A DNA stretch of 64,000 bases from Terriglobia bacterium (GTDB lineage Bacteria; Acidobacteriota; Terriglobia; Acidiferrales; UBA7541). Shown one piece after another: positions 1-64,000 of this stretch (the stretch's first letter is position 1; each line of letters opens with the position of its first letter). The translations under genes and the position numbers were made by a program. Where the stretch lies: contig JAIQES010000010.1 in the NCBI GenBank assembly GCA_020073705.1, forward strand, positions 20,166-84,165. The letters are read 5' to 3'. A model generated the notes under the pieces. It saw only the letters and a list, made by a program, of their open reading frames with translations. It was not told where the DNA came from and ran no database searches.

Positions 1-1116
1 GTAGAGCTTCTCCTGTGCCAGCTGGTTTTTCAGTTCCGCGATCTCCTGAAACGCGAGGGCGTTTTCGACCGCGATAGCCACCTGCCCGGCCACCTGGACG
101 AGCAGGTCTACGTCGCCTTGCTGGAACGCGGCGTCGCGCAGACTTGCAAGGCTCAGCGTGCCCAACACGCGATCGTGTGTGATCAACGGCATGCAGACCG
201 CCGAACGCACGCCTTCGGCCTGGAGCAGTCGCGAGGTCGGTGAATCGAATCCCCCTATGGCGGCGTGGTTCAGGACGAGCGGCTGGCGGCTGCGAAAGGC
301 GCTGCCCGCGATCGAGCCATCGACCGGAACGAGCATTTCTTCGTGGATCAGCCCCTTCCCCTGAGGAAAATCGAGCGCCAGCACGCGCATCCGATTCGTC
401 GACTCCTCGAACAGCGCGAGGCTCGTGTATTCATGGTGAATCACGCGGCGCAGGGAGGCGGAAATTGCACTGAACAGAGCGCGCAGGTCGAGCTTCGAAA
501 CCATGGCGTTGTTGACTTCCAGCAACACGCGCAACCGGTCGCGCTCCTGCGCCAATTGCCGCTGGTAAGCCTGCGCGCGCGCGAAGTTGAGCGCGTTGTC
601 CACGGCTACGGCGACTTGCCGCGCCACCTGCTGCATAAATGCGATTTCGCTTGCGCCGTATTCGTGGGCCGTGCCCCGGCCGAAACTCAATACGCCCAGG
701 CGGCGCTGCGCCGTGGTCAGCGGAACCGAGCAGACGGACCTCACGCCGTTTTCCCGCAGCATCTCCATCAACGCCGGGAATCGCGTTTCCTGCTCCCGGT
801 CGGCCAGCGCGTACGGCTGTTGTGTTTCCCAGACCCATCCCGCCGGCGTCTCTCCGACCGGGAATTCGCTTCCGGGGCGGAATTTGCTTGGTTTTTCGGT
901 TTCGAGGATGCGCAGCCGCATGACGTTACCTGACGGGTCATGCAGGATCAGGCTCAGGAAATCAAACTCCACCACGCCGTGCAGGCGCGCTGCTAGGTCA
1001 TGAAACAATTCCTCCAGATCGTGGTGCTGGGAAATGGCTTCCGCCACATCGAGAAGCGCCTGGTGCTGCGCTTCTGGAGAAACGGGGGCTAACGGACGGG
1101 TAGGTGCATCGCTCAT
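1..1116 (-). CDS. sigma-54-dependent transcriptional activator, N-terminal part with tandem GAF domains (3' end outside window)
   Basis: Absent from the ORF track because it runs off the window edge. My minus-strand translation from ATG 1116..1114 reads MSDAPTRPLAPVSPEAQHQALLDVAEAISQHHDLEELFHDLAARLHGVVEFDFLSLILHD... It shows two GAF-like modules and ends ...AFQEIAELKNQLAQEKLY at base 1, a linker typical of FhlA-type GAF-GAF-AAA+ activators. Confidence 0.65.
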   Translation of the reverse strand, partial: MSDAPTRPLAPVSPEAQHQALLDVAEAISQHHDLEELFHDLAARLHGVVEFDFLSLILHDPSGNVMRLRILETEKPSKFRPGSEFPVGETPAGWVWETQQPYALADREQETRFPALMEMLRENGVRSVCSVPLTTAQRRLGVLSFGRGTAHEYGASEIAFMQQVARQVAVAVDNALNFARAQAYQRQLAQERDRLRVLLEVNNAMVSKLDLRALFSAISASLRRVIHHEYTSLALFEESTNRMRVLALDFPQGKGLIHEEMLVPVDGSIAGSAFRSRQPLVLNHAAIGGFDSPTSRLLQAEGVRSAVCMPLITHDRVLGTLSLASLRDAAFQQGDVDLLVQVAGQVAIAVENALAFQEIAELKNQLAQEKLY

Positions 1117-1457
1117 ACTGTGGAGAATACACCCCGGTTTACCGGGGCTCAACCCAGCTGGAAACTGGAATAATTGCCAATCGTCGTGTCTTGTGTCCGA
1201 ATACCCTGCGGCAGGAAGGCGTCACTTCGGGAGGTTGGCCGGATTGCGCACGATCGCAAAAAGTTTTTGTATCTCTTCGCGGTAGGGCGTAAGGAATTCC
1301 TGGTTTGCGGCGTTAACGTCGCTCAAGCGCTTCTCAAGAGGTGTCGGCGCGTGGTCCGGGGCCGGCGCCGCGCGTCAATCCAATGAGAGCCAATGAGGGC
1401 CGATTGAGGGCCGAAATGTTTCGAACACACCGAAGATGCGAAAATCGAAAAAATGAA

Positions 1458-1507
1458 TTGACAGACACCGGAAATCTTACGCATAATTATGCAGTTAGGT
1501 GTATAAT
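1458..1507 (+). promoter_or_regulatory. candidate argR-operon promoter with ARG-box-like palindrome
   Basis: TTGACA at 1458..1463, an 18-nt spacer, then CATAAT at 1482..1487. A second TATAAT sits at 1502..1507. A perfect 12-bp palindrome GCATAATTATGC (1481..1492) overlaps the -10 region, 27 nt upstream of the argR start. AT-rich palindromes of this kind resemble ArgR/AhrC operators. Confidence 0.4.
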
Positions 1508-1518
1508 CCTGACCGCAT

Positions 1519-1974
1519 ATGGGACTGAACGCGCAAAAACGGTTCCGGCAAGGACAGATCCTGAAACTCATCACGAGCGAGCCGATCTCGAGCCAGGATG
1601 AGCTGCGGCGGCGCCTGTCACACGTGAAGGTTCGCGTGACGCAGGCGACGCTTTCACGGGACATGTCCGAGCTCAAGCTGGTGAAGACCGCGGCGGGCTA
1701 CAAGCCGCTGTCGAACGGCGACGAAGCCGCGGCGCCTCTGCCGCCGCTCGGCCGCGCCCTGCGCGAATTTCTGGTAGACCTGCGCCCCGCCTTCAATATG
1801 CTGGTGCTGAAGACGCCACCCTCGGGCGCGCAGCCGCTCGCCGCGGCGCTCGACGCCGAAAAGTTCAAGGAAGTGGCTGGCACGATCGCCGGGGACGACA
1901 CGATTCTGGTCATCACGCCCTCGCGCCAGGCGCGCGCTATTGTCCAGAAGCGCATGGAGGATCTGCTCCGATGA
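1519..1974 (+). CDS. argR: arginine repressor ArgR
   Basis: 151 aa. Winged-helix motif TQATLSRDMSELKLVK and C-terminal GTIAGDDTILV oligomerisation/arginine-binding motif. It is the first gene of the arg operon. Confidence 0.9.
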   Translation: MGLNAQKRFRQGQILKLITSEPISSQDELRRRLSHVKVRVTQATLSRDMSELKLVKTAAGYKPLSNGDEAAAPLPPLGRALREFLVDLRPAFNMLVLKTPPSGAQPLAAALDAEKFKEVAGTIAGDDTILVITPSRQARAIVQKRMEDLLR

Positions 1975-3005
1975 ACGACCCGCAACGGGTCGCCGTAGTC
2001 GGAGCGACGGGCTATGCAGGTTTCGAGCTGGCCCAGCTTCTCCTTCGGCACCCGAAAATTCAGAAACCAATCTTTTATCTGCGCGAGAGTTCGGCGCAAG
2101 TAAAGTGTTTGACCGAGATTTTTCCGCGTCTGCGCGGCTGGGGGGAAGCGCCCTGCAGTGCTTTCTCGGTCGACGCTGTGGCTGCGAGCGGCGCAGGCAC
2201 GGTGTTTCTTGCGACGCCGCATGAAGCGTCGCTCGAGCTGGTGCCGCAACTTTTGAACGCGGGCCTGCGCATCGTGGACCTGAGCGGGGCGTTTCGCTTC
2301 CGCGATCCGGAAACATTCGCGCAGTGGTACAAATTGCCGGCGCCGCCGCGCGAGCTGGCGGAGGAAGCCGTCTATGGCCTGCCGGAGCTGTACGCCGGTC
2401 AGTTGCCGGGCGCGCGGCTGGTCGCCAATCCGGGCTGCTATCCGACGAGCGTGATTCTCGGCTTGCGGCCGCTGGTGGAGTCCGGCTGGATCGCGCGAGA
2501 GCGCGGCATCGTCTGTGATTGCAAGTCCGGCGCATCGGGCGCGGGCAAGGAGCTGAAGCGCGAACTGCACTTTGTCGAGGTGGACGAAAACCTGCGCGCT
2601 TACTCGCTATTCTCGCACCGGCACACGCCGGAAGTGACCGATCACACAGGCATCGGCGGCAACGACATCATCTTTACGACGCATCTGCTGCCGGTCTCAC
2701 GCGGCATTCTTTCGACGCTATACGTGTGGCTCGCAGAACCGCACACGGCTGCGGATATCGAGGCGCTGTTTCGCCAGTTCTTTGCGGGGCATCCGATGGT
2801 GCGCATCTGGCCGGCCGGGAAGCTGCCGGAGCTGCAGCACGTGGCCTACACCAATTTCTGCGACATCGGTTTTGCGCTCGATGCCGGGGGGCGGCGCCTC
2901 GCGGTGGTGAGCTGTCTCGACAATCTTGGCAAGGGCGCCGCGGGCCAGGCCGTGCAGAACATGAACGCGATGCTGGGCATCGAGGAGGCCACAGGACTCA
3001 GATGA
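1971..3005 (+). CDS. argC: N-acetyl-gamma-glutamyl-phosphate reductase
   Basis: 344 aa. N-terminal VAVVGATGYAG Rossmann motif and NPGCYPTS active-site Cys motif. Its ATGA overlaps the argR stop. Confidence 0.95.
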   Translation: MNDPQRVAVVGATGYAGFELAQLLLRHPKIQKPIFYLRESSAQVKCLTEIFPRLRGWGEAPCSAFSVDAVAASGAGTVFLATPHEASLELVPQLLNAGLRIVDLSGAFRFRDPETFAQWYKLPAPPRELAEEAVYGLPELYAGQLPGARLVANPGCYPTSVILGLRPLVESGWIARERGIVCDCKSGASGAGKELKRELHFVEVDENLRAYSLFSHRHTPEVTDHTGIGGNDIIFTTHLLPVSRGILSTLYVWLAEPHTAADIEALFRQFFAGHPMVRIWPAGKLPELQHVAYTNFCDIGFALDAGGRRLAVVSCLDNLGKGAAGQAVQNMNAMLGIEEATGLR

Positions 3006-3820
3006 GAATGGTCGTTAAAGTTGCCGGAGCATTGCTCGATGACACGCCGGCGTTGGAAACGCTGGCGCGTCAGGTGGCGCAACTCGCTCACCAGGGCCAC
3101 GAAATTTTGGTGGTGCATGGCGGCGGAAAGATTTTTACCGCTACGCTCAAGCGCATGAATATTGAGAGCCGGTTCGTCGGCGGACTGCGCGTTACAGACC
3201 GCGAAACACGCGATGTCGCGGTGATGGTTCTGGGCGGCCTGCTCAACAAGCGCCTGGCCGGAGTAATTTCGGCGGCGGGACAGCCCGCGGTGGGCATCTG
3301 CGCCTCCGATTCCGGATGCTTTCTGGCCGAGCCGATGATGCACGATGAAGTCGCCGGCGCTTTGGGGTTCGTGGGATATTTGACCGGCGCGAATCTGGAG
3401 TTTATCGAGTCGTTCTGGAAAGCGGGTATTGTGCCAGTGGCATCGTGCCTGGGTCTTGGCCCTGACGGGGAGCTCTACAACATCAACGCCGACCACATGG
3501 CCGCCGCGTGCGCGGAATATATTCATGCTGACCGGCTGATCTATCTCACCGACGTCGCCGGCGTGCTCGACGGCACGAAAGTGCTCAAAGTCGTCTCGAC
3601 CGGCGATGCCGAGGACCTGATCCGCCAGAATAAAGCTTCCGGCGGGATGATTCTGAAGCTCGAAGCGTGCAAGCGCGCGCTCTCTGCCGGTGTCGCGGAG
3701 GTGCGCATTGTCGGTGGCTCGGTGCCCAAGGGGCTGCTGGCTGCGGCAAACGGCACGCGGTTTCCCGGCACGCGCGTCACGTCGGAGTTCCCCGCAAGCG
3801 CCGCAGGAGTGGCGCGTTGA
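3002..3820 (+). CDS. argB: acetylglutamate kinase
   Basis: In-frame ATG at 3002 inside ORF 2519..3820, giving MRMVVKVAGALLDD...LVVHGGGK. This is the amino-acid kinase fold. Its ATGA overlaps the argC stop. The part of the track ORF upstream of 3002 is antisense/overlap noise. Confidence 0.9.
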   Translation: MRMVVKVAGALLDDTPALETLARQVAQLAHQGHEILVVHGGGKIFTATLKRMNIESRFVGGLRVTDRETRDVAVMVLGGLLNKRLAGVISAAGQPAVGICASDSGCFLAEPMMHDEVAGALGFVGYLTGANLEFIESFWKAGIVPVASCLGLGPDGELYNINADHMAAACAEYIHADRLIYLTDVAGVLDGTKVLKVVSTGDAEDLIRQNKASGGMILKLEACKRALSAGVAEVRIVGGSVPKGLLAAANGTRFPGTRVTSEFPASAAGVAR

Positions 3821-5127
3821 AATCGAAAGGCAAAAAATCGCAGAAGGGCGCCGCTTCCGCCGGCGCCGCGCCGAATTCCATCCTCCGGGACGCCTCGCGC
3901 CACTTGATGAACACCTACAAGCGGTCCGGCATTATTTTCACGCATGGGCGGGGCTGCTGCGTATTCGATCAAGACGGGAAAAAGTATCTGGATTTTTTGG
4001 GCGGGATTGCCGTGAATGCGCTGGGATATTCGTATCCAAACCTGGTGCGCGCCATCCGGCGCGAGGCTGGGCGCGCAGTTCACGTCTCGAATCTGTTCCA
4101 CCATCCATTCCAGGGGCCGCTCGCAGCGAAGCTCGCAAAATGGTCGCGCATGGATCGCGCATTCTTCACGAACAGCGGTTCCGAGGCGGTCGAAGGCGCG
4201 CTGAAGCTGGCGCGCATCGCGGCGCACCGGAAACCTGGCGGTGAAGGAAAGACGCGCTTCCTGGCGCTCGAACATTCTTTTCATGGGCGCACATTCGGCG
4301 CGCTTTCGATCACCTACGAGCAGAAATACAGGGAGCCGTTCGAGCCGCTCGTGCCTGGAGCGGAATTTGTCCGCTTCAACGACACGGCCGACCTGGAAGC
4401 GAAATTCACTGGCGACATTTGTGCGATTGTCATCGAGCCGATTCAGGGCGAGGGCGGAATATTTTCCGTCAGCGACACATTTTGGAAGCGCGCCCGCGAA
4501 CTGGCAACGCGACACGGCGCCGCGCTCATCGCCGACGAAATTCAGTGCGGCTTGGGCCGCACGGGCCGCACGTTTGCGTACCAACGGCTCACGGGGCTGC
4601 CGGACATGGTCGTAGTTGCAAAGCCACTTGCGGGCGGGCTGCCGCTGGGCGCTTTCCTGGCGCGCGAGGAATTTGCCGCGGCGTTCTCGCCTGGCCTCCA
4701 CGGCTCAACGTTTGGCGGAGGCCCGCTGGTGTGCGCCACCGCACTGGCCTTCCTCGACACGGTCGAGCGGAAACACCTGCTCGCCAATGTCCGCGCGCGC
4801 GGCGCGGAGCTGCGCGCGGGTTTGAAAAAACTCGCCGCCAAGTATGATTTCATCCGTGAAGTTCGCGGGGAAGGACTGATACTGGGCTTGGACCTGGACG
4901 TCGAGGGCGCTCCGTACGTCACCGAGGCGCTGAAGCAGGGCCTGCTCATCAACTGCACGCATGAACATATCCTGCGCCTGCTGCCGCCGTTCATTCTGAC
5001 CACGCAGCAGGTGAAGGAAGGTCTTTCGATGCTCGATTCGGTCTTTGCGAAGACCGAGCGGCCCGCCAAGTTGCAGGCCGTACCCTCCACCACCGCCGCG
5101 GCCCAGGCGCTCGCGGCCGCGAGGTGA
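3817..5127 (+). CDS. argD: acetylornithine aminotransferase (class III PLP aminotransferase)
   Basis: Contains FTNSGSEAVEGALKLAR, DEIQCGLGRTG and STFGG motifs. The start is taken as TTG 3817, overlapping the argB TGA. An alternative ATG lies at 3907. The longer track ORF from 3667 overlaps argB. Confidence 0.85.
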   Translation: MKSKGKKSQKGAASAGAAPNSILRDASRHLMNTYKRSGIIFTHGRGCCVFDQDGKKYLDFLGGIAVNALGYSYPNLVRAIRREAGRAVHVSNLFHHPFQGPLAAKLAKWSRMDRAFFTNSGSEAVEGALKLARIAAHRKPGGEGKTRFLALEHSFHGRTFGALSITYEQKYREPFEPLVPGAEFVRFNDTADLEAKFTGDICAIVIEPIQGEGGIFSVSDTFWKRARELATRHGAALIADEIQCGLGRTGRTFAYQRLTGLPDMVVVAKPLAGGLPLGAFLAREEFAAAFSPGLHGSTFGGGPLVCATALAFLDTVERKHLLANVRARGAELRAGLKKLAAKYDFIREVRGEGLILGLDLDVEGAPYVTEALKQGLLINCTHEHILRLLPPFILTTQQVKEGLSMLDSVFAKTERPAKLQAVPSTTAAAQALAAAR

Positions 5128-6071
5128 ACATGAATGCGCAGGCCCCCGCTTTGAGCTTCTCCTCCAGCCTTCTGACCGGTGCGGAATGGAACGACGCGCA
5201 CGTCCGCGAGCTGTTTCATCTGGCCACGGACGTCAAAGCCCATCCGGACCGCTACCACGGCGCCCTCGCCGGCCGGTTTCTAGCGATGATTTTTGAAAAA
5301 CCGTCGCTGCGCACGCGGGTCACCTTCGAGATCGGCATTGCGAGCCTGGGTGGCACGGCCATTTTCCTCGACCACGCGAACGCGCGTTTGGGCGAGCGCG
5401 AATCGATTGCCGATGTCGGGCGGAGCCTTTCGCGCTGGGTGCAGGGGATTGTGGCGCGCGTGTTTTCGCAGGAAGCGCTCGAGACCCTGGCGGCACATGC
5501 AAGCGTTCCGGTCATCAATGCGCTCTCGGATCTCTATCATCCCTGCCAGGCGCTTGCCGATTTTTTCACGCTCGAGGAAAAGTTCGGCTCCGCGCGCGGA
5601 GTAAAGCTCGCTTACATCGGCGATGGCAACAACGTTTGCCATTCGCTGATGATCGCCGGGGCCCGCGTCGGCGCGCACGTGCGGATCGCGACGCCCGCGG
5701 GCTACGAGCCCAACGCCAAGGTCGTCGAAGCGGCGCGGCGTGATGCGGCCGCCACGCTGGGCACAATTGAATTGTTCCGCGCGCCTGAGCAAGCCGTTTC
5801 TGGCGCGCAGGCCGTGTACACCGACGTCTGGGCCAGCATGGGCCAGGAAAGCGAGGCCGAGGCGCGCGCCGCCATTTTCGCGCCCTATCAGGTCAACGCC
5901 GCGCTGATGTCCCACTCCGCGCCTGATGCTATTTTCCTCCATTGTCTTCCCGCGCATCGCGGCTCCGAAGTCACCTCCGAGGTGATGGATTCGCCGCGTT
6001 CCATCGTGTTTGAACAGACTGAGAATCGCCTGCACGTGCAGAAAGCCATTCTGTTGATGCTTCTAAGCTGA
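5124..6071 (+). CDS. argF: ornithine carbamoyltransferase
   Basis: 315 aa with [20 protein letters not shown] and [11 protein letters not shown] motifs. GTG 5124 overlaps the argD stop. An ATG at 5130 is also possible. Confidence 0.9.
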
Positions 6072-6082
6072 AAGGACAACCC

Positions 6083-7276
6083 GTGCCAAAGAAAGTAGTT
6101 CTCGCCTATTCAGGCGGACTTGATACATCAATTATTATTCCGTGGCTGAAGGAAACGTACAATTGCGAAGTGATCGCCATGATCGGCGACGTCGGCCAGC
6201 AGGAGGATCTGAAAGCCGCCAAGCGCAAGGCGCTCGCGACCGGCGCCTCCTCGGCGACCATCGAAGACCTGCGCGAAGAGTTCCTGACCAACTACATCTG
6301 GCCGACCCTGCGCGCGGGCGCGGTGTATGAACACAAGTACCTGCTCGGCACTTCGATGGCACGGCCCGTTCTGGCCAAGCGCCAGGCGGAAATCGCGCTT
6401 AAAACCGGAGCCGACGCGGTGTCGCACGGCTGCACCGGCAAGGGCAATGACCAGGTACGGTTCGAGCTGGCTTACAAAGCGATCGCGCCGGGCGTGAAGA
6501 TCATCGCGCCGTGGCGTGAATGGACCATCAATTCGCGCGAGGACGCCATCAACTACGCGCGTGCACACAACGTGCCCATCGAGCAGACCAAAGCGAACAT
6601 TTACTCGCGCGACCGCAACATTTGGCACCTGAGCCATGAGGGCAGCGTGCTCGAAGACCCCGCCGACGCGCCCGAAGAGACGATGTGGCAGTGGATCGTC
6701 TCGCCGGAGAAAGCGCCGAATAAGCCCGTTGAAGTCGAGATCGGTTTCGAGGCAGGCACACCGGTTTCGGTCAACGGCAAGAAACGTCCTGCCGTGGCGC
6801 TGCTCGAGGAACTGAATAAGATCGCGGCGGCGCACGGCGTCGGACGGATCGATCTGGTCGAGAACCGCCTGGTGGGCATCAAGTCGCGCGGCGCGTACGA
6901 GACGCCTGGCGGCACGCTGCTGGTAACGGCGCATCGCGAGCTCGAAACGCTGTGTCTGGACCGCGAGACGGCGCACTACTCGGAAGTTCTCGCGTTGCGG
7001 TACGCCGAACTGGTCTATTACGGATTGTGGTTCACGCCGCAGCGCGAAGCGCTCGATGCCTATTTCACGGCCGCGCAGCGGCGCGTCACCGGCGCCGTCG
7101 GCCTGAAGCTCTACAAGGGCAACGTCACGGTTACCAAGCGCACTTCACCGTATTCGCTCTACCGCAAGGGACTGGCGAGCTTCGCCATGACCGGTTACAA
7201 CCCGAAGGACGCCGAGGGCTTCATCAATCTATTCGCGCTGCCGGTGACGATCCCGGAGGGAGCAAAAGTACGGTGA
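6083..7276 (+). CDS. argG: argininosuccinate synthase
   Basis: 397 aa with the [11 protein letters not shown]-loop and the [13 protein letters not shown] motif. Confidence 0.95.
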
Positions 7277-8694
7277 GTGCTGCACCCAAGGAGCAGCCCG
7301 CAGGTAAATTGTGGGGCGGGCGGTTTGACCGCGCACCCGACGAGCTGTTCTACCAGTTTCAGCGGTCGTTCGCATTCGACCGCCGCCTGCTGCCGTATGA
7401 GCTGGCCGTGGATCGTGTGTGGGCGCACGCGCTCGAATCGGCGGGCATTCTCACAATCGAGGAAATGCGCGATACCCTCACCACGCTTGACAAAATTGCC
7501 GAGCGCGCAACGAGCGACCCCGCGTGGCTTGATATCTCACCCGCCGAAGACGTGCACCATTTCGTGGAAACCGCTCTGGTGGAATATCTCGGCCCGCTCG
7601 GCTTCAAGCTCCATACGGGCCGCAGCCGCAATGAGCTGGTGGCCACCGACTTCCGCATGTTCGTAAAAGAGGCCGCGCACGAAATGCTCGCAGCAGTAGC
7701 GCGATTGATTTCCGCGCTGGTCGGGCAGGCAGAACGCGCGCTCGGGATCCCCATGCCCGGCATGACGCACATGCAGCACGCGCAGCCGATCCTATTTTCG
7801 CATTTTCTTCTCGCGCATGCCGAGGCGTTTTTCCGCGATACGGTCCGCCTCGATGCAGCGGCCGCAACGGCGGATGCTTGCCCGATGGGCTCGGGCGCGC
7901 TGGCCGGTTGCGCGCTCGATGTCGATCGCGGCGCCATCGCGCGCGAGCTGGGTTTTGCGCGTCCCACGGCAAACAGCCTCGACGCCGCAAGCGACCGTGA
8001 CTTCGCACTCGATTACCTCTACGCGCTGGCCGTGATCGCGACGCATCTTTCGCGCCTGTCCGAGGATTTTGTGTTGTTCGCTTCGCAGGAATTCGGCTTC
8101 ATCGTGCTGCCCGATGAGTTTTCGACCGGCAGCAGCCTGATGCCGCAGAAAAAAAACCCCGACGCCTGGGAGTTGCTCCGCGGCAAGACGGGACGCGTCA
8201 CCGCGTCATTGCACACGCTGCTGGCGACGCTCAAGGGGCTGCCCTCGAGCTACCAGCGCGACCTGCAGGAAGACAAGGAGCCGGTGTTCGCCGCGCACGA
8301 CCAGGCCGTCGCCATGCTGGCCGTCGCCGCGGGCGCAGTCGCCGCAACGCGCCCCAACGAAGCGCGCATGCGCGAGGCGGCGTCCGATCCGGCTCTGCTC
8401 GCCACCGAAGCTGCGCATTACCTGGTTCGCCGCGGCGCACCGTTCCGCCATGCGCATGAAATCGTCGGGCAGATCGTTCGCGAGGCCGAGCGCCTCGGGA
8501 AACCCTTCTCCGCACTGCCGCTTGAAACGTTGTGTAAATTCTCGCCGCTGTTTGCGGCCGACTTTTACGGCGCGCTGAACCTCGATGCCGCGCTCGCCGG
8601 GCCCGACGTCGCCGGCGGCACCGCGCCCGGGCGCGTCCGCGAAGCTGTAATGGCCGCGAAGCAGCGCCTTGCCGCTCTCCAGGTGAAGCCATGA
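7273..8694 (+). CDS. argH: argininosuccinate lyase
   Basis: GTG at 7273 overlaps the argG TGA and gives [18 protein letters not shown]... The fumarate-lyase signature [12 protein letters not shown] is present. The track ORF from 6952 overlaps argG. Confidence 0.95.
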
Positions 8695-9221
8695 GGGCCC
8701 GCGCCGCCCGCACCGCCGATGCTGCCGCCGTGCATCGTGTGATCGCGCACTACGCCGGCGAGGGCGTGCTGCTCCCGCGCACCGAAGCCGAAATCCGCAA
8801 GCACATTGGGCGCTTCCTCGTGGCCGTGGAAAAACGCAATGGGGAAGAAAAGCTGCTCGGCTGCGTGGGGCTCGAACCCTACGGCGCCGATCTCGCGGAA
8901 ATCCGTTCGCTCGCGGTCGCGCCGGAAGCGCGCGGCCATAGCCACAGCGTCGGCGACTGCCTGATGAAGGCGGCGATCGACACGGCGCGCCGCCGCAAGA
9001 TCGCGCGCATGTTTGCTGTGACGCACCGGCCGGATTTTTTTTCTCGCTATGGTTTCACGCCCGGTCCGCGGCAGATGGTGCCCGAAAAAATCGAGCGCGA
9101 CTGCGCCACTTGTCCCAAGGAGCATCGCTGCACCCTGGTCGCCACGGTCGCCGTGATATGTCCCGAACGCGACGTGCTGCCTGCCGTGAACGGCGCGGGG
9201 AAGGCTCTTTCCGTCCTGTGA
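8691..9221 (+). CDS. GNAT family N-acetyltransferase, short N-acetylglutamate-synthase-like
   Basis: 176 aa with a GNAT core (LAEIRSLAVAPEARGHSHSVGDCLM) and a C-terminal Cys-containing tail (DCATCPKEHRC). It lies between argH and argJ, and its ATGA overlaps the argH stop. Confidence 0.7.
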   Translation: MRARAARTADAAAVHRVIAHYAGEGVLLPRTEAEIRKHIGRFLVAVEKRNGEEKLLGCVGLEPYGADLAEIRSLAVAPEARGHSHSVGDCLMKAAIDTARRRKIARMFAVTHRPDFFSRYGFTPGPRQMVPEKIERDCATCPKEHRCTLVATVAVICPERDVLPAVNGAGKALSVL

Positions 9222-9228
9222 GTTTACT

Positions 9229-10473
9229 ATGAGCGAAATCCTGTCGTCCCGCGTGCTGCCGCGCGGTTTTCGTTTTGCCGCGACGTCCTGCGGCCTCAAG
9301 AAGCGCGTCCACCACGGTTCGCTCGACCTTGCGCTAATTGTTTCGGATGCGCCGGCGTCGGCCGCGGCCGTGTTCACGCAAAATCTGGTGCAGGCGCCGC
9401 CGGTGGTTCTTTCACGCGCGCATGTGCGATCGTCCGCGGACGCGATGCGCGCGGTCATCGTCAATTCCGGCAACGCGAATTGCTCGACCGGTCCCGGCGG
9501 CATGGCCGCTTCGCGCGCCACGGCGCAGTGTGTTGCGAAGACACTTGGCTGCCGCGCGCAGCAGGTGGTGGTGTGCTCGACAGGAGTGATCGGCGTGCCG
9601 TTGCCTGTCGAGCGCATCTTGAAAGCTGCTCCGGGCTTGGCCGGGGCGCTCGAATCCTCGCCGCGCGCCTTCGACGGCCTTACGCGCGCCATCATGACCA
9701 CCGATACGCGCCCGAAGCGGGCCGCCGCAAGCTGCCGCATCGGCGGGCGCACCGTGCGCGTGGCCGGTTGCGCCAAGGGCGCCGGGATGATTCATCCGAA
9801 CATGGCGACGATGCTCTCGTTTGTCATCACCGACGCGGCCGTCGCCCCTGGTGTGCTCGATCGCACGCTGCGTCAGGTCGTCGGGCGCACGTTCAACTGC
9901 ATTTCCGTCGACGGCGACACTTCCACCAACGACACGCTGCTCGTGCTGGCGAATGGCGCTTCAGGCGCGAGCAAAATTGCGCGCGCGGGCGGCGGCGACT
10001 ACGCGAAATTTGTCGCCGCGCTCGAACAGGTTTGCAAGGCGCTTGCGCTCGGGATTGTGGCCGATGGCGAAGGCGCCACGCACCTCGTCGAAATTGAAGT
10101 GCGTGGCGCACCGAGCGACCGCGCCGCCGCGCAGGTCGCGCGCACCATTTCCGGCTCATCGCTGGTGAAGACGGCGCTCGCGGGCGCTGATCCAAACTGG
10201 GGGCGCATCCTCGCCGCCGCGGGCCGCGCGGGCGTGCCGTTTAATCCCGACCACGCGGAGATCTGGCTGGGTGGGGTCAAAATGTACGGCCCACCTGCAG
10301 GGGCGTCCTACTCCGTCGCGCTGCCGCTGGACGAACGCGCCGCGCATCGCCGCCTGCTCGAGAAGAACGTCCCGATTGTTGTGAATTTGCACCGCGGTCG
10401 CGGGACCGCGCGCGTCTGGACCTGCGATCTTACCAAGGAATACGTCCACATCAACGCCAGCTATCGTACGTGA
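9229..10473 (+). CDS. argJ: bifunctional ornithine acetyltransferase / N-acetylglutamate synthase
   Basis: 414 aa. The autoprocessing region KGAGMIHPNMATMLSFVITDA is present, and the C-terminal residues ...INASYRT are typical of ArgJ. Confidence 0.95.
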   Translation: MSEILSSRVLPRGFRFAATSCGLKKRVHHGSLDLALIVSDAPASAAAVFTQNLVQAPPVVLSRAHVRSSADAMRAVIVNSGNANCSTGPGGMAASRATAQCVAKTLGCRAQQVVVCSTGVIGVPLPVERILKAAPGLAGALESSPRAFDGLTRAIMTTDTRPKRAAASCRIGGRTVRVAGCAKGAGMIHPNMATMLSFVITDAAVAPGVLDRTLRQVVGRTFNCISVDGDTSTNDTLLVLANGASGASKIARAGGGDYAKFVAALEQVCKALALGIVADGEGATHLVEIEVRGAPSDRAAAQVARTISGSSLVKTALAGADPNWGRILAAAGRAGVPFNPDHAEIWLGGVKMYGPPAGASYSVALPLDERAAHRRLLEKNVPIVVNLHRGRGTARVWTCDLTKEYVHINASYRT

Positions 10474-10838
10474 CCATTAAATCGGCAGCAGCACGCCGTC
10501 GGCGATCAGGAACCGGCCGCCCGCGCCATCAGCGGAAAATCCATCATCAAGCCGCGCATCGGGAGATTCACTCCTTGAATGAAAGGCGAATCCTACCACC
10601 AAAATCCACCAAATTCGCGGCCCTACGCCCGATTTACATTTGTCTAATTCACAGATAGTTATGCAAACATCTTTTTGTTGACGCCTGTGCAAATTTGGAG
10701 CAAGATTCGCCTCGGAACTGAAGTGCGTCTCTCGTCGGATCAACTTGGGCCCAGGCCCTCTGCTCCCGACCTCGACTCCGCCTCTTCAGTCTCGGGTTCC
10801 GTGGGCTCCATTCCGCCACGGCCAGAAGGAGTCTCGCA

Positions 10839-11243
10839 TTGAAGAAACTGTACATCGGTAATCTTCCTTTCCAGGCGACGGAAGAGCAGATCAATACCTT
10901 ATTCACCCAAACGGGAGTCACCGCGGCGGCTGTCACCCTGGTGCGCGACCGTTTTTCAGGGCAACCACGCGGGTTCGGGTTTGTCGAGGTCCAAAGTGAC
11001 GAAGAAGCCGACCGCGCCATTCAGAGTCTAAACGGCCATGATTTCATGGGCCGCAACATTGTCGTCAACGAAGCCCGTCCCCCCCGTGAAGGTGGCGGTG
11101 GTGGAGGCGGGCGCGGGCGTGGCGGCTTCGGCGGTGGTGGAGGCGGCGGACGAGGTGGCGGCGGTGGCGGACGAGGTGGCGGCGGAGGAGGCCGGGACCG
11201 CGGTGATCGTGGCGGCGGTGGCGGCGGCGATCGTCGCTGGTAA
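10839..11243 (+). CDS. RRM-type RNA-binding protein with Gly/Arg-rich (RGG) tail
   Basis: 134 aa with a TTG start and an AAGGAG RBS at 10826..10831. RNP2 is LYIGNL and RNP1 is RGFGFVEV. The tail is made of GGGRGG repeats. Confidence 0.9.
   Translation: MKKLYIGNLPFQATEEQINTLFTQTGVTAAAVTLVRDRFSGQPRGFGFVEVQSDEEADRAIQSLNGHDFMGRNIVVNEARPPREGGGGGGGRGRGGFGGGGGGGRGGGGGGRGGGGGGRDRGDRGGGGGGDRRW
11145..11186 (+). repeat. tandem 21-bp repeat (x2) inside the RGG tail coding region
   Basis: GGCGGACGAGGTGGCGGCGGT at 11145..11165 is repeated at 11166..11186 with one change. It sits inside a GGN-rich tract spanning about 11089..11240. Confidence 0.8.
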
Positions 11244-11270
11244 TCGCCTTCAACCAGAAGAATGACTTAG

Positions 11271-11310
11271 AAACCGGGGAGCCTCAAACAGCTCCCCGGT
11301 TTCATTTTCT
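11271..11310 (+). terminator. rho-independent terminator of the RRM gene
   Basis: Stem AAACCGGGGAGC (11271..11282), loop CTCAAACA, then stem GCTCCCCGGTTT (11291..11302), followed by CATTTTCT. Confidence 0.75.
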
Positions 11311-11492
11311 GCCACCCCTGGGTGGCCGCCCAGTTCCGCACCGCGGACGAACCCCTGGCCAATTCCCTCGCCGCGCACTTTCCGGTCAAGTGGCTTGGAG
11401 CAGCATAGAAGCCGGGGCATAGATCCTAAGGCTTGGGACCACATGTTCCGGTCGGGGGCAGTCAAGACAAGGAATGAAAAGGGATTAACCCG

Positions 11493-12251
11493 TCATGCGG
11501 GCTTTACATATCTAATCGGGTTCCGAGCCTTGCCAAGGATACGCCGGACGGAGAATCCCACATATCCATCGCGCACATCATGGGCAACAAGACCTTGGAA
11601 CTCCCACCTGCCGGAACTCTTGAAGCCTCTGGAATCACGCGTTTTGTACCTGAGGCTGCCAGCGGGCAACCATCGTCGTATTCGGTAGACCTCTCTAACG
11701 ATTCCTTGGTATACAGCCATCGCAAGTTCAGCCTTGTCGCGTTTAGGGCCTATCTTCCAAACTCCTCGGGTAGCTTCGTAGAGTTCTTCAGCCGTCATTT
11801 CGCTTCGATAAAGGCGATTAATAATGATCAGAATTGCCTCGTGCTCAATCTTCGCTGGTTTCGCGGTTAGCATAGTAATCAGGTCCTTAGAAGATATTCG
11901 ACCGAAAGTGCCTCTGTGATTTCCTCTCACTGCATTAGTCAGCTTCGAAAACCCCACAAGGTCAATCGCCGCTGCTTCAACGAGCGAGGCTTCATCGTTT
12001 GTCATCCCATACCTTAGTATGTCTATTCTTGGTTCGCACCCGGACTTTCGTATCGCGGTTATCCTGGCAACTTTTTTCATCTTGTTTCGCTCATTGAGAT
12101 GAGCAAACGATCGATTTCCCTTGCCCCTCCCAACGTAAAACGACTCGCTGTTGCGAGGATCCACGTACACGTACACATATGATTTCAGAATTTTTGTCAT
12201 CTCAGGAGCGAATTTCAGAATCTTCCGTTTGGAATCTTTCGGCACGCTCAT
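11493..12251 (-). CDS. GIY-YIG nuclease-like protein with uncharacterised C-terminal domain
   Basis: 252 aa. The N-terminus YVYVYVDPRNSESFYVGRGKGNRSFAHL ... EASLVEAAAIDLVGFSKLTNAVRG fits the GIY-YIG pattern (GIY/YIG tyrosines, Arg, Glu, Asn). The C-terminal ~140 aa (ATRGVWKIGPKRDKAELAMAVYQGIVREVYRIRRW) is not assigned. The gene is visibly AT-richer than its neighbours. Confidence 0.65.
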   Translation of the reverse strand: MSVPKDSKRKILKFAPEMTKILKSYVYVYVDPRNSESFYVGRGKGNRSFAHLNERNKMKKVARITAIRKSGCEPRIDILRYGMTNDEASLVEAAAIDLVGFSKLTNAVRGNHRGTFGRISSKDLITMLTAKPAKIEHEAILIIINRLYRSEMTAEELYEATRGVWKIGPKRDKAELAMAVYQGIVREVYRIRRWLPAGSLRYKTRDSRGFKSSGRWEFQGLVAHDVRDGYVGFSVRRILGKARNPIRYVKPA

Positions 12252-12254
12252 GCC

Positions 12255-13499
12255 TCACGCGGTGGCAGACTTGAACGATTCCACTTTTTCGACGCGGCCT
12301 GCGGCGTAGCGGTATCGCTCAATGGCTAAGGTGTCGATACCCTGGCGGATCAGCGCTTCGATGTCTAGCGCACTTTCGGCCTCATCGAGTTCTTTGGCGG
12401 AGGCGTGCAGCGCGGGGTTGCGCGGCAAGAAGATCGGGCAGCAATCGTGGAAAGGTTCGGCGGAGATATCGTGCGTGCCAATTTTTCGCGCGGCAGCCAT
12501 GATTTCGAGTTTGTCATCTCCCACAAGCGGGCGGTACAGCGGCATGCGCACGGCGTCGCCGACCGCCGCCATGTTGCGCAGCGTTTGCGAAGCCACCTGG
12601 CCGAGGCTGTCGCCGGTAATCAGCCCGAGCGCGTGGTCGGCGCGCGCGATTCGCTCGGCGATGCGCAACATCATGCGGCGATAGAGCAGAATGCGGAATT
12701 CTTCCGGCGCGCTCGCCATAATCTCCCGCTGGACCGGCTCGAACGGCACCAGGTAAAGCTTCGCCGAAAATTGCCATGGCACCAGCCGCCGCACCAGTTC
12801 CCGCGCCACGTGCGCCGAAGACTCGCCCGGCAGCGCCCCGCCGCCCCAAAAATGCACGAAGCTCAGGTGCGCGCCGCGCTTCATCATCTTGTGCGCGGCC
12901 ACGGCCGAATCGAATCCGCCGGAGAGCAGACACACCATCCGCCCGGCCGTGTTTGGCGGGAGCCCACCCGCGCCGGGGATTTTTCGCGCATAGACGAGCA
13001 GCGAAGGACCGGGCGGGATTTCAATGCGGCAGGTTAGTTCTGGATCGTTCAGCTTAACGCGGACGTTGCGTCCTTCGGCGCGCAACTGATCGGCCAAATA
13101 CTGGCCCACCGAAACTTCGATGTCGGAGGTGTGATGCGGGAAGGACTTGTCGCTGCGTTTGGCGCGCACCGCGAAGGTCGAAAATTTCTCGCTGCGAACT
13201 TCTTCCCACGCCGCGCGTCCGAGTGCCGCGAGATCCCCATCGCCAGTGCGTGGCGCCTCCCGGGCGACGGCATAAAACGCTACGCCAAACACGCGTTCGA
13301 TTCGCGCAACCGCCTCCTCGGCCAGCGCGCCTTCGCCGAACTCAATCAGCAGGCGGTCGCCCGGCCGAAGGATGCGCGCAACCGGCAGGCCTTCCAGGGC
13401 GCGCTTCAATGCATTGTGCAGTTTACTCAGAAAAAAGCGGCGGTTCCCGCCCTTTAGCCAGAGCTCGTGGTAGTGAACGACGATGACAAGTTTCGACAT
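12255..13499 (-). CDS. thiI: tRNA 4-thiouridine(8) synthase ThiI
   Basis: 414 aa. N-terminal ferredoxin-like/THUMP region and the PP-loop LLSGGFDSAVAA. Confidence 0.9.
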   Translation of the reverse strand: MSKLVIVVHYHELWLKGGNRRFFLSKLHNALKRALEGLPVARILRPGDRLLIEFGEGALAEEAVARIERVFGVAFYAVAREAPRTGDGDLAALGRAAWEEVRSEKFSTFAVRAKRSDKSFPHHTSDIEVSVGQYLADQLRAEGRNVRVKLNDPELTCRIEIPPGPSLLVYARKIPGAGGLPPNTAGRMVCLLSGGFDSAVAAHKMMKRGAHLSFVHFWGGGALPGESSAHVARELVRRLVPWQFSAKLYLVPFEPVQREIMASAPEEFRILLYRRMMLRIAERIARADHALGLITGDSLGQVASQTLRNMAAVGDAVRMPLYRPLVGDDKLEIMAAARKIGTHDISAEPFHDCCPIFLPRNPALHASAKELDEAESALDIEALIRQGIDTLAIERYRYAAGRVEKVESFKSATA

Positions 13500-13874
13500 C
13501 TCGACAGATTCCCCGGAGGGTGATCGGATGCCGTGAGTATAACAGCCGGGCGCCGCGGTTGCCTATCGTCCTGGAATAGGTCCTGGGGCGGGCCGGCAAG
13601 CGCCGCAAAGGAATGACGCGGGATGGTTTGCAGCGTTGTTCCACGTGAAACGCTGCCTCGTTCCGGCTTGCCTGGCGTTCGAACAAGCCATTGACGCTGA
13701 TTTGGGCAGGTAGAGGAATATTTCTCTTTCGTAACACGCCTGAAACATTCTGGAGTCTATGCTGGACGCGGCAGGGCTTGTGTCGTATACGGGGAGCATA
13801 CCCACGCGGGCACCGGGAAGCGACCATGGGGACATCTGGCGCATCTGATGTTTCAAGCGTTCTGAGTCCCGGAG

Positions 13875-14168
13875 ATGCAGGAGCGAGCGATGTGGGACAA
13901 AAACGATTGGCACCAATTTTTTGCGATTGCGAATCGCCCTTGGCAGCGACACCGTCCGCCGCGCCCGGTCTACCCGAGCGGCGCCCAGCGAGTGCTTCCG
14001 GCCATTGGATTCAGCCTCTCTGAGCTGGACGATGCCGGAATCAACGTGGAAGCTGCCGAGCGCTTGGGCCTTCCCGTCGATGCCGCCCGTATCGGCGCCT
14101 ACGGACCCAATGTCTCCGCGCTGCGCGAGTTCGTCCGCTCCGCGCGCCAACCGGGAAGACCGGGATAA
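13875..14168 (+). CDS. small protein with ribosomal protein L13e-like segment
   Basis: 97 aa. AIGFSLSELDDAGINVEAAERLGLPVDAARIGAYGPNVSALREFVRS aligns by eye with the eukaryotic L13e core [48 protein letters not shown]. The start is uncertain, with an alternative Met 6 codons downstream. Confidence 0.5.
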   Translation: MQERAMWDKNDWHQFFAIANRPWQRHRPPRPVYPSGAQRVLPAIGFSLSELDDAGINVEAAERLGLPVDAARIGAYGPNVSALREFVRSARQPGRPG

Positions 14169-14247
14169 TTCAGCCCAATTCCTGATATTTTTCGCATTGA
14201 CGCCGGGCAAACTTCCGGTAAACTGCCCCTTTCGTATCGAGACGGTG

Positions 14248-14556
14248 ATGCAGACTGAAACCAACCCGACACTTCCAGCCGCGGCCAACGCGGTCGAAGA
14301 GGCCCAGCACGACTTTGACTACCCGCAGCGGGAGGCGGCCTTCTTCTACGGTCTGTTCTTGCGTGGCCACTCCGCCGAAGAACTCCGCCGCGATATTGAA
14401 GTTCCGCAAGCGGTGCTGCTCAAATGGCATCGTGAGGCCGAGCGCGAACCCACCCTGCGCGATGTCTTCACCCGCATGGCCGAATACCGCCGCCACGTTC
14501 TCGCTATCTTCGAAACTCTGGTCGACACCGAGTCCCGCCCCCAACGCGTGCAATAA
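14248..14556 (+). CDS. hypothetical protein
   Basis: In-frame ATG at 14248 within track ORF 13921..14556, giving MQTETNPTLPAAANAVEEAQHDFDYPQREAAFFYGLFLRGHSAEELRRDIEVPQAVLLKWHREAE... It has protein-like composition and the same orientation as the L13e-like ORF. No family was recognised. Confidence 0.45.
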   Translation: MQTETNPTLPAAANAVEEAQHDFDYPQREAAFFYGLFLRGHSAEELRRDIEVPQAVLLKWHREAEREPTLRDVFTRMAEYRRHVLAIFETLVDTESRPQRVQ

Positions 14557-14620
14557 GAACATACGCTTTTTTATTTGGTTATTTCGTCTCGCAACACGAA
14601 GACGGAGCCCGTGTTAGACT

Positions 14621-15898
14621 TTGCGGGAGCCTTGCATAATGCTGCATCGCGAGCGATCGGCAATTAGTTGGATTGACGTCCTCTGGCTGGCCTTCCTGGG
14701 CGGACTGGCCCTGCTCCCGCCGGTCCGGGAAACTCACAAACAATTGGCGCTTCTTGCGATTGTTGTGTTTCAGCTCTTTGAGGGCTGGTTAATCAACCGC
14801 CTACCTCAGCGCGGTCGTGCCTATAGCGTCGCCATCAAGATTTTGCTGGCGACCCTTCTGGTCATACACACTGGCGGAACGGGAATCAACAGCAGCTATT
14901 ACCCTATTTACTTACTGCCCGTGGTGAGTGCGGCCATCTACTTTGGCCCGATTGCGACTTTGATCTGGACCACACTAGCGTCACTTGCTTACGTTTCTCT
15001 CCTGATCCCGGCGCTGCAGGAATACGAGCTAACCTCCGCTGGAGCTACCGTACTTACCATCCGGGTGCTCTTCTTTTTCATCGCGGCCATCCTGGTCAAC
15101 CGCTTTGTGATGGAAAATCGGCGTCAGGTCGAACGGCTGCAGATTCTTTCGGAGAAGCTGGAAGAGACCAATCACCAGTTGCGGCGAGCCGAAGCCGAAG
15201 CGCGACGCGCGGAGCGCCTGGCTGCGCTGGGACAGCTTTCCGCCGGGCTCGCGCACGAAATCCGGAATCCGCTGGGCGTGATCAAAGGCTCGGCGGAAAT
15301 GTTGAGCCAGAAAGTGAAGGATTCGCAGCCGCTCGTGGCCGAGCTGGCGGGCTACATCTCGTCCGAAGTAAACCGCCTGAACGCGCTCATCGCGCGATTC
15401 CTCGATTTTGCGCGGCCCTCGCGCCTCGAATTGCGTCCGGAGCCCATTTCCGAAATCGTGGATCGCGCGCTCGAGGCAACTGCGGCTTCGTTCCCGGATG
15501 CGAAAGTAAAAGTCGAACGCCAGTACGCTCAGGGCCTGCCCGAAATTCAGGCGGACCGCCAGCTCTGCGAGCAGGTTTTCGTCAATTTGATTACGAATGC
15601 GTTTCAGGCAATGGAGGGACAGGAGGACGGGACGCTGCGTCTGTCGATTGCGCCGGAAGTCTCAAATGGCGAACCGGGCGTTTGCGTGACCGTCGAAGAT
15701 TCCGGCGCCGGCGTGCCGCCCGAGTTGCGCGAGCAGATCTTCAATCCATTTTTCACGTCGAAGAAGGAAGGAGTGGGCCTGGGGCTGTCAATCGTCGCCA
15801 AGATCGTGGACGACCATCGCGGCTCGATCCGCCTGGACAGCGACACGATCCGCGGCGCTCGCTTCCGCGTGTTTTTTCCGCAGGCAGCATCGAGCTAG
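14621..15898 (+). CDS. membrane sensor histidine kinase (NtrB/AtoS-like)
   Basis: 425 aa. About five predicted TM segments, a coiled linker, the H-box LAHEIRNPL, and N/G boxes (NLITNAFQAM, DSGAGV, GVGLGLS). Confidence 0.85.
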   Translation: MREPCIMLHRERSAISWIDVLWLAFLGGLALLPPVRETHKQLALLAIVVFQLFEGWLINRLPQRGRAYSVAIKILLATLLVIHTGGTGINSSYYPIYLLPVVSAAIYFGPIATLIWTTLASLAYVSLLIPALQEYELTSAGATVLTIRVLFFFIAAILVNRFVMENRRQVERLQILSEKLEETNHQLRRAEAEARRAERLAALGQLSAGLAHEIRNPLGVIKGSAEMLSQKVKDSQPLVAELAGYISSEVNRLNALIARFLDFARPSRLELRPEPISEIVDRALEATAASFPDAKVKVERQYAQGLPEIQADRQLCEQVFVNLITNAFQAMEGQEDGTLRLSIAPEVSNGEPGVCVTVEDSGAGVPPELREQIFNPFFTSKKEGVGLGLSIVAKIVDDHRGSIRLDSDTIRGARFRVFFPQAASS

Positions 15899-15945
15899 AC
15901 AAATTTGTCTCCAAATCTTGCAAAGCCCTGGAGTCCCATCCGCGC

Positions 15946-16755
15946 CTAAATCTGCGAGTAGGCGGTCGGGGTCAGAATAAAGTTGTTAACGTTGGAAACG
16001 ATTGGCTCAAATGAGTACCGGGGCTGGCTTGAATAAGCTTTCCACTCGTCGGAACCTCGGAAGGCAGCCCATTTCTTGTCCCGGTCCGCCATGCTATCGA
16101 AGGCCAGCATGTAGGTCAGGTTTGGCAGCCGTGTCCCGATGAGCGTATCGCTGTAAAACACCTGCTCGACACCAGCTTTAGAGAAGATTCCCGATTCGCC
16201 CGCCTGCATCATCTCCACCTTCCGCTTATGATCCTGATCGGTGGCAGCTTCATAGATCCGAAGCTCGAATATTCGCGGGGCGCGCGTCGCAGTTGCCGCC
16301 GGTAGCACGATCCTGGGCCATTTCTCAAACGCCTGCAGAAACGAACTCTCCATCCGGTCGAACGCAGGCTCCTTGGCGGGAGCGTTCAGAAAGGGAGCCC
16401 CAACTTTCATGTACTCAGCATCCTGTGCCAAGCGGGTTTCCACCGTCGCCAGCGCTTCCGCCGAAAGGCTCGGCATCAGCACGTAAATGGAAGGCGTCTC
16501 CGGCCCAATCGAAAGATCGAATACGCCGACGGGAGAGATCGACAGGCGGTTCAGAGCGGGGAGGAGCGCATCGCGGAAAAAATCATCGCACAGCTTTCTC
16601 TGCGGCCCGTTGATGATGTGATAGCGCCGGAGCTGGTAAAACTCCCGGCCCATTCCTTGCGCGGCTCCTTGCGCAGCCTCTAAATAGCTGCCTGGCGCGG
16701 TAACAGCAAGCGCCGATGCCGCGAGCGATGAAGTCAGAAATTTTCGCCGTTTCAT
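15946..16755 (-). CDS. NIPSNAP family protein with twin-arginine signal peptide
   Basis: Start taken at MKRRKFLTSSLAASALAVTAPG (ATG 16755..16753). Two NIPSNAP-like halves are present (YQLRRYHI..., FELRIYEA...). Confidence 0.65.
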   Translation of the reverse strand: MKRRKFLTSSLAASALAVTAPGSYLEAAQGAAQGMGREFYQLRRYHIINGPQRKLCDDFFRDALLPALNRLSISPVGVFDLSIGPETPSIYVLMPSLSAEALATVETRLAQDAEYMKVGAPFLNAPAKEPAFDRMESSFLQAFEKWPRIVLPAATATRAPRIFELRIYEAATDQDHKRKVEMMQAGESGIFSKAGVEQVFYSDTLIGTRLPNLTYMLAFDSMADRDKKWAAFRGSDEWKAYSSQPRYSFEPIVSNVNNFILTPTAYSQI

Positions 16756-16922
16756 GGAAACCCTCCCGTGCGAGCCTATGAGCGCTAGCACACTGTTTTG
16801 CCTGGTATCCTCACACAATTCAAATTGCGTGTCTACCGTCGGCACATTTGCGGCTTCACTTTGCTGTAGACGTGCTGGCACAATAGAGAAACGGCCCGGC
16901 TGGCCGCGGCATCGAACCCTGC

Positions 16923-18305
16923 GTGAACACGCGCCACGAAAAAGCGGCGATTCTCGTCGTCGAAGACGAAGCCAAGATGAGGCGGTTGCTCGAACTGCAG
17001 CTTGGCGAGGAGGGCTTCATCGTTCACTCCGCGGCCGACGCGGAAACCGGCCTGCAACTCCTGGCCCGCGAAAAAATCGATCTCGTCGTGACCGACCTGC
17101 GCCTGCCGGGAATGAGCGGGCTCGAATTTTTGCAGGCTGTGAAGCGCGTGAACGCCGCGCTCCCCGTGGTTGTGATGACGGCGTACGGCACGGTCGAATC
17201 GGCCGTGGAAGCAATGAAAATCGGCGCGAGCGACTATGTGACAAAGCCGTTTTCGCTTGCCGAACTCGTGCTGGTAATTCGCAAGGAGCTGGATTCGCAC
17301 CGCCTCCGCGAAGAAAATCGCTCCTTGCGCGAGGCCCTGGGGCGGCGCTACGCCTATGACAACATCGTGGCGCAGAGCGATAAGATGCAGGCCGTGCTGG
17401 CGCTGGTCGAGCGCGTGGCGCCGACCAACTCCACGGTCCTGCTGGGCGGCGAAAGCGGCGTCGGAAAAGACCTGATCGCCCGCGCCATTCACGAGCATTC
17501 GCAACGCGCCTCCGGCCCATTCATCAAGATCAACAGCTCGGCGATCCCGGAAACCCTGCTGGAAAGCGAACTGTTCGGATACGAAAAGGGCGCGTTTTCC
17601 GGCGCGTCAGCAAGCAAACCGGGAAAATTCGAGCTGGCCGACAAGGGCACGTTGTTTCTGGACGAAATCGGCGACGTGCCGGCGGCCATCCAGGTAAAGC
17701 TCCTGCGCGTGCTCCAAGACCGCGAGTTCGAGCGCCTGGGCGGAACGAAAACACACAAAGTGGATGTGCGCCTGGTCGCCGCCACCAACCGCGACCTCCG
17801 CGCCGCGCTCGAAGAAGGCACGTTTCGCGAGGACCTATACTACAGGCTGAACGTCGTGGCCATCGACATCCCTCCGCTGCGCGACCACAAGGAAGACATT
17901 CCCGCGCTCGCCAATTTTTTTCTCGAGCGTTGCGCGCGCGAATCCGGGAAGCCCGCCGGCGGAATTTCACCCGAAGCCATGAAGCGGTTGATGGAGTATC
18001 ACTGGCCGGGAAATGTCCGCGAGTTGCAGAACATCATCGAGCGCGGCGTCACGCTTTCCTCCGGCGCCACGCTCGACGCCACCGACATTTATCTCGACGA
18101 TCCCGCCGCGCGCGCCGCTTCCAGCACGCCGCATGTCCTGCCGCCCGGCATGACGCTCGAACAATGGGAAGACGAGACCATCCGCGAAGCCCTGCGCCGC
18201 GCCGGCGGCAACAAAAGCCAGGCCGCCCGCGCCCTCGGCCTCTCCCGCAACGCCCTCCGCTACCGCCTCTCGAAACTGGGCGTGCCGGATCTCCCGGAAC
18301 ACTAA
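16923..18305 (+). CDS. sigma-54-dependent response regulator (NtrC family)
   Basis: 460 aa. REC domain (ILVVEDE...DLVVTDLRLPGMSG), AAA+ domain with GESGVGKD and GAFSGA (GAFTGA-type) motifs, and a C-terminal Fis-type HTH. Confidence 0.9.
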   Translation: MNTRHEKAAILVVEDEAKMRRLLELQLGEEGFIVHSAADAETGLQLLAREKIDLVVTDLRLPGMSGLEFLQAVKRVNAALPVVVMTAYGTVESAVEAMKIGASDYVTKPFSLAELVLVIRKELDSHRLREENRSLREALGRRYAYDNIVAQSDKMQAVLALVERVAPTNSTVLLGGESGVGKDLIARAIHEHSQRASGPFIKINSSAIPETLLESELFGYEKGAFSGASASKPGKFELADKGTLFLDEIGDVPAAIQVKLLRVLQDREFERLGGTKTHKVDVRLVAATNRDLRAALEEGTFREDLYYRLNVVAIDIPPLRDHKEDIPALANFFLERCARESGKPAGGISPEAMKRLMEYHWPGNVRELQNIIERGVTLSSGATLDATDIYLDDPAARAASSTPHVLPPGMTLEQWEDETIREALRRAGGNKSQAARALGLSRNALRYRLSKLGVPDLPEH

Positions 18306-18534
18306 AGTTAAGTACTGGTGACTGCCTCGCGAAGCGTGGGCACGCATAGCCCAGTATGTAGCTTGGCTGTTGTGTCAAGCAGCTCGGCCCGCCCGGGAAC
18401 GTCGGTTCGACGCATCACCGGAAGACACTTCGAATGCCAATTCTGTTCAATTTGGTTACAATGCCTTCACACAACGGCACTCGATATGATCAACGAAAAG
18501 GCGACACGATCCGCAATCTTCGCGAAGCAGTGAG

Positions 18535-20211
18535 ATGCCCGGGTTCTCAGGGGGAAAAATGAATATGAAGCGCTGGAATGCAGTTCTTCTGGTTCTGGTC
18601 GCGATCGCAATCATCGCGGTTATCTACGGGGCCAAAGTGATCCGGCGAGGCTTCAGCGCTGCCGACCAGCCTACTTCCTTGGAGAGGGTCTTATCTCGAA
18701 CCGTGCGGAATCTGGGAATCCCGAGTAGCGCCCGGAACGAAAAGAATCCGTGGACAGCCAGGCCGGAGGCTTTGCAAGAAGCACGAGAGAACTTTGCCAA
18801 CCGCTGTGCGATTTGCCACGGCAAAGACGGCAACGGACAATCGGAAATCGGCCAAAACCTCTATCCCAAGGCGCCGGATCTTCGTTTGCCGGCGACACAG
18901 AATCTCACCGATGGCGAAATTCACTACATCATTAGGAACGGGGTTCGGCTGACCGGGATGCCGGCTTGGAAAAATCCGCACATGGAGCAGGACAACAACA
19001 ATGCTTGGAAACTTGTCCTCTTCATTCGCTCCATATCGCAACTGACGCCCCAGGAAAAATCCCAACAGGATACAACTGCAAAGTCGGCGCATTATGTGGG
19101 TTCCGCGGCGTGCCAAAAATGCCACGCGCAGATTTATGAGTATTGGAAGAAGACGCCGATGGCAAACGTGGTGCGCGACCCCCGCGAGCATCCGGACGCC
19201 ATCACTCCCGATCTTGCCACCAATCCGCTGACCAAGTTTACGAAGGACCAAGTTGCATTCGTTTATGGGAGCGTCTGGAAGCAGCGGTACTTCACGAAAA
19301 TCGGTGATGACTATTTTCCGGAGCCGGCGCAGTGGGACGTCACCAATCACGTGTGGCGCCCGTACTTTGTGGCGAACGGAGCGGACTGGTGGGCGCCGTT
19401 CTATCCTCCCGACAACATGAAACGGCCCACCGGCCCCACGTGCGATGGCTGCCATTCGGTTGACTACAACATTCAGACCAAAAAGGTGGCGGAGTGGAAC
19501 GTGGGCTGCGAGCGCTGCCACGGTCCGGGCAGCGCTCACGTGGAGCACGCTACGCGCGGCAACATTCTGAATCCAGCGCGCATGGACTACGTCCACGCCA
19601 ACGACACATGCATTCAATGCCACTCGCAAGGGCGCCCGCTGACCAATCCGATCGGGGGCAAGTACTATGATTGGCCGGTCGGTTATCACGTGGGACTCAA
19701 CCTGCGGGATTATTGGCAACTCGAGGAGCACACCCTCGGCGAACTGAGCTTCACGCATTTTCAGGATGGCACGGCGCACAAGAATCGAATGCAGGGCAAC
19801 GATTTTGTGCAGAGCGTCATGTACCGGCGCGGTGTCACGTGTTTCGATTGCCACGATGTGCACGGCACGGATAACTATGCGCAACTCCGAAAGCCCGTAA
19901 ACCAACTTTGTTTGGAATGCCACGGTCCCGATTCTCGAAACGGACCCCGCACTGCGACGCTCACGGAACACACGCATCATAAAGACGGCAGCGCGGGAAG
20001 CCAGTGCATAGCGTGTCACATGCCGAAGATCGAGACGACCATTGCCGACGTCAAGGTTCGCGCCCATACATTTGCGTTCATCACGCCGGCCATGACGGAC
20101 AAATATAAAATCCCCAACCCGTGCACGTCCTGCCACAAGGATAAGACTACCGCCTGGGCAACCGAGGCGTTGCGCCATTGGCCCGAGCGCTCCCCGTGGC
20201 GAGTCGACTAG
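18535..20211 (+). CDS. multiheme c-type cytochrome (nine CXXCH), N-terminal membrane anchor
   Basis: 558 aa. TM helix WNAVLLVLVAIAIIAVIYG. Heme motifs are CAICH, CQKCH, CDGCH, CERCH, CIQCH, CFDCH, CLECH, CIACH and CTSCH. The true start may be the Met at 18559 or 18565. Confidence 0.85.
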   Translation: MPGFSGGKMNMKRWNAVLLVLVAIAIIAVIYGAKVIRRGFSAADQPTSLERVLSRTVRNLGIPSSARNEKNPWTARPEALQEARENFANRCAICHGKDGNGQSEIGQNLYPKAPDLRLPATQNLTDGEIHYIIRNGVRLTGMPAWKNPHMEQDNNNAWKLVLFIRSISQLTPQEKSQQDTTAKSAHYVGSAACQKCHAQIYEYWKKTPMANVVRDPREHPDAITPDLATNPLTKFTKDQVAFVYGSVWKQRYFTKIGDDYFPEPAQWDVTNHVWRPYFVANGADWWAPFYPPDNMKRPTGPTCDGCHSVDYNIQTKKVAEWNVGCERCHGPGSAHVEHATRGNILNPARMDYVHANDTCIQCHSQGRPLTNPIGGKYYDWPVGYHVGLNLRDYWQLEEHTLGELSFTHFQDGTAHKNRMQGNDFVQSVMYRRGVTCFDCHDVHGTDNYAQLRKPVNQLCLECHGPDSRNGPRTATLTEHTHHKDGSAGSQCIACHMPKIETTIADVKVRAHTFAFITPAMTDKYKIPNPCTSCHKDKTTAWATEALRHWPERSPWRVD

Positions 20212-20290
20212 AACATTGCAACACGCGCCGAAACACCTGAGAAGAAACAGCAAAGCTTGCATCCGGTGGGTGGTGGAGGAGGCAGCGCGG

Positions 20291-20316
20291 AGAACCCTCG
20301 CTAAGGCGAGGGTTCT
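20291..20316. terminator. hairpin between convergent genes (likely bidirectional terminator)
   Basis: Perfect 11-bp stem AGAACCCTCGC / GCGAGGGTTCT with loop TAAG. It lies between the cytochrome stop (20211) and the glycosyltransferase stop (20367). Confidence 0.55.
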
Positions 20317-20366
20317 GTCTGCAGTTTCCCTTTCGAATTCCCCTTCAGCGCTGGGAACGGCAACGG

Positions 20367-22160
20367 TCAGGTCCCGGGCGGATGATTCACGTACACGGTC
20401 TTTCCTGCCGCAGCAGCCAGTATCCAGGTTGAATTTTCCGGAAGCCGTTTCAGCACTTCCGCATTTTTCTCCGCGGGAACAACCAGAAAGACGCGATTCT
20501 GCCCTTCCCAAAGCGGAAGGAAATCCCGATCAGTGAAAAATGTTTTCGGGGCATCCGGATAATGAGAGCCGAATTCCAGATTGCTTCCCGTGGCGTTGTA
20601 GAGCAGCACGCGCTGGTGGGAGTAGAACGCAATACTGGGGGCGACTCGAATGTCCCCATACAGCGCGATCTGATCTCCGGGCCGCAGACTCTCGTTGATC
20701 TTCAGGGCCAGGGAACGAGAAGAAAGGGAGGATGTGAAAGCATTGTTGGCATCGTACGCGGCGAAGAAAAAGCCTGCCATCCCGAGGGCCAATATGACGG
20801 TCGAGGCGACCTGGCGCTTTCGCTCTCGCAAAATCCATGCCGCTAAAAAAGCGGCGAAGAACGAACTTACAGCAATGATCACGGGACCTCGAAGGTCGGC
20901 CACGGCCTCTGGCGTCAAATCCAGGATGTGCGCCATCGAGGAATGGTAGAAGTCCACACCGTGGGTCTTAAGATGGGCGGATATACTGCCGGGCACGAGA
21001 ATATGCGAGGGAACCCATAGGAAACACGCGGCCGCGCCTGCGAACAGCGCTCCCAGCACGGCCATGGCACGTCCGATCAACCGCAGCGAACGGCCGTCGC
21101 TGGCCTGTTCGGCAGTCGCGATACCAAAGGCAAGCAGAAGCGCCAGCGCAGGCCACGCCCCGAAACTGTAATACTCCATGCGAGAGCCGCTTTCGATTGA
21201 AAAAAACAATAGGATGACGCCGGCCCAGACGAATAGGAACAGCCGCGCCTGAGCGCTCGGATCCATGTTCCGCCCCCATGCGCGCGGCGAGGGAAACTCG
21301 CGAAAAACCAGAGGGGCGAAGAGGCTCCACGGAAATATCCAGACGAAAAGCTCGAGCCACCACAGCCAGAGAGGCACGGCACTGTAGTCATGTGGCAGAC
21401 GCGTGCCCAGGGCGCGATTGATGTTCTCGTTGACAAAATAGGCCCAATAGAATCCCGGCGCTCGAAGTCCAGCCAGGATGTGCCAGGGCGCGGCAATGGC
21501 AAAGAAAATCGCGAAGCTCGAAAGCAGGTGAAGTTCACGCCAACGGCGCCAACTCCGGGTTAATGTGATGAAAACGAAAATCACGCCCGCCGGAAAGAGC
21601 AGCCCGATCGGTCCTCGCGTCAGCATCGCGAGGGCGCAAACAGCGGCAGCGCCCCAGTAACCCGCGCGCGGATCAAGGCTGCCCGTCCAGGAACGAAGAA
21701 AAAGATAGAAGATCGCCGTGAACTCGAGGGCATAAATCGCCTCGGGGATCATGACGCGCGTGAAAATGAACATTCCCACACTGGTCGCCACCGCCAGCGC
21801 TCCATAAAGTCCGGCGCGCTCGCTGAGGAACCTGCGGCCAAATGCAAACGTCAAGAGCACGAGCCCGATCATCGACAACGCCAAGGGCAGACGCGTCGCG
21901 AACTCACTTTCACCCAGCATCGCGTAACTGGCGGCCACCATCCAGAAGTGCATCGGCGCCCGGATCAGGTATCGAATGCCGTCCATGTACATGATGACGT
22001 AGTTGTGACGCTGCAACATTTCGCGGGCAACCAGCGCGTGCGCGGCATCGATGTCGTCGTCGACCAGCGCAGAACCCCTGGCTGTGCCGATGTACAGCAA
22101 GGATGAAAAGACGAGCAGGCTCAATGCGATCCAAAGTGTCTTGATTCCAGCCTTCGTCAT
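20367..22160 (-). CDS. ArnT/PMT-like (GT39-type) membrane glycosyltransferase
   Basis: Polytopic membrane protein with N-terminal region DDDIDAAHALVAREMLQRHNYVIMYMDGIRYLIRAPMHFW...TRLPLAL, typical of the ArnT family. Start taken at MTKAGIKTLW (ATG 22160..22158). The track ORF begins at a TTG directly after the upstream stop. Confidence 0.8.
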   Translation of the reverse strand: MTKAGIKTLWIALSLLVFSSLLYIGTARGSALVDDDIDAAHALVAREMLQRHNYVIMYMDGIRYLIRAPMHFWMVAASYAMLGESEFATRLPLALSMIGLVLLTFAFGRRFLSERAGLYGALAVATSVGMFIFTRVMIPEAIYALEFTAIFYLFLRSWTGSLDPRAGYWGAAAVCALAMLTRGPIGLLFPAGVIFVFITLTRSWRRWRELHLLSSFAIFFAIAAPWHILAGLRAPGFYWAYFVNENINRALGTRLPHDYSAVPLWLWWLELFVWIFPWSLFAPLVFREFPSPRAWGRNMDPSAQARLFLFVWAGVILLFFSIESGSRMEYYSFGAWPALALLLAFGIATAEQASDGRSLRLIGRAMAVLGALFAGAAACFLWVPSHILVPGSISAHLKTHGVDFYHSSMAHILDLTPEAVADLRGPVIIAVSSFFAAFLAAWILRERKRQVASTVILALGMAGFFFAAYDANNAFTSSLSSRSLALKINESLRPGDQIALYGDIRVAPSIAFYSHQRVLLYNATGSNLEFGSHYPDAPKTFFTDRDFLPLWEGQNRVFLVVPAEKNAEVLKRLPENSTWILAAAAGKTVYVNHPPGT

Positions 22161-22196
22161 CCTCGACCCTCGTGCTGAAATTTGCGAATGGTTCAA

Positions 22197-22550
22197 TTAT
22201 GACACAGGCCCGAGCGCCGGATCGAACATTGGCGATCGGCGGTAGTGGGCCAGGCGCGTGCAGAAACACCCACCGCGAACGCCGCTCTGCATTCCGGACC
22301 TCAACTTCCGGGTGGGAGATAATTCGGGAGAGTGCCACGCAGCCAAGAACCCGGTTTCAAATTGAAAGTAACCAACCGGAGTGAGGGTTGCGGGCGTGGA
22401 GACAGTCGGTCTGGCGGCGTTGGCTGCGGGTTCCTCCCGCTGGCGTGCTTCTTCCGGGGTTTTGGGCGTTCCGGCCCCCTCCTGCGCTGCAGCGGAAATC
22501 GCGACCGCCACCAACAATGACAGTAGTAGTACCGACAAGGGCCGAATCAT
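22197..22550 (-). CDS. hypothetical secreted protein, possibly a truncated outer-membrane-protein remnant
   Basis: Start at MIRPLSVLLLSLLVAVAISAAAQ (signal peptide). The GYFQFETGF string resembles the first strand of some OM beta-barrel families, but the ORF ends after about 117 aa with a non-barrel tail. Confidence 0.35.
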   Translation of the reverse strand: MIRPLSVLLLSLLVAVAISAAAQEGAGTPKTPEEARQREEPAANAARPTVSTPATLTPVGYFQFETGFLAAWHSPELSPTRKLRSGMQSGVRGGCFCTRLAHYRRSPMFDPALGPVS

Positions 22551-22569
22551 CGTATTTTCGTCGCACGCT

Positions 22570-22986
22570 TCATTTCGCCCTAAGAAGAAGAACGGGCACA
22601 TTGACACTGTGCTGGACTCGGCTGGCTGTGGCGCCTAGAAATATATCGGCAAGGAAACGGTGTCCATGTGTGCTCATCGCCACTAGGTCGCAACCCTTGT
22701 GCTGAATCCATTTGATGATCTCCTTGACCGGTTCGCCGTAAGCAAGTTCGGCCTCTGTGGGAATGCCCATGGCTTGAAACTCTGCCCGGACTTTTTCCAA
22801 GTATGCAGTGTCTTCCGCGATTTCGGGACTGACCGCGTCCGGGCCATAGGTTCTAGCTGCCCATCCATCGGCCACATGAAGCAACGCCAAGCGGCTGTGC
22901 GCGAGCTTTGCGAGCTGTTTGACGTGTTCGATGATCGCCCGATCGCTAGACGTGCCGTCCAATGTCACGAGAATCTTTTCATACAT
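22570..22986 (-). CDS. universal stress protein (UspA family)
   Basis: 138 aa: KILVTLDGTSSDRAIIEHV...DLVAMSTHGHRFLADIFLGATASRVQHSVNVPVLLL. Confidence 0.9.
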   Translation of the reverse strand: MYEKILVTLDGTSSDRAIIEHVKQLAKLAHSRLALLHVADGWAARTYGPDAVSPEIAEDTAYLEKVRAEFQAMGIPTEAELAYGEPVKEIIKWIQHKGCDLVAMSTHGHRFLADIFLGATASRVQHSVNVPVLLLRAK

Positions 22987-23012
22987 GGGTTATTCCATTT
23001 CCGCCGACGGGC

Positions 23013-24410
23013 TCACCCGCCGGTGATGACCTGCCATGCGGCTTTGAACGAGTCCGGCAGGCCATAGATGTCCATCGCGGTGATCAGAGTAGCACTACCC
23101 CAACCGGCAATCAGTAGGAACCAACCGTTCTTCCAAGTCCCCATTCGCTTGCGGGAACTCGTGAAATGCAGGAGCGGGAACATGGCGAACGGAAGCTGCA
23201 GCGCTAGCACCACTTGACTGAGGGTCAGCAAATCGGTAACGCTGCTGTCGCCTCGCAGGCCGATAATGAAGATCGCTGGCAGGATAGCCAGCGTGCGGGT
23301 GATGAGCCGCCGCACCCAGGGTTTGATTCGCCAATGCATAAAGCCTTCCATCACGACTTGCCCGGCGAGAGTGCCGGTGATGGTGCTGCTCTGGCCGCTT
23401 GCCAGGAGCGCCACCGCAAACAACGTGCTCGCAACAGTCGTCCCTAACAACGGCGCCAGCGTCAAATAAGCGACCCGAATCCAATCACTGTCGGCGCTGA
23501 ACTTGACCACCTGCCCACCCGATGCGGTCACGCTTTCCTTTCCGAAGAACACCATCGCCGCGAGCACCAGAATCGCCGCGTTGACGAAGAAGGCGATGAT
23601 CAGGGCCACGGTTGAGTCGATGGTGTTGAACTGGACCGCGCGACGAACGGACAGTTCGTCCTTCTGCAACTGGCGGCTCTGTACGAGGGCCGAGTGCAGG
23701 TACAGGTTGTGGGGCATCACGGTCGCGCCGATGATACCGATGGCGATGTATAAGATCCCGGATTGACGAAAGTGTGGCGACACCAATGCCCGTCCCATCT
23801 CCAGAAAGCTGGGGCGGGTCTGCGGGAGAACGAAAATCTCGATAAAGTAGCACACGCCGATGGTCGCGATCAGCAGCAGGACTATGGCCTCGATGGTGCG
23901 CATGCCAAACCGCTGCAAGGCCAACAGTAGCAGCACGTCCAAGCCCGTGATGATGACCGCCCATAGCAGGGGAATATGGAACAGCAAGTTGAGGGCTACG
24001 GCACTTCCGAGCACCTCCGCCAAGTCACAGGCGCCAATGGCCACTTCGCTCATCAGCCAGTTGGGCCAACGCGTCCACTTGGGGTACCAGTCCCGGCAGC
24101 ATTGGGCGAGATCCTTGCCGGTGACCACGCCCAATCGGGCGGAAATGACTTGCACGAAGATGGCCATCAGGCTGGCCAGGCCGACTACCCACAAAAGCCC
24201 GTACTTGAACTGAGCGCCGCCTTGCAGGTCCGTCCCCCAGTTGCCGGGGTCCATGTAGCCGACGCTGACGAGAATCGCCGGCCCGACGAAAGCCCGCCAC
24301 TGCTCCCAGAAGCCGGCCTGATGGTGCGGCACCTCGACGCTACTGTGCACCCCCTCCAAAGAAAGATGGCTGCCCTGTGGAACCTTCGTTCCCATCCGTG
24401 CCCCTCGCAC
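23013..24410 (-). CDS. mntH: NRAMP-family divalent metal (Mn2+/Fe2+) transporter
   Basis: 465 aa with the DPGNWGTDLQGGAQFKYGLLWV signature, MPHNLYLHS, and about 11 TM segments. Confidence 0.9.
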   Translation of the reverse strand: MRGARMGTKVPQGSHLSLEGVHSSVEVPHHQAGFWEQWRAFVGPAILVSVGYMDPGNWGTDLQGGAQFKYGLLWVVGLASLMAIFVQVISARLGVVTGKDLAQCCRDWYPKWTRWPNWLMSEVAIGACDLAEVLGSAVALNLLFHIPLLWAVIITGLDVLLLLALQRFGMRTIEAIVLLLIATIGVCYFIEIFVLPQTRPSFLEMGRALVSPHFRQSGILYIAIGIIGATVMPHNLYLHSALVQSRQLQKDELSVRRAVQFNTIDSTVALIIAFFVNAAILVLAAMVFFGKESVTASGGQVVKFSADSDWIRVAYLTLAPLLGTTVASTLFAVALLASGQSSTITGTLAGQVVMEGFMHWRIKPWVRRLITRTLAILPAIFIIGLRGDSSVTDLLTLSQVVLALQLPFAMFPLLHFTSSRKRMGTWKNGWFLLIAGWGSATLITAMDIYGLPDSFKAAWQVITGG

Positions 24411-24449
24411 CTTAGCGTCAGTATAGTATCACAGGTTAACAGCAGCTAA

Positions 24450-25127
24450 CTAACGCTTCACTGCTGGAATCGATGGAGGGGAAGACACCCAGATTTTCTC
24501 TGCCGCGGGGCCGCCCAAGACAATGGCGCCCGCGGACGTGTCGATCGAGAGGGTCTGGTCGTAGTTGCGCTCGCGCAGATACAGCTCGCTTCCCGGCCTG
24601 ATACCGCGTCTATCAAACAGCTCGCCCAGCCGTGAATCCCTCTCATACACGCTGGCCACGGTGTAGCTTTGGCCCGGTTCCGCTTCCGACAGCAGCTTGT
24701 ACCCACGCCTGCGCTTCCGTGCGGGACTATCGACGATCGCGAAATTACCGTGAGGACAGGCCCCGCCTTGCCCAAGCTTCTTGACCAGCAACGACTCGAA
24801 ATCCGCTGAGACGGCGTGCTCCAACCTTTCGGCTTCGTCATGGGTGCGATACCACGGCATACCGAAAATCTCGGTCAGCATCCGTTCGATGAGGTGGTGT
24901 CGAACCGCGATACGCTTTGCGATCCGCCGTCCTTCATCGGTCAACCGCACCCGCCCGTCTTTGCGCACATCTACCAGGCCATCACGCGTTAACCGGCGTA
25001 AAGCCATGGTGACGGCGGGCGGGGAAACCTTGAGCCAATTCGCCAGCGTCCTTGAAATGACAGCTTCGCCTTCGCTCTCAGCTTCGAAAATCGCTTTCAG
25101 ATAGTCTTCTTTGGAAACGGTGATCAT
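24450..25127 (-). CDS. mntR: DtxR/MntR family metal-dependent transcriptional regulator with FeoA/SH3-like C-terminal domain
   Basis: 225 aa: EDYLKAIFE...VSPPAVTMALRRLTRDGLV...RHHLIERML. It lies immediately upstream of mntH on the same strand, with a 39-bp gap. Confidence 0.85.
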   Translation of the reverse strand: MITVSKEDYLKAIFEAESEGEAVISRTLANWLKVSPPAVTMALRRLTRDGLVDVRKDGRVRLTDEGRRIAKRIAVRHHLIERMLTEIFGMPWYRTHDEAERLEHAVSADFESLLVKKLGQGGACPHGNFAIVDSPARKRRRGYKLLSEAEPGQSYTVASVYERDSRLGELFDRRGIRPGSELYLRERNYDQTLSIDTSAGAIVLGGPAAEKIWVSSPPSIPAVKR

Positions 25128-25659
25128 CGCGAGGCGCGATTATAGCTGGCCAGGCTAGCCCTTCACAATGGCGTCACTCAAACGCCTGCACCGCCACTGC
25201 CGGGAAAGTCGGCTACACGTAGAAGTGACCTCGTTCGCAGCCGATTAACGGGGCCTCTCGAGATTGTGCCCGAATCACGGCGCACTAGGAAGTAGTATCG
25301 CGCAAAGGCCCAAACAGCTCTCGGAGAATCCGGCGCTACAAACTAGTGGGAAAATTCAAACTGATCCACTACCGATCGGCGAATGAAGATTGCGGCGCCA
25401 GTGACCGACAGCCCGTCCATTGCGCCCCAGTCCGATGATCGCGCAATGCCATCGGACAGCGCGGCACGGATGATGCGCTGAACCCGGCACAAGTCGGGGA
25501 ACTGGGCGCCTGTTCTTCTTCTGTCCGTTTGACCAGTAGTTTTTCCCCCTCTCTCGGTTCTAGCCTTGTCTGCAAGGTCCTTGTGAGATTCCACGGCACG
25601 GATTCGCAGCGCAGCATTTGGGTTGCGTGCGTCCCGATTTCCTTGCGGAGGGCTCCATC

Positions 25660-26121
25660 ATGGTTGATCTCCAGGCATTTCAGGAATTCCGGTCCGGTCT
25701 CGCCTTCCTGCGCGGCGGTGATGCGCACAAAGCGCTTTCTCATCTGCGCTACGCTCTCGATCACGACCCGGACAATCCCTTTTACATCTCCTATGTGGGC
25801 GTCGCCATCGCGGCAGCCGAACAAAAATGGGCCGAGGCGGAAAAGCTCTGTCATTCCGCGATGCGTATGAATCGACGGCAGGCGCAGCTTTACCTGAACC
25901 TGGCGGAAGTGTATGTCGCCGCCGACCGCAAGCAAGATGCGGCCGACATCCTCGCGCGAGGACTGCACTACGCGCCGCGCGACCAGCGGCTGCAAATGGC
26001 GCTGGATCATCTGGCAATGCGCCGGCCGGCAATGCTGCCATTTCTGCCTCGGCAGCATGTCCTCAACCGCAACCTCGGCAAGATCCGTCACCATGCTCTG
26101 CAAATTCTGGCTGCGCTCTGA
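25660..26121 (+). CDS. TPR-repeat protein
   Basis: In-frame ATG at 25660 with a GGAGGG RBS. TPR-like helices are present (AHKALSHLRYALDHDPDNPFYISYVG..., AQLYLNLAEVYVAADRKQDAADILARGLHYAPRD). Confidence 0.6.
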   Translation: MVDLQAFQEFRSGLAFLRGGDAHKALSHLRYALDHDPDNPFYISYVGVAIAAAEQKWAEAEKLCHSAMRMNRRQAQLYLNLAEVYVAADRKQDAADILARGLHYAPRDQRLQMALDHLAMRRPAMLPFLPRQHVLNRNLGKIRHHALQILAAL

Positions 26122-26202
26122 TTTTCTTGGACTGTTGATTCAGTGACAAAAACAGGCCCCAGGATTGCACCCGCGTACACTGCACGGTATGATCCAATTC
26201 CG

Positions 26203-26490
26203 ATGCGGCGCGTCTACGGATTTTTCATCTACAACTCGGACAAAGTCTGTCCCCGCTGTGGGAGCATGCACGTGCATCGCACCAAACGCGGCCGCATTCT
26301 TGAATTTTGGGTCCTGATGTTCCTGCCCGTCCGTCCATACCGTTGCGGAAAGTGCCGCTTGAGATTTTACGGCCCCAAGAGATTTACGGATGACCAGCAA
26401 CTCGATGACGCCGGGGAACCTCTGGCAACCGATGCCGCTGCACAGTCAAGCCGCCGCATTTCCGAGTCTTCTCGCTCTTCCCGGCACTAG
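26203..26490 (+). CDS. small zinc-ribbon protein
   Basis: CPRCGS...(26 aa)...CGKCRLRF gives two CxxC pairs, followed by an acidic/Ser-rich tail. Start taken at MRRVYGFF, though the track ORF starts at 26143. Confidence 0.5.
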   Translation: MRRVYGFFIYNSDKVCPRCGSMHVHRTKRGRILEFWVLMFLPVRPYRCGKCRLRFYGPKRFTDDQQLDDAGEPLATDAAAQSSRRISESSRSSRH

Positions 26491-26571
26491 CACGATCCCT
26501 GCCGTTCATCTTCCCCTGCGGAGTTCATCTAGGCGGCACATAACTCCGTCTTTGTAATACAATGCCGGATC

Positions 26572-28173
26572 GTGGAACTCAATTTCAGCGCGCTGCCGCA
26601 CCGCTTATTCGGCCCTGATACGAGGCTCCCCGGCTATCTGGCCGCGCGCTGGCTGTTTCTGCGCGCGCTCGGGTTGATTTTTTTCTCTGCATTTTATTCG
26701 CTCGCATTTCAGATCCGGGGCCTCATCGGCCCGCGGGGAATTCTCCCCGCGCGGGACTATCTAACGGAAGTGGCGCGCATCCTGGGAGTGTGGCGCTTCT
26801 GGTTCGCGCCGTCAGTGTTTTGGTGGTCGGCGAGCGATCGCGCGCTTCTGGCGGTTTGCATCGTGGGGATGCTGGCGTCACTGCTGCTGGTTCTGAACCT
26901 CTGCCCGCGCGGTATGCTGGTGATCTGTCTTGCCGCGTTTCTTTCTTTCGTCAGCACTGCGCAGGATTTTGCGAGCTATCAGTCCGACGGCATGCTGCTC
27001 GAAGCGGGCTTCATCAGTCTGTTTTTTGCGCCAGCAGGATGGCGCCCGCGTTGGGGAATCTTGGAGCCGCCTTCTCGTGCCAGCCGGTTTCTGCTGGTCT
27101 GGCTGTTGTTCCGTATTTATTTTGAATCCGGCATCGCGAAAATGCTGGGGCACGATCCCGAATGGCGCAATTTCACCGCATTGGACCAGTATTATCAAAA
27201 TGGCCCGCTGCCGACCTGGATCGGGTGGTACGCGCAGCACTTGCCGCATGGGTTTCATGTCGCCACGGCATTACTGACGCTCGCTCTGGAACTGGTTTTG
27301 ATCTTCGGCGTGCTTCTGCCGCGCCGCTCCCGCATTCTGCTGTTCTTTATCATTACTCCCTGGCAGTTGGGCATCATCTTGACCAGTAACTACGCCTTCT
27401 TGAATTATCTCGTCCTTGTGCTGGGCTTTCTCCTGCTCGACGACACGTTTCTGGCGCGGTTGCTGCCACGGGACTTGCGCGCCGCTACCAGCGCCGGTTC
27501 TTCAATCGGCGTCTCGTCAGCGACAGCGGCACAAGCCTCCGACTGGAAAGGCAGCTTTCGCCTGTGGGTGCAGGGCTTCTTCTTGACGTGGGTGTTCTAT
27601 GCCACTTCGATCCTGCTTCTTTCCATGTTCATGCCGCAAGTCTCGTGGCCGGTTCTGCCCGTGCGCGCGCTACAGCCGTTCCGCTTCGCCAATGATTTCG
27701 GACTATTTGCCGTGATGACGCGCGACCGCTATGAAATCGAATTCCAGGGATCGCGCGACGGCCAGACCTGGACGGCCTATCCTTTCCGGTATAAGCCGCA
27801 AGACCTCCATGCTCCTCCCCGGATTTACGCCCCCTACCAGCCTCGTTTTGACTGGAATCTCTGGTTCGCTTCGCTGGGCGGTTGGCGCCAATATCCTTTC
27901 GTGCTTCGGGTTGAGCAGCGCCTTCTCACCGGCGAGCCGGACGTCCTCGCTTTGTTCGGGGGCAATCCCTTCCCCGGGGAGGCGCCTCAACAGATCCGCG
28001 CGGTTCTCTGGCAATACTGGTTTTCCGACTGGAAGGAGAAGCGCGAACAAGAACTCTGGTGGCGGCGCGAGTGGGTTGGACTTTACGCGCCGACGCTTGC
28101 GCGCGCGCCCGATGGAAAAATTTTCGTCCTGGAGTGGCCTGAGATTCCCCCAGCACCCTCTCCTGGCCCTTAA
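26572..28173 (+). CDS. lipase maturation factor (LMF1)-like membrane protein
   Basis: 533 aa. N-terminal ARWLFLRALGLIFFSAFYSLAFQIRGLIGPRGILPA and C-terminal YEIEFQGS.DG.TW..Y.F.YKP pattern, as in the LMF family. Confidence 0.7.
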   Translation: MELNFSALPHRLFGPDTRLPGYLAARWLFLRALGLIFFSAFYSLAFQIRGLIGPRGILPARDYLTEVARILGVWRFWFAPSVFWWSASDRALLAVCIVGMLASLLLVLNLCPRGMLVICLAAFLSFVSTAQDFASYQSDGMLLEAGFISLFFAPAGWRPRWGILEPPSRASRFLLVWLLFRIYFESGIAKMLGHDPEWRNFTALDQYYQNGPLPTWIGWYAQHLPHGFHVATALLTLALELVLIFGVLLPRRSRILLFFIITPWQLGIILTSNYAFLNYLVLVLGFLLLDDTFLARLLPRDLRAATSAGSSIGVSSATAAQASDWKGSFRLWVQGFFLTWVFYATSILLLSMFMPQVSWPVLPVRALQPFRFANDFGLFAVMTRDRYEIEFQGSRDGQTWTAYPFRYKPQDLHAPPRIYAPYQPRFDWNLWFASLGGWRQYPFVLRVEQRLLTGEPDVLALFGGNPFPGEAPQQIRAVLWQYWFSDWKEKREQELWWRREWVGLYAPTLARAPDGKIFVLEWPEIPPAPSPGP

Positions 28174-28414
28174 TCTTGATGTGCGGTGGAGGTCCCTGCC
28201 GCCCTCGCGAACCTCGCCAAATCTCACAGGAAAGCCAAGTTTTGCGGCAGTTCCGCTCTACCAGGAGGTTCTAGGACTATCGTCCCAGACCGCCGGGAAC
28301 CATCGTTCCATCATTTTCAGGACCACTGAGCCATAGCCTGCGTCCACCCCGGCTCATAACATCGCCTCACGTTGCAGGGATGCCCAGCCGTTCGAAACCC
28401 CGCAGCGCACTGAG

Positions 28415-29059
28415 GTGGACGAAATGCTTCTTGCACTTGCCGCACTACTGATTCAACCCCAGCTTGCTGCACAAATGTCCTTCTCCGCAGAGAAGATCGC
28501 TCTCATTCAGCTTCAGCCGGCGAATCCTGTGTCGTCAAGCGACGCAGCTTTCAGCGAGACGTCCTTGCCGTTGGCGCCAGTTTCTACGGACATGTCAGTT
28601 CAGCCGGCCGCGGAGTTCGTTTCCGCTGATTTGCCAAACGCCCCTGAACCAACCCCGGTGAATCCTGCGCCGGCGACCGCTCTGCTGAAGCCCAGCAAAT
28701 CCATGATTGTTTCCGTTGGTGAGTTGCGCGCCGAAGAGCGCCGCAACCAGCGCCTCTGGATAGGACTCGCGATCGCCTCGCATAGTGCCGCCACGTTTGA
28801 CGCCTGGGCCACGCGCCACGCCATCACGACGGCGGGCGGCCAGGAATTGAATCCGATGCTCAGACCCTTTGCGGGCAACGCTTCTCTTTACGCGGCGATC
28901 CAGGTTGGTCCGGCGCTGATGGATTTCGTCGGCAAGAAGATGATGTACAGCAGGCATAGCTGGATGCGGCGCATGTGGTGGGTCCCGCAGACTGCAAGCT
29001 TCGCGAGTTCGCTGTTCTGTGGCGCGCACAACCTCGGCGTACACCCGCCTTCGAATTAG
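28415..29059 (+). CDS. hypothetical protein
   Basis: 214 aa with an N-terminal hydrophobic segment, a Pro/Ala-rich linker and a C-terminal hydrophobic region. No family was recognised. Confidence 0.4.
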   Translation: MDEMLLALAALLIQPQLAAQMSFSAEKIALIQLQPANPVSSSDAAFSETSLPLAPVSTDMSVQPAAEFVSADLPNAPEPTPVNPAPATALLKPSKSMIVSVGELRAEERRNQRLWIGLAIASHSAATFDAWATRHAITTAGGQELNPMLRPFAGNASLYAAIQVGPALMDFVGKKMMYSRHSWMRRMWWVPQTASFASSLFCGAHNLGVHPPSN

Positions 29060-29356
29060 CCGCGCAAACCGTACCAGCCGAACGCAACAGTTTCTTCCCT
29101 CTAAAAGAAGCGTGGCGGGCCTGCTCCCCCGCCACGCTTCTCCCGTCAAAAAGAGGCTATTGCAACCAATGCTTGAAACGATGGAATAGCCGACGTATGC
29201 TTCCGGGCGAAAAGGGAAGGTTAAATCGGAAATTCCAAGTTTCAGCAACATTCTAGTGCAGTGTCAAGCAGGAGGCCGTGATGGACCGCGAGACCCTGCC
29301 GAAGGTGTAGATGCCGATTAACAACTCGCCAAAACATCATCGGGAGGCGAATAGAT

Positions 29357-30646
29357 ATGGATACCAAGCAACGTAGTCGCAGACATTTTCTGAGGGACGG
29401 CGCCGCATTGGCCGGTATGGCCGTGGCCGGGGTACGGCTTGCGAAAGGGCAGGCGCAGGCCGAGAAATCCGCTGCCAGTGTCGCGGGAAGCGACAACGGA
29501 GAGGCGACCGCTCCCTTTCGGCTCTTCGGCCCGGAGGCTCCCCTCTACGGGACGCCCTCTGAGAACCTACAGCGAATGCCCACGATCGAGTATCCCTTCG
29601 CAACACGCACTCCGCAGCAAGACCTGCATGGGATTATCACCCCTTCCGGATTACATTTCGTGGTTAACCACGGCAGCCCCACCCCGGACATCAACCTGCT
29701 GGAGCATCGCTTTCTGATCCATGGCATGGTGGACCGTCCGCTGCTGTTTACCGTCGCAGAGCTGAAGCGGCTGCCTTCGGTAAGCCGAGTCCATTTTCTC
29801 GCCTGCGCCGGCAATAGCTATGTAGACACCTTTGCCAGGAAGAACCTGCCGCAATCAGTTCAGGAAACGCACGGAGCGACCAGTTGCAGCGAATGGACCG
29901 GGGTCCCGCTGTCCGTGCTGCTCCAGGAGGCCGGGGTGCAAAAAGGGGCAAGCTGGCTGTTGTGCGAAGGCGCGGACTTGAAAAAGCACTCGATCAGTAT
30001 CCCGCTGACAAAGGCTATGGACGACGCGATGGTGGCTTACGTCCAAAATGGCGAGGCAGTGCGCCGCGAGAACGGCTATCCCTTGCGGTTGCTGGTCCCG
30101 GGCTTTGAGGGAACCCGCAACGTGAAGTGGCTAAGGCGGATCAAGGTGGTGGACCGGCCCTACATGACCAAATGGGAAACCGGCGTATACACCAACCTTC
30201 TGCCGAGCGGCAAAGCGCGCTGGTTCCAGTTCGAGATAGAGCCGAATTCGGTCATCACGCGTCCCTCCGCCGGATTGCACATGGCTGGCCGCGGTTTTTG
30301 CGAGATCACAGGTATCGCGTGGTCCGGCGGGGGCACCATCCGCAGGGTCGAAGTCTCCACCAACGGTGGCCGGACCTGGAAGGACGCCGAACTCCAGCAC
30401 CCGGTGCTTCCCAAGGCGCATACCCGTTTTCGCTTTCCCTGGAACTGGAACGGCGAAGAAACTGTGATCCAGTCCCGCTCCACGGATGAGTGGGGCCACG
30501 TTCAACCGACGCTGGCCGAGTTGACCAAAATCTGGGGCGTGACAATGGATTTTTGGCGTACAGACACAGCCAGAATCCAACATTTCAATGCCAGTCATCC
30601 CTGGACAATCAAACCGGATGGGAGCTTGCGCAATGAAATCTGGTAG
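29357..30646 (+). CDS. sulfite dehydrogenase / sulfite-oxidase-family molybdopterin subunit (SorA/SoxC-like), Tat-exported
   Basis: 429 aa with Tat signal SRRHFLRDGAALAGMAVAG. It has an oxidoreductase molybdopterin-binding domain containing a conserved Cys (FLACAGNS) and a C-terminal Mo-co dimerisation domain. Confidence 0.8.
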   Translation: MDTKQRSRRHFLRDGAALAGMAVAGVRLAKGQAQAEKSAASVAGSDNGEATAPFRLFGPEAPLYGTPSENLQRMPTIEYPFATRTPQQDLHGIITPSGLHFVVNHGSPTPDINLLEHRFLIHGMVDRPLLFTVAELKRLPSVSRVHFLACAGNSYVDTFARKNLPQSVQETHGATSCSEWTGVPLSVLLQEAGVQKGASWLLCEGADLKKHSISIPLTKAMDDAMVAYVQNGEAVRRENGYPLRLLVPGFEGTRNVKWLRRIKVVDRPYMTKWETGVYTNLLPSGKARWFQFEIEPNSVITRPSAGLHMAGRGFCEITGIAWSGGGTIRRVEVSTNGGRTWKDAELQHPVLPKAHTRFRFPWNWNGEETVIQSRSTDEWGHVQPTLAELTKIWGVTMDFWRTDTARIQHFNASHPWTIKPDGSLRNEIW

Positions 30647-31232
30647 CGTTTTCCTTCTAGTGATGGCCTTACTGGTTCCGCTCAGCAGCGCGGTCCGGGC
30701 GCAGGGGCCTGCCTATCAACTGGGCAGGACCCCGACGCCGGAAGAAATCAAGGCCTGGGACATCGCCATTGGTCCAGAGGGAAAGGAACTCCCGCCTGGA
30801 CGCGGTACCGTCCAGGAAGGCGAGAAGATCTATGCGCAGACTTGCGCCAAGTGCCATGGGCCGACCGGGACTGAAGCCAAGTTTCTCCACGGTCCTTTGG
30901 TGGGAGGCTTGGGGTCACTCACCACGCTCCAACCTTTGAAGACCGTCGGGAGTTACTATCCGTACGCGACGACGATATGGGACTACGTCAATCGCTCGAT
31001 GCCTCTCGATCAAGTGTCCTCTCTCAATCCGGACGGGGTGTACTCTGTGGTGGCCTTCCTTTTCTATCGGAACGGCATCATCAAGGAGAGCGACACCTTG
31101 GACGCCACGAGCCTGCCGAAGATCGAAATGCCGAATCGAAATGGATTCTTCCCTGCCCGGCCAGAGTGGAAGCCCGGATACTGGCAGCCCTATTTCACAC
31201 CCCAGCCGATCCCCCGGGTGAAGAAGCCATAG
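30633..31232 (+). CDS. monoheme cytochrome c subunit (SorB/SoxD-like)
   Basis: Start at MKSGSVFLLVMALLVPLSSAVRAQG (ATG 30633, overlapping the end of the upstream gene). Single CAKCHG heme motif. Confidence 0.75.
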   Translation: MKSGSVFLLVMALLVPLSSAVRAQGPAYQLGRTPTPEEIKAWDIAIGPEGKELPPGRGTVQEGEKIYAQTCAKCHGPTGTEAKFLHGPLVGGLGSLTTLQPLKTVGSYYPYATTIWDYVNRSMPLDQVSSLNPDGVYSVVAFLFYRNGIIKESDTLDATSLPKIEMPNRNGFFPARPEWKPGYWQPYFTPQPIPRVKKP

Positions 31233-31349
31233 TGTCCTGCGCAGGAAATTCATTTTCAGAGGTCTGCCAACCATGACCGTGGGTGCCGGTCTGCTCAACG
31301 GCGAAGACGTATTCCTCTCTAACAGTTTGTTGAAAAACTCTTGCGGTTC

Positions 31350-31434
31350 GTCATTCCGAGGAGCGAAGCGACGAGAAATCTCTCTTTTTCTTGGCTTTTG
31401 TCTAAGAGAGATTCCTCGCTTCGCTCGGAATGAC
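31350..31434. repeat. long imperfect inverted repeat (REP-like palindromic element)
   Basis: Left arm GTCATTCCGAGGAGCGAAGCGACGAGAAATCTCTC (31350..31384) and right arm GAGAGATTCCTCGCTTCGCTCGGAATGAC (31406..31434). It is intergenic. The ORFs across it are artefacts. Confidence 0.7.
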
Positions 31435-31649
31435 ACCTAACCCACTTTTCCCGCGGCCTGTCTAGCCGCGACATTGGCAGGTCTGCGAGATAGGGGCGGT
31501 TCTTAGCCCTGAGGTCCCGGCGTTGCGGCATTCTCCAGGCTGCTGTAGTATCGGCGCCAGCGGAGGGACTTCTCATCGCCACCGCGGAAACGGTCGCCGG
31601 GCCTGCTTCGAGCGTAACAGCGGCTGCGAATACAGCGCGAGCCGGGCGC

Positions 31650-32792
31650 ATGGTTTCGCTCGATGTGTTTCGCGGCATCACCATCGCCGCGATGATCCTA
31701 GTGAACGATCCTGGATCCTGGAGTCACATCTACGCGCCGCTCAAGCACGCAGAGTGGAACGGCTGGACCCCGACCGACCTCATCTTTCCGTTTTTCTTGT
31801 TCATCGTTGGCGTTTCCATGACGCTTTCATTCGCGTCGCGTGCCGCGCATGGTCTAATGCGCACGTCGCTCGCGCTGCACGTTGTGCGGCGCAGCGCGCT
31901 GATTTTCGCGATAGGGCTGTTTCTGAACGGCTTCCCGTATTTTGATCTGCACACCATCCGCATTATGGGCGTCCTGCAGCGCATCGCGCTGTGCTACCTC
32001 GCGGCGGGCTTGTTGTATCTGGCGACTTGCCGGCAGGACAGCGCCGCGGACGGCAAGGTTTGCGTGCGCGGCAAGATTGGCGTGACCGCAGCCGTTGTGG
32101 TGGTTCTGCTGGTGGGTTACTGGGCGCTGATGACGTTCGTGCCTGTGTCCGGCTACGGCGCGGGCCATCTCGGCAAGGACGATAATCTCGGCGCGTACAT
32201 TGATCGCGCGCTGATGGGCGGCCACTTGTGGTCGGAGTCGAAAACTTGGGACCCCGAGGGCCTTTTTTCAACGTTCCCCGCTATAGCGACCACACTTATC
32301 GGGGTTCTCGCCGGAGAATGGCTGCGTTCTGAACGCCAGAGCGCGCGCAAAGCCCTCGGTCTGGCGATCGCCGGCGCCGCATTGATGCTGGTGGGACAGT
32401 TGCTCCATCCCTATTTCCCGATCAACAAGAATTTGTGGACCAGCACCTATGTGCTGTTTACGAGCGGTTTCGCTATGCTGCTCCTTACGCTGTGCTATGG
32501 GGTCGTGGATTTGCGTGGCTGGTGGAAGTGGGCGGCGCCGTTTCTCGTGTTCGGCAGGAACGCGATCTTGGCCTACGCGCTCGCGACGATTGTCGCGGAG
32601 ATCAGCATCGACTTTCAGTTTCGAGTCTCCGGTGGCCGCCTGCGAACGTTGCATGGCTGGTTCTATGACAAGTATTTTGTTCCGCACGCGAGTCCGGCGA
32701 ATGCCTCGCTCGCCTTCGCCGTGTTCTTTGTCGCGCTGATTTTATTGCTTCTCTGGCCGCTCTACCGCAAGAAGGTTTTTGTACGCATCTGA
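31650..32792 (+). CDS. heparan-alpha-glucosaminide N-acetyltransferase-like membrane acyltransferase (DUF1624/DUF5009 type)
   Basis: 380 aa: [54 protein letters not shown], polytopic. Confidence 0.7.
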
Positions 32793-33058
32793 TTCGAGAA
32801 ATGTGGGAGGATTGAGACATAAACTTTACGGCCGCCTTTTCCGCCAATGTTGTGATCTACTCAGCCATGGCGTGCGTCTTCTGCCGGTGTTTGAAATGGC
32901 AAGGGCCCCGAGGGTGAAGTTATTGATTTTCCGGCATTTGAATCGGCCTTTCTTTTTAACCTAGCCGTAACATTGGCTCCCGCCCGATCCATGTAATGTA
33001 AGATGATGAGGTTACTGTTCCGAAGGCGGCGGGCGAAGATTAGAATGAAAGATAAGAA

Positions 33059-33769
33059 ATGAAACGCATCCTGTTAATTGAAGACGACCGCGATATTGTC
33101 GAGTTGGTCCGCTACAATCTCGAACGCGAAGGGTTTCAGGTTTCGGCGGTGACCGATGGGGCCACGGGCTTGGCGCAGGTGCGGAAAACGCCACCGGATA
33201 TTCTGCTGCTCGACCTCATGCTCCCGAAACTTCCCGGTCTCGAGATCTGCAAGGAGATCCGGCGCGACCAGGCGCTCAATCGCCTGCCGATCCTGATGCT
33301 GACCGCGCGCGGCGAGGAAGCCGACCGCGTCGTGGGACTCGAAATGGGTGCGGACGACTACGTCACCAAGCCATTCAGCCCGCGCGAACTGGTGGCGCGC
33401 GTGAAAGCGTTGCTGCGGCGCACGGAGCCGCCGGGAGAGATGCCGCGCGTGGTCAAGACGCGCGGCCTGATGATCGATCCGTCGTCGTACCGCGTGACGC
33501 ACGACAACAAGCCGGTGACTCTCTCGACGCTCGAGTTCCGTCTGTTGTATTACCTGGCGACACGCCCGAATCGCGTGTTCACGCGCGATCAATTGCTCGA
33601 CGCAGTGTGGGGCACCGAGCGTTTCGTGACGCCGCGCAGCGTGGACGTCTACATCCGCCGGCTTCGCGAAAAAGTCGAAACCGATGCCGATCATCCTGCC
33701 TTTCTGAGAACCGTGCGTGGTGCGGGCTACATGTTCGAAAGCGCCGCGCAATCTGAACAACAGGAATGA
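33059..33769 (+). CDS. phoB: phosphate regulon response regulator (OmpR family)
   Basis: 236 aa. REC domain (ILLIEDD...DILLLDLMLP) plus a winged-helix domain (LSTLEFRLLYYLATRP...VDVYIRRLREK). It lies adjacent to phoR and pst. Confidence 0.85.
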   Translation: MKRILLIEDDRDIVELVRYNLEREGFQVSAVTDGATGLAQVRKTPPDILLLDLMLPKLPGLEICKEIRRDQALNRLPILMLTARGEEADRVVGLEMGADDYVTKPFSPRELVARVKALLRRTEPPGEMPRVVKTRGLMIDPSSYRVTHDNKPVTLSTLEFRLLYYLATRPNRVFTRDQLLDAVWGTERFVTPRSVDVYIRRLREKVETDADHPAFLRTVRGAGYMFESAAQSEQQE

Positions 33770-33776
33770 GTCCTCC

Positions 33777-35531
33777 GTGCGCGTAAGCCTATTCTGGCGG
33801 CTGGGCCTGACCTACATGGCGCTGGTGTTGGCCGTGTTGGTTTGCGTGGACTGGTTCGCGGCGCGGCTGTTGCGCGCCGACGCGCTCCGCGACGCATTCA
33901 ACCAAATCGAGGCGCTGGGCCACATCGCTCGGGCGCGCCCCCCGCACCTGGAGGATGCGGAATCACTACGCGTTTGGCTGAAGGAGATGTCATCAAGCGG
34001 CGCGCGCGTAACCATCATCGCCTCCGATGGACGCGTGCTGGCCGAATCCGCGCGCGACCCCAACACGATGGAGAATCACGCTGGGCGGCCGGAGATCCGC
34101 GAGGCGTTCGCGTCCAGCGCGGGCGAGGGCCGCGCCGTGCGGCACAGCGCGACGCTTGATCGCGACCTGGTGTACTACGCCCTGCGCCACAACACGGCTG
34201 CGGCGCAGGTGGTGCTGCGGTTCGCTCTTCCACTCGCTCCCATCGACGCAGCGCTGGCGAAAGTGCGCCGGCAATTGTGGCTTACCTCCATGGGGATTCT
34301 GCTCGTGGCCGTTGCGGTCTCCATCTTTTTTTCGCGCTGGCTTTCCTCACGCGTCCGGCAGCTTAAGGAGTTTGCCAGCCGGGCCGCAGCCGGCGATTTC
34401 ACTCCACTTGAGCGCGACGGCGGCCATGACGAATTGGCGGAACTCGCGGACGCGTTGGACGGCACCGTCGCGCAGCTCGGCCAGACGATTCGCACGCTAA
34501 CCGACGAGCGCAACCGCTCGGCGGCAATCCTCGGCAGCATGGTGGAGGGCGTAGCTGTGGTTGGCGGTGACGAGCGGATTCTCTACTGCAACCGCGCGTT
34601 CGAACAGATCCTCGAGCTGCGGGAAGGGATCTCACAGGGAAAGAAACTGGTGGAAGCGCTGCGGCAGGCCGAGTTGGTGTCCGCGGTGAGGCAGGTTCTG
34701 ACGGGGGGCAAGGAGGTTACCGGCGAGGTGGAAGTCGGCACCATCCGCCCGCGCAACTTCAGCGTGACCGCGGCGCCGGTGCAGGCCGACGGGACAAGCA
34801 GCGCCGTGCTCGTGCTCCACGACATCACGGAGCTGCGGCGTCTCGAACGCGTGCGCCGCGATTTCGTAGCCAACGTCTCGCACGAGTTCAAGACGCCGCT
34901 GACTGCAATTCAGGGATTTGCCGAAACGCTGCTCGGTGGCGCGCTCGACGACAAGGCCAACCGAAGGCGGTTCGTGGAAATTATCCGGGAGCACGCGCGG
35001 CGGCTGGCGCGGCTCACCGATGATCTGCTGAAGCTTTCGCGGATTGAGGCCGGGCAGCTCGAACTCGAGTTGCGGCCGGTCAGTGTATCGGCGTTGGTGA
35101 ACGGCTGCGTCGAGACCTCGCGCCTCAAAGCGGAGCAAAAAGGACTTCGCATCAATGTTGAATTGCCGGAGGGACTCCCGCCGGTGCGCGGCGACGCCGC
35201 GCAATTGGGCGAAGTTCTGCAGAACCTGCTCGACAATGCGTTGCAGTACACGCCGCCGGGCGGACAAATCGATGTGACAGCCCATGCGAACGGCCACGAG
35301 GTCATCTTCACGGTCGCCGACACCGGCATCGGGATTCCGGAGTCCGACCTTGTGCGCATTTTCGAACGGTTTTACCGCGTGGATGCGGCCAGATCTCGTG
35401 AGGTGGGCGGTACAGGACTTGGGCTATCGATCGCGCGGCATATCGTCGATGCGCACGGTGGGCGCATCTGGGTGGAGAGCGCCATAGGGCAGGGTTCGCG
35501 GTTTCATTTCAGCATTGCTTCCGCTTCGTAG
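33777..35531 (+). CDS. phoR: phosphate regulon sensor histidine kinase
   Basis: GTG at 33777, 8 nt after the phoB stop. TM, HAMP and PAS domains are followed by the H-box VSHEFKTPLTAIQGF and HATPase motifs (DTGIGI, GTGLGLSI). Confidence 0.85.
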   Translation: MRVSLFWRLGLTYMALVLAVLVCVDWFAARLLRADALRDAFNQIEALGHIARARPPHLEDAESLRVWLKEMSSSGARVTIIASDGRVLAESARDPNTMENHAGRPEIREAFASSAGEGRAVRHSATLDRDLVYYALRHNTAAAQVVLRFALPLAPIDAALAKVRRQLWLTSMGILLVAVAVSIFFSRWLSSRVRQLKEFASRAAAGDFTPLERDGGHDELAELADALDGTVAQLGQTIRTLTDERNRSAAILGSMVEGVAVVGGDERILYCNRAFEQILELREGISQGKKLVEALRQAELVSAVRQVLTGGKEVTGEVEVGTIRPRNFSVTAAPVQADGTSSAVLVLHDITELRRLERVRRDFVANVSHEFKTPLTAIQGFAETLLGGALDDKANRRRFVEIIREHARRLARLTDDLLKLSRIEAGQLELELRPVSVSALVNGCVETSRLKAEQKGLRINVELPEGLPPVRGDAAQLGEVLQNLLDNALQYTPPGGQIDVTAHANGHEVIFTVADTGIGIPESDLVRIFERFYRVDAARSREVGGTGLGLSIARHIVDAHGGRIWVESAIGQGSRFHFSIASAS

Positions 35532-35621
35532 CAGCTTTGCAGGAAATTCACCTCGGTTTCATCCTTCTTTCACACTTTCCAGGTAGCCTCGTTTTACCGG
35601 GCGGTTCCGGGCGAAGGCAGA

Positions 35622-36347
35622 GTGATGGCGACCCCAGTTAGGAACACACAAACGATCTATGAAGATGTTCTCACAAACTACTTGATCTCGATGGCCCGCA
35701 CGGTCGAGAGCAGCGTGGTGTGCGCCCTTGATGCTTTATTGTGCCCCAACCTGGAACGGGCTGGGGCGCTGTCGAGCCAAGTATTTTTGGTCGAGCCGCG
35801 CGTCAACGAGATGGAAATGATGATCGACGATCATGCCGTGCGGATGCTGCGCACCGGTCTGCTCGACGACGAAGAAATCCGGCGCGTGGTGGCGTCGCAG
35901 AAGATTGCCAACGATCTGGAGCGGGTCGGGGACCTTGCGGTCAATATCTCCGAACGCGTGCTTTCGCTGGCGGAAATGAATGTGGCGGTGACGCCGCCGG
36001 AACTGGAATCCATGAGCGGCGCCGTGCGCGGGATGCTTGGCCGCAGCCTCGGCGCGCTAATCTTCCGCAATGTTGTCTTGGCCAGCGAGGTGCTGGAATC
36101 AGACGACGTGGTGGATTGCTATCGCGACCAGATTTTTGAGCACCTTCTCGCGGGAATGATCCAGGAGCCATCGCGGGCGGCGCCGCACATGCAGTTCGTG
36201 CTGGCGACGCGGTATCTCGAGCGCATTGCGGACCACGCCACCAACATCGCGGAAGACATCATTTTCTGGGTGCGTGGTTTGGATGTGCGGCACGGACGCG
36301 CGCGAATCAACGTGGAAGAGAGGAACTATCCGGAAAAGAAATCTTGA
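35622..36347 (+). CDS. PhoU-family protein (divergent paralog)
   Basis: 241 aa with two PhoU repeats (ANDLERVGDLAVNISE and RYLERIADHATNIAEDIIF). Confidence 0.8.
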   Translation: MMATPVRNTQTIYEDVLTNYLISMARTVESSVVCALDALLCPNLERAGALSSQVFLVEPRVNEMEMMIDDHAVRMLRTGLLDDEEIRRVVASQKIANDLERVGDLAVNISERVLSLAEMNVAVTPPELESMSGAVRGMLGRSLGALIFRNVVLASEVLESDDVVDCYRDQIFEHLLAGMIQEPSRAAPHMQFVLATRYLERIADHATNIAEDIIFWVRGLDVRHGRARINVEERNYPEKKS

Positions 36348-36507
36348 ACTGCGCTTGAAATTCCACGTGCACAACAACGACCTTCATGTTGCACCCCCAC
36401 CCCGGGCCGGCGTTCCCCTGGCGTCGGCCCGACCTCCTTTTCACTGTAACTCACACAACATAAATAAGTTGCTGCGGTATTGCGGTTTTATGGCGGTCTC
36501 ACCGTCT

Positions 36508-36525
36508 TGTAACATGGCTGTAACA
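36508..36525 (+). promoter_or_regulatory. candidate Pho box upstream of pstS
   Basis: Direct repeats TGTAACA (36508..36514) and TGTAACA (36519..36525) have an 11-bp periodicity, about 40 nt upstream of the pstS ATG. An additional CTGTAAC lies at 36444..36450. Confidence 0.55.
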
Positions 36526-36564
36526 TTCAAGAGTCAGAATTCAACTCGACTTCTAGGAGACAAA

Positions 36565-37590
36565 ATGCGAATCGTTAAGATCCTCAGTGTGATGGCAGTT
36601 CTATTGGCGCTTGGAACGATTGCGGTAGCGCAAGGCGGACAAGTTCTGTTGAACGCCGCCGGCGCAACATTCCCCTATCCGATATATTCGAAGTGGTTCG
36701 ATCAATATCACAAGCTTCATTCAAATATTCAAATCAACTACCAATCCATCGGTTCAGGCGGCGGCATTCGACAATTGCTCGACAAAACCGTGGATTTCGG
36801 CGCCTCTGACGGGCCGATGACGGATGAGCAACTGAAGCAAGCCAGTTTCCCGGTTTTGCATTTCCCTACTGTGCTCGGGGCAGACGTGCCGAGCTATAAT
36901 ATTCCCGGTGTAAGTGCGGAATTGAAGTTCACGCCGGAAGCGCTGGCGGGAATTTTCCTGGGCAAGATCACGAAGTGGAACGATCCCGCAATCGCGTCGG
37001 CGAACTCGGGAGTGAAGTTGCCCGGCGATGACATCGTCGTCGTTCATCGCTCTGACGGCAGCGGTACAACGTACATCTGGACCGATTATCTTTCGAAGAT
37101 CAGCCCGGAGTGGCAGCAGAAGGTCGGCAAAGCAACATCGGTGAACTGGCCTGTGGGTCTGGGCGGCAAGGGCAACGAAGGCGTGGCCGCGCTGATTCAG
37201 CAGATGCCGGGTGCGATCGGATACGTCGAGTTGATTTACGCCATCCAGAACAAAATCGCGTACGGCCATGTGAAGAATCAGGCTGGCGCATTCGTGAAGG
37301 CGGATCTGGCGAGCGTTTCGGCGGCGGCTGAAGCTGCGTCGCAGTCCATGCCCGGCGACTTCCGCGTTTCCATCACCAATCCCGAAGGGAAGGCGGCTTA
37401 TCCCATCGCGAGCTTTACCTGGCTGCTGATCCCGGCGAAGTTCACCGATGCCACTAAGCGCGATGTCGTAAAGGACTTCCTGAAGTGGATGATGACGGAC
37501 GGGCAGCAGTACTGCGAAGCCTTGGCCTACGCGAAGCTGCCGAAGGAAGTTGTCGCCAAGGAGATGAAGGCAATCGCGAAGATCGAGTAA
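36565..37590 (+). CDS. pstS: phosphate ABC transporter substrate-binding protein
   Basis: ATG 36565 with an AGGAGA RBS. Signal peptide MRIVKILSVMAVLLALGTIAVAQG, then GATFPYPIYSKWF and YQSIGSGGG motifs. The upstream part of the track ORF is non-coding. Confidence 0.9.
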   Translation: MRIVKILSVMAVLLALGTIAVAQGGQVLLNAAGATFPYPIYSKWFDQYHKLHSNIQINYQSIGSGGGIRQLLDKTVDFGASDGPMTDEQLKQASFPVLHFPTVLGADVPSYNIPGVSAELKFTPEALAGIFLGKITKWNDPAIASANSGVKLPGDDIVVVHRSDGSGTTYIWTDYLSKISPEWQQKVGKATSVNWPVGLGGKGNEGVAALIQQMPGAIGYVELIYAIQNKIAYGHVKNQAGAFVKADLASVSAAAEAASQSMPGDFRVSITNPEGKAAYPIASFTWLLIPAKFTDATKRDVVKDFLKWMMTDGQQYCEALAYAKLPKEVVAKEMKAIAKIE

Positions 37591-37625
37591 CTTTTCAATA
37601 GCCCACAATCGGGCCTTTTAGATAG

Positions 37626-38615
37626 ATGGCCAGCACACCGAATGCAGCAATGCCTGCAGGGCTCGCTTGGAGTCCGCGGGCATTGCTGCGCCGTTTGCGA
37701 GGCGCCGACGAGATCGCACATCTGATCACGCTGATCGCGGCGGCAATCCTCCTGCTGATCACCGCACTGCTGGTATATCAACTCTGGATCCACTCGGCGG
37801 AGGCGCGGCACAGGTTTGGCTGGAATTTTTTCGTTACACGCACATGGGACCCGGTCGCCGGTGAGTTTGGCGCGCTGCCTTTCATATACGGCACATTGGT
37901 GACTTCGGCAGTGGCGCTGTTGCTGGCGGTTCCCCTCGGCGTTGGCGGAGCCATCTTTCTGGCCGAGCTTGCGCCACCCAAACTCTCCTCTTCGCTCACT
38001 TTCGTAAGTGACTTGCTCGCGGCGGTCCCCAGCGTGATTTACGGATTGCTGGGCGTTTTTCTGCTGGTGCCGTTGATGCGGACGACCGTCCAGCCGGCGT
38101 TGAAGAAGACGCTGGGATTTTTGCCGCTGTTTCAGGGGCCCGCATACGGCATCGGTTTCCTGACGGCGGGTATCGTCCTGGCGGTGATGATTGTGCCATT
38201 TGTCCTCTCGGTGTCCCGCGAAGTTCTGCTGGCCGTGCCGCGAGATCAGCGCGAAGCCGCGCTGGCGCTCGGCGCGACCAAGTGGGAATCCACTTGGCTC
38301 GTGGTAGTGCCTGCGGGGCGCATCGGCATCTTCGGCTCGGTGTTCCTGGCGTTGGCTCGGGCGCTGGGCGAAACGATGGCCGTGACAATGGTGGTGGGCA
38401 ATAATCCGAAAATCGCCGCGTCTTTGTTTTCGCCCGGCTATTCGATTGCGGCAGTGCTGGCCAATGAATTTTCAGAAGCCACCGGCAACCTGTATCTGAG
38501 CGCTCTGATCGAGCTGGCGCTGGTGCTGTTTCTGCTGACATTCGTCCTCAATGGCCTGGCGCGGCTTCTGATTCTGATCACCACGGCGCGTGGCAGCGGG
38601 GTATTGCCGACATGA
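37626..38615 (+). CDS. pstC: phosphate ABC transporter permease PstC
   Basis: 329 aa, polytopic, with the EAALALGATKWE permease EAA loop. Confidence 0.9.
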   Translation: MASTPNAAMPAGLAWSPRALLRRLRGADEIAHLITLIAAAILLLITALLVYQLWIHSAEARHRFGWNFFVTRTWDPVAGEFGALPFIYGTLVTSAVALLLAVPLGVGGAIFLAELAPPKLSSSLTFVSDLLAAVPSVIYGLLGVFLLVPLMRTTVQPALKKTLGFLPLFQGPAYGIGFLTAGIVLAVMIVPFVLSVSREVLLAVPRDQREAALALGATKWESTWLVVVPAGRIGIFGSVFLALARALGETMAVTMVVGNNPKIAASLFSPGYSIAAVLANEFSEATGNLYLSALIELALVLFLLTFVLNGLARLLILITTARGSGVLPT

Positions 38616-39463
38616 GCGCCCGCTTGATCTGGCGGAAGTCACTGAACGTAACGATGTTTTCGCTCACGGGTGTGTGCGCGCTGATCACCGTGGCCGCGCT
38701 GTTCTTTATTCTCGGCTATCTCGTGTGGAACGGCGGAAAAGATCTCTCCTGGAATTTCTTCACGCGGCTCCCGGTTCCAGTGGGCGAGGCCGGCGGTGGA
38801 ATGGCCAATGCGATCCTGGGCAGTCTGAAGCTTTTGTTGCTCGCGGCGCTGTTCGGTGTCCCCATCGGCTTGCTCGGCGGCATGTATCTGGCCGAATTCG
38901 GCGGACGGACGATTCCGTTCCTGGTCCGGTACACGGCGGACCTGCTGAACGGCGTGCCGTCAATCGTGATCGGCATTTTTGCGTACACCCTGGTCGTGAT
39001 GCCCATGCATCACTTTTCGACCCTGGCGGGAGGATTTGCGCTCGGGATTATGGTGATCCCGACGGTGCTGCGCAACACGGAAAGTTTCCTGCGAGACGTG
39101 CCGACTTCGCTGCGCGAGGGCGCGTTCGCGCTGGGCGCGAATAAGTGGCGGACAGTTGCAACGGTGGTGTTGCCGGCGGCTTCACGCGGAATCCTCACGG
39201 GCGCGCTGTTGGCGCTAGCGCGCGTGGCCGGCGAGACGGCGCCGCTGCTGTTCACCGCGTTCGGCAACCGCTACTGGAGCCCCGGCTGGATGCAGCCGAC
39301 GTCGTCGCTTCCGGTTGTGATTTATACTTACGCCACTGGGCCCTATGAAGATTGGCACCAGCAAGCGTGGGCCGCAGGACTGGTGCTGCTCGGGCTGGTG
39401 TTGCTGACGAATATTGTGGTGCGCGCGTTTCTGTCGCGCGGGACTTCCTTTGAGAGGTTGTAA
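38612..39463 (+). CDS. pstA: phosphate ABC transporter permease PstA
   Basis: 283 aa with the EAA loop REGAFALGANKWR. It overlaps the pstC stop. Confidence 0.9.
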   Translation: MSARLIWRKSLNVTMFSLTGVCALITVAALFFILGYLVWNGGKDLSWNFFTRLPVPVGEAGGGMANAILGSLKLLLLAALFGVPIGLLGGMYLAEFGGRTIPFLVRYTADLLNGVPSIVIGIFAYTLVVMPMHHFSTLAGGFALGIMVIPTVLRNTESFLRDVPTSLREGAFALGANKWRTVATVVLPAASRGILTGALLALARVAGETAPLLFTAFGNRYWSPGWMQPTSSLPVVIYTYATGPYEDWHQQAWAAGLVLLGLVLLTNIVVRAFLSRGTSFERL

Positions 39464-40309
39464 ATGATGAATGCCGCCTTTCCACTGATGGGCAATTCAG
39501 GCGCTGCTGCGGCTTCGTCGGCTAAGGTGGCTGTCCGAGACCAATCCGTGTCCGCACCGAGCACGACCAGCCTGCGAATGAAGGTCAAGCAGGTTAATTT
39601 CTATTATGGTAAAAACCACGCCCTTCATAACGTCTCACTCGATGTGGCCACGAACCGCGTGACCGCGCTGATCGGGCCGTCGGGCTGCGGCAAATCGACT
39701 CTGTTGCGGACGCTCAACCGGATGCACGAAACGCTCCGCCATACACGCTTAGAGGGCGAAATTACACTCGACTCGGTGAACATCCTCACATTGGACGTCA
39801 CCAAGCTGCGGCGTATGGTGGGGATGGTCTTTCAGAAGCCGAACCCGTTCCCGAAGTCCATTTTCGAGAATGTGGCCTATGGGCTCCGCATCAACGGTCA
39901 TGCCGGACGCCTGGACGACGCGGTAGAAAAGAGTCTGCGGCGGGCCTCGCTCTGGGACGAAGTGAAAGACCAGCTGCACAAGTCGGCCTACGCGCTGTCC
40001 GGCGGCCAGCAGCAGCGGTTGTGTATCGCACGGGCGCTGGCCGTGGACCCGGAGGTCTTGCTGCTCGATGAGCCCTGCTCGGCGCTCGATCCGGTGAATA
40101 CGGCGAAGATCGAAGAGTTGCTGTTCGAACTGAAGGCGACATGCACGCTGGTGATTGTCACGCACAACATGCAGCAGGCGGCGCGCGTCAGCGATTCGAC
40201 TGCGTTTATGCTGAACGGCGAACTAATCGAATTTTCACCGACGGCGCAACTCTTTACGACGCCTGCGGACCCGCGCACCGAGGCGTACATCACCGGCCGG
40301 TTCGGATGA
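39464..40309 (+). CDS. pstB: phosphate ABC transporter ATP-binding protein
   Basis: 281 aa with Walker [10 protein letters not shown], signature LSGGQQQR and Walker B LLLDEP. Confidence 0.95.
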
Positions 40310-40423
40310 TCGCGCCGGGGAGCAACCTTTTCTGCGGAGGTGTGTTATAGATGTTTTGGGCATTGCCGCGCGGCGATTAAACAGACAGGGGCGGCATTAA
40401 GAATCCCCGAGAGGATATAACGA

Positions 40424-41095
40424 ATGGAACGTCATTTTGAGCGCGACCTCGAAGAATTGAAGGAGCGGCTGCTCTGGATGGGGAGCCTTGCCGAACGCGC
40501 TGCGCACCAAGCCGTCCACGCCGTGCTCGAAGCGGATGAGAAGCTCGCGCAGGCCGTGCTGGATGAAGAAAACGCCATCAACGAGTTGCAGATTGAGATC
40601 GACGACCGCGTGGTGCAATTGCTGGCGCTGCAGCAATTGATGGCCGCGGATCTCCGTTTTGTGATGGCCATCGCGCGCATCAATAACGAGCTGGAACGCA
40701 TTGGCGACCAGGCGGTCAACATCGCCCAATCGGCGCAGCGCATCATGCGTCATCCGCGCGTGAAGCCCTACATCGATCTGCCGCGGATGGGCGATCTGGC
40801 CGAGAAGATGGTGCGCGACAGCCTCGATTCCCTGGTGCGCCGCGACGTCGTGCTGGCGCGCGCGGTGCTCTCCCGCGACGATCAAGTAGACCATCTCCGC
40901 GATCAGATCTTTCGCGATCTGTTGAGCTACATGATGGGCGATTCTTCGGTGGTGTTTTCCGCATTCGAGTTGATCCTGGTGGCGCAGAATCTGGAGCGCA
41001 TCGCCGACCACGCCACCAACATCGCGGAAGATGTAATTTACATGGTCGTCGGAAGCGACGTCCGCCATCCTGCCTTGGAACGACATAACCCTTGA
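40424..41095 (+). CDS. phoU: phosphate signalling complex protein PhoU
   Basis: 223 aa, a canonical two-repeat PhoU (INNELERIGDQAVNIAQ and QNLERIADHATNIAEDVIY). Confidence 0.9.
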   Translation: MERHFERDLEELKERLLWMGSLAERAAHQAVHAVLEADEKLAQAVLDEENAINELQIEIDDRVVQLLALQQLMAADLRFVMAIARINNELERIGDQAVNIAQSAQRIMRHPRVKPYIDLPRMGDLAEKMVRDSLDSLVRRDVVLARAVLSRDDQVDHLRDQIFRDLLSYMMGDSSVVFSAFELILVAQNLERIADHATNIAEDVIYMVVGSDVRHPALERHNP

Positions 41096-41257
41096 TGGCC
41101 GCCTCCCGGCTCGGCGCGCTCGGCCCCTTCAGCCACGGCGACGCGAAGATTGCCCTCAAGCAACCCTATCTGCGGGATTTCGAAAAACCAGCGAGATTCT
41201 GAGGTCATGCCAACGGGGCAAACCCTCAGACTCACGCGGTGGAAATGGTGTGCGGGC

Positions 41258-41998
41258 TTACGGCAGGTCGAGGAGTAGGAAATCCGCTGCGGTTGCACCC
41301 GATTCTGACCCGGCAGAAAGTTGCAGTTCGGACTCGCTCGAAATGCGAGCCTGATCTCCCGAACCGAGGGTTCCGCTATTGAGTTTCAAATCGCCGCCGA
41401 TCACGAAGATGTACGCGCGCCGGCCTCCAGTGAGCTGATGCACAGTGGATTGACCGGGGGCGAGAAGCGAGGTGTAGATGGACACATCCTGATGGATCTG
41501 CACCGTCCCCCTCGCAGAGTGCGCTCGGGGCAAGCCTTCCTCTCCGGCGGGCACCGCAATCGGTAACAATTTTCCGGAGCGGCCGGGCAGAGAAAAGCTC
41601 TTCTGCTCCCAGGATGGTTCGAGATGCTGGACAGCGGGCGTGATCCAAAGCTGCACCAGGTGGACAGGCTCCTTCTTCGAATGGTTATACTCGGAGTGGC
41701 GCACACCGGTCCCGGCACTCATGCGCTGGATTTCACCGGGACGAATGACGCCGGTGTTGCCCATGTCATCGTGGTGTTCGAGCGCACCTTCGATGACGTA
41801 AGTGACGATTTCCATCTCCCGATGTCCGTGCAGGGGGAAACCGCCCGCTGGGGCAATCATGTCGTCGTTAAATACGCGCAGGGGACCGAAATTCATGTTT
41901 GACGGATCGTGGTAGTGGTCAAACGAGAAATGCCAGTATGTCGTAAGCCAATCTGTTTCAAAGCGATAGCGCTGGTTCGAACGAATCGTCTGAATCAT
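41258..41998 (-). CDS. pirin family protein
   Basis: 246 aa with cupin motif GFPLHGHREMEIVTYVIEGALEHHD and RMSAGTGVRHSE. Confidence 0.85.
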   Translation of the reverse strand: MIQTIRSNQRYRFETDWLTTYWHFSFDHYHDPSNMNFGPLRVFNDDMIAPAGGFPLHGHREMEIVTYVIEGALEHHDDMGNTGVIRPGEIQRMSAGTGVRHSEYNHSKKEPVHLVQLWITPAVQHLEPSWEQKSFSLPGRSGKLLPIAVPAGEEGLPRAHSARGTVQIHQDVSIYTSLLAPGQSTVHQLTGGRRAYIFVIGGDLKLNSGTLGSGDQARISSESELQLSAGSESGATAADFLLLDLP

Positions 41999-42230
41999 GG
42001 TGGAATCTCCAAGCTGCCCGTCTTCTGACCCTATTTATATTTCGTATAATGTTTTAGATGCAATCAGTCCGCAATGGCCGCAAGGGGTCGGGCTCCCGTG
42101 CTGTTCCGTAGGAATTGGTATCCAACCATGGAAGCGAAAATTTATGCCAATATCACTACCCCAAAATCCAAAGTTGGTGTAAGTTTCTACCGTCTTATTA
42201 TGCTTATTATGCGTTGAGGCGGAGGCAATC

Positions 42231-43568
42231 ATGAATCCTGTCAAACCTGTAACACAGACTGCCGAAGGGACCACTCGAATGACACGGGACACTCTCAGCG
42301 TCACCGATAACCGGACGGGAAAGACATACGAAATTCCTATCACCAACGATACCATCCGCGCCGTCGACCTGCGTCAGATCAAGGCAAAACCCGATGACTT
42401 CGGGATGATGAGCTATGACCCGGCCTTCAACAATACGGCCTTGTGTCAAAGCAAGATCACGTTCATTGACGGCGACAAGGGCATCCTGCGTTACCGCGGC
42501 TATTCTATCGAGGAGCTGGCCGAGAAAAGCACTTACCTCGAGACGGCCTATCTGATTCTGCACGGCGAGCTGCCCAGTCGCGCGCAGCTCGATGATTGGA
42601 CCTACCACATTACGCACCATACGTTCATCCATGAGTCGGTCAAGAAATTCTTGGACGGGTTTCACTATGACGCCCACCCGATGGGCATGATAATCTCTGC
42701 TATCGCGGCGCTTTCGACGTTCTATCCCGAGTCGCGAGACATTTTCAATCAGGAATCGCGCCGCAAGCAAACCTGGCGGCTGATTGGGAAAATGCCGACA
42801 CTGGCGGCGTTCTCCTACCGCCACAGTCTGGGCATGCCATTTTCTTATCCAGACAATGAGCTGAGCTACCCCGGCAACTTCCTGAACATGCTGTTCAAGA
42901 CGACCGAGCTCAAGTACCGTCCGAATCCCACGCTGGAACGCGCGCTGGACGTGCTGTTCATCCTGCATGCCGACCACGAGCAGAATTGTTCAGCCAACGC
43001 GATGCGGTGTGTCGGCAGTTCCCATCCGGACCCGTTTTCGGCGACCGCTGCGGCTACTGCCGCACTCTACGGTCCACTCCATGGCGGCGCCAACGAGGAG
43101 GTCCTCCGGATGCTGGCGGAGATCGGCTCTCTCTCCAACGTGCCGGCGTTTATCAAACGTGTGAAGGCAGGCGAAAAGAAACTGATGGGCTTTGGACACC
43201 GCGTATATAAGAACTACGACCCGCGAGCGCGCATTATCAAGCACGTTGCCGACGGGGTGTTCGAAATCATGGGGCGCAACCCTCTGTTGGATATTGCGCT
43301 CGAATGTGAACGCATTGCCCTCCAGGACGATTATTTCGTTTCTCGCAAACTCTACCCCAACGTCGACTTTTATACCGGGTTGATCTATCAATCCATGGGC
43401 TTTCCGGTAACGATGTTCCCGGTGCTTTTTGCGATCCCACGCACAAGTGGCTGGATCGCTCAGTGGGAAGAGATGCTGCTCGACCCCGAGCAGAAGATCG
43501 CCCGTCCTCGTCAGGTCTACCTCGGACACGAGTTGCGGCCTTACCCTGCGATCGACCAGCGAAGCTAA
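42231..43568 (+). CDS. gltA: citrate synthase
   Basis: 445 aa with LHADHEQN, GPLHGGANE and GFGHRVYKNYDPRA motifs. Confidence 0.95.
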   Translation: MNPVKPVTQTAEGTTRMTRDTLSVTDNRTGKTYEIPITNDTIRAVDLRQIKAKPDDFGMMSYDPAFNNTALCQSKITFIDGDKGILRYRGYSIEELAEKSTYLETAYLILHGELPSRAQLDDWTYHITHHTFIHESVKKFLDGFHYDAHPMGMIISAIAALSTFYPESRDIFNQESRRKQTWRLIGKMPTLAAFSYRHSLGMPFSYPDNELSYPGNFLNMLFKTTELKYRPNPTLERALDVLFILHADHEQNCSANAMRCVGSSHPDPFSATAAATAALYGPLHGGANEEVLRMLAEIGSLSNVPAFIKRVKAGEKKLMGFGHRVYKNYDPRARIIKHVADGVFEIMGRNPLLDIALECERIALQDDYFVSRKLYPNVDFYTGLIYQSMGFPVTMFPVLFAIPRTSGWIAQWEEMLLDPEQKIARPRQVYLGHELRPYPAIDQRS

Positions 43569-43922
43569 CCACTCGGTATTTTGACGGGTGTTATGGGCCG
43601 ATTGAGACAGACGGCCACCGGGCCGCTGACGTAGGATTCCACGCTCGTGTGCGGCTGCGCTTCATCTTGCTATTATTGCCTCCCGTCTCCGGCGAGAGGG
43701 GGGTGCTTTTGACACAGCACTTCCGCGCACGGCCCTTGACATCTTTCTCCTATTAGAGAAAACTAAAATTCCCCTTCCAGAAAGTTGATTCCCTTGCTTG
43801 ATCGGATTGCTGCGGCACGGTTGTAACTTGCCGTCAGCCGTGTCGAGGTCTCCGCGTGGCAAAGTGCCTACGGGTGCGGTAGGCCGCGCATAAACCGGCG
43901 CAGGGAATCACGAGGTTGCCAG

Positions 43923-44852
43923 GTGTCCATGAATAACGGAGAGCCGATTCGCATTCTCCTGGTCGGTGAGGCTCGGGAGGCGCGCCGGCTGCGCGAGTTG
44001 CTCGAATCCGATGGTTCCGAGCAGTTTCACATTGCGCACGTCCCTGCCATGGAGGTCGCCGCCGAATGCCTCTTCCGAGACGATACAGATGTCCTGCTGC
44101 TGGATATCGGGCCGGACCAATCGCAGGGCCGCGCAATCGTTCGTGCCGCTAGCACCACTGCGCCTCGCGTCCCTACGGTGATCCTGTCTGAGTCCGAAGA
44201 CGAATCCCTCGCGGTCGCGTCGCTCCAGCAAGGGGTGCAGGATTTCCTGGCAAAGGAACATCTGGACTGTGCCGCGCTTGGGCGCTCGCTGCGTTACGCC
44301 ATCGAGCGTCATCGGGTGCAGAAGACGTTGCAAAGCCTCTCTTTGATCGATGACCTGACCGGTCTACACAATCGTCGTGGTTTTCGAGCGCTTGCTGAAC
44401 AACATTTGCGCCTGATCCTCCGCAACGGCGCGGCCTTGCTGGTATATGTGGATCTCGATGAGCTGAAAACGATCAACGATACCTACGGCCATTTGGAAGG
44501 CAATCGCGCACTGATCGCGACGGCCAATGTCCTGCGCGCCAGCTTTCGTCAATCCGACATTCTCGCGCGCCTTGGCGGCGATGAATTCTGCGTTCTGATG
44601 ACCGATGCCCGCCAGAACACTGCCCAACAGGTGCGCAAGCGCTTGCAGCGGCGTGTGGACTTCACGAATGCGCATTCCCACGGGTGCTTTCGCCTTTCCC
44701 TGAGCATCGGTATCACCCAAGTGCCCGTGGTCCATCAGCCGCCGCTCGAAGAATTAATCCGTCATGCTGACGCGCTCATGTATGAGGAGAAGCGGAATAA
44801 ACAGGCGCGCGCCTCCAATTCGTTCTCCGTAAGGCACCCGGCCCCCGCATGA
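43923..44852 (+). CDS. response-regulator receiver / GGDEF diguanylate cyclase
   Basis: 309 aa. N-terminal REC-like domain (IRILLVGE...DVLLLDIGPD) and a GGDEF domain with RLGGDEFCVLM. Confidence 0.85.
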   Translation: MSMNNGEPIRILLVGEAREARRLRELLESDGSEQFHIAHVPAMEVAAECLFRDDTDVLLLDIGPDQSQGRAIVRAASTTAPRVPTVILSESEDESLAVASLQQGVQDFLAKEHLDCAALGRSLRYAIERHRVQKTLQSLSLIDDLTGLHNRRGFRALAEQHLRLILRNGAALLVYVDLDELKTINDTYGHLEGNRALIATANVLRASFRQSDILARLGGDEFCVLMTDARQNTAQQVRKRLQRRVDFTNAHSHGCFRLSLSIGITQVPVVHQPPLEELIRHADALMYEEKRNKQARASNSFSVRHPAPA

Positions 44853-44879
44853 GCCCCCTGGGTTGCAACGGCGCCCGCT

Positions 44880-45278
44880 CGCGGGTGAAGGAATCGCGTC
44901 ATTTTGCCGATATCCCTATGGCGATCAGGGCCGAATTCGCCCCGCAGAAAGGCGCATCATTTTTCTTCACCGTGAGACGGCCGCTCCCTTTGCGTCCCAC
45001 ACCGCTGCCTCCCTCGGAGGTGTCGCATGAGTTATGACAGGAGCAAGATTGTACCGGTGGATGGCAGCACGCGCGCCATACCCGTGATCGTCCTCACATC
45101 TTGCAAAGAGGAAAAGTACCCGCTGATGAGTTGTAACCTCGGCGTGAACGGTTATATCCAGAGGCTGCTGGGCTTTGCGTTTCGCAAGATGTTTCACACC
45201 TTGGGACTCTTCTGGCTGTTGCTCAACCGGCTGTCCTCGCAACAAACACTCCATGCCTCTGCGGAGAAGTCCGGATGA
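44880..45278 (+). pseudogene. remnant of a histidine kinase C-terminus plus decayed receiver domain
   Basis: ORF 44849..45037 ends ...AIRAEFAPQKGASFFFTVRRPLP, which matches the tail of a HATPase_c domain. ORF 45027..45278 (AIPVIVLTSCKEEKYPLMSCNLGVNGYIQRLLGFAFRKMFHTLGLFWLLLN) matches only the C-terminal half of a REC domain. It lacks the phospho-acceptor Asp region, and the usual K-P after YI is R-L. Confidence 0.5.
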
Positions 45279-47272
45279 GTCAAACCGCTGCGAACAAGAC
45301 CATCAACACGCTTTGGAACATGTCTGTGCCCCTGCGCATGCTTGTCATCGAGCACACGACCGCCGACGCGGAATCGAATCTTCACGAGCTTCAGCGGGCG
45401 GGTTTCCAGTGCCAGGCGCATATCGTGGGCACCCGCGCGGAGATTCTCGATCATCTTCGGTGCTTTCACTACGACATTGTCCTGACCGATTACCAGCTTC
45501 CGGGCTGGACCGGCATGGACGCCTTATCGCTGGTGCGCCAGTCCATCGGCGAGATTCCATTCATCCTGGTGACGGGGGCGCTGGGTGAAGAAGTTGCGGT
45601 CGAATGTATTAGACAGGGCGTCACCGATTACGTGCTGAAGGACCACCTCTCGCGCCTTCCCATCGTGGTCGCGCGCGCCCTCGAAGAAAAAAACCTCCGC
45701 GACGCCCGCGCCTTCATGGTCGAGGCTCTCCGCCAGAGCGAATCCAACTCTCTTTTTCTCTTTACCCACAATCCGCTCCCCATGTGGGTGTTTGAAAGGG
45801 AAAGTCTGCAATTTCTCCAGGTCAATGATGCAGCCCTTGTTCATTATGGGTATGAACGGATCGAGTTTCTGCGGATGAGTGTCAGCGATCTCCACCCTCC
45901 AGAAGAAATCCCCAGATTGCTCAGGGCATTTCACGACGATTCTACCCATGTACAACCTGTCGGGCAGTGGCATCACCGCCGAAAGGATGGATCGGTCATT
46001 GACGTGGAGATTTTTCTGCACCCCATGAAATATTCCGGACGCGCCGCCGCACTCGTAGTAGCGCAGGACATCACCGAGCGCCGCGCACTCGAGCAACAGC
46101 TCCAGCAGTCACAGAAATTCGAGGCCATCGGTCAGCTCGCTGGAGGCATATCACACGACGTCAACAACGTGATCGGCGCCATTCTTGGCTGGGTGGAGCT
46201 GGGAGAGGAGCAGGCCGCCTCGAACGATGCGCGTCTTGCCACCTACTTCAAGAAGATTCACGCGCAGTGCGACCGCGTTACGGCGCTGGTCCGTCAATTG
46301 CTCGCCTTCGCGCGGCGCCAGATCCTCGAACCCCGGAATATCAGCCTGAATCAATCGGTTCAGGATGTCTTGAACTTGCTCGACAACGTGATTGGCAAGG
46401 ATATCGAACTCCACACCGTCCTGGCGGACGATCTAGCTGTCGTTCGCGCGGACCCTACGCAGATTGAGCAGGTCTTGATGAATCTCTGCATCAATTCCCG
46501 CGACGCCATGCCGAAGGGTGGCCGCCTGTCCATCGAGACGCACAATGCCGAATTCTCCGAGGAGCTATGCCGCCGCAATGCGAGGCTCCAGCCCGGACGT
46601 TTTGTCAGGCTTTCCGTAAGTGACACGGGTATCGGCATGGATGCCGCTGTTCGCGAACGGATCTTTGAGCCTTTCTTCACGACCAAGGCAACCGGGAAGG
46701 GCACCGGGCTGGGACTTTCCACGGTCTACGGTATCGTCAAACAGCACGGCGGCTTCATTCAGGTGGAAAGCGAGCCAGGCCGGGGAAGCAGATTCTGCGT
46801 CTTTCTCCCCGTGAGTGAAGATGCGAAGCCGGCTGAATATCGGCCGCCTGTCGTTACAGATCAGGCGGTTTGCGGTGGTACCGAAACCATCCTGATTGCC
46901 GAGGATCACGAGGGCATCCGCGAAATGGCTAGCGCCACCCTGGAATCGCTGGGTTATCACGTTCTACTCGCTCGCGATGGCGAGGAGGCCGTCGCAATTT
47001 TTTCTGCTCACCGCGACTCGATCGCGCTCGTTCTGCTGGACGTCATCATGCCGCGCCGCAGTGGCCCGGAAACCTATGAGGCCATTACGGCACTGAAACC
47101 CGGTATTCCCGTCATCTTCGCCACCGGCTACAGCAATGAGACGGCTGCACTGACCGAGATGGTTGAACGCGGCATCATCGTTCTGCAAAAGCCTTACAGC
47201 CCGAGAGTACTCTGGCGTCGAGTCCGGGAAGCGCTCGATTATGCCGCGGCAGGTTTCTCGCGGACGGCATGA
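45275..47272 (+). CDS. hybrid sensor histidine kinase (REC-PAS-HisKA-HATPase-REC)
   Basis: 665 aa. N-terminal REC (DIVLTDYQLPGWTG), a PAS domain, H-box GGISHDVNNVIG, HATPase (DTGIGM, GTGLGLS), and a C-terminal REC (LVLLDVIMPRRSG). Confidence 0.9.
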   Translation: MSQTAANKTINTLWNMSVPLRMLVIEHTTADAESNLHELQRAGFQCQAHIVGTRAEILDHLRCFHYDIVLTDYQLPGWTGMDALSLVRQSIGEIPFILVTGALGEEVAVECIRQGVTDYVLKDHLSRLPIVVARALEEKNLRDARAFMVEALRQSESNSLFLFTHNPLPMWVFERESLQFLQVNDAALVHYGYERIEFLRMSVSDLHPPEEIPRLLRAFHDDSTHVQPVGQWHHRRKDGSVIDVEIFLHPMKYSGRAAALVVAQDITERRALEQQLQQSQKFEAIGQLAGGISHDVNNVIGAILGWVELGEEQAASNDARLATYFKKIHAQCDRVTALVRQLLAFARRQILEPRNISLNQSVQDVLNLLDNVIGKDIELHTVLADDLAVVRADPTQIEQVLMNLCINSRDAMPKGGRLSIETHNAEFSEELCRRNARLQPGRFVRLSVSDTGIGMDAAVRERIFEPFFTTKATGKGTGLGLSTVYGIVKQHGGFIQVESEPGRGSRFCVFLPVSEDAKPAEYRPPVVTDQAVCGGTETILIAEDHEGIREMASATLESLGYHVLLARDGEEAVAIFSAHRDSIALVLLDVIMPRRSGPETYEAITALKPGIPVIFATGYSNETAALTEMVERGIIVLQKPYSPRVLWRRVREALDYAAAGFSRTA

Positions 47273-47529
47273 AATTGCGACGTTTCATCTAATCACTGGC
47301 GCACTGGTCAAGCTGACAGGCAACCAACTGTTGCTCCCGCAGACGGCTACGGCGCAAATTTGCCTCGACACGGACACCGTTTGGGATTGGAAATTTTGTT
47401 GCCGTTCTGAGATTGACACGATAGGGCGGCTGGCATATGGTTTTGCGCAAAGATGAAGTAGAAATCGGAAATTCCGGTTTCAACCGCCGGACGGCCAAAA
47501 AACCAATTCCAGCAAAGGAGGCTGCAACA

Positions 47530-48597
47530 ATGGATTTGGGAATTCTGCTGGCAGCGTCCTCGCATTCCTGGAAGGTGGTGAAACGCGCCGAAGAGCTGGG
47601 CTACACTCATGCCTGGTTTCACGATACCCAGCTTCTGGATGCGGACGTGTTCGTGGCAATGGCGGCCGTCGCGATGCAGACGTCGCGCATCCGGCTGGGC
47701 ACCGGCGTGCTGATTCCCTCCAACCGAATCGCACCGGTCACGGCGAACGCGCTCGCCTCGCTGAACGCCCTTGCCCCCGGCCGCATCGACTTTGGCGTTT
47801 CGACCGGATTTACCGCACGCCGAACGATGGGGTTACGTGCGATCCCGCTCGCCAAGCTCGAGGATTACATCCGCGTTGTTCAAGGTCTTCTGAACGGCGA
47901 GACCGTCGAATGGTCCGAAGAGAGCTCTTCCCGGAAGATCCGCTTCCTCAACCCGGAACTGGGAATGACCAACCTTCGCGATCCTATCCCGGTGCATGTC
48001 TCGGCGTTCGGACCGCGGGGGCGGCAACTCACGGCAAAACTTGGCGCCGGCTGGATCATGGCCATGCGGAACGCCGACTGGGCGCTCGCGGGTCTTGCCG
48101 AAATGCGTAAGGCGTGGCAAGCGGCGGGCCGCGACGTGAAGGACCTCTATGCGACAGCCTTCGGCGGCGGCTGCGTGCTCGCCGACGGTGAGTCCGCCGA
48201 CAGTCCGCGCGCAATAGCTCAGGCTGGCCCTGCGGCTGCGGTCGTCTTTCACGACCTTGCCGAACAGGGCGAGTATGGCTCCCTGGGTCTTCCCTTGCCA
48301 CCGCAATTTAAGACCCAGGCCGAGCGTTACCGCCAGATTTACTCCGGTTATGTACCGCCAGATGCTCGCTACCTTTCCAATCACCGCGGCCACCTGATGT
48401 TCCTGCGCCCGGAGGAGCGCGAAATCATCTCCGGCGACGCCGTTCGCGCCCTCACCTTCACCGGCACCCGAGCGGAACTGGCCAGCAGTCTGAGAGCACT
48501 GCAGGCCGCAGGATTCAGCCAGGTCGGCTTCCACATCCGCCACGGCCACGAAATGACGATGCTGGAAGATTGGGCCGAGGTTTTCGCGAAGGTCTAA
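47530..48597 (+). CDS. LLM-class (luciferase-like) flavin/F420-dependent oxidoreductase
   Basis: ATG 47530 with an AAGGAGG RBS, giving MDLGILLAASSHSWKVVKRAEELGYTHAWFHDTQLL...RLGTGVLIP... Confidence 0.8.
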   Translation: MDLGILLAASSHSWKVVKRAEELGYTHAWFHDTQLLDADVFVAMAAVAMQTSRIRLGTGVLIPSNRIAPVTANALASLNALAPGRIDFGVSTGFTARRTMGLRAIPLAKLEDYIRVVQGLLNGETVEWSEESSSRKIRFLNPELGMTNLRDPIPVHVSAFGPRGRQLTAKLGAGWIMAMRNADWALAGLAEMRKAWQAAGRDVKDLYATAFGGGCVLADGESADSPRAIAQAGPAAAVVFHDLAEQGEYGSLGLPLPPQFKTQAERYRQIYSGYVPPDARYLSNHRGHLMFLRPEEREIISGDAVRALTFTGTRAELASSLRALQAAGFSQVGFHIRHGHEMTMLEDWAEVFAKV

Positions 48598-48894
48598 AGC
48601 TGTTTCCCTCGCGCCTGCCGGGGGAGTTGGCCGGCAGCCCCCGCACAATAGCTCAGGCCGGCCCTGAAGGCTCGAAGCCCGACCTTGGCGATGAGCAACC
48701 GTGATAATTTCCGAGCATATGAGTCACGATTTAGTTCGTGTTAGCGGGGACTCACGCACCAGATTTCCCGCGACTGGCGCTTCACCTCAGGTTTCGTCTT
48801 TCATCTAGGCAAATGAGAGCCGGGAGTCGGTATTTTCTCCGCGCGGGGGAAAGCCTTCCAGGCTTGTGCCAGAGCAGCGGACCAGTCCCTATGG

Positions 48895-49524
48895 CTAGTG
48901 CGAATGCGTGAATGCGCCCCAGCCGACACGAATCCCGAAAGTATCGGTGCCGGGGTTGAATGGGGTAATTTGCGCGTCGGAAATGTGAAAATATCGGAAA
49001 TCAATGCTCCAGTGGTATTTCCCGCGAAGAAGATTGACGCCGATCGCGCCCGTGGGCGTGAAGTTGAGCCTTGCTGCCCCAACAGGTATCTCGCGCGTAG
49101 CGATCAAACCGCCGCCGCCAAGTTCGATGTAGGGCGAAATTCGCCGATGGGGCTCGAAATTCCACTTCATGATCCAGGGATCGAGCCCAAACCCATACGC
49201 TCGGCCGCCTGGCTGAAACACGACGACTACCGGAAGCACGTCCACGGCGTATTCAAACCTGCCACGCAGAAAGCCTGGGCCATGGGGGTCGGTCAGTACC
49301 CAGCCGTACCGCAAGCCGACGTTCCATACGCTATTGCCGAGCGTGACGCCCGGAGTGCCGATTGGATCGCCGCCCGCCCCTGTCCATACCTCCCACTCGT
49401 GACCGCGTTCGGGGGGCTGATCGCCGGAATTCGTCGTCGTAGTCGACTGGGCCGTTGCAGCGCTGACGCTCCAAAATAGCAATAGGAACAACAACGGAAT
49501 GGCAATGGTTCCCGCCCTTGTCAT
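48895..49524 (-). CDS. PagL-like lipid A deacylase / acyloxyacyl hydrolase outer-membrane protein
   Basis: Signal peptide MTRAGTIAIPLLFLLLFWSVSAATAQ, alternating beta-strand pattern, and a His-x-Ser motif near the C-terminus (FRYFHISDA), as in PagL (HISNA). Confidence 0.6.
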   Translation of the reverse strand: MTRAGTIAIPLLFLLLFWSVSAATAQSTTTTNSGDQPPERGHEWEVWTGAGGDPIGTPGVTLGNSVWNVGLRYGWVLTDPHGPGFLRGRFEYAVDVLPVVVVFQPGGRAYGFGLDPWIMKWNFEPHRRISPYIELGGGGLIATREIPVGAARLNFTPTGAIGVNLLRGKYHWSIDFRYFHISDAQITPFNPGTDTFGIRVGWGAFTHSH

Positions 49525-49893
49525 CAGTTGGGAAGATCTCAACCGGGCTCCCAAGTTTTACTTTATAAACTGTAACACAACTTAAAATCTGTCCCTTGAA
49601 TCAAATTTCTCTGTACGTGGCGGTTTGCGTCCCGACTTTCAGGGGGTAACGAACGACGTACCTTTTGAATCCCGCCTCGAATTCAGCTTGACAGAGCCTT
49701 TCCTCCTGACCAAACTCTTCTCAGTCATTCGAGCGGCGGCAGTGGCCGCGGTATCTTCGTGTTCCCGGCTGTGATTTAGCCGAAAAGAGAGGGCCAAATC
49801 GCTGTTCTTTATCCATCCAAGCAATCACATATAGTTTTAGCCGTTATTCTCTCTACGGTTACCTTAGTTGTCCTCGGGATCCTGCTGGAAGGG

Positions 49894-50997
49894 TTGCTCA
49901 TCAAACTTCCAAACAGCTCGAAGACTGGGTCTTCCTCCGAGCGCATCGGTGTGATTCACATCCATACCAAAGCTTCTGACGGCAGCGGGACGGTGGGGGA
50001 AGTCATGGCAGCCGCCCAGCAGGCAAATCTTTCCTTCATCGCGATCACCGACCACGATGTTGCGATGACAAATGACGACCTGGCTGAAGATCCGCCGGAC
50101 CTTCCCATCATTTCCGGTGAGGAGCTCGGCACGACCGCCGGGCACTTCCTCGCGCTTGGCCTTCCTCCTTCTTGGGTTCACCCCAAAACCAAGAATGACC
50201 GGGATTTGCTGGCCGCGGCTCGCGCCGTTGGCGCCTTCCGGATTCTCGCTCATCCGTTTCATCCGCATACGCCTTGGACGGATTGGGGGACATCTGATTT
50301 CGACGGCATGGAAATCTGGAACGAGGACGCGGCATGGCGTCAAAATAACGCCTTCGACTTGATGGATTCATTGCTCCTCTATGGAGAAAACGCTCAACTC
50401 GCCCTGGTGCGGCTGGCGCGCACACCGGACAAGAACTTTGCAAAGTGGGATGAGCTTCTCGAACAGCGGCCCGTCGCCGGGATTTGCGCCGCTGACACGC
50501 ATGCCCGGATACGCCTGGTAGCCGGGCTGGACTGGCGATTCCCGGGCTACGTGCCGTCCCTTAGAGTAGCCCGCGAACACGTGCTGCTCCGTCCGGACGC
50601 GAGTGGTGGCGACCCCGCGCACGCGAATGCTGCCGAGATCCTCGACGCACTCAGGCGAGGCCATTCTTTTTGCGCCCTGGATTCGCTTTACCCGGCAGAT
50701 GGTTTTTTGTTTCGTGTCTCGAGCGGGAGTGGCTCCGGCGGGCCCGGTGACTTTCTTCGCTGGGCGGGAGCCGGACGCATCCAAATTTCCGTACCCTCCG
50801 GCGCGAGTCTCCCGCTGATAAAGATTTTCCGCGACGGGCGGGAGATCGCGGAGGAGGAGACCCGGACCATCGACGCTCCCATCACCGGCCCCGGCCGCTA
50901 TCGCACTGAGGTTTTCCTGCGCCAGCCCGGCTTGACCGGCTGGCGGCGCTGGACCCTCTGGGTATTCGCAAATCCAGTTTACGTGACCGCGCAGTAA
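49894..50997 (+). CDS. PHP-domain metallo-phosphoesterase family protein
   Basis: 367 aa with IHIHTKASDGSG...FIAITDHD...ILAHP PHP motifs. Confidence 0.7.
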   Translation: MLIKLPNSSKTGSSSERIGVIHIHTKASDGSGTVGEVMAAAQQANLSFIAITDHDVAMTNDDLAEDPPDLPIISGEELGTTAGHFLALGLPPSWVHPKTKNDRDLLAAARAVGAFRILAHPFHPHTPWTDWGTSDFDGMEIWNEDAAWRQNNAFDLMDSLLLYGENAQLALVRLARTPDKNFAKWDELLEQRPVAGICAADTHARIRLVAGLDWRFPGYVPSLRVAREHVLLRPDASGGDPAHANAAEILDALRRGHSFCALDSLYPADGFLFRVSSGSGSGGPGDFLRWAGAGRIQISVPSGASLPLIKIFRDGREIAEEETRTIDAPITGPGRYRTEVFLRQPGLTGWRRWTLWVFANPVYVTAQ

Positions 50998-51393
50998 GCA
51001 TGGCCGATTTTTGGCCATTTCCCATTTCAAAATGTAGATGAACGAACAAAGCGGTATTTGGCACGGCGGCAGGCATCGGCCTTGGGCCCGAGCCAATGGA
51101 AAGTTACAACTTCAATTTTTTTCTTTGATGTGACCTAAGCTTCGCGTCGGACTGCATGAAATTGAATAAAGAGATGCAGAAATTCCGAGAGGAATCACGA
51201 ACCCGAATCCGGATATCCGCGGTAATATGTTTCGTAGTTTGAGTTCGCGCTCAAGCGAAAATACTTCGACGAGAATCCGACTTCCGGTTGAAGCATTTCG
51301 ATGAGCGTCACAAAAGGCCATCCAAGAGAATGCTCACTAAAGAAGCTGCTCAGGGGTCGGCAAGTAGTTAAGATAGAAGGAGAGAAAAACTGT

Positions 51394-51469
51394 GGGCGTG
51401 TAGCTCAGCTGGGAGAGCACCTGCTTTGCAAGCAGGGGGTCGCCGGTTCGATCCCGGCCACGTCCACCA
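51394..51469 (+). tRNA. tRNA-Ala (anticodon UGC), CCA encoded
   Basis: GGGCGTG acceptor with the G3:U70 identity pair, D arm TAGCTCAGCTGGGAGAGCA, anticodon loop CTTTGCAAG, T arm GCCGGTTCGATCCCGGC, 3' end CACGTCCACCA. Length 76 nt. Confidence 0.95.
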
Positions 51470-51743
51470 ACCATCTGCCTATCTGCTATTGGCGTAGGTC
51501 CTAGTGCGCCGTTTTTCCGTGGGATCAATGAGAGCACCCCGGCGTTCAAGCCGTCCTGCGTCCTCTTCTCGGAATGTGGCTTTTTGCGCCTGGGAGGAAC
51601 TGGCCAGTTACCGATAATCTCGTTTCTCAGGACTTATCCGAGACTTCGCAAATTTGTTGTGGCCGAAGCAGGAGCAGGGATACGATGAACAGCGCGAGGC
51701 CAGAAGACAGGCGCAAACGAGCCTACGGGAGGATTGTAGAGAG

Positions 51744-52754
51744 ATGGACGAACCACGTATGGATCATATTATGCAAGTGGGCCTCGGCTTTTGGGCCTCA
51801 AAAGCATTGTTGAGCGCCGTCGAGATGGAAGTGTTCACTGAACTAGCCAAACATCCGGAAGATTTGGCGACGCTTACCGATGAGCTGGGGCTGCATCCAC
51901 GCTCTGCCCGCGATTTTCTGGATGCTCTCGTGGCGCTGAAGTTCCTTGATCGCCGAGACGGAAAATACTACAACACTCCGGCAACCGACCTCTTCCTCGA
52001 TAAGCGCAAGCCGTCATATGTCGGCGGGATGTTGGAGATGGCCAATCACCGCCTATACCCCTTCTGGAACAACTTGACTGTCGCCCTGCGAACCGGAGAA
52101 GCGCAGAACGAAGCACGAAATGGCGGCCAAAGCCCCTTCGCGCTCCTTTACGCCGATCCGGAAAGGCTTCGTGGTTTTCTTAAAGCGATGACCGCCATCA
52201 GCCGCGGGGCGAATGTTGCGATCGCAAAGCAATTTCCCTGGAGGCAATACAAATCGGCTGTGGACGTTGGAACCGCCCAGGGTGATCTGATCGTTCAGGT
52301 GGCGCTAGCGAATCCGCACATTTCCGGCGTCGGTTTTGATTTGCCCGAGGTGGGTCCTATTTTCAAGGACTATGTGGCCGCCAATGGGCTTTCCTCCCGA
52401 GTCGAGTTCCGCCCGGGAAGCTTTTTCGACTCTTCGCTGCCTAGGGCTGACGTTGTCATGATGGGCCACATCCTTCACGACTGGAACCTGGAGGAAAAGA
52501 AGCTCCTCATTCGCAAAGCGTACGAGGCCATTGCTCCAGGAGGGGCGCTCATCGTCTACGAAAGCATCATTGATGATGACCGGTCACAGAACGCTTTCGG
52601 TTTACTTATGAGCTTGAACATGCTCATCGAGACCCCTGGCGGTTTCGATTACACGGGAGCGGACTGCATGAGTTGGATGAAGGAAGCGGGATTCCGCGAA
52701 ACTCGTGTCGAACACTTGTTGGGTCCAGAGTCCATGGTGATTGGCATCAAGTGA
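51744..52754 (+). CDS. class I SAM-dependent O-methyltransferase with N-terminal dimerisation domain
   Basis: ATG 51744, giving [34 protein letters not shown]... SAM motif [11 protein letters not shown] and HILHDW. Confidence 0.8.
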
Positions 52755-53166
52755 GCCGACGGCCTAGGCTGGTTGCGACGGAACTGCAAACGGCCTTAGA
52801 GACGTCCAGCCGGATTTGCGTTAGACGCACAACTCTTGCGTCCTCTTCTCGTCATGTGGGAGCCAGATTCCGAGAAGACCGTTTCTCGGACCTATGAAGT
52901 TCAACGGGCCACCGGTAGCGGCGGCCTGTTTCTTTTAGGACCGCCTCGCTCCCTGCGCGCGAGTCTGAATCACGCGCAGAGAATGGGGGCGATCCCGCTT
53001 CATTTCTCTCCGATCTGCGGTTGACACCGCCAGGGGCGTGGGCTATGGTTCTGCGCGAGCAAACGTACAGAAACCGGTAGCTCCGGATTGGCTTTGCTGT
53101 GCAGGATTATTGGCCAGCTGCGGTTTCAATACCTGCGGAGTCTGACTTTTTTGAGGGAGGCAAGAG

Positions 53167-54462
53167 ATGCGTAAGCGCGCTCTGGTTTTGGCGGGTGCCG
53201 CCGCTGTTTTCGTTGCCGGCTTTCTAGTGGGCAATCGCCTCATGCCCGTGCAAGGGCAAGCAATGCCCGGCACAGGGTTCGCGGGCGTTCCCGGCGCGAA
53301 AGGCGGCGAGGACGTTACCGGCCCCTACGATGCAGTCGCGGACTGGCCGAAGCCCCTGTCGCAATTGCCCGGCCACGAAAACTGGACGTGGGGCGCGGTC
53401 GAGGGCATCTTCGCGGAAAGCCCGAACCGCGTGTTCATCGCCCAGCGCGGCGAACTTCCCCTGCTGAAACGTCCAGCGAATACACCGCTCCCGCAAATCG
53501 GGCCAAGCCTCTCCTTCCCTACCGGTGAGGTACCCTTCCGCAACGCTTCACAGGGCCCCGTGGCCAGCCTGCCTGGAGGCGGCGCACCCGGCGACAAGCC
53601 CGAGGACGCCGACAAGCTTTGGGGAGGCCGCAAGGACATCGACGCCCGGTGGGAGCACACGCTGGTGGTGGTCAACGCCAGCGGCGACATTACGGAACAA
53701 TGGACCCAGTGGGATTCCTTCCTCGAGCGGCCGCACGCTGTTTACATCAATCCATACGACCCGGAGAAGAGCGTTTGGATGGTGGACGATTACAAGGAAG
53801 CCCTCTTCAAGTTCAGCAACGACGGAAAGAAGTTGCTGCAAACCATCGGCACGCCCGACCAATCCGGCGCGGACGACGCGCATTTCAACCGGCCGACATT
53901 CATCACTTGGCTGCCCGATAGCACGATGTTCGTCGCCGACGGATACAACGGCACGCGCGTGGCGAAGTTCGACAAGAGCGGCAAGTTCCTGCTGGCCTGG
54001 GGCCAGAAGGGCAATCCGCCGGGCGATACACGGCCCGGCTACTTCAACGTCGTGCACGGCATCGCTGCCGACCCCGTCACGCACCACGTCTACGTCTGCG
54101 ACCGCAGCAACCACCGCATCCAGGTATTCGACGAGAACGGCAAGTTCCTCGACCAGTGGCCTCTGGACAAGTATTCTTCGGTGAACTTCCTGTACATGTC
54201 TGCCGACCGTCACTTGTGGATCGCCGACGACCGCAATGACAAGATCGTCGAGTACGATCTCGACGGCCACCTTCTCTACGCATGGGGCACGTTGTCCGAC
54301 AACCCCGGCGGTCTTTTCAACACACATGGCATGAGCGTGGACCAGGACGGCAATTTGTACATCGCCGAAGTCGGCAACGGCCGTGCGCAGAAATTCCGCC
54401 CGCGGCAAGGCGCGGATCCGTCGAAATTGGTCGGCAAGCCGGTCTACTCGGCCTGGAAGTAG
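53167..54462 (+). CDS. secreted NHL-repeat beta-propeller protein (peptidylglycine amidating-lyase-like)
   Basis: 431 aa with an N-terminal signal/anchor. Repeated NHL-type blades are present (FNRPTFITWLPDSTMFVADGYNGTRVAKF; HGIAADPVTHHVYVCDRSNHRIQVF; HGMSVDQDGNLYIAEVGNGRAQKF). Confidence 0.75.
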   Translation: MRKRALVLAGAAAVFVAGFLVGNRLMPVQGQAMPGTGFAGVPGAKGGEDVTGPYDAVADWPKPLSQLPGHENWTWGAVEGIFAESPNRVFIAQRGELPLLKRPANTPLPQIGPSLSFPTGEVPFRNASQGPVASLPGGGAPGDKPEDADKLWGGRKDIDARWEHTLVVVNASGDITEQWTQWDSFLERPHAVYINPYDPEKSVWMVDDYKEALFKFSNDGKKLLQTIGTPDQSGADDAHFNRPTFITWLPDSTMFVADGYNGTRVAKFDKSGKFLLAWGQKGNPPGDTRPGYFNVVHGIAADPVTHHVYVCDRSNHRIQVFDENGKFLDQWPLDKYSSVNFLYMSADRHLWIADDRNDKIVEYDLDGHLLYAWGTLSDNPGGLFNTHGMSVDQDGNLYIAEVGNGRAQKFRPRQGADPSKLVGKPVYSAWK

Positions 54463-54569
54463 GGCACATTCCTCCACGGAAGAGGCGAAAGCAGTGGCTG
54501 TTTCGACATTGCAGCCATGCAAAGCAATGCGACCGCGCATTACTGGTGGGAAATACCGTCCATCAGAAT

Positions 54570-55226
54570 TCAGCGTGCCGGGAGCACCTGGAGGGGTGGC
54601 GTCTTGCCTCCCGGAGTAGGATCCTCGGCCGTATTGCTCAACATGGCTATGGTTATGTAGGTGCCGCTGACCGCGATCAGATCGACAATTTGCTGATCGC
54701 TGAAAACCTCGCGCGCTTTTTTGAATGACGCATCGCTTACCACGTGATTGGTCGCAAGATCCATAGAGAGATCGTACACCGCCGCCTCGTCCGGCTGCAT
54801 GGACGCCGGCCGCTTTCCTACCTTGAGATCATTCGCGACAGCTTCCGGCAGTCCCGCTTTGATCGCCAACGGATAGTGAGCCGTCCACTCCACCTGCGAG
54901 GTCCACAGCCGGGCCTGGATCAGGATCGCGAACTCATTCAGCCGGCGTGGAACGGAAGTGTTGAAACGCAGGTAATCGAGCATCGCAAACAAACGCTGGC
55001 CCATGACCGGGCTGCGCAGCATCATATTGTACGGACCAGAAATCCCGATGCTCGAGACCTTCAGAATCTCATCCGCAAACGGGCGCTGTTGATCATTCAG
55101 CTGCTCCACTTTGAGTTGAGGGAATCGCTGTTCCTTATCCGAGGACTGCACTTGCACCTCCGACATCATGAGCGCCAAACCAATTCCAACCGCTACGCAC
55201 AACGCTAACACGATACGTCGCTTCAT
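54570..55226 (-). CDS. carboxymuconolactone decarboxylase (AhpD-like) family protein with signal peptide
   Basis: ATG 55226 with a GGAGGAG RBS, giving MKRRIVLALCVAVGIGLALMM... It contains LNEFAILIQARLWTSQVEWTAH, typical of the CMD family. Confidence 0.7.
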   Translation of the reverse strand: MKRRIVLALCVAVGIGLALMMSEVQVQSSDKEQRFPQLKVEQLNDQQRPFADEILKVSSIGISGPYNMMLRSPVMGQRLFAMLDYLRFNTSVPRRLNEFAILIQARLWTSQVEWTAHYPLAIKAGLPEAVANDLKVGKRPASMQPDEAAVYDLSMDLATNHVVSDASFKKAREVFSDQQIVDLIAVSGTYITIAMLSNTAEDPTPGGKTPPLQVLPAR

Positions 55227-55379
55227 GTCTTTCTCCTCCGCGCCTGGAATATCCACTCGACTTTCCTTGTCGAACGGCAACATATATCCAGCTGCGCCGG
55301 AATGCAACGTTCCGACGCATTGCAATCTTCAAATTCTTCCTGTGGGCGATCCCTTCACTTTCGGGGGCGAAAGGGGGAT

Positions 55380-55686
55380 AGGTTTCCGAAGGAATGGTAG
55401 GCCCGTGCGATACGTTGGTTCCGGCGTTGTTCACCAAGATGTCGACGCGTTCGAACTCGCGCGTGGCAGAGTCGACCATGTTCTAGATCTAGTCCAACCG
55501 TCCCACATGGCAAGCGATCGGCTTCACGGCTGGGCCTATCTCGCGTGCCACTTGATCGAGCGTTTCCTGCTTGCGGCCGCAGATGACCACTTTCGCACCC
55601 TCGCGGACAAACGTCTCCGCGATGGACCTTCCAACGCCGCGGCTCGCTCCCGTGACGATGGCCACTTTGTCCTTCAATGCACCCAC
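55380..55686 (-). pseudogene. short-chain dehydrogenase/reductase remnant (two in-frame TAG codons, 3' truncated)
   Basis: [40 protein letters not shown]...CHVGRLD-TAG-I-TAG-NMVDSATREFERVDILVNNAGTNVSHGP reads in a single frame. TGxxxGxG and NNAG are present. Similarity stops before the catalytic YxxxK region. Confidence 0.7.
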
Positions 55687-55746
55687 AAAACCACCTCGCG
55701 TTTCTTCCGTTGTTCTTGATGGATATCTGCTGAATCACTCCGCGAT

Positions 55747-57171
55747 TCAATCATTCTTGAGGCCCGCGAGTTGCAGGGCCAGCGAAAAAGCCCTTCCGGG
55801 ATCGTATGCTCGGAACATAGCTAGCTTCTCTGCTTCGATCGATCCTTCAGCATGGACAGCGAGGAGCGCTTGGTAGCCGCCGTAGAGACGCGTGCTGAGT
55901 TCCCCAATCAGGTTGAGCATAGCCAGCCGTCGGTCGGTCGGCCACGCGCCTTGCAAATACTTCTCCAACACCGGGCGGACCTCCGCAGATTCCCAGTCCA
56001 TTCCGGATGGCCCCGTGACCAAGAGGCCACCAGCAAGGTCTTGGACAGTTTCAAGCGCCTTGTGAAAGTCGCGTGCGAACGTCCACTTTGCCATGTTGGA
56101 GGTGAAGACATGAGGGTAGGCCACCCCGGCCTCCACCTCACACCGCAGAGCTGCAAGCTCGGTCAGCCCCCGAACCGTCTCGGCGTAGCCAACAAGCCAG
56201 GTCAGCTTATCGCGGACATGGCCTGCGTGGTCGATGCCGTTCGCCCGCGCGATTGCGATTCCAGCACCTACAAGGGCGTCGAGCAATGGCAGCTTGTAGC
56301 TTACCGCAGTAAACCGGTGGAACTCCACAAACGTGAGTGCAGCCGCGCCGGCCAAATCAGGCCGGTCCACAAAAAACACGCGTTCCCATGGAACGAACAC
56401 GTTGTCGAACACGGTGAGCGTCTCGATCATTTTGTGGTTCGTTGAGATAGGACGGGTGAACGGATCGTCGCTGCCGTGCAAATAGTCCGATGCGTAGAGG
56501 TGTACCCCGGGTGACGCCACGGGAATCGCGAAGGCCACGGACCAGGCTTCCTCGCCTAACCCCATCGTTCGGCTGGGAAGGACAATTACTTCATCGACAT
56601 ACGGAGTGCACGAAGTGTGCACCTTGGCTCCGCGAACTACGATCCCATCGTGCCGCTTTTCGACGACTCTGACATAAAGGTCCGGGTCCTTCTGCTCCGA
56701 AGGGCGCTTGCTGCGATCCCCTTTCACATCCGTCTGGGCCACGGCGAGCGCTAGGTCACGGTCACGGCACTTCCTGTAGAAAGCATCCACTCGCCCCAGA
56801 CCTGTTACGTCCCCATTTCGCGCGAGCACACGCTGGAGGGCGAATAACGCATCGGTTCCGATTTCCTTGACCAGGATGACTAGGGTGGCGCCTGCCGTTG
56901 TAGCTGTTTCGATCAACTTCGACCGCGCCATCAGGTCCTTTGCGTTGCGGGGTATCCGGTAGTAAGCCGAATACTCGTCGCCTCCCTCGCGGTAAACAGC
57001 TAGCTCGCGAAACTTCGGATTCTCGGCCAGTTGGAAGTCGATCGCCGCATGCCGGGCGGCCATGCCGAGCTCGGGATGGTCCGGCACCGCCTTCACCCGC
57101 TGTCCGCGGTAGTAGACCGTCCGGTCATCTCGCAATCCATCGAGGAACTGTTCAGGTGTTCGAACTCCCAT
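55747..57171 (-). CDS. 4-hydroxybutyryl-CoA dehydratase (AbfD) / HpaB superfamily protein
   Basis: 474 aa. TDVKGDRSKRPSEQKDPDLYVRVVEKRHDGIVVRGAKVHTS and VFDNVFVPWERVFF closely resemble the AbfD/HpaB family core. Confidence 0.75.
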   Translation of the reverse strand: MGVRTPEQFLDGLRDDRTVYYRGQRVKAVPDHPELGMAARHAAIDFQLAENPKFRELAVYREGGDEYSAYYRIPRNAKDLMARSKLIETATTAGATLVILVKEIGTDALFALQRVLARNGDVTGLGRVDAFYRKCRDRDLALAVAQTDVKGDRSKRPSEQKDPDLYVRVVEKRHDGIVVRGAKVHTSCTPYVDEVIVLPSRTMGLGEEAWSVAFAIPVASPGVHLYASDYLHGSDDPFTRPISTNHKMIETLTVFDNVFVPWERVFFVDRPDLAGAAALTFVEFHRFTAVSYKLPLLDALVGAGIAIARANGIDHAGHVRDKLTWLVGYAETVRGLTELAALRCEVEAGVAYPHVFTSNMAKWTFARDFHKALETVQDLAGGLLVTGPSGMDWESAEVRPVLEKYLQGAWPTDRRLAMLNLIGELSTRLYGGYQALLAVHAEGSIEAEKLAMFRAYDPGRAFSLALQLAGLKND

Positions 57172-57267
57172 TTCCGTGCCTCCTGCATATCAATCGTAGC
57201 CTGGATAACATACCACTTCACCCTCGTGCGGCACGACGGCCCAAGGGACTAACCCCCTTATGCTTGC

Positions 57268-58857
57268 TTAGGATTCGAATGAAGATGTGGTTAGCCGTGC
57301 CCGCAAAAGGTGTTTTTGAATCTTGCCCGTCGAGGTCTTTGGCAGCTCCTCGAACCGAATCTCCTTGGGTGCCTTGAAGTGCGCGATTCGACTGCGGACG
57401 AAGTTGATCAACTCGGCCTCGGTAGCCGACATGCCAGGCCTCAAAACAACGAAGGCAACAGGGACTTCTCCCCAATAGCTATCACTGCGCGCCACAACCG
57501 CAGACTCGAGAACAGAGGGATGTTCGGCAAGAACTTTCTCAATTTCCACGGAAGCAATGTTTTCGCCACCCGTGATGATAATATCTTTTGCGCGATCCTT
57601 GAGTTCAATATACCCGTCCGGGTGCCGGACCCCCAGATCACTCGTACGAAACCATCCGTGGATTCTAGCCGCAAGAGTTGCTTCTTCGTCGTGGTAATAG
57701 CCCATACAAACATTATTTCCACGAATCACGATTTCGCCGAGTGTCTCCCCGTCCGCAGGGACATCACGACCGCCCGAATCGACTACGCTGATGCCTTGCG
57801 TCACAACATTACCGATGCCTTGACGCGCATTCAGGCGTGACTTCTCGGTTTCTGGTTTATCTGACCACTCGGGCTGCCATTGATTTATGACCGCGGGGCC
57901 GTAAGTCTCCGTCATACCGTACAAGTGGGTTACCTCCATATTAAGAGCTGCTAATCGTGCGAGAATTGAAGGTGATGGAGGAGTACCTCCCGTTCCGACC
58001 TGAATGGGCCATGGTGGTTTGCGATCCTGCATCTTGTTCGCAGCTTCGGCGACCATCGTCAGGAGGGTAGGCGCTGCACTCATGTGGGTGACACCCCCGT
58101 CGCAGATCTTCATCCAGATTGCGTTTGGATCGATTTGACGCTGGCAGATGTGGACAGCTCCGGCGGCCGTGACAGCCCAGGTGTAACACCAGCCGTTGCA
58201 GTGAAACATGGGCAGCGTCCACAGGTATGAGCTACCCAGCCTCAGACGGGAATGATAGGCCACCGCGAGGGCTTGCAAGTATGCGCCACGATGATTGTAC
58301 ATGACGCCCTTTGGGCGTCCTGTGCTTCCACTGGTGTAGTTGATGGCGAGTAATGACTTCTCGTCGATCGCAGCAATCGCGCGCATCTGTGAACCTTCCA
58401 AGCGTTGCTCATACTCACTCGAGCGCGAGCCAGCGAGCAGCAACCTTACACCTGTATGTGCTGAAAGGCTTCGGGCGGTGTCCGCGAGTTCTTGTGTCGC
58501 AACGATCAGGCGTGCCTCGGAATTCTTAATGATATAGGCCATTTCCGCCACAGAAAGCCTGATATTCATCGGCACCAAAACCGCCCCAGCCATGGGCACA
58601 CCATTGTGCAGCTCAAGCATCACGTGGCTGTTGACGCAGAGCGCTGCAACCCTGTCCCCAGGTCGAATTCCAGCCTCATGAAGAAGCGCGGCCAGGCGAT
58701 GGGCTCTATCAGCAAACTCGCGATATGTGTAGCACAGTTCGCCGTCAATGATTGCTCTTCTGTTTGCGAATGCTGCTGCGGCACGATCGAGAAAGGACAC
58801 CGGACTAAGTGGAATCGCGGTTTCGTCGAGCATAAGGCACTCCAGTTCTGTGGCCAC
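57268..58857 (-). CDS. AMP-dependent acyl-CoA synthetase/ligase
   Basis: 529 aa with AMP-binding motif INYTSGSTGRPKGV, plus YGMTE and TGD-type motifs (FRTSDLGV, KDIIITGGENI). Confidence 0.9.
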   Translation of the reverse strand: MATELECLMLDETAIPLSPVSFLDRAAAAFANRRAIIDGELCYTYREFADRAHRLAALLHEAGIRPGDRVAALCVNSHVMLELHNGVPMAGAVLVPMNIRLSVAEMAYIIKNSEARLIVATQELADTARSLSAHTGVRLLLAGSRSSEYEQRLEGSQMRAIAAIDEKSLLAINYTSGSTGRPKGVMYNHRGAYLQALAVAYHSRLRLGSSYLWTLPMFHCNGWCYTWAVTAAGAVHICQRQIDPNAIWMKICDGGVTHMSAAPTLLTMVAEAANKMQDRKPPWPIQVGTGGTPPSPSILARLAALNMEVTHLYGMTETYGPAVINQWQPEWSDKPETEKSRLNARQGIGNVVTQGISVVDSGGRDVPADGETLGEIVIRGNNVCMGYYHDEEATLAARIHGWFRTSDLGVRHPDGYIELKDRAKDIIITGGENIASVEIEKVLAEHPSVLESAVVARSDSYWGEVPVAFVVLRPGMSATEAELINFVRSRIAHFKAPKEIRFEELPKTSTGKIQKHLLRARLTTSSFES

Positions 58858-58930
58858 GCAGCCGCAGGTTTACCCCACGCCATCCCGCCACAATAGTTAC
58901 CGTGCGTGCCGCACCCCCCGAGTCGCCGGT

Positions 58931-60178
58931 CTAATCGCTGCTGTTAGCGTGGCTAATCTCGGACGCCGACTGGAGCTGGACCTTGATCCAAGGGATCACA
59001 ATTTCTTCAGATATTCTGGAATTCGGCCATTCTTCCGAACGTCCGGTGTGTCCGCCTTCCGGATTGACCCAGGCCAGCTTGGGCGACCCGCCCGATTGCA
59101 GCAGCAGGTAGAGGTCGGAGATCGGGTTCTGGGTGTCCTTTTCCCCGTTGACAAGCAGCATCGGCACCGAGGGCCGGCCAAGGAACCCTTGCTGCTTCAA
59201 AGACAAACGCGGTCCATAAGCGAGAAATTCGTCCAGAGTCTTGACGCCGTATACCGCGGAGCGCGCGGCAAACAGGTCGAACAAATATTCGGGCGTGCCG
59301 AGCGACTTCTCCTGCCATTCCCGGGTGAAGAAAACATCCACCGGGCTCCCCTGCACCACTGTGCCGAGAAGACGGGCCCGTTCGATGTAGGCGAGATGCG
59401 CCGCCCAATGGCCGCCCCAACTTACGCCCCAAGCTACGACGCGCTTGGCGTCCACGTCCGGGCGGGTACCGAGGAAGTCGAGCACGCGCGAGAACATCCG
59501 CTCCGCACCTACATCGGCCTTGATCGGCGCCTCGCCGGTACCAGGCATATCTACCGCGACCAGGCCGATCCCACTCCGAAGCAAGGATGCATCTCCTTGA
59601 ATGAGATCCTCCTTGCGCGAGTCGACTCCATTGATCAGCAGGACGACCGGCACCGGCCGAGTGCTCTTCGGCAGCCGCAGATACCCCACCATTTCTTTGC
59701 CCTCGAAGGGAATTCGCACGACTTCGAGCGGCGGATCGAGAAAGCGCGCATAGTTGCGGAAGGCGGCGAGAGCGTTCTGGTAAGCCTTCTCTTTGCCGGC
59801 TGAGTTCGGCACCGGCCAGCGAGCGACAGTGTAGTAGCGAAACGCAAGCTGGTAATCCGCTTGCGCCGCTTTGTTGTCGCTGCTTGCCTCCTCGCTCTTG
59901 GCGCGCTTCGCATATCGCTCGCCGATCGCGCTCCACGCCGCAGCCCACTCGTCGCGGTCCAAGCTGTGGATGTTCGCGAGCGCCTCGCGGGCATCCTCAG
60001 ATTTGAGGCCCCCAACCGGGCTCAGATTCTTGTCGACGCGTCTTTGCGTCTCCACCTTGAGTTCTTCGATCGTGCGGGTCGGTGCCATCTGGGCAATCCC
60101 CGGCAACGCTGCAAACAGTACGACGATCATGCCGAGCAAGATTTGTTGCCTGCGGGATACGCCATCACGGACGAACAT
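58931..60178 (-). CDS. alpha/beta hydrolase (FrsA/esterase-like) with signal peptide
   Basis: 415 aa with nucleophile elbow GVSWGG, a helical N-terminal cap region, and the C-terminal LVNGEKD / EGGH pattern. Confidence 0.75.
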   Translation of the reverse strand: MFVRDGVSRRQQILLGMIVVLFAALPGIAQMAPTRTIEELKVETQRRVDKNLSPVGGLKSEDAREALANIHSLDRDEWAAAWSAIGERYAKRAKSEEASSDNKAAQADYQLAFRYYTVARWPVPNSAGKEKAYQNALAAFRNYARFLDPPLEVVRIPFEGKEMVGYLRLPKSTRPVPVVLLINGVDSRKEDLIQGDASLLRSGIGLVAVDMPGTGEAPIKADVGAERMFSRVLDFLGTRPDVDAKRVVAWGVSWGGHWAAHLAYIERARLLGTVVQGSPVDVFFTREWQEKSLGTPEYLFDLFAARSAVYGVKTLDEFLAYGPRLSLKQQGFLGRPSVPMLLVNGEKDTQNPISDLYLLLQSGGSPKLAWVNPEGGHTGRSEEWPNSRISEEIVIPWIKVQLQSASEISHANSSD

Positions 60179-60465
60179 AGTGCCTCTCCTTCTTCTCTCT
60201 CGAGGCTAGCCAGAATCCACGATCTTGGTGAAGCCGGGCCTCATGTCGAATTTGGGCACAAGCCAAGCCTATGGCTGCGCTCTGCCATTCAAATTCGCGA
60301 AGCCGGATCGACAACATGCCCTCGCACCGGAGAGCATAATCCACCGGCGCCCGGATTCCAACGATTTCGGGAGAGAGAGCCCGCTTGTCCGGCTTTGGTG
60401 CACGGCATAGGGGGCGGGCACGGAAAACACGACGCGGGCCCTCGCGACTGTTCTGCAGTGGCTCG

Positions 60466-61512
60466 CTACTGCCCGACGACGAGGACCGAAAACGTGCCGG
60501 GAATCGTGGGCGCTCGCGGGTTTGGGTTCGCGGGCGTTGGGTTGGGGCGCGGACCGACATCCGCGACAGGCAGGTACACCCTGCCGGTCTTATGGTCGAG
60601 GGCCATGGTCCGGGCTCTCGGTAATGTCTTCACGTTTTCGACGAGCGTATATTTGTCCGGGCTTTCCTGGTGAAAGATTGAGAGAGCGCCATCGCCGCCC
60701 CCGGTTGAGACATAGATCAATCCTGTCTTGGGGTCGAATTCCAACGCATCCACGCCCATGCCGATCGGCTGGGTGGCAACAATTTTTCCGGTCGCGCCGT
60801 CCACGACCGCCAAGAGGCCGCTCCTGCAGCCGATGAAAACGCGGTTATGAGCGCGGTCCATATCCATGCTGCTGGGCTGGCCGCAAGGGGGCGCCAGCGT
60901 CCAGGTTTCCATCACTTTCAGCCCTTGTGCATCGAGCTTGTGGAGCTTCCCGACATCCTGCATGTTCAAAAAGACGTGGCCAGCCTCATCGGAGGCCAAA
61001 TGCTCCGTTCTGCCCCCAAGATTTTCGATCGTGCCGGCGATCTTGCCGGTCTTGGCATCGATTGCGGTAACGCGTTTGCTGCCGCGATCGGCACTGAAAA
61101 CGCGCTGGGTCTTAGGGTCGTAGATAATCCCGTTCGGGTCGTCTCCCACCCTCGCTTTGCCGAGCACGGAGAGGGTTTTGAGATCGAACATAATGATCGA
61201 GCCGGGGTCGGTGGCGCTGATGAACCCATGTCCAAATTCCCGGGCGACGGCGACGCCGTGCACGTCCTTCTGACCGGTAATCTTTCCGACGATGGCGCCG
61301 GAATCGAGATCGAGCACAACCACTTGCGTGCCGTTCGGAACATATAACCGGCGGCCTTCGGTGTCGGCCGTAATGTAGTCCCAGTCGGAATCGCCGGGGA
61401 TGGGAATCCGCTTGATCACATGATACCCATCCGCTGCCGCCAGCGTGGACGCGAGTGCTGCGAACAACGCCAGCCGGCGGACCGTCAGCCCGAGGGTCTT
61501 TGGGGTCCTCAT
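60466..61512 (-). CDS. YncE/YVTN-type beta-propeller repeat protein, secreted
   Basis: 348 aa with signal peptide LALFAALASTLAAA and repeated blades (RLYVPNGTQVVVLD, HGVAVAREFGHGFISA, RVFSADRGSKRVTAID, RVFIGCRSGLLAVVD, LIYVSTGGGDGALSIF). Confidence 0.75.
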   Translation of the reverse strand: MRTPKTLGLTVRRLALFAALASTLAAADGYHVIKRIPIPGDSDWDYITADTEGRRLYVPNGTQVVVLDLDSGAIVGKITGQKDVHGVAVAREFGHGFISATDPGSIIMFDLKTLSVLGKARVGDDPNGIIYDPKTQRVFSADRGSKRVTAIDAKTGKIAGTIENLGGRTEHLASDEAGHVFLNMQDVGKLHKLDAQGLKVMETWTLAPPCGQPSSMDMDRAHNRVFIGCRSGLLAVVDGATGKIVATQPIGMGVDALEFDPKTGLIYVSTGGGDGALSIFHQESPDKYTLVENVKTLPRARTMALDHKTGRVYLPVADVGPRPNPTPANPNPRAPTIPGTFSVLVVGQ

Positions 61513-61889
61513 AGGTCTTGATCCTCCGTTACATCTTCACGCTTGGGGTAAGTTGCTCCGCCAATCGGAATCTCAATCTTCGATTTCCGGCCGAGCGGGA
61601 TTATACGTCCGGCCGCCTCCGCATTCAATTCTCCAGGTCTTTCGACCGGTGGAATGTCACGATGAAAGCCGAAGCCTAGAATTCTCGAGGACCCGAGCCA
61701 ATGGCGGTGAACCCGTTCACCGGCAACACATTTTGCCCAAAACTAGTTCTCTGTCGTCAACGAATTCAATGAAGTACGATTCATCCAACACGATACTGAT
61801 TTAGTCCTCCACTTCAGTCTCCAAGCTTTCTACTTTTCTTCCAGCGGTGACTTCGTTTATTGTTGGGTGTTCGAACTGAGAGGTGAGCC

Positions 61890-62240
61890 ATGGCCGTTCG
61901 CATCTGTCCGCACTGCAAGACCGAAATTACCGCTGCAAACGTCGCTGCGTACTCCGATCGTGTCGAGTGTCCCCAGTGTAAGACGCGGCTCGAGGTCGCA
62001 CCGGGCGCACGGACACTCTCCTCGTTTTTCGGCCTTGCCGCTGCGGCGATTGCGTGGCGGCTCTCGAGCAATTCCGGCGGAAACCTCAGCGGCGTCCTGC
62101 CGACGCTGTATGCGTTTCTCGCTTTCGGCATCGTGTCGCCGCTTGTTCTGATGTTCACGGCGAGTCTGCGCAACGCCTCTGCTCTCCCGGTCCCTGAACC
62201 CGTTCCTGTTGCGGGCGGTCACGGCGGCGCACATCACTAG
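61890..62240 (+). CDS. zinc-ribbon membrane protein, hypothetical
   Basis: 116 aa. CPHCKT...(17 aa)...CPQCKT is followed by two hydrophobic helices. Confidence 0.5.
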   Translation: MAVRICPHCKTEITAANVAAYSDRVECPQCKTRLEVAPGARTLSSFFGLAAAAIAWRLSSNSGGNLSGVLPTLYAFLAFGIVSPLVLMFTASLRNASALPVPEPVPVAGGHGGAHH

Positions 62241-62496
62241 AAATCATCTGGCTCTGTTGACATCCTCCCCGGTCTTGATTTTTGTGCTGGCGCCGGCTAT
62301 CCAGTGCTGTAGCTTGCCTCTTCAGAGGCGAGGCTTTTCTGCAAATCGCCAGAAACCTCCCCATGTCTGAAGCTCGAACTGGCCTGCAACATTCACCGCC
62401 TATGGCCATTGCCAGAGGTGGAAGCGGATGCCTACAGAACCAGATGGTTTATATGTTGCCGCAAAAGTCTTGATAAGATAGGCGTGCAGTAACGGT

Positions 62497-62619
62497 GCCC
62501 GGGTGGCGGAATGGCATACGCGGGGGACTCAAAATTTCACCAGGGCTCCTGACCCCGGAAACTAACGTGTAAAGTTCCCCTGGCTGCTTTATGATACGTA
62601 GCTGCAGATAACCGGCCAC
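62497..62619 (+). pseudogene. decayed tRNA-Leu-like copy (intact 5' half, no T arm)
   Basis: GCCCGGGTGGCGGAATGGCATACGCGGGGGACTCAAAA (62497..62534) parallels the first 34 nt of the downstream tRNA-Leu, with an identical D arm. TCCCC, which could close the anticodon stem, occurs only after a 41-nt insert (62535..62575). The remaining 39 nt lack a TTCNA T-loop and match the acceptor complement in only 5 of 7 positions. Confidence 0.45.
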
Positions 62620-62926
62620 GCGGGCGTGGCGGAATGGCATACGCAGCGGACTTAACACACCTTGAGTGCTCGCCGGGAAACCGGCGATGCAGAACTGCTC
62701 AAATTCGGGGAAACCTTAACTGGCGATCCCGAGCCAAGCCTGAAGCAATGTTTCAGGAAGGTGTAGAGACTAGACGGGCAGCGCCTAACCTCCAGTGTTG
62801 CGGAGTAAGGTGAAGGGATAGTCCAGACCGCAAACCTGCGATGTCAGGGCGGCGAAAGCCGTAGACGGTAAGAAAATCCGCAGGGCTGCAAGGCCCGTGT
62901 GGGTTCAACTCCCACCGCCCGCACCA
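62620..62926 (+). tRNA. tRNA-Leu (anticodon UAA) interrupted by a group I intron; CCA encoded
   Basis: The exons are 62620..62653 and 62873..62926, together 88 nt. Acceptor stem GCGGGCG/CGCCCGC, anticodon stem GCGGA/TCCGC, loop CTT|AAAA, long variable arm AGGGCTGCAAGGCCCGT, T arm GTGGG-TTCAACT-CCCAC. Confidence 0.85.
62654..62872 (+). ncRNA. group I (IC3-like) self-splicing intron, 219 nt, no ORF
   Basis: P1 pairs ACUU|AA with UUGAGU (62662..62667), placing a U.G wobble at the 5' splice site. P2 is TCGCCGG-GAAA-CCGGCGA (62670..62687). Core strings are CTCAAATTCGGGGAAACC (62698..62715), CCCGAGCCAAGCC (62728..62740) and GAAGGTGTAGAGACTAGACGG (62757..62777). The terminal G is at 62872. Confidence 0.8.
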
Positions 62927-63233
62927 CCATTCTTGTCAATTCGGGCTTCGCGTGTGAAAACCACGCTGCGGTAACGTCTTTCGAAGTGTTTAGCTTGAGG
63001 CGAGAAAAATGAAAACCGGAACCAAGTTCGTAACGTTCGGTATTCCCGATGATGACCAGCTTCTATCTGCTCTTGGAGCAGTAACCATCCGCCACGGACA
63101 ACTCAATCACATTTTGCGGATGACCATAAAGACTCTTGCACCGAGCTTGCGATCGGCCCGCAGAAATTACAGAGAAGCCCTAATGGCCGGACAGCCGTAC
63201 CAATATCCTAAATTGTTTGCAATTCGCGCCGAG

Positions 63234-64000
63234 TCACTTCACCCATACGGTCTTTATGTTCGTAAATTCGCGGATCCCATAGCTGCTCAATTCCCGGCCA
63301 TGTCCGGACCGCTTCACCCCGCCGAACGGAACCCGGGGATCGGAAGCCACCATTTGATTAATGAAGACCATGCCCGCTTCGAGCTCATTGATGAAGCGTT
63401 CTTGCTCGCTCTTATCGTTCGTCCATGCGCTCGCTCCGAGTCCAAACCGGCTGTCATTGGCGATTCGAATCGCCTCATCCACATTCTTCACCCGGAAAAT
63501 CGACGCTACCGGACCAAACAGTTCTTCACGATAAGCCGGAGAATCTTTCGGAATATTCGTCAAAACCGTGGGCATGTAGAAATTTCCGGCGCGCTCGACG
63601 GGCTTGCCGCCCGTCAAAAGCCGCGCGCCTGCTTCGATTGTCTTGCGAACATCGGCATGCAGGGAGGTAACGGCGCCGGCTGTGGCTAGCGGGCCCACAT
63701 CGGTCTTTTCATCGAAGGGATCGCCGAGAATCAGGCTTTCCATCCGGCTGACGAAAGCGCGTTCAAACCTGTCTGCAATTTGATCGGCAACGATAAAGCG
63801 CTTGGCCGCAATGCAGGATTGTCCGTTGTTGCCCACACGGGCCTTGACGCCGGTTGTGACGGCCTCATCCAGATTTGCGCTGGGCATGACAATAAAAGGA
63901 TCGCTGCCGCCGAGTTCGAGAACGACCTTCTTGACTCTCTTGGCAGCCCCCAATCCAACCGCTATTCCGGCGTCTTCGCTGCCTGTCAGAGTGGCCGCCG
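63234..64000 (-). CDS. NAD(P)-dependent aldehyde dehydrogenase (succinate-semialdehyde dehydrogenase-like), C-terminal part; 5' end outside window
   Basis: The reading frame continues to the window edge (..AATLTGSEDAGIAVGLGAAKRVKKVVLELGGSDPFIV..). Catalytic motifs are ELGG and NNGQSCIAAKR, followed by EELFGPV and PFGGVKRSG. Confidence 0.9.
   Translation of the reverse strand, partial: AATLTGSEDAGIAVGLGAAKRVKKVVLELGGSDPFIVMPSANLDEAVTTGVKARVGNNGQSCIAAKRFIVADQIADRFERAFVSRMESLILGDPFDEKTDVGPLATAGAVTSLHADVRKTIEAGARLLTGGKPVERAGNFYMPTVLTNIPKDSPAYREELFGPVASIFRVKNVDEAIRIANDSRFGLGASAWTNDKSEQERFINELEAGMVFINQMVASDPRVPFGGVKRSGHGRELSSYGIREFTNIKTVWVK

Follow-up and report, generated by a model that had tools for sequence, protein, structure and literature searches.

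How an acidobacterial tRNA-Leu(UAA) gene would come to carry a group I intron at the position occupied by the cyanobacterial and plastid tRNA-Leu intron is the question raised by this locus. An earlier sequence-only reading of the 64-kb stretch of DNA analysed here (the window) had proposed either an unusual lineage retaining the old intron or a lateral transfer. Our analysis indicates that 62620–62926 is very probably a functional acidobacterial tRNA-Leu(UAA) gene with an IC3-type group I intron between U34 and A35, of a kind ordinary in its lineage, and it leads us to consider the arrival of the gene as a whole rather than of the intron by itself.

The interrupted tRNA-Leu(UAA) gene and its ribozyme

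With introns allowed, ARAGORN placed a tRNA-Leu(taa) gene at 62620–62926 (forward strand, as are all features described below) with a 219-nt intron after position 34, and the exons, once joined, formed a canonical type II tRNA-Leu of 88 nt whose CCA is encoded, as expected by the sequence-only reading once the insert was removed. Exon 1 (62620–62653) supplies tRNA positions 1–34, ends in U34 and is identical in the homologous loci L156, L168 and L220; the ORF-free, probably IC3-type intron occupies 62654–62872; and exon 2 (62873–62926) supplies A35, the long variable arm, T-arm, acceptor strand, discriminator A and encoded CCA. The spliced tRNA would have the cloverleaf, long variable arm, UAA anticodon, A73 and 3' CCA of a type II tRNA-Leu, and its stems covary over 86 sequences. 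The intron option was required because neither the default mode of ARAGORN nor the tRNA model of Rfam detects the interrupted gene in the window. No second tRNA-Leu(UAA) gene was seen within the 64 kb by ARAGORN in default mode.

The Rfam Intron_gpI model (RF00028) matched 62644–62841 over its full length (model positions 1–253) with E = 1.8e-10 for the whole window and a score of 52.5 bits, just 2.5 bits over the gathering score of 50 for a model whose 12 seed sequences are all non-bacterial. The covariance-model check that had been proposed therefore gave a match above the gathering score, and the RF00028 and ARAGORN coordinates agree on the insert between U34 and A35. The claim that the intron has no homing-endonuclease gene also held, as stop-free stretches in the 219 nt reach no further than 63 codons and no ORF there matched a family.

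Upstream of the gene lies a promoter-like conserved block (62564–62619) with a -35-like TGTAAA (62568–62573), a 16-nt spacer and a -10-like TATGAT (62590–62595) whose end lies 24 nt short of the tRNA. In L126, L156, L168, L184 and L220 this block, with the pattern GTGTAAA/ATGCAAA..N..CTATGATA, is likewise conserved 5' of the gene. It was not called by a simple sigma-70 consensus scan; from its layout and conservation we infer that it serves as the promoter.

The intron could be folded into an explicit P1–P9 model in which every pair is standard, as is also the case for the tRNA. In P1 (62651–62666) the exon CUU and intron AA pair with UUGAG and enclose the splice-site wobble U62653–G62664; alternatively, the U's at 62662–62663 can form P10 with the two A's that open exon 2. 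P2 (62670–62687) is a 7-bp hairpin with a GAAA tetraloop in which 7/7 pairs change on both sides across homologues. The catalytic core P3–P8 (62695–62824), identified by RF00028, the explicit model and covariation, contains P3 (62695–62700 with 62776–62781) and P7 (62766 and 62768–62772 with 62819–62824, and a bulged A at 62767), which together form the pseudoknot of the core, as well as P4 (62705–62710 with 62727–62732), P5, P6/P6a and P8/P8a. This is followed by a P9 three-way junction (62827–62869) of P9 (ACCG/CGGU), P9a and P9b with a GAAA loop, with compensatory changes in all three, and the intron ends in the terminal (omega) G at 62872 placed by ARAGORN. The hallmarks named in the sequence-only reading, which were the last exon U paired with G in P1, the GAAA-capped P2, the final G and three core strings, are all present, and the strings recur in reference bacterial tRNA introns (Williams 2020 seed alignment).

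Folding of the intron was more stable than that of shuffled controls (z = -3.1), and in 86 homologues pairing was retained in 96.5% of cells compared with no more than 43% when the 3' partners were slid by 1–3 columns, noting that the tested structure was built from the window's own sequence and is biased in its favour against the slid controls. Changes on both sides were seen at 46/87 pairs, including compensatory changes in P5, P6a, P7, P8 and P8a, and the observed values were reached by none of 500 shuffles; the invariance of P3 and P4 is partly due to the scan pattern, which fixed their 5' strands. The splice-site U–G is invariant (86/86) and is flanked by P1 pairs that vary as A–U, G–U and G–C, and the junction CTT/...G/AAAA is kept in 92/92 genome homologues called at position 35/36 among the matches listed. 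Covariation over these 86 sequences supports an active ribozyme.

The route to a mature tRNA would then follow established group I chemistry. Transcription of the precursor would start from the conserved upstream block, the intron RNA would fold into P1–P9, and exogenous guanosine would attack after U34 held in the U–G wobble of P1. The terminal G62872 would next take the guanosine's place in P7, and the 3' OH released on exon 1 would attack the 3' splice site, with the short P10 aligning exon 2, to give the predicted 88-nt tRNA.

Host and distribution of the intron

The window comes from a soil acidobacterium of the class Terriglobia, near Candidatus Acidiferrales. The closest copies of the gene (94–97% identical) are in three Acidobacteriota MAGs, one of which is labelled Candidatus Acidiferrales, and these have the same exon 1, an exon 2 that differs in the variable arm only, and the non-coding upstream block in common with the window; no flanking genes are common to the window and its three nearest intron relatives. 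A neighbouring protein is 78–80% identical to Terriglobales proteins, which are its best named homologues, and the gene content of the window is that of a heterotroph, so the non-cyanobacterial context that had been proposed is borne out. Four contigs with a 95%-identical HpaB have only the AMP-ligase/HpaB pair in common with the window (55727–58887, 93.6% nucleotide identity) and do not reach a tRNA-Leu locus. A Logan contig independently matches the window assembly up to 62524 with 99.98% identity. As it stops at this position we considered a chimeric assembly joined at a repeated 19-mer, and rejected this on finding both flanks contiguous in L156, which is an independent assembly from another species.

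The intron is far from rare. A 21-mer from it was found in at least 120 species in a genome scan, and 94 among the 120 matches listed are in tRNA-Leu(UAA) genes with the same junction, with the Acidobacteriota, Alpha- and Gammaproteobacteria, Planctomycetota and Bdellovibrionota among the groups represented in the matches listed. In metagenomes, the intron is present in 19/19 tRNA-Leu(UAA) genes with at least 84.4% identity to the mature tRNA of the window, and the eight intronless tRNA-Leu(UAA) genes we found are all no more than 84.1% identical to it. It should be noted that Williams (2020, bioRxiv 10.1101/2020.01.27.920355), in a catalogue of 5,292 interrupted tRNA genes from bacteria, already lists the class as 'Leu.3Ug'. 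The suggestion of an unusual lineage was therefore not upheld, given the same subfamily and site in at least 94 tRNA-Leu(UAA) genes and a class already described, and the survey of related genomes that had been proposed showed the intron to be widespread rather than sporadic. On this sequence evidence, carrying the intron is ordinary for the gene, both in this lineage and across many other bacteria outside the cyanobacteria, and the intron appears to be fixed among the relatives of the window. Taken alone, our finding adds one acidobacterial member to a catalogued class; it also matters in that default tRNA finders miss such genes, and as a result genomes seem to lack tRNA-Leu(UAA).

Two other accounts of the gene can be weighed against these observations. 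A decaying pseudogene in which splicing has been lost would fit an RF00028 score close to threshold and a case for expression made from sequence, but is extremely improbable given standard pairs in all helices of the tRNA and intron, an intact U–G wobble, terminal G, P7 bulged A and GAAA loops, the strong purifying and compensatory evolution over 86 homologues, and the lack of any other tRNA-Leu(UAA) gene visible within the window. Nearly as improbable is a recent and sporadic gain by this one genome, whether by homing of the intron or by its reverse splicing into a gene that lacked one. In its favour are the potential mobility of group I introns and the presence in metagenomes of intronless tRNA-Leu(UAA) genes whose T-arm and acceptor stem are similar, but this intron has no endonuclease ORF, its 94–97% identical copies are in three distinct species-level MAGs, and it is found in every close relative sampled, with the intronless genes being more divergent.

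A relic half-gene and the origin of the intron-bearing gene

A second tRNA-Leu sequence at 62497–62534 may bear on how the gene arrived. This is a relic of the 5' half of an intronless tRNA-Leu, with an acceptor strand (GCCCGGG), D-arm, 5' anticodon-stem strand and loop (CTCAAAA), and it is separated from the intron-bearing gene by an 85-nt spacer (62535–62619). The relic shares 19 identical nucleotides (62503–62521) with the D-arm of the real gene and a 32-nt match at 90.6%, and the relic loop now reads as a CAA anticodon. Homologous GCCCGGG relics are found 5' of the intron-bearing gene in L156, L194, L213, L215, L238, L267, L296 and L300, and in L311, where the GGGGGA stem strand recurs beside a TAA anticodon and a standard junction, the window's GGGGGACTCAAAA is joined to GGGGGACTTAAAAGTCCGAT. 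No trace of an integrase was found in the window (tblastn, E below 1e-5), and no 3' half of the relic gene is visible in the 1.07 kb between the gene and the window end.

Several readings of these sequences were tried and discarded. An apparent continuation of the relic similarity into P1/P2 of the intron, as if the exon and intron start had been duplicated, proved to be the promoter-like block conserved in relatives; a match to CCCGGGCACCA, the end expected of a matching 3' half, in L197 is due to chance and has no adjacent T-arm; and the relic as a tRNA-Leu(CAA) or a remnant of the 'Leu.3Cg' intron type (Williams 2020) was rejected on the same stem strand, TAA anticodon and standard junction of L311.

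In relatives the relics end at the anticodon loop (CTTAAAA), and in two genomes the whole arrangement could be reconstructed. Excision in silico of a 5,263-bp insert flanked by a 12-nt core (AAAGGACTTAAA) in L194, and of a 1,696-bp insert with the 7-nt core CTTAAAA in L206, restores a perfect tRNA-Leu(UAA), and in both the intron-bearing gene lies inside the insert. Furthermore, a tyrosine integrase, intact or decayed, is found just 5' of the gene at 24 loci among those listed (19 genome and 5 metagenome), in most of which the integrase or its fragments stop no more than about 150 nt short of the gene. The family assignment is based on a PHROG_1 integrase match (1.4e-27), weak Pfam matches and conserved LRHT/Y motifs; the integrase profile had no sequence match in the PDB. 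These cassettes occur in Acidobacteriota and Alphaproteobacteria, with integrases that are 57–60% identical between the two phyla.

None of the three large ORFs of the L194 insert is a recombinase, and the 300-aa ORF of the L206 insert was rejected as one (hhalign probability 0.04, PHROG of unknown function). In the loci that carry an integrase, the search for a 3' half within 1–10 kb downstream found none. IMG/VR does not contain the junction GACTTAAAAGTCCGATCGGG, neither a relic nor the integrase of the relatives was found beside any of 67 tRNA-Leu introns from viral collections, and searches of viral loci with ACTTAA plus core patterns gave no matches, the viral introns differing outside the core.

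The relics, restored genes and adjoining integrases point to whole-gene replacement by integrative elements, and the module of integrase, relic and intron-bearing tRNA gene is probably a real mobile unit in the relatives. Such elements would target the CTTAAAA core of the resident tRNA-Leu(UAA), in its anticodon loop, and destroy that gene by inserting there, the lost tRNA would be replaced by the element-borne intron-bearing gene, and the intron would thereby be carried between phyla. The window would be the fossil of one such insertion, having kept the 5' relic (62497–62534) and lost the integrase. For the window itself we lean towards a gene that came whole, on an insert that entered the anticodon loop of an intronless tRNA-Leu(UAA) already present, of which 62497–62534 is the decayed 5' half. 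That non-cyanobacterial intron-bearing tRNA-Leu(UAA) genes in general, including this one, are or descend from compensating cargo of integrase elements that spread the intron across phyla is a wider proposal that we hold tentatively, and with rather more doubt than conviction.

These proposals have to be set against two alternatives, one for the fragment and one for the intron. The fragment may be the remnant of a local tandem duplication, or a dead tRNA-Leu(CAA), with no relation to integration. It is only 85 nt from the gene, has a D-arm identical to it which might reflect duplication or gene conversion, reads as CAA, and is accompanied by no visible integrase or 3' half in the window. We nonetheless regard this as fairly unlikely, since the acceptor strand is GCCCGGG where that of the gene is GCGGGCG, and GCCCGGG is common to relics at no fewer than eight other loci; the L194 relic fits a 3' half (CCCGGGC) 5.3 kb away and the two halves join to give a perfect tRNA; in L311 the GGGGGA stem strand goes with a TAA anticodon and a standard junction; and relics from other phyla likewise stop at the anticodon loop, with an integrase after them. 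The intron, for its part, might be the ancient cyanobacterial/plastid tRNA-Leu(UAA) intron inherited vertically since a shared bacterial ancestor, in keeping with the same tRNA, U34/A35 site and IC3-type architecture and with its apparent fixation among relatives. An intron-only tree (rough neighbour-joining of short sequences) clusters by host order or family, which also fits descent, and the nearest neighbour of 25/26 acidobacterial introns is acidobacterial. However, in this same rough tree the acidobacterial introns are non-monophyletic and interleaved with alphaproteobacterial ones, and the window intron is 60% identical to the Synechococcus elongatus tRNA-Leu intron (Sel1.Leu.3Ug) compared with 63–73% to the tRNA-Thr, tRNA-Arg and tRNA-Lys introns of other bacteria (the range for the compared bacterial tRNA introns is 59–81%, and the four classical types are IC3 in the database cited by Williams). 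Displaced intronless tRNA-Leu halves and integrases beside the gene indicate gene replacement, and we consider vertical descent improbable. The sequence-only reading was right about the site and probably about the IC3-type architecture, and retention from cyanobacteria gained no specific support; its alternative of lateral transfer is supported, as the movement of whole genes on integrative elements and not as intron homing.

We note that the intron exactly splits the 7-nt target core of the elements (CTT/AAAA), and because it sits within the core the carried gene would offer no DNA target to the integrase. It is a speculation, and a rather unlikely one, that the intron shields the target site of the carried gene in this way. 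If true, this disruption would give a bacterial tRNA intron a function at the DNA level and a possible reason for keeping it. The integrase cassettes would also offer a concrete vehicle in the old question of whether the distribution of tRNA-Leu introns reflects ancient inheritance or lateral transfer, and we found no description in the searchable literature of a link between the tRNA-Leu intron and integrase-borne replacement.

Comparison with known systems

The closest known system for the relic and integrase loci is tRNA-dependent lysogeny (Guerrero-Bustamante and Hatfull, mBio 2024, PMC10865867), in which a short core within the anticodon loop of a host tRNA gene is the site of recombination by a tyrosine integrase, and that gene is left unrebuilt. 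The arrangement is like that of L194, L206 and the loci with relic, integrase and tRNA, and the position of the window gene 85 nt past the relic is consistent with a compensating tRNA, the element boundaries lying outside our view. The described systems are from actinobacteriophages, with tRNA-Lys among the examples, and involve uninterrupted tRNA genes, whereas the elements in the relatives carry a tRNA-Leu(UAA) with a group I intron exactly inside the core, are not recognisable as phage and have no IMG/VR matches; the window differs further in being a fossil without an integrase.

Amongst the introns, that of the Azoarcus tRNA-Ile(CAU) (Aol6.Ile2.5Ug), the IC3 structural model, is near-identical to the window intron in the J3/4-P4, P6 and J6/7-P7 strings and has in common with it P2 and P9 capped by GAAA and a CCUAA...UAAGG receptor-like motif in P8. 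However, it lies in another tRNA and at another point of the loop (after position 36, against 34 in the window), its P5 is longer and its P9 simpler, and overall it is 59% identical to the window intron. The cyanobacterial/plastid tRNA-Leu(UAA) intron (Sel1.Leu.3Ug and that of Anabaena) shares the insertion site, IC3-type architecture and lack of an ORF, but differs in its P3/P4 strings, with GCAGAGACU in the core where the window has GUAGAGACU, in the longer P5 of the cyanobacterial intron, and in the non-cyanobacterial host of the window. The earliest non-cyanobacterial precedent would be a group I intron in the tRNA-Leu(UAA) of a gamma-proteobacterium from the deep subsurface, reportedly described by Vepritskiy et al. 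in J Bacteriol in 2002. Ncf2.Leu.3Ug (Williams 2020 seed) has the same tRNA, site (CUU/a...g/AAAA) and helices as the window, with 81% identity over 215 aligned positions. Its J2/3-P3-P4, P6 stem base (GCC-AAG ... AA-GGU), P7 and P9b strings are those of the window, and only the peripheral hairpins P5, P6a, P8a and P9a differ.

The interrupted tRNA-Leu(UAA) gene and its intron

With introns allowed, ARAGORN called a tRNA-Leu(taa) at 62620–62926 with a 219-nt intron after position 34, and 62620–62653 joined to 62873–62926 gave a canonical type II tRNA-Leu of 88 nt, complete with an encoded CCA, in which the acceptor stem is 7 bp long, the variable arm is long and the discriminator base is A; the interrupted gene in the window was not detected by the ARAGORN default mode or the Rfam tRNA model. 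The location and split of the gene are therefore as claimed in the sequence-only reading, and the Intron_gpI search that it proposed agreed with its assignment to group I, as RF00028 matched 62644–62841 over the full model in a search of the whole window (score 52.5 bits, gathering score 50; E = 1.8e-10). The intron folds better than shuffled controls (z = -3.1), and the claimed lack of a homing endonuclease was borne out by an ORF scan of 62654–62872, which found no ORF of such size. We conclude that the group I intron in this acidobacterial tRNA-Leu(UAA) gene is real and correctly located.

An explicit structure model was drawn, with the Azoarcus layout and the consensus structure of the Williams seed alignment as templates, and has standard pairs predicted throughout. 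It places P1 at 62651–62655 with 62662–62666 (including the U62653–G62664 wobble), P2 at 62670–62676 with 62681–62687 around a GAAA loop, P3 at 62695–62700 with 62776–62781, P4 at 62705–62710 with 62727–62732, a minimal 2-bp P5, P6 and P6a, P7 at 62766 plus 62768–62772 with 62819–62824 (the A at 62767 being bulged), P8 and P8a with a CCUAA...UAAGG receptor-like motif, a P9 three-way junction with P9b capped by GAAA, and the terminal G at 62872. The last-exon U–G pair, GAAA-capped P2 and terminal G noticed earlier are thus all present. The model leaves two options to the pair of U's that opens the 3' strand of P1: they may pair with the first two A's of the intron or, as P10, with those of exon 2.

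We scanned one genome per species with the window 21-mer GAACTGCTCAAATTCGGGGAA from J2/3-P3-J3/4-P4 and obtained at least 120 matches. Among the matches listed, 94 of 120 were tRNA-Leu(taa) genes with a 200–279 nt intron according to ARAGORN, and the junction was CTT/...G/AAAA in all 92 genes called at position 35/36. After sequences at least 95% identical to another were dropped, the alignment held 86 sequences in which 96.5% of the cells of the structure were paired, compared with 33–43% when the 3' partners were slid by 1–3 columns, though the alignment includes the sequence on which the tested structure was modelled, and the scan pattern left P3 and P4 no freedom to vary on their 5' strands. 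Both sides had changed in 46 of 87 pairs (P2 7/7, P6a 6/7, P8a 4/4, P9a 3/4 and P9b 3/5), the splice-site U–G pair was unchanged in 86/86 sequences, and none of 500 shuffles matched any observed measure. The same 21-mer also occurs in introns of genes called as tRNA-Met(cat)-type by ARAGORN in Neisseriales, Aquitalea, Silvimonas, Burkholderia and Paraburkholderia (L122, L138, L171, L176, L191, L216, L232 and L240; L-numbers denote fetched loci). These introns probably represent the Azoarcus type found in tRNA-Ile2(CAU), and near-identical cores would therefore occur in different tRNAs.

Host, distribution and descent

The window gene is 96.5% identical to L168, 95.8% to L220 (both from 'uncultured Acidobacteriota' MAGs) and 94.3% to L156 from a 'Candidatus Acidiferrales' MAG, Acidiferrales being an order within Terriglobia. 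In these copies exon 1 is identical to that of the window and exon 2 differs in the variable arm only, and all four loci have a non-coding upstream block in common. The best NCBI-named homologues of the HpaB-like protein (55747–57171), 5.5 kb from the gene, are from Terriglobales (78–80% identity), the remaining window genes are typical for a soil heterotroph, and GC is 55–67% across 2-kb windows. The Acidobacteriota host suspected earlier was therefore the right one, and the contig is not cyanobacterial.

A promoter-like block at 62564–62619 (TGTAAA, a 16-nt spacer and TATGAT) is kept upstream of the gene in L126, L156, L168, L184 and L220, and is not called by a simple sigma-70 scan. Downstream, a 226-aa ORF at 63009–63689 (+) has no family match, overlaps the C-terminal part of an aldehyde dehydrogenase on the opposite strand (63234–63953, minus) and is probably spurious. 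Four metagenomic contigs (L242–L245) are 93.6% identical to the window across an AMP-ligase/HpaB pair (55727–58887) and then diverge completely, lacking the FrsA-like hydrolase, beta-propeller gene and tRNA-Leu locus (58887–62500 region); the region beside the tRNA is therefore variable between close relatives.

Acidobacteriota account for 36 of the 120 matches listed (Acidobacteriaceae, Terriglobales, Bryobacterales, Sulfotelmatobacter and Acidiferrales). Alphaproteobacteria are also numerous among those listed, with several matches from Gamma- and Betaproteobacteria and one MAG each from Tepidisphaeraceae (Planctomycetota), Pseudobdellovibrionaceae and Binataceae (taxa were grouped by hand from the titles of the records, with 'Candidatus Porisulfidus' left outside the groups). 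A gamma-proteobacterial tRNA-Leu(UAA) intron was reportedly described in a 2002 study. An exon-only pattern, blind to intron presence, returned 31 complete tRNA-Leu(UAA) genes from metagenomes: the intron was found in 19/19 genes at least 84.4% identical to the mature tRNA of the window, and the eight intronless genes were all at most 84.1% identical to it. In viral contigs, a looser core pattern found at least 66 tRNA-Leu(UAA) genes that are interrupted by an intron at this position. We note that these viral-labelled genes (in L002–L121, IMG/VR) are AT-richer and that many matches lie no more than a few hundred bases from one end of the stored locus; they may be of phage origin or may be host genes that border a prophage. 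Williams (2020) catalogued 5,292 group I-interrupted tRNA genes in ~80,000 bacterial genomes, with Leu.3Ug, a class of tRNA-Leu introns, as one of four classical types, and the window intron shares 81% identity with the seed sequence Ncf2.Leu.3Ug. The earlier expectation of rarity or an unusual lineage was thus wrong, given at least 94 such genes in the species scan, across several phyla, the close metagenomic genes and this catalogue; the window intron adds one more member to a class that is both known and common.

The alternatives raised for its origin were an old intron, as kept in cyanobacteria, and lateral transfer. Identity to the window intron is 60% for the tRNA-Leu intron of Synechococcus elongatus, compared with 63–73% for tRNA-Thr, tRNA-Arg and tRNA-Lys introns of other bacteria, which does not specifically favour descent from the cyanobacterial intron. 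An intron-only neighbour-joining tree, rough and built on short sequences, has host-coherent clusters, including the window with L220, L168 and L156, an Acidobacteriaceae/Terriglobales cluster of 15 and Bryobacterales clusters, and acidobacterial introns overall are interleaved with alphaproteobacterial ones. Such a pattern would fit older lateral events that were followed by long vertical descent inside orders.

Relics, split genes and a neighbouring integrase

The 5' half of a second tRNA-Leu gene lies at 62497–62534, 85 nt upstream of the intron-bearing gene, and reads GCCCGGG-TG-GCGGAATGGCATACGC-GGGGGA-CTCAAAA. This relic consists of the acceptor strand, a D-arm with 19 nt identical to the D-arm of the real gene, and the anticodon-stem strand with the loop, and in the window no 3' half follows it. 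Relics homologous to it are present in other Acidobacteriota. Fuller fragments 65–85 nt upstream of the intron-bearing gene (L194, L213, L215, L238, L267, L296 and L300) read GCCCGGG, the D-arm and ...GGACTTAAAA/GTCCGATCGGG..., i.e. an uninterrupted anticodon loop and then foreign sequence. The tRNA of L311, closest to that of the window in the metagenome set, has GGGGGACTTAAAAGTCCGAT where the window has GGGGGACTCAAAATTTCACC, and the 'CAA' of the window relic is therefore a decayed TAA; in L156 a deletion comes after GCCCGGGTGGC, and L347 has a 3' relic ~170 nt past the gene. The only other assembly of the window sequence, Logan contig L001, matches 58185–62524 at 99.98% identity and stops just past the 19-nt D-arm copy, possibly an assembly break at the repeat. 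In the acidobacterial MAG locus L238 (reverse strand), a module of CTTAAAAGTCCGATCGGG..., the intron-bearing tRNA-Leu(UAA) and ~50 nt occurs twice, at 2764–3174 and 5932–6305, 3.1 kb apart, and the 5' relic abuts the first copy only.

In L194 (Bryobacteraceae, split gene at 883–6233) the 3' half that matches the relic, AAAGGACTTAAAATCC...CCCGGGCACCA, is 5.3 kb further downstream, and removal of the 5,263 bp between two AAAGGACTTAAA copies, direct repeats covering the anticodon loop, leaves a perfect 88-nt tRNA-Leu(UAA). The acceptor stem of this restored gene is GCCCGGG/CCCGGGC, compared with GCGGGCG/CGCCCGC in the intron-bearing gene inside the insert, which further contains genes for a LuxR-type response regulator, a PAS histidine kinase and a TonB-receptor-like protein; there was no recombinase among these three large ORFs. 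In L206 (Rhodospirillales, split gene at 944–2726) the direct repeat is exactly the loop, CTTAAAA, removal of 1,696 bp leaves a perfect 87-nt tRNA-Leu(UAA), and the insert contains the intron-bearing gene and one ORF without an assigned function. Only in these two loci is the intron-bearing tRNA seen directly inside an element, and we infer the same arrangement at the others.

In six loci a 5' relic ending CTTAAAA(TCC) is followed by a 396–426 aa ORF, a conserved tyrosine integrase, and then by the intron-bearing gene, all on one strand: L181:5368–6570, L182:1560–2801, L214:4293–5558(-) and L218:2110–3300 in Alphaproteobacteria, and L198:2239–3468 and L235:3105–4385(-) in Acidobacteriaceae. 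Across both taxa the proteins are 57–60% identical to that of L181, and all six have tyrosine-recombinase motifs (NTGLRPDEA, YSLRHTYI and EKYYASH). PHROG_1 'integrase' matched at 1.4e-27, Pfam matches to Phage_integrase and SAM-like were weak, and a PDB sequence search gave no match. Counted over all fetched loci, the 92 intron-bearing tRNA-Leu genes from genomes include 14 with an upstream relic (12 ending CTTAAA), 19 with an integrase or fragment and seven with both; the corresponding numbers for the 21 from metagenomes are 11 (nine), five and four, and all are zero for the 67 from viral contigs. Many of the integrase matches are short decayed fragments, and the window has neither integrase nor fragment. 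Where a relic and a full-length integrase are both present, the order is relic (-1414 to -1523), integrase, 18–148 nt and tRNA; across the loci with an integrase, the far junction is not within the 1–10 kb of downstream sequence. A related integrase (L335:1236–2429(-), 54% identity) adjoins a 3' fragment of tRNA-Leu(UAG) at ~2540–2624(+) which starts at the anticodon loop, and this suggests that sister integrases target another leucine isoacceptor.

A proposed route of gene replacement by integrative elements

The simplest account of the relics and split genes is that integrative elements split tRNA-Leu(UAA) and carry a replacement. Such elements would use the anticodon loop as their core, would leave the target gene unrebuilt and would bring their own tRNA-Leu(UAA). 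The junction sequences of the Bryobacterales type differ from those of the integrase-carrying types, and there was therefore more than one event or element family; in the window lineage only a fossil would remain. The interest of this locus is in the relic at 62497–62534 and what relatives show of its origin, a plausible way for an intron-bearing tRNA-Leu gene to take the place of the resident one, apparently undescribed in the literature searched, which was mostly outside subscription journals. We would suggest, very tentatively, that the intron might spare the tRNA gene carried by an element from being targeted itself. Elements that split a resident tRNA gene and bring their own would follow the logic of tRNA-dependent lysogeny, described for actinobacteriophages in a 2024 paper (PMC10865867), but here, unlike in that system, a group I intron of the carried gene lies precisely within the 7-nt core (CTT/AAAA).
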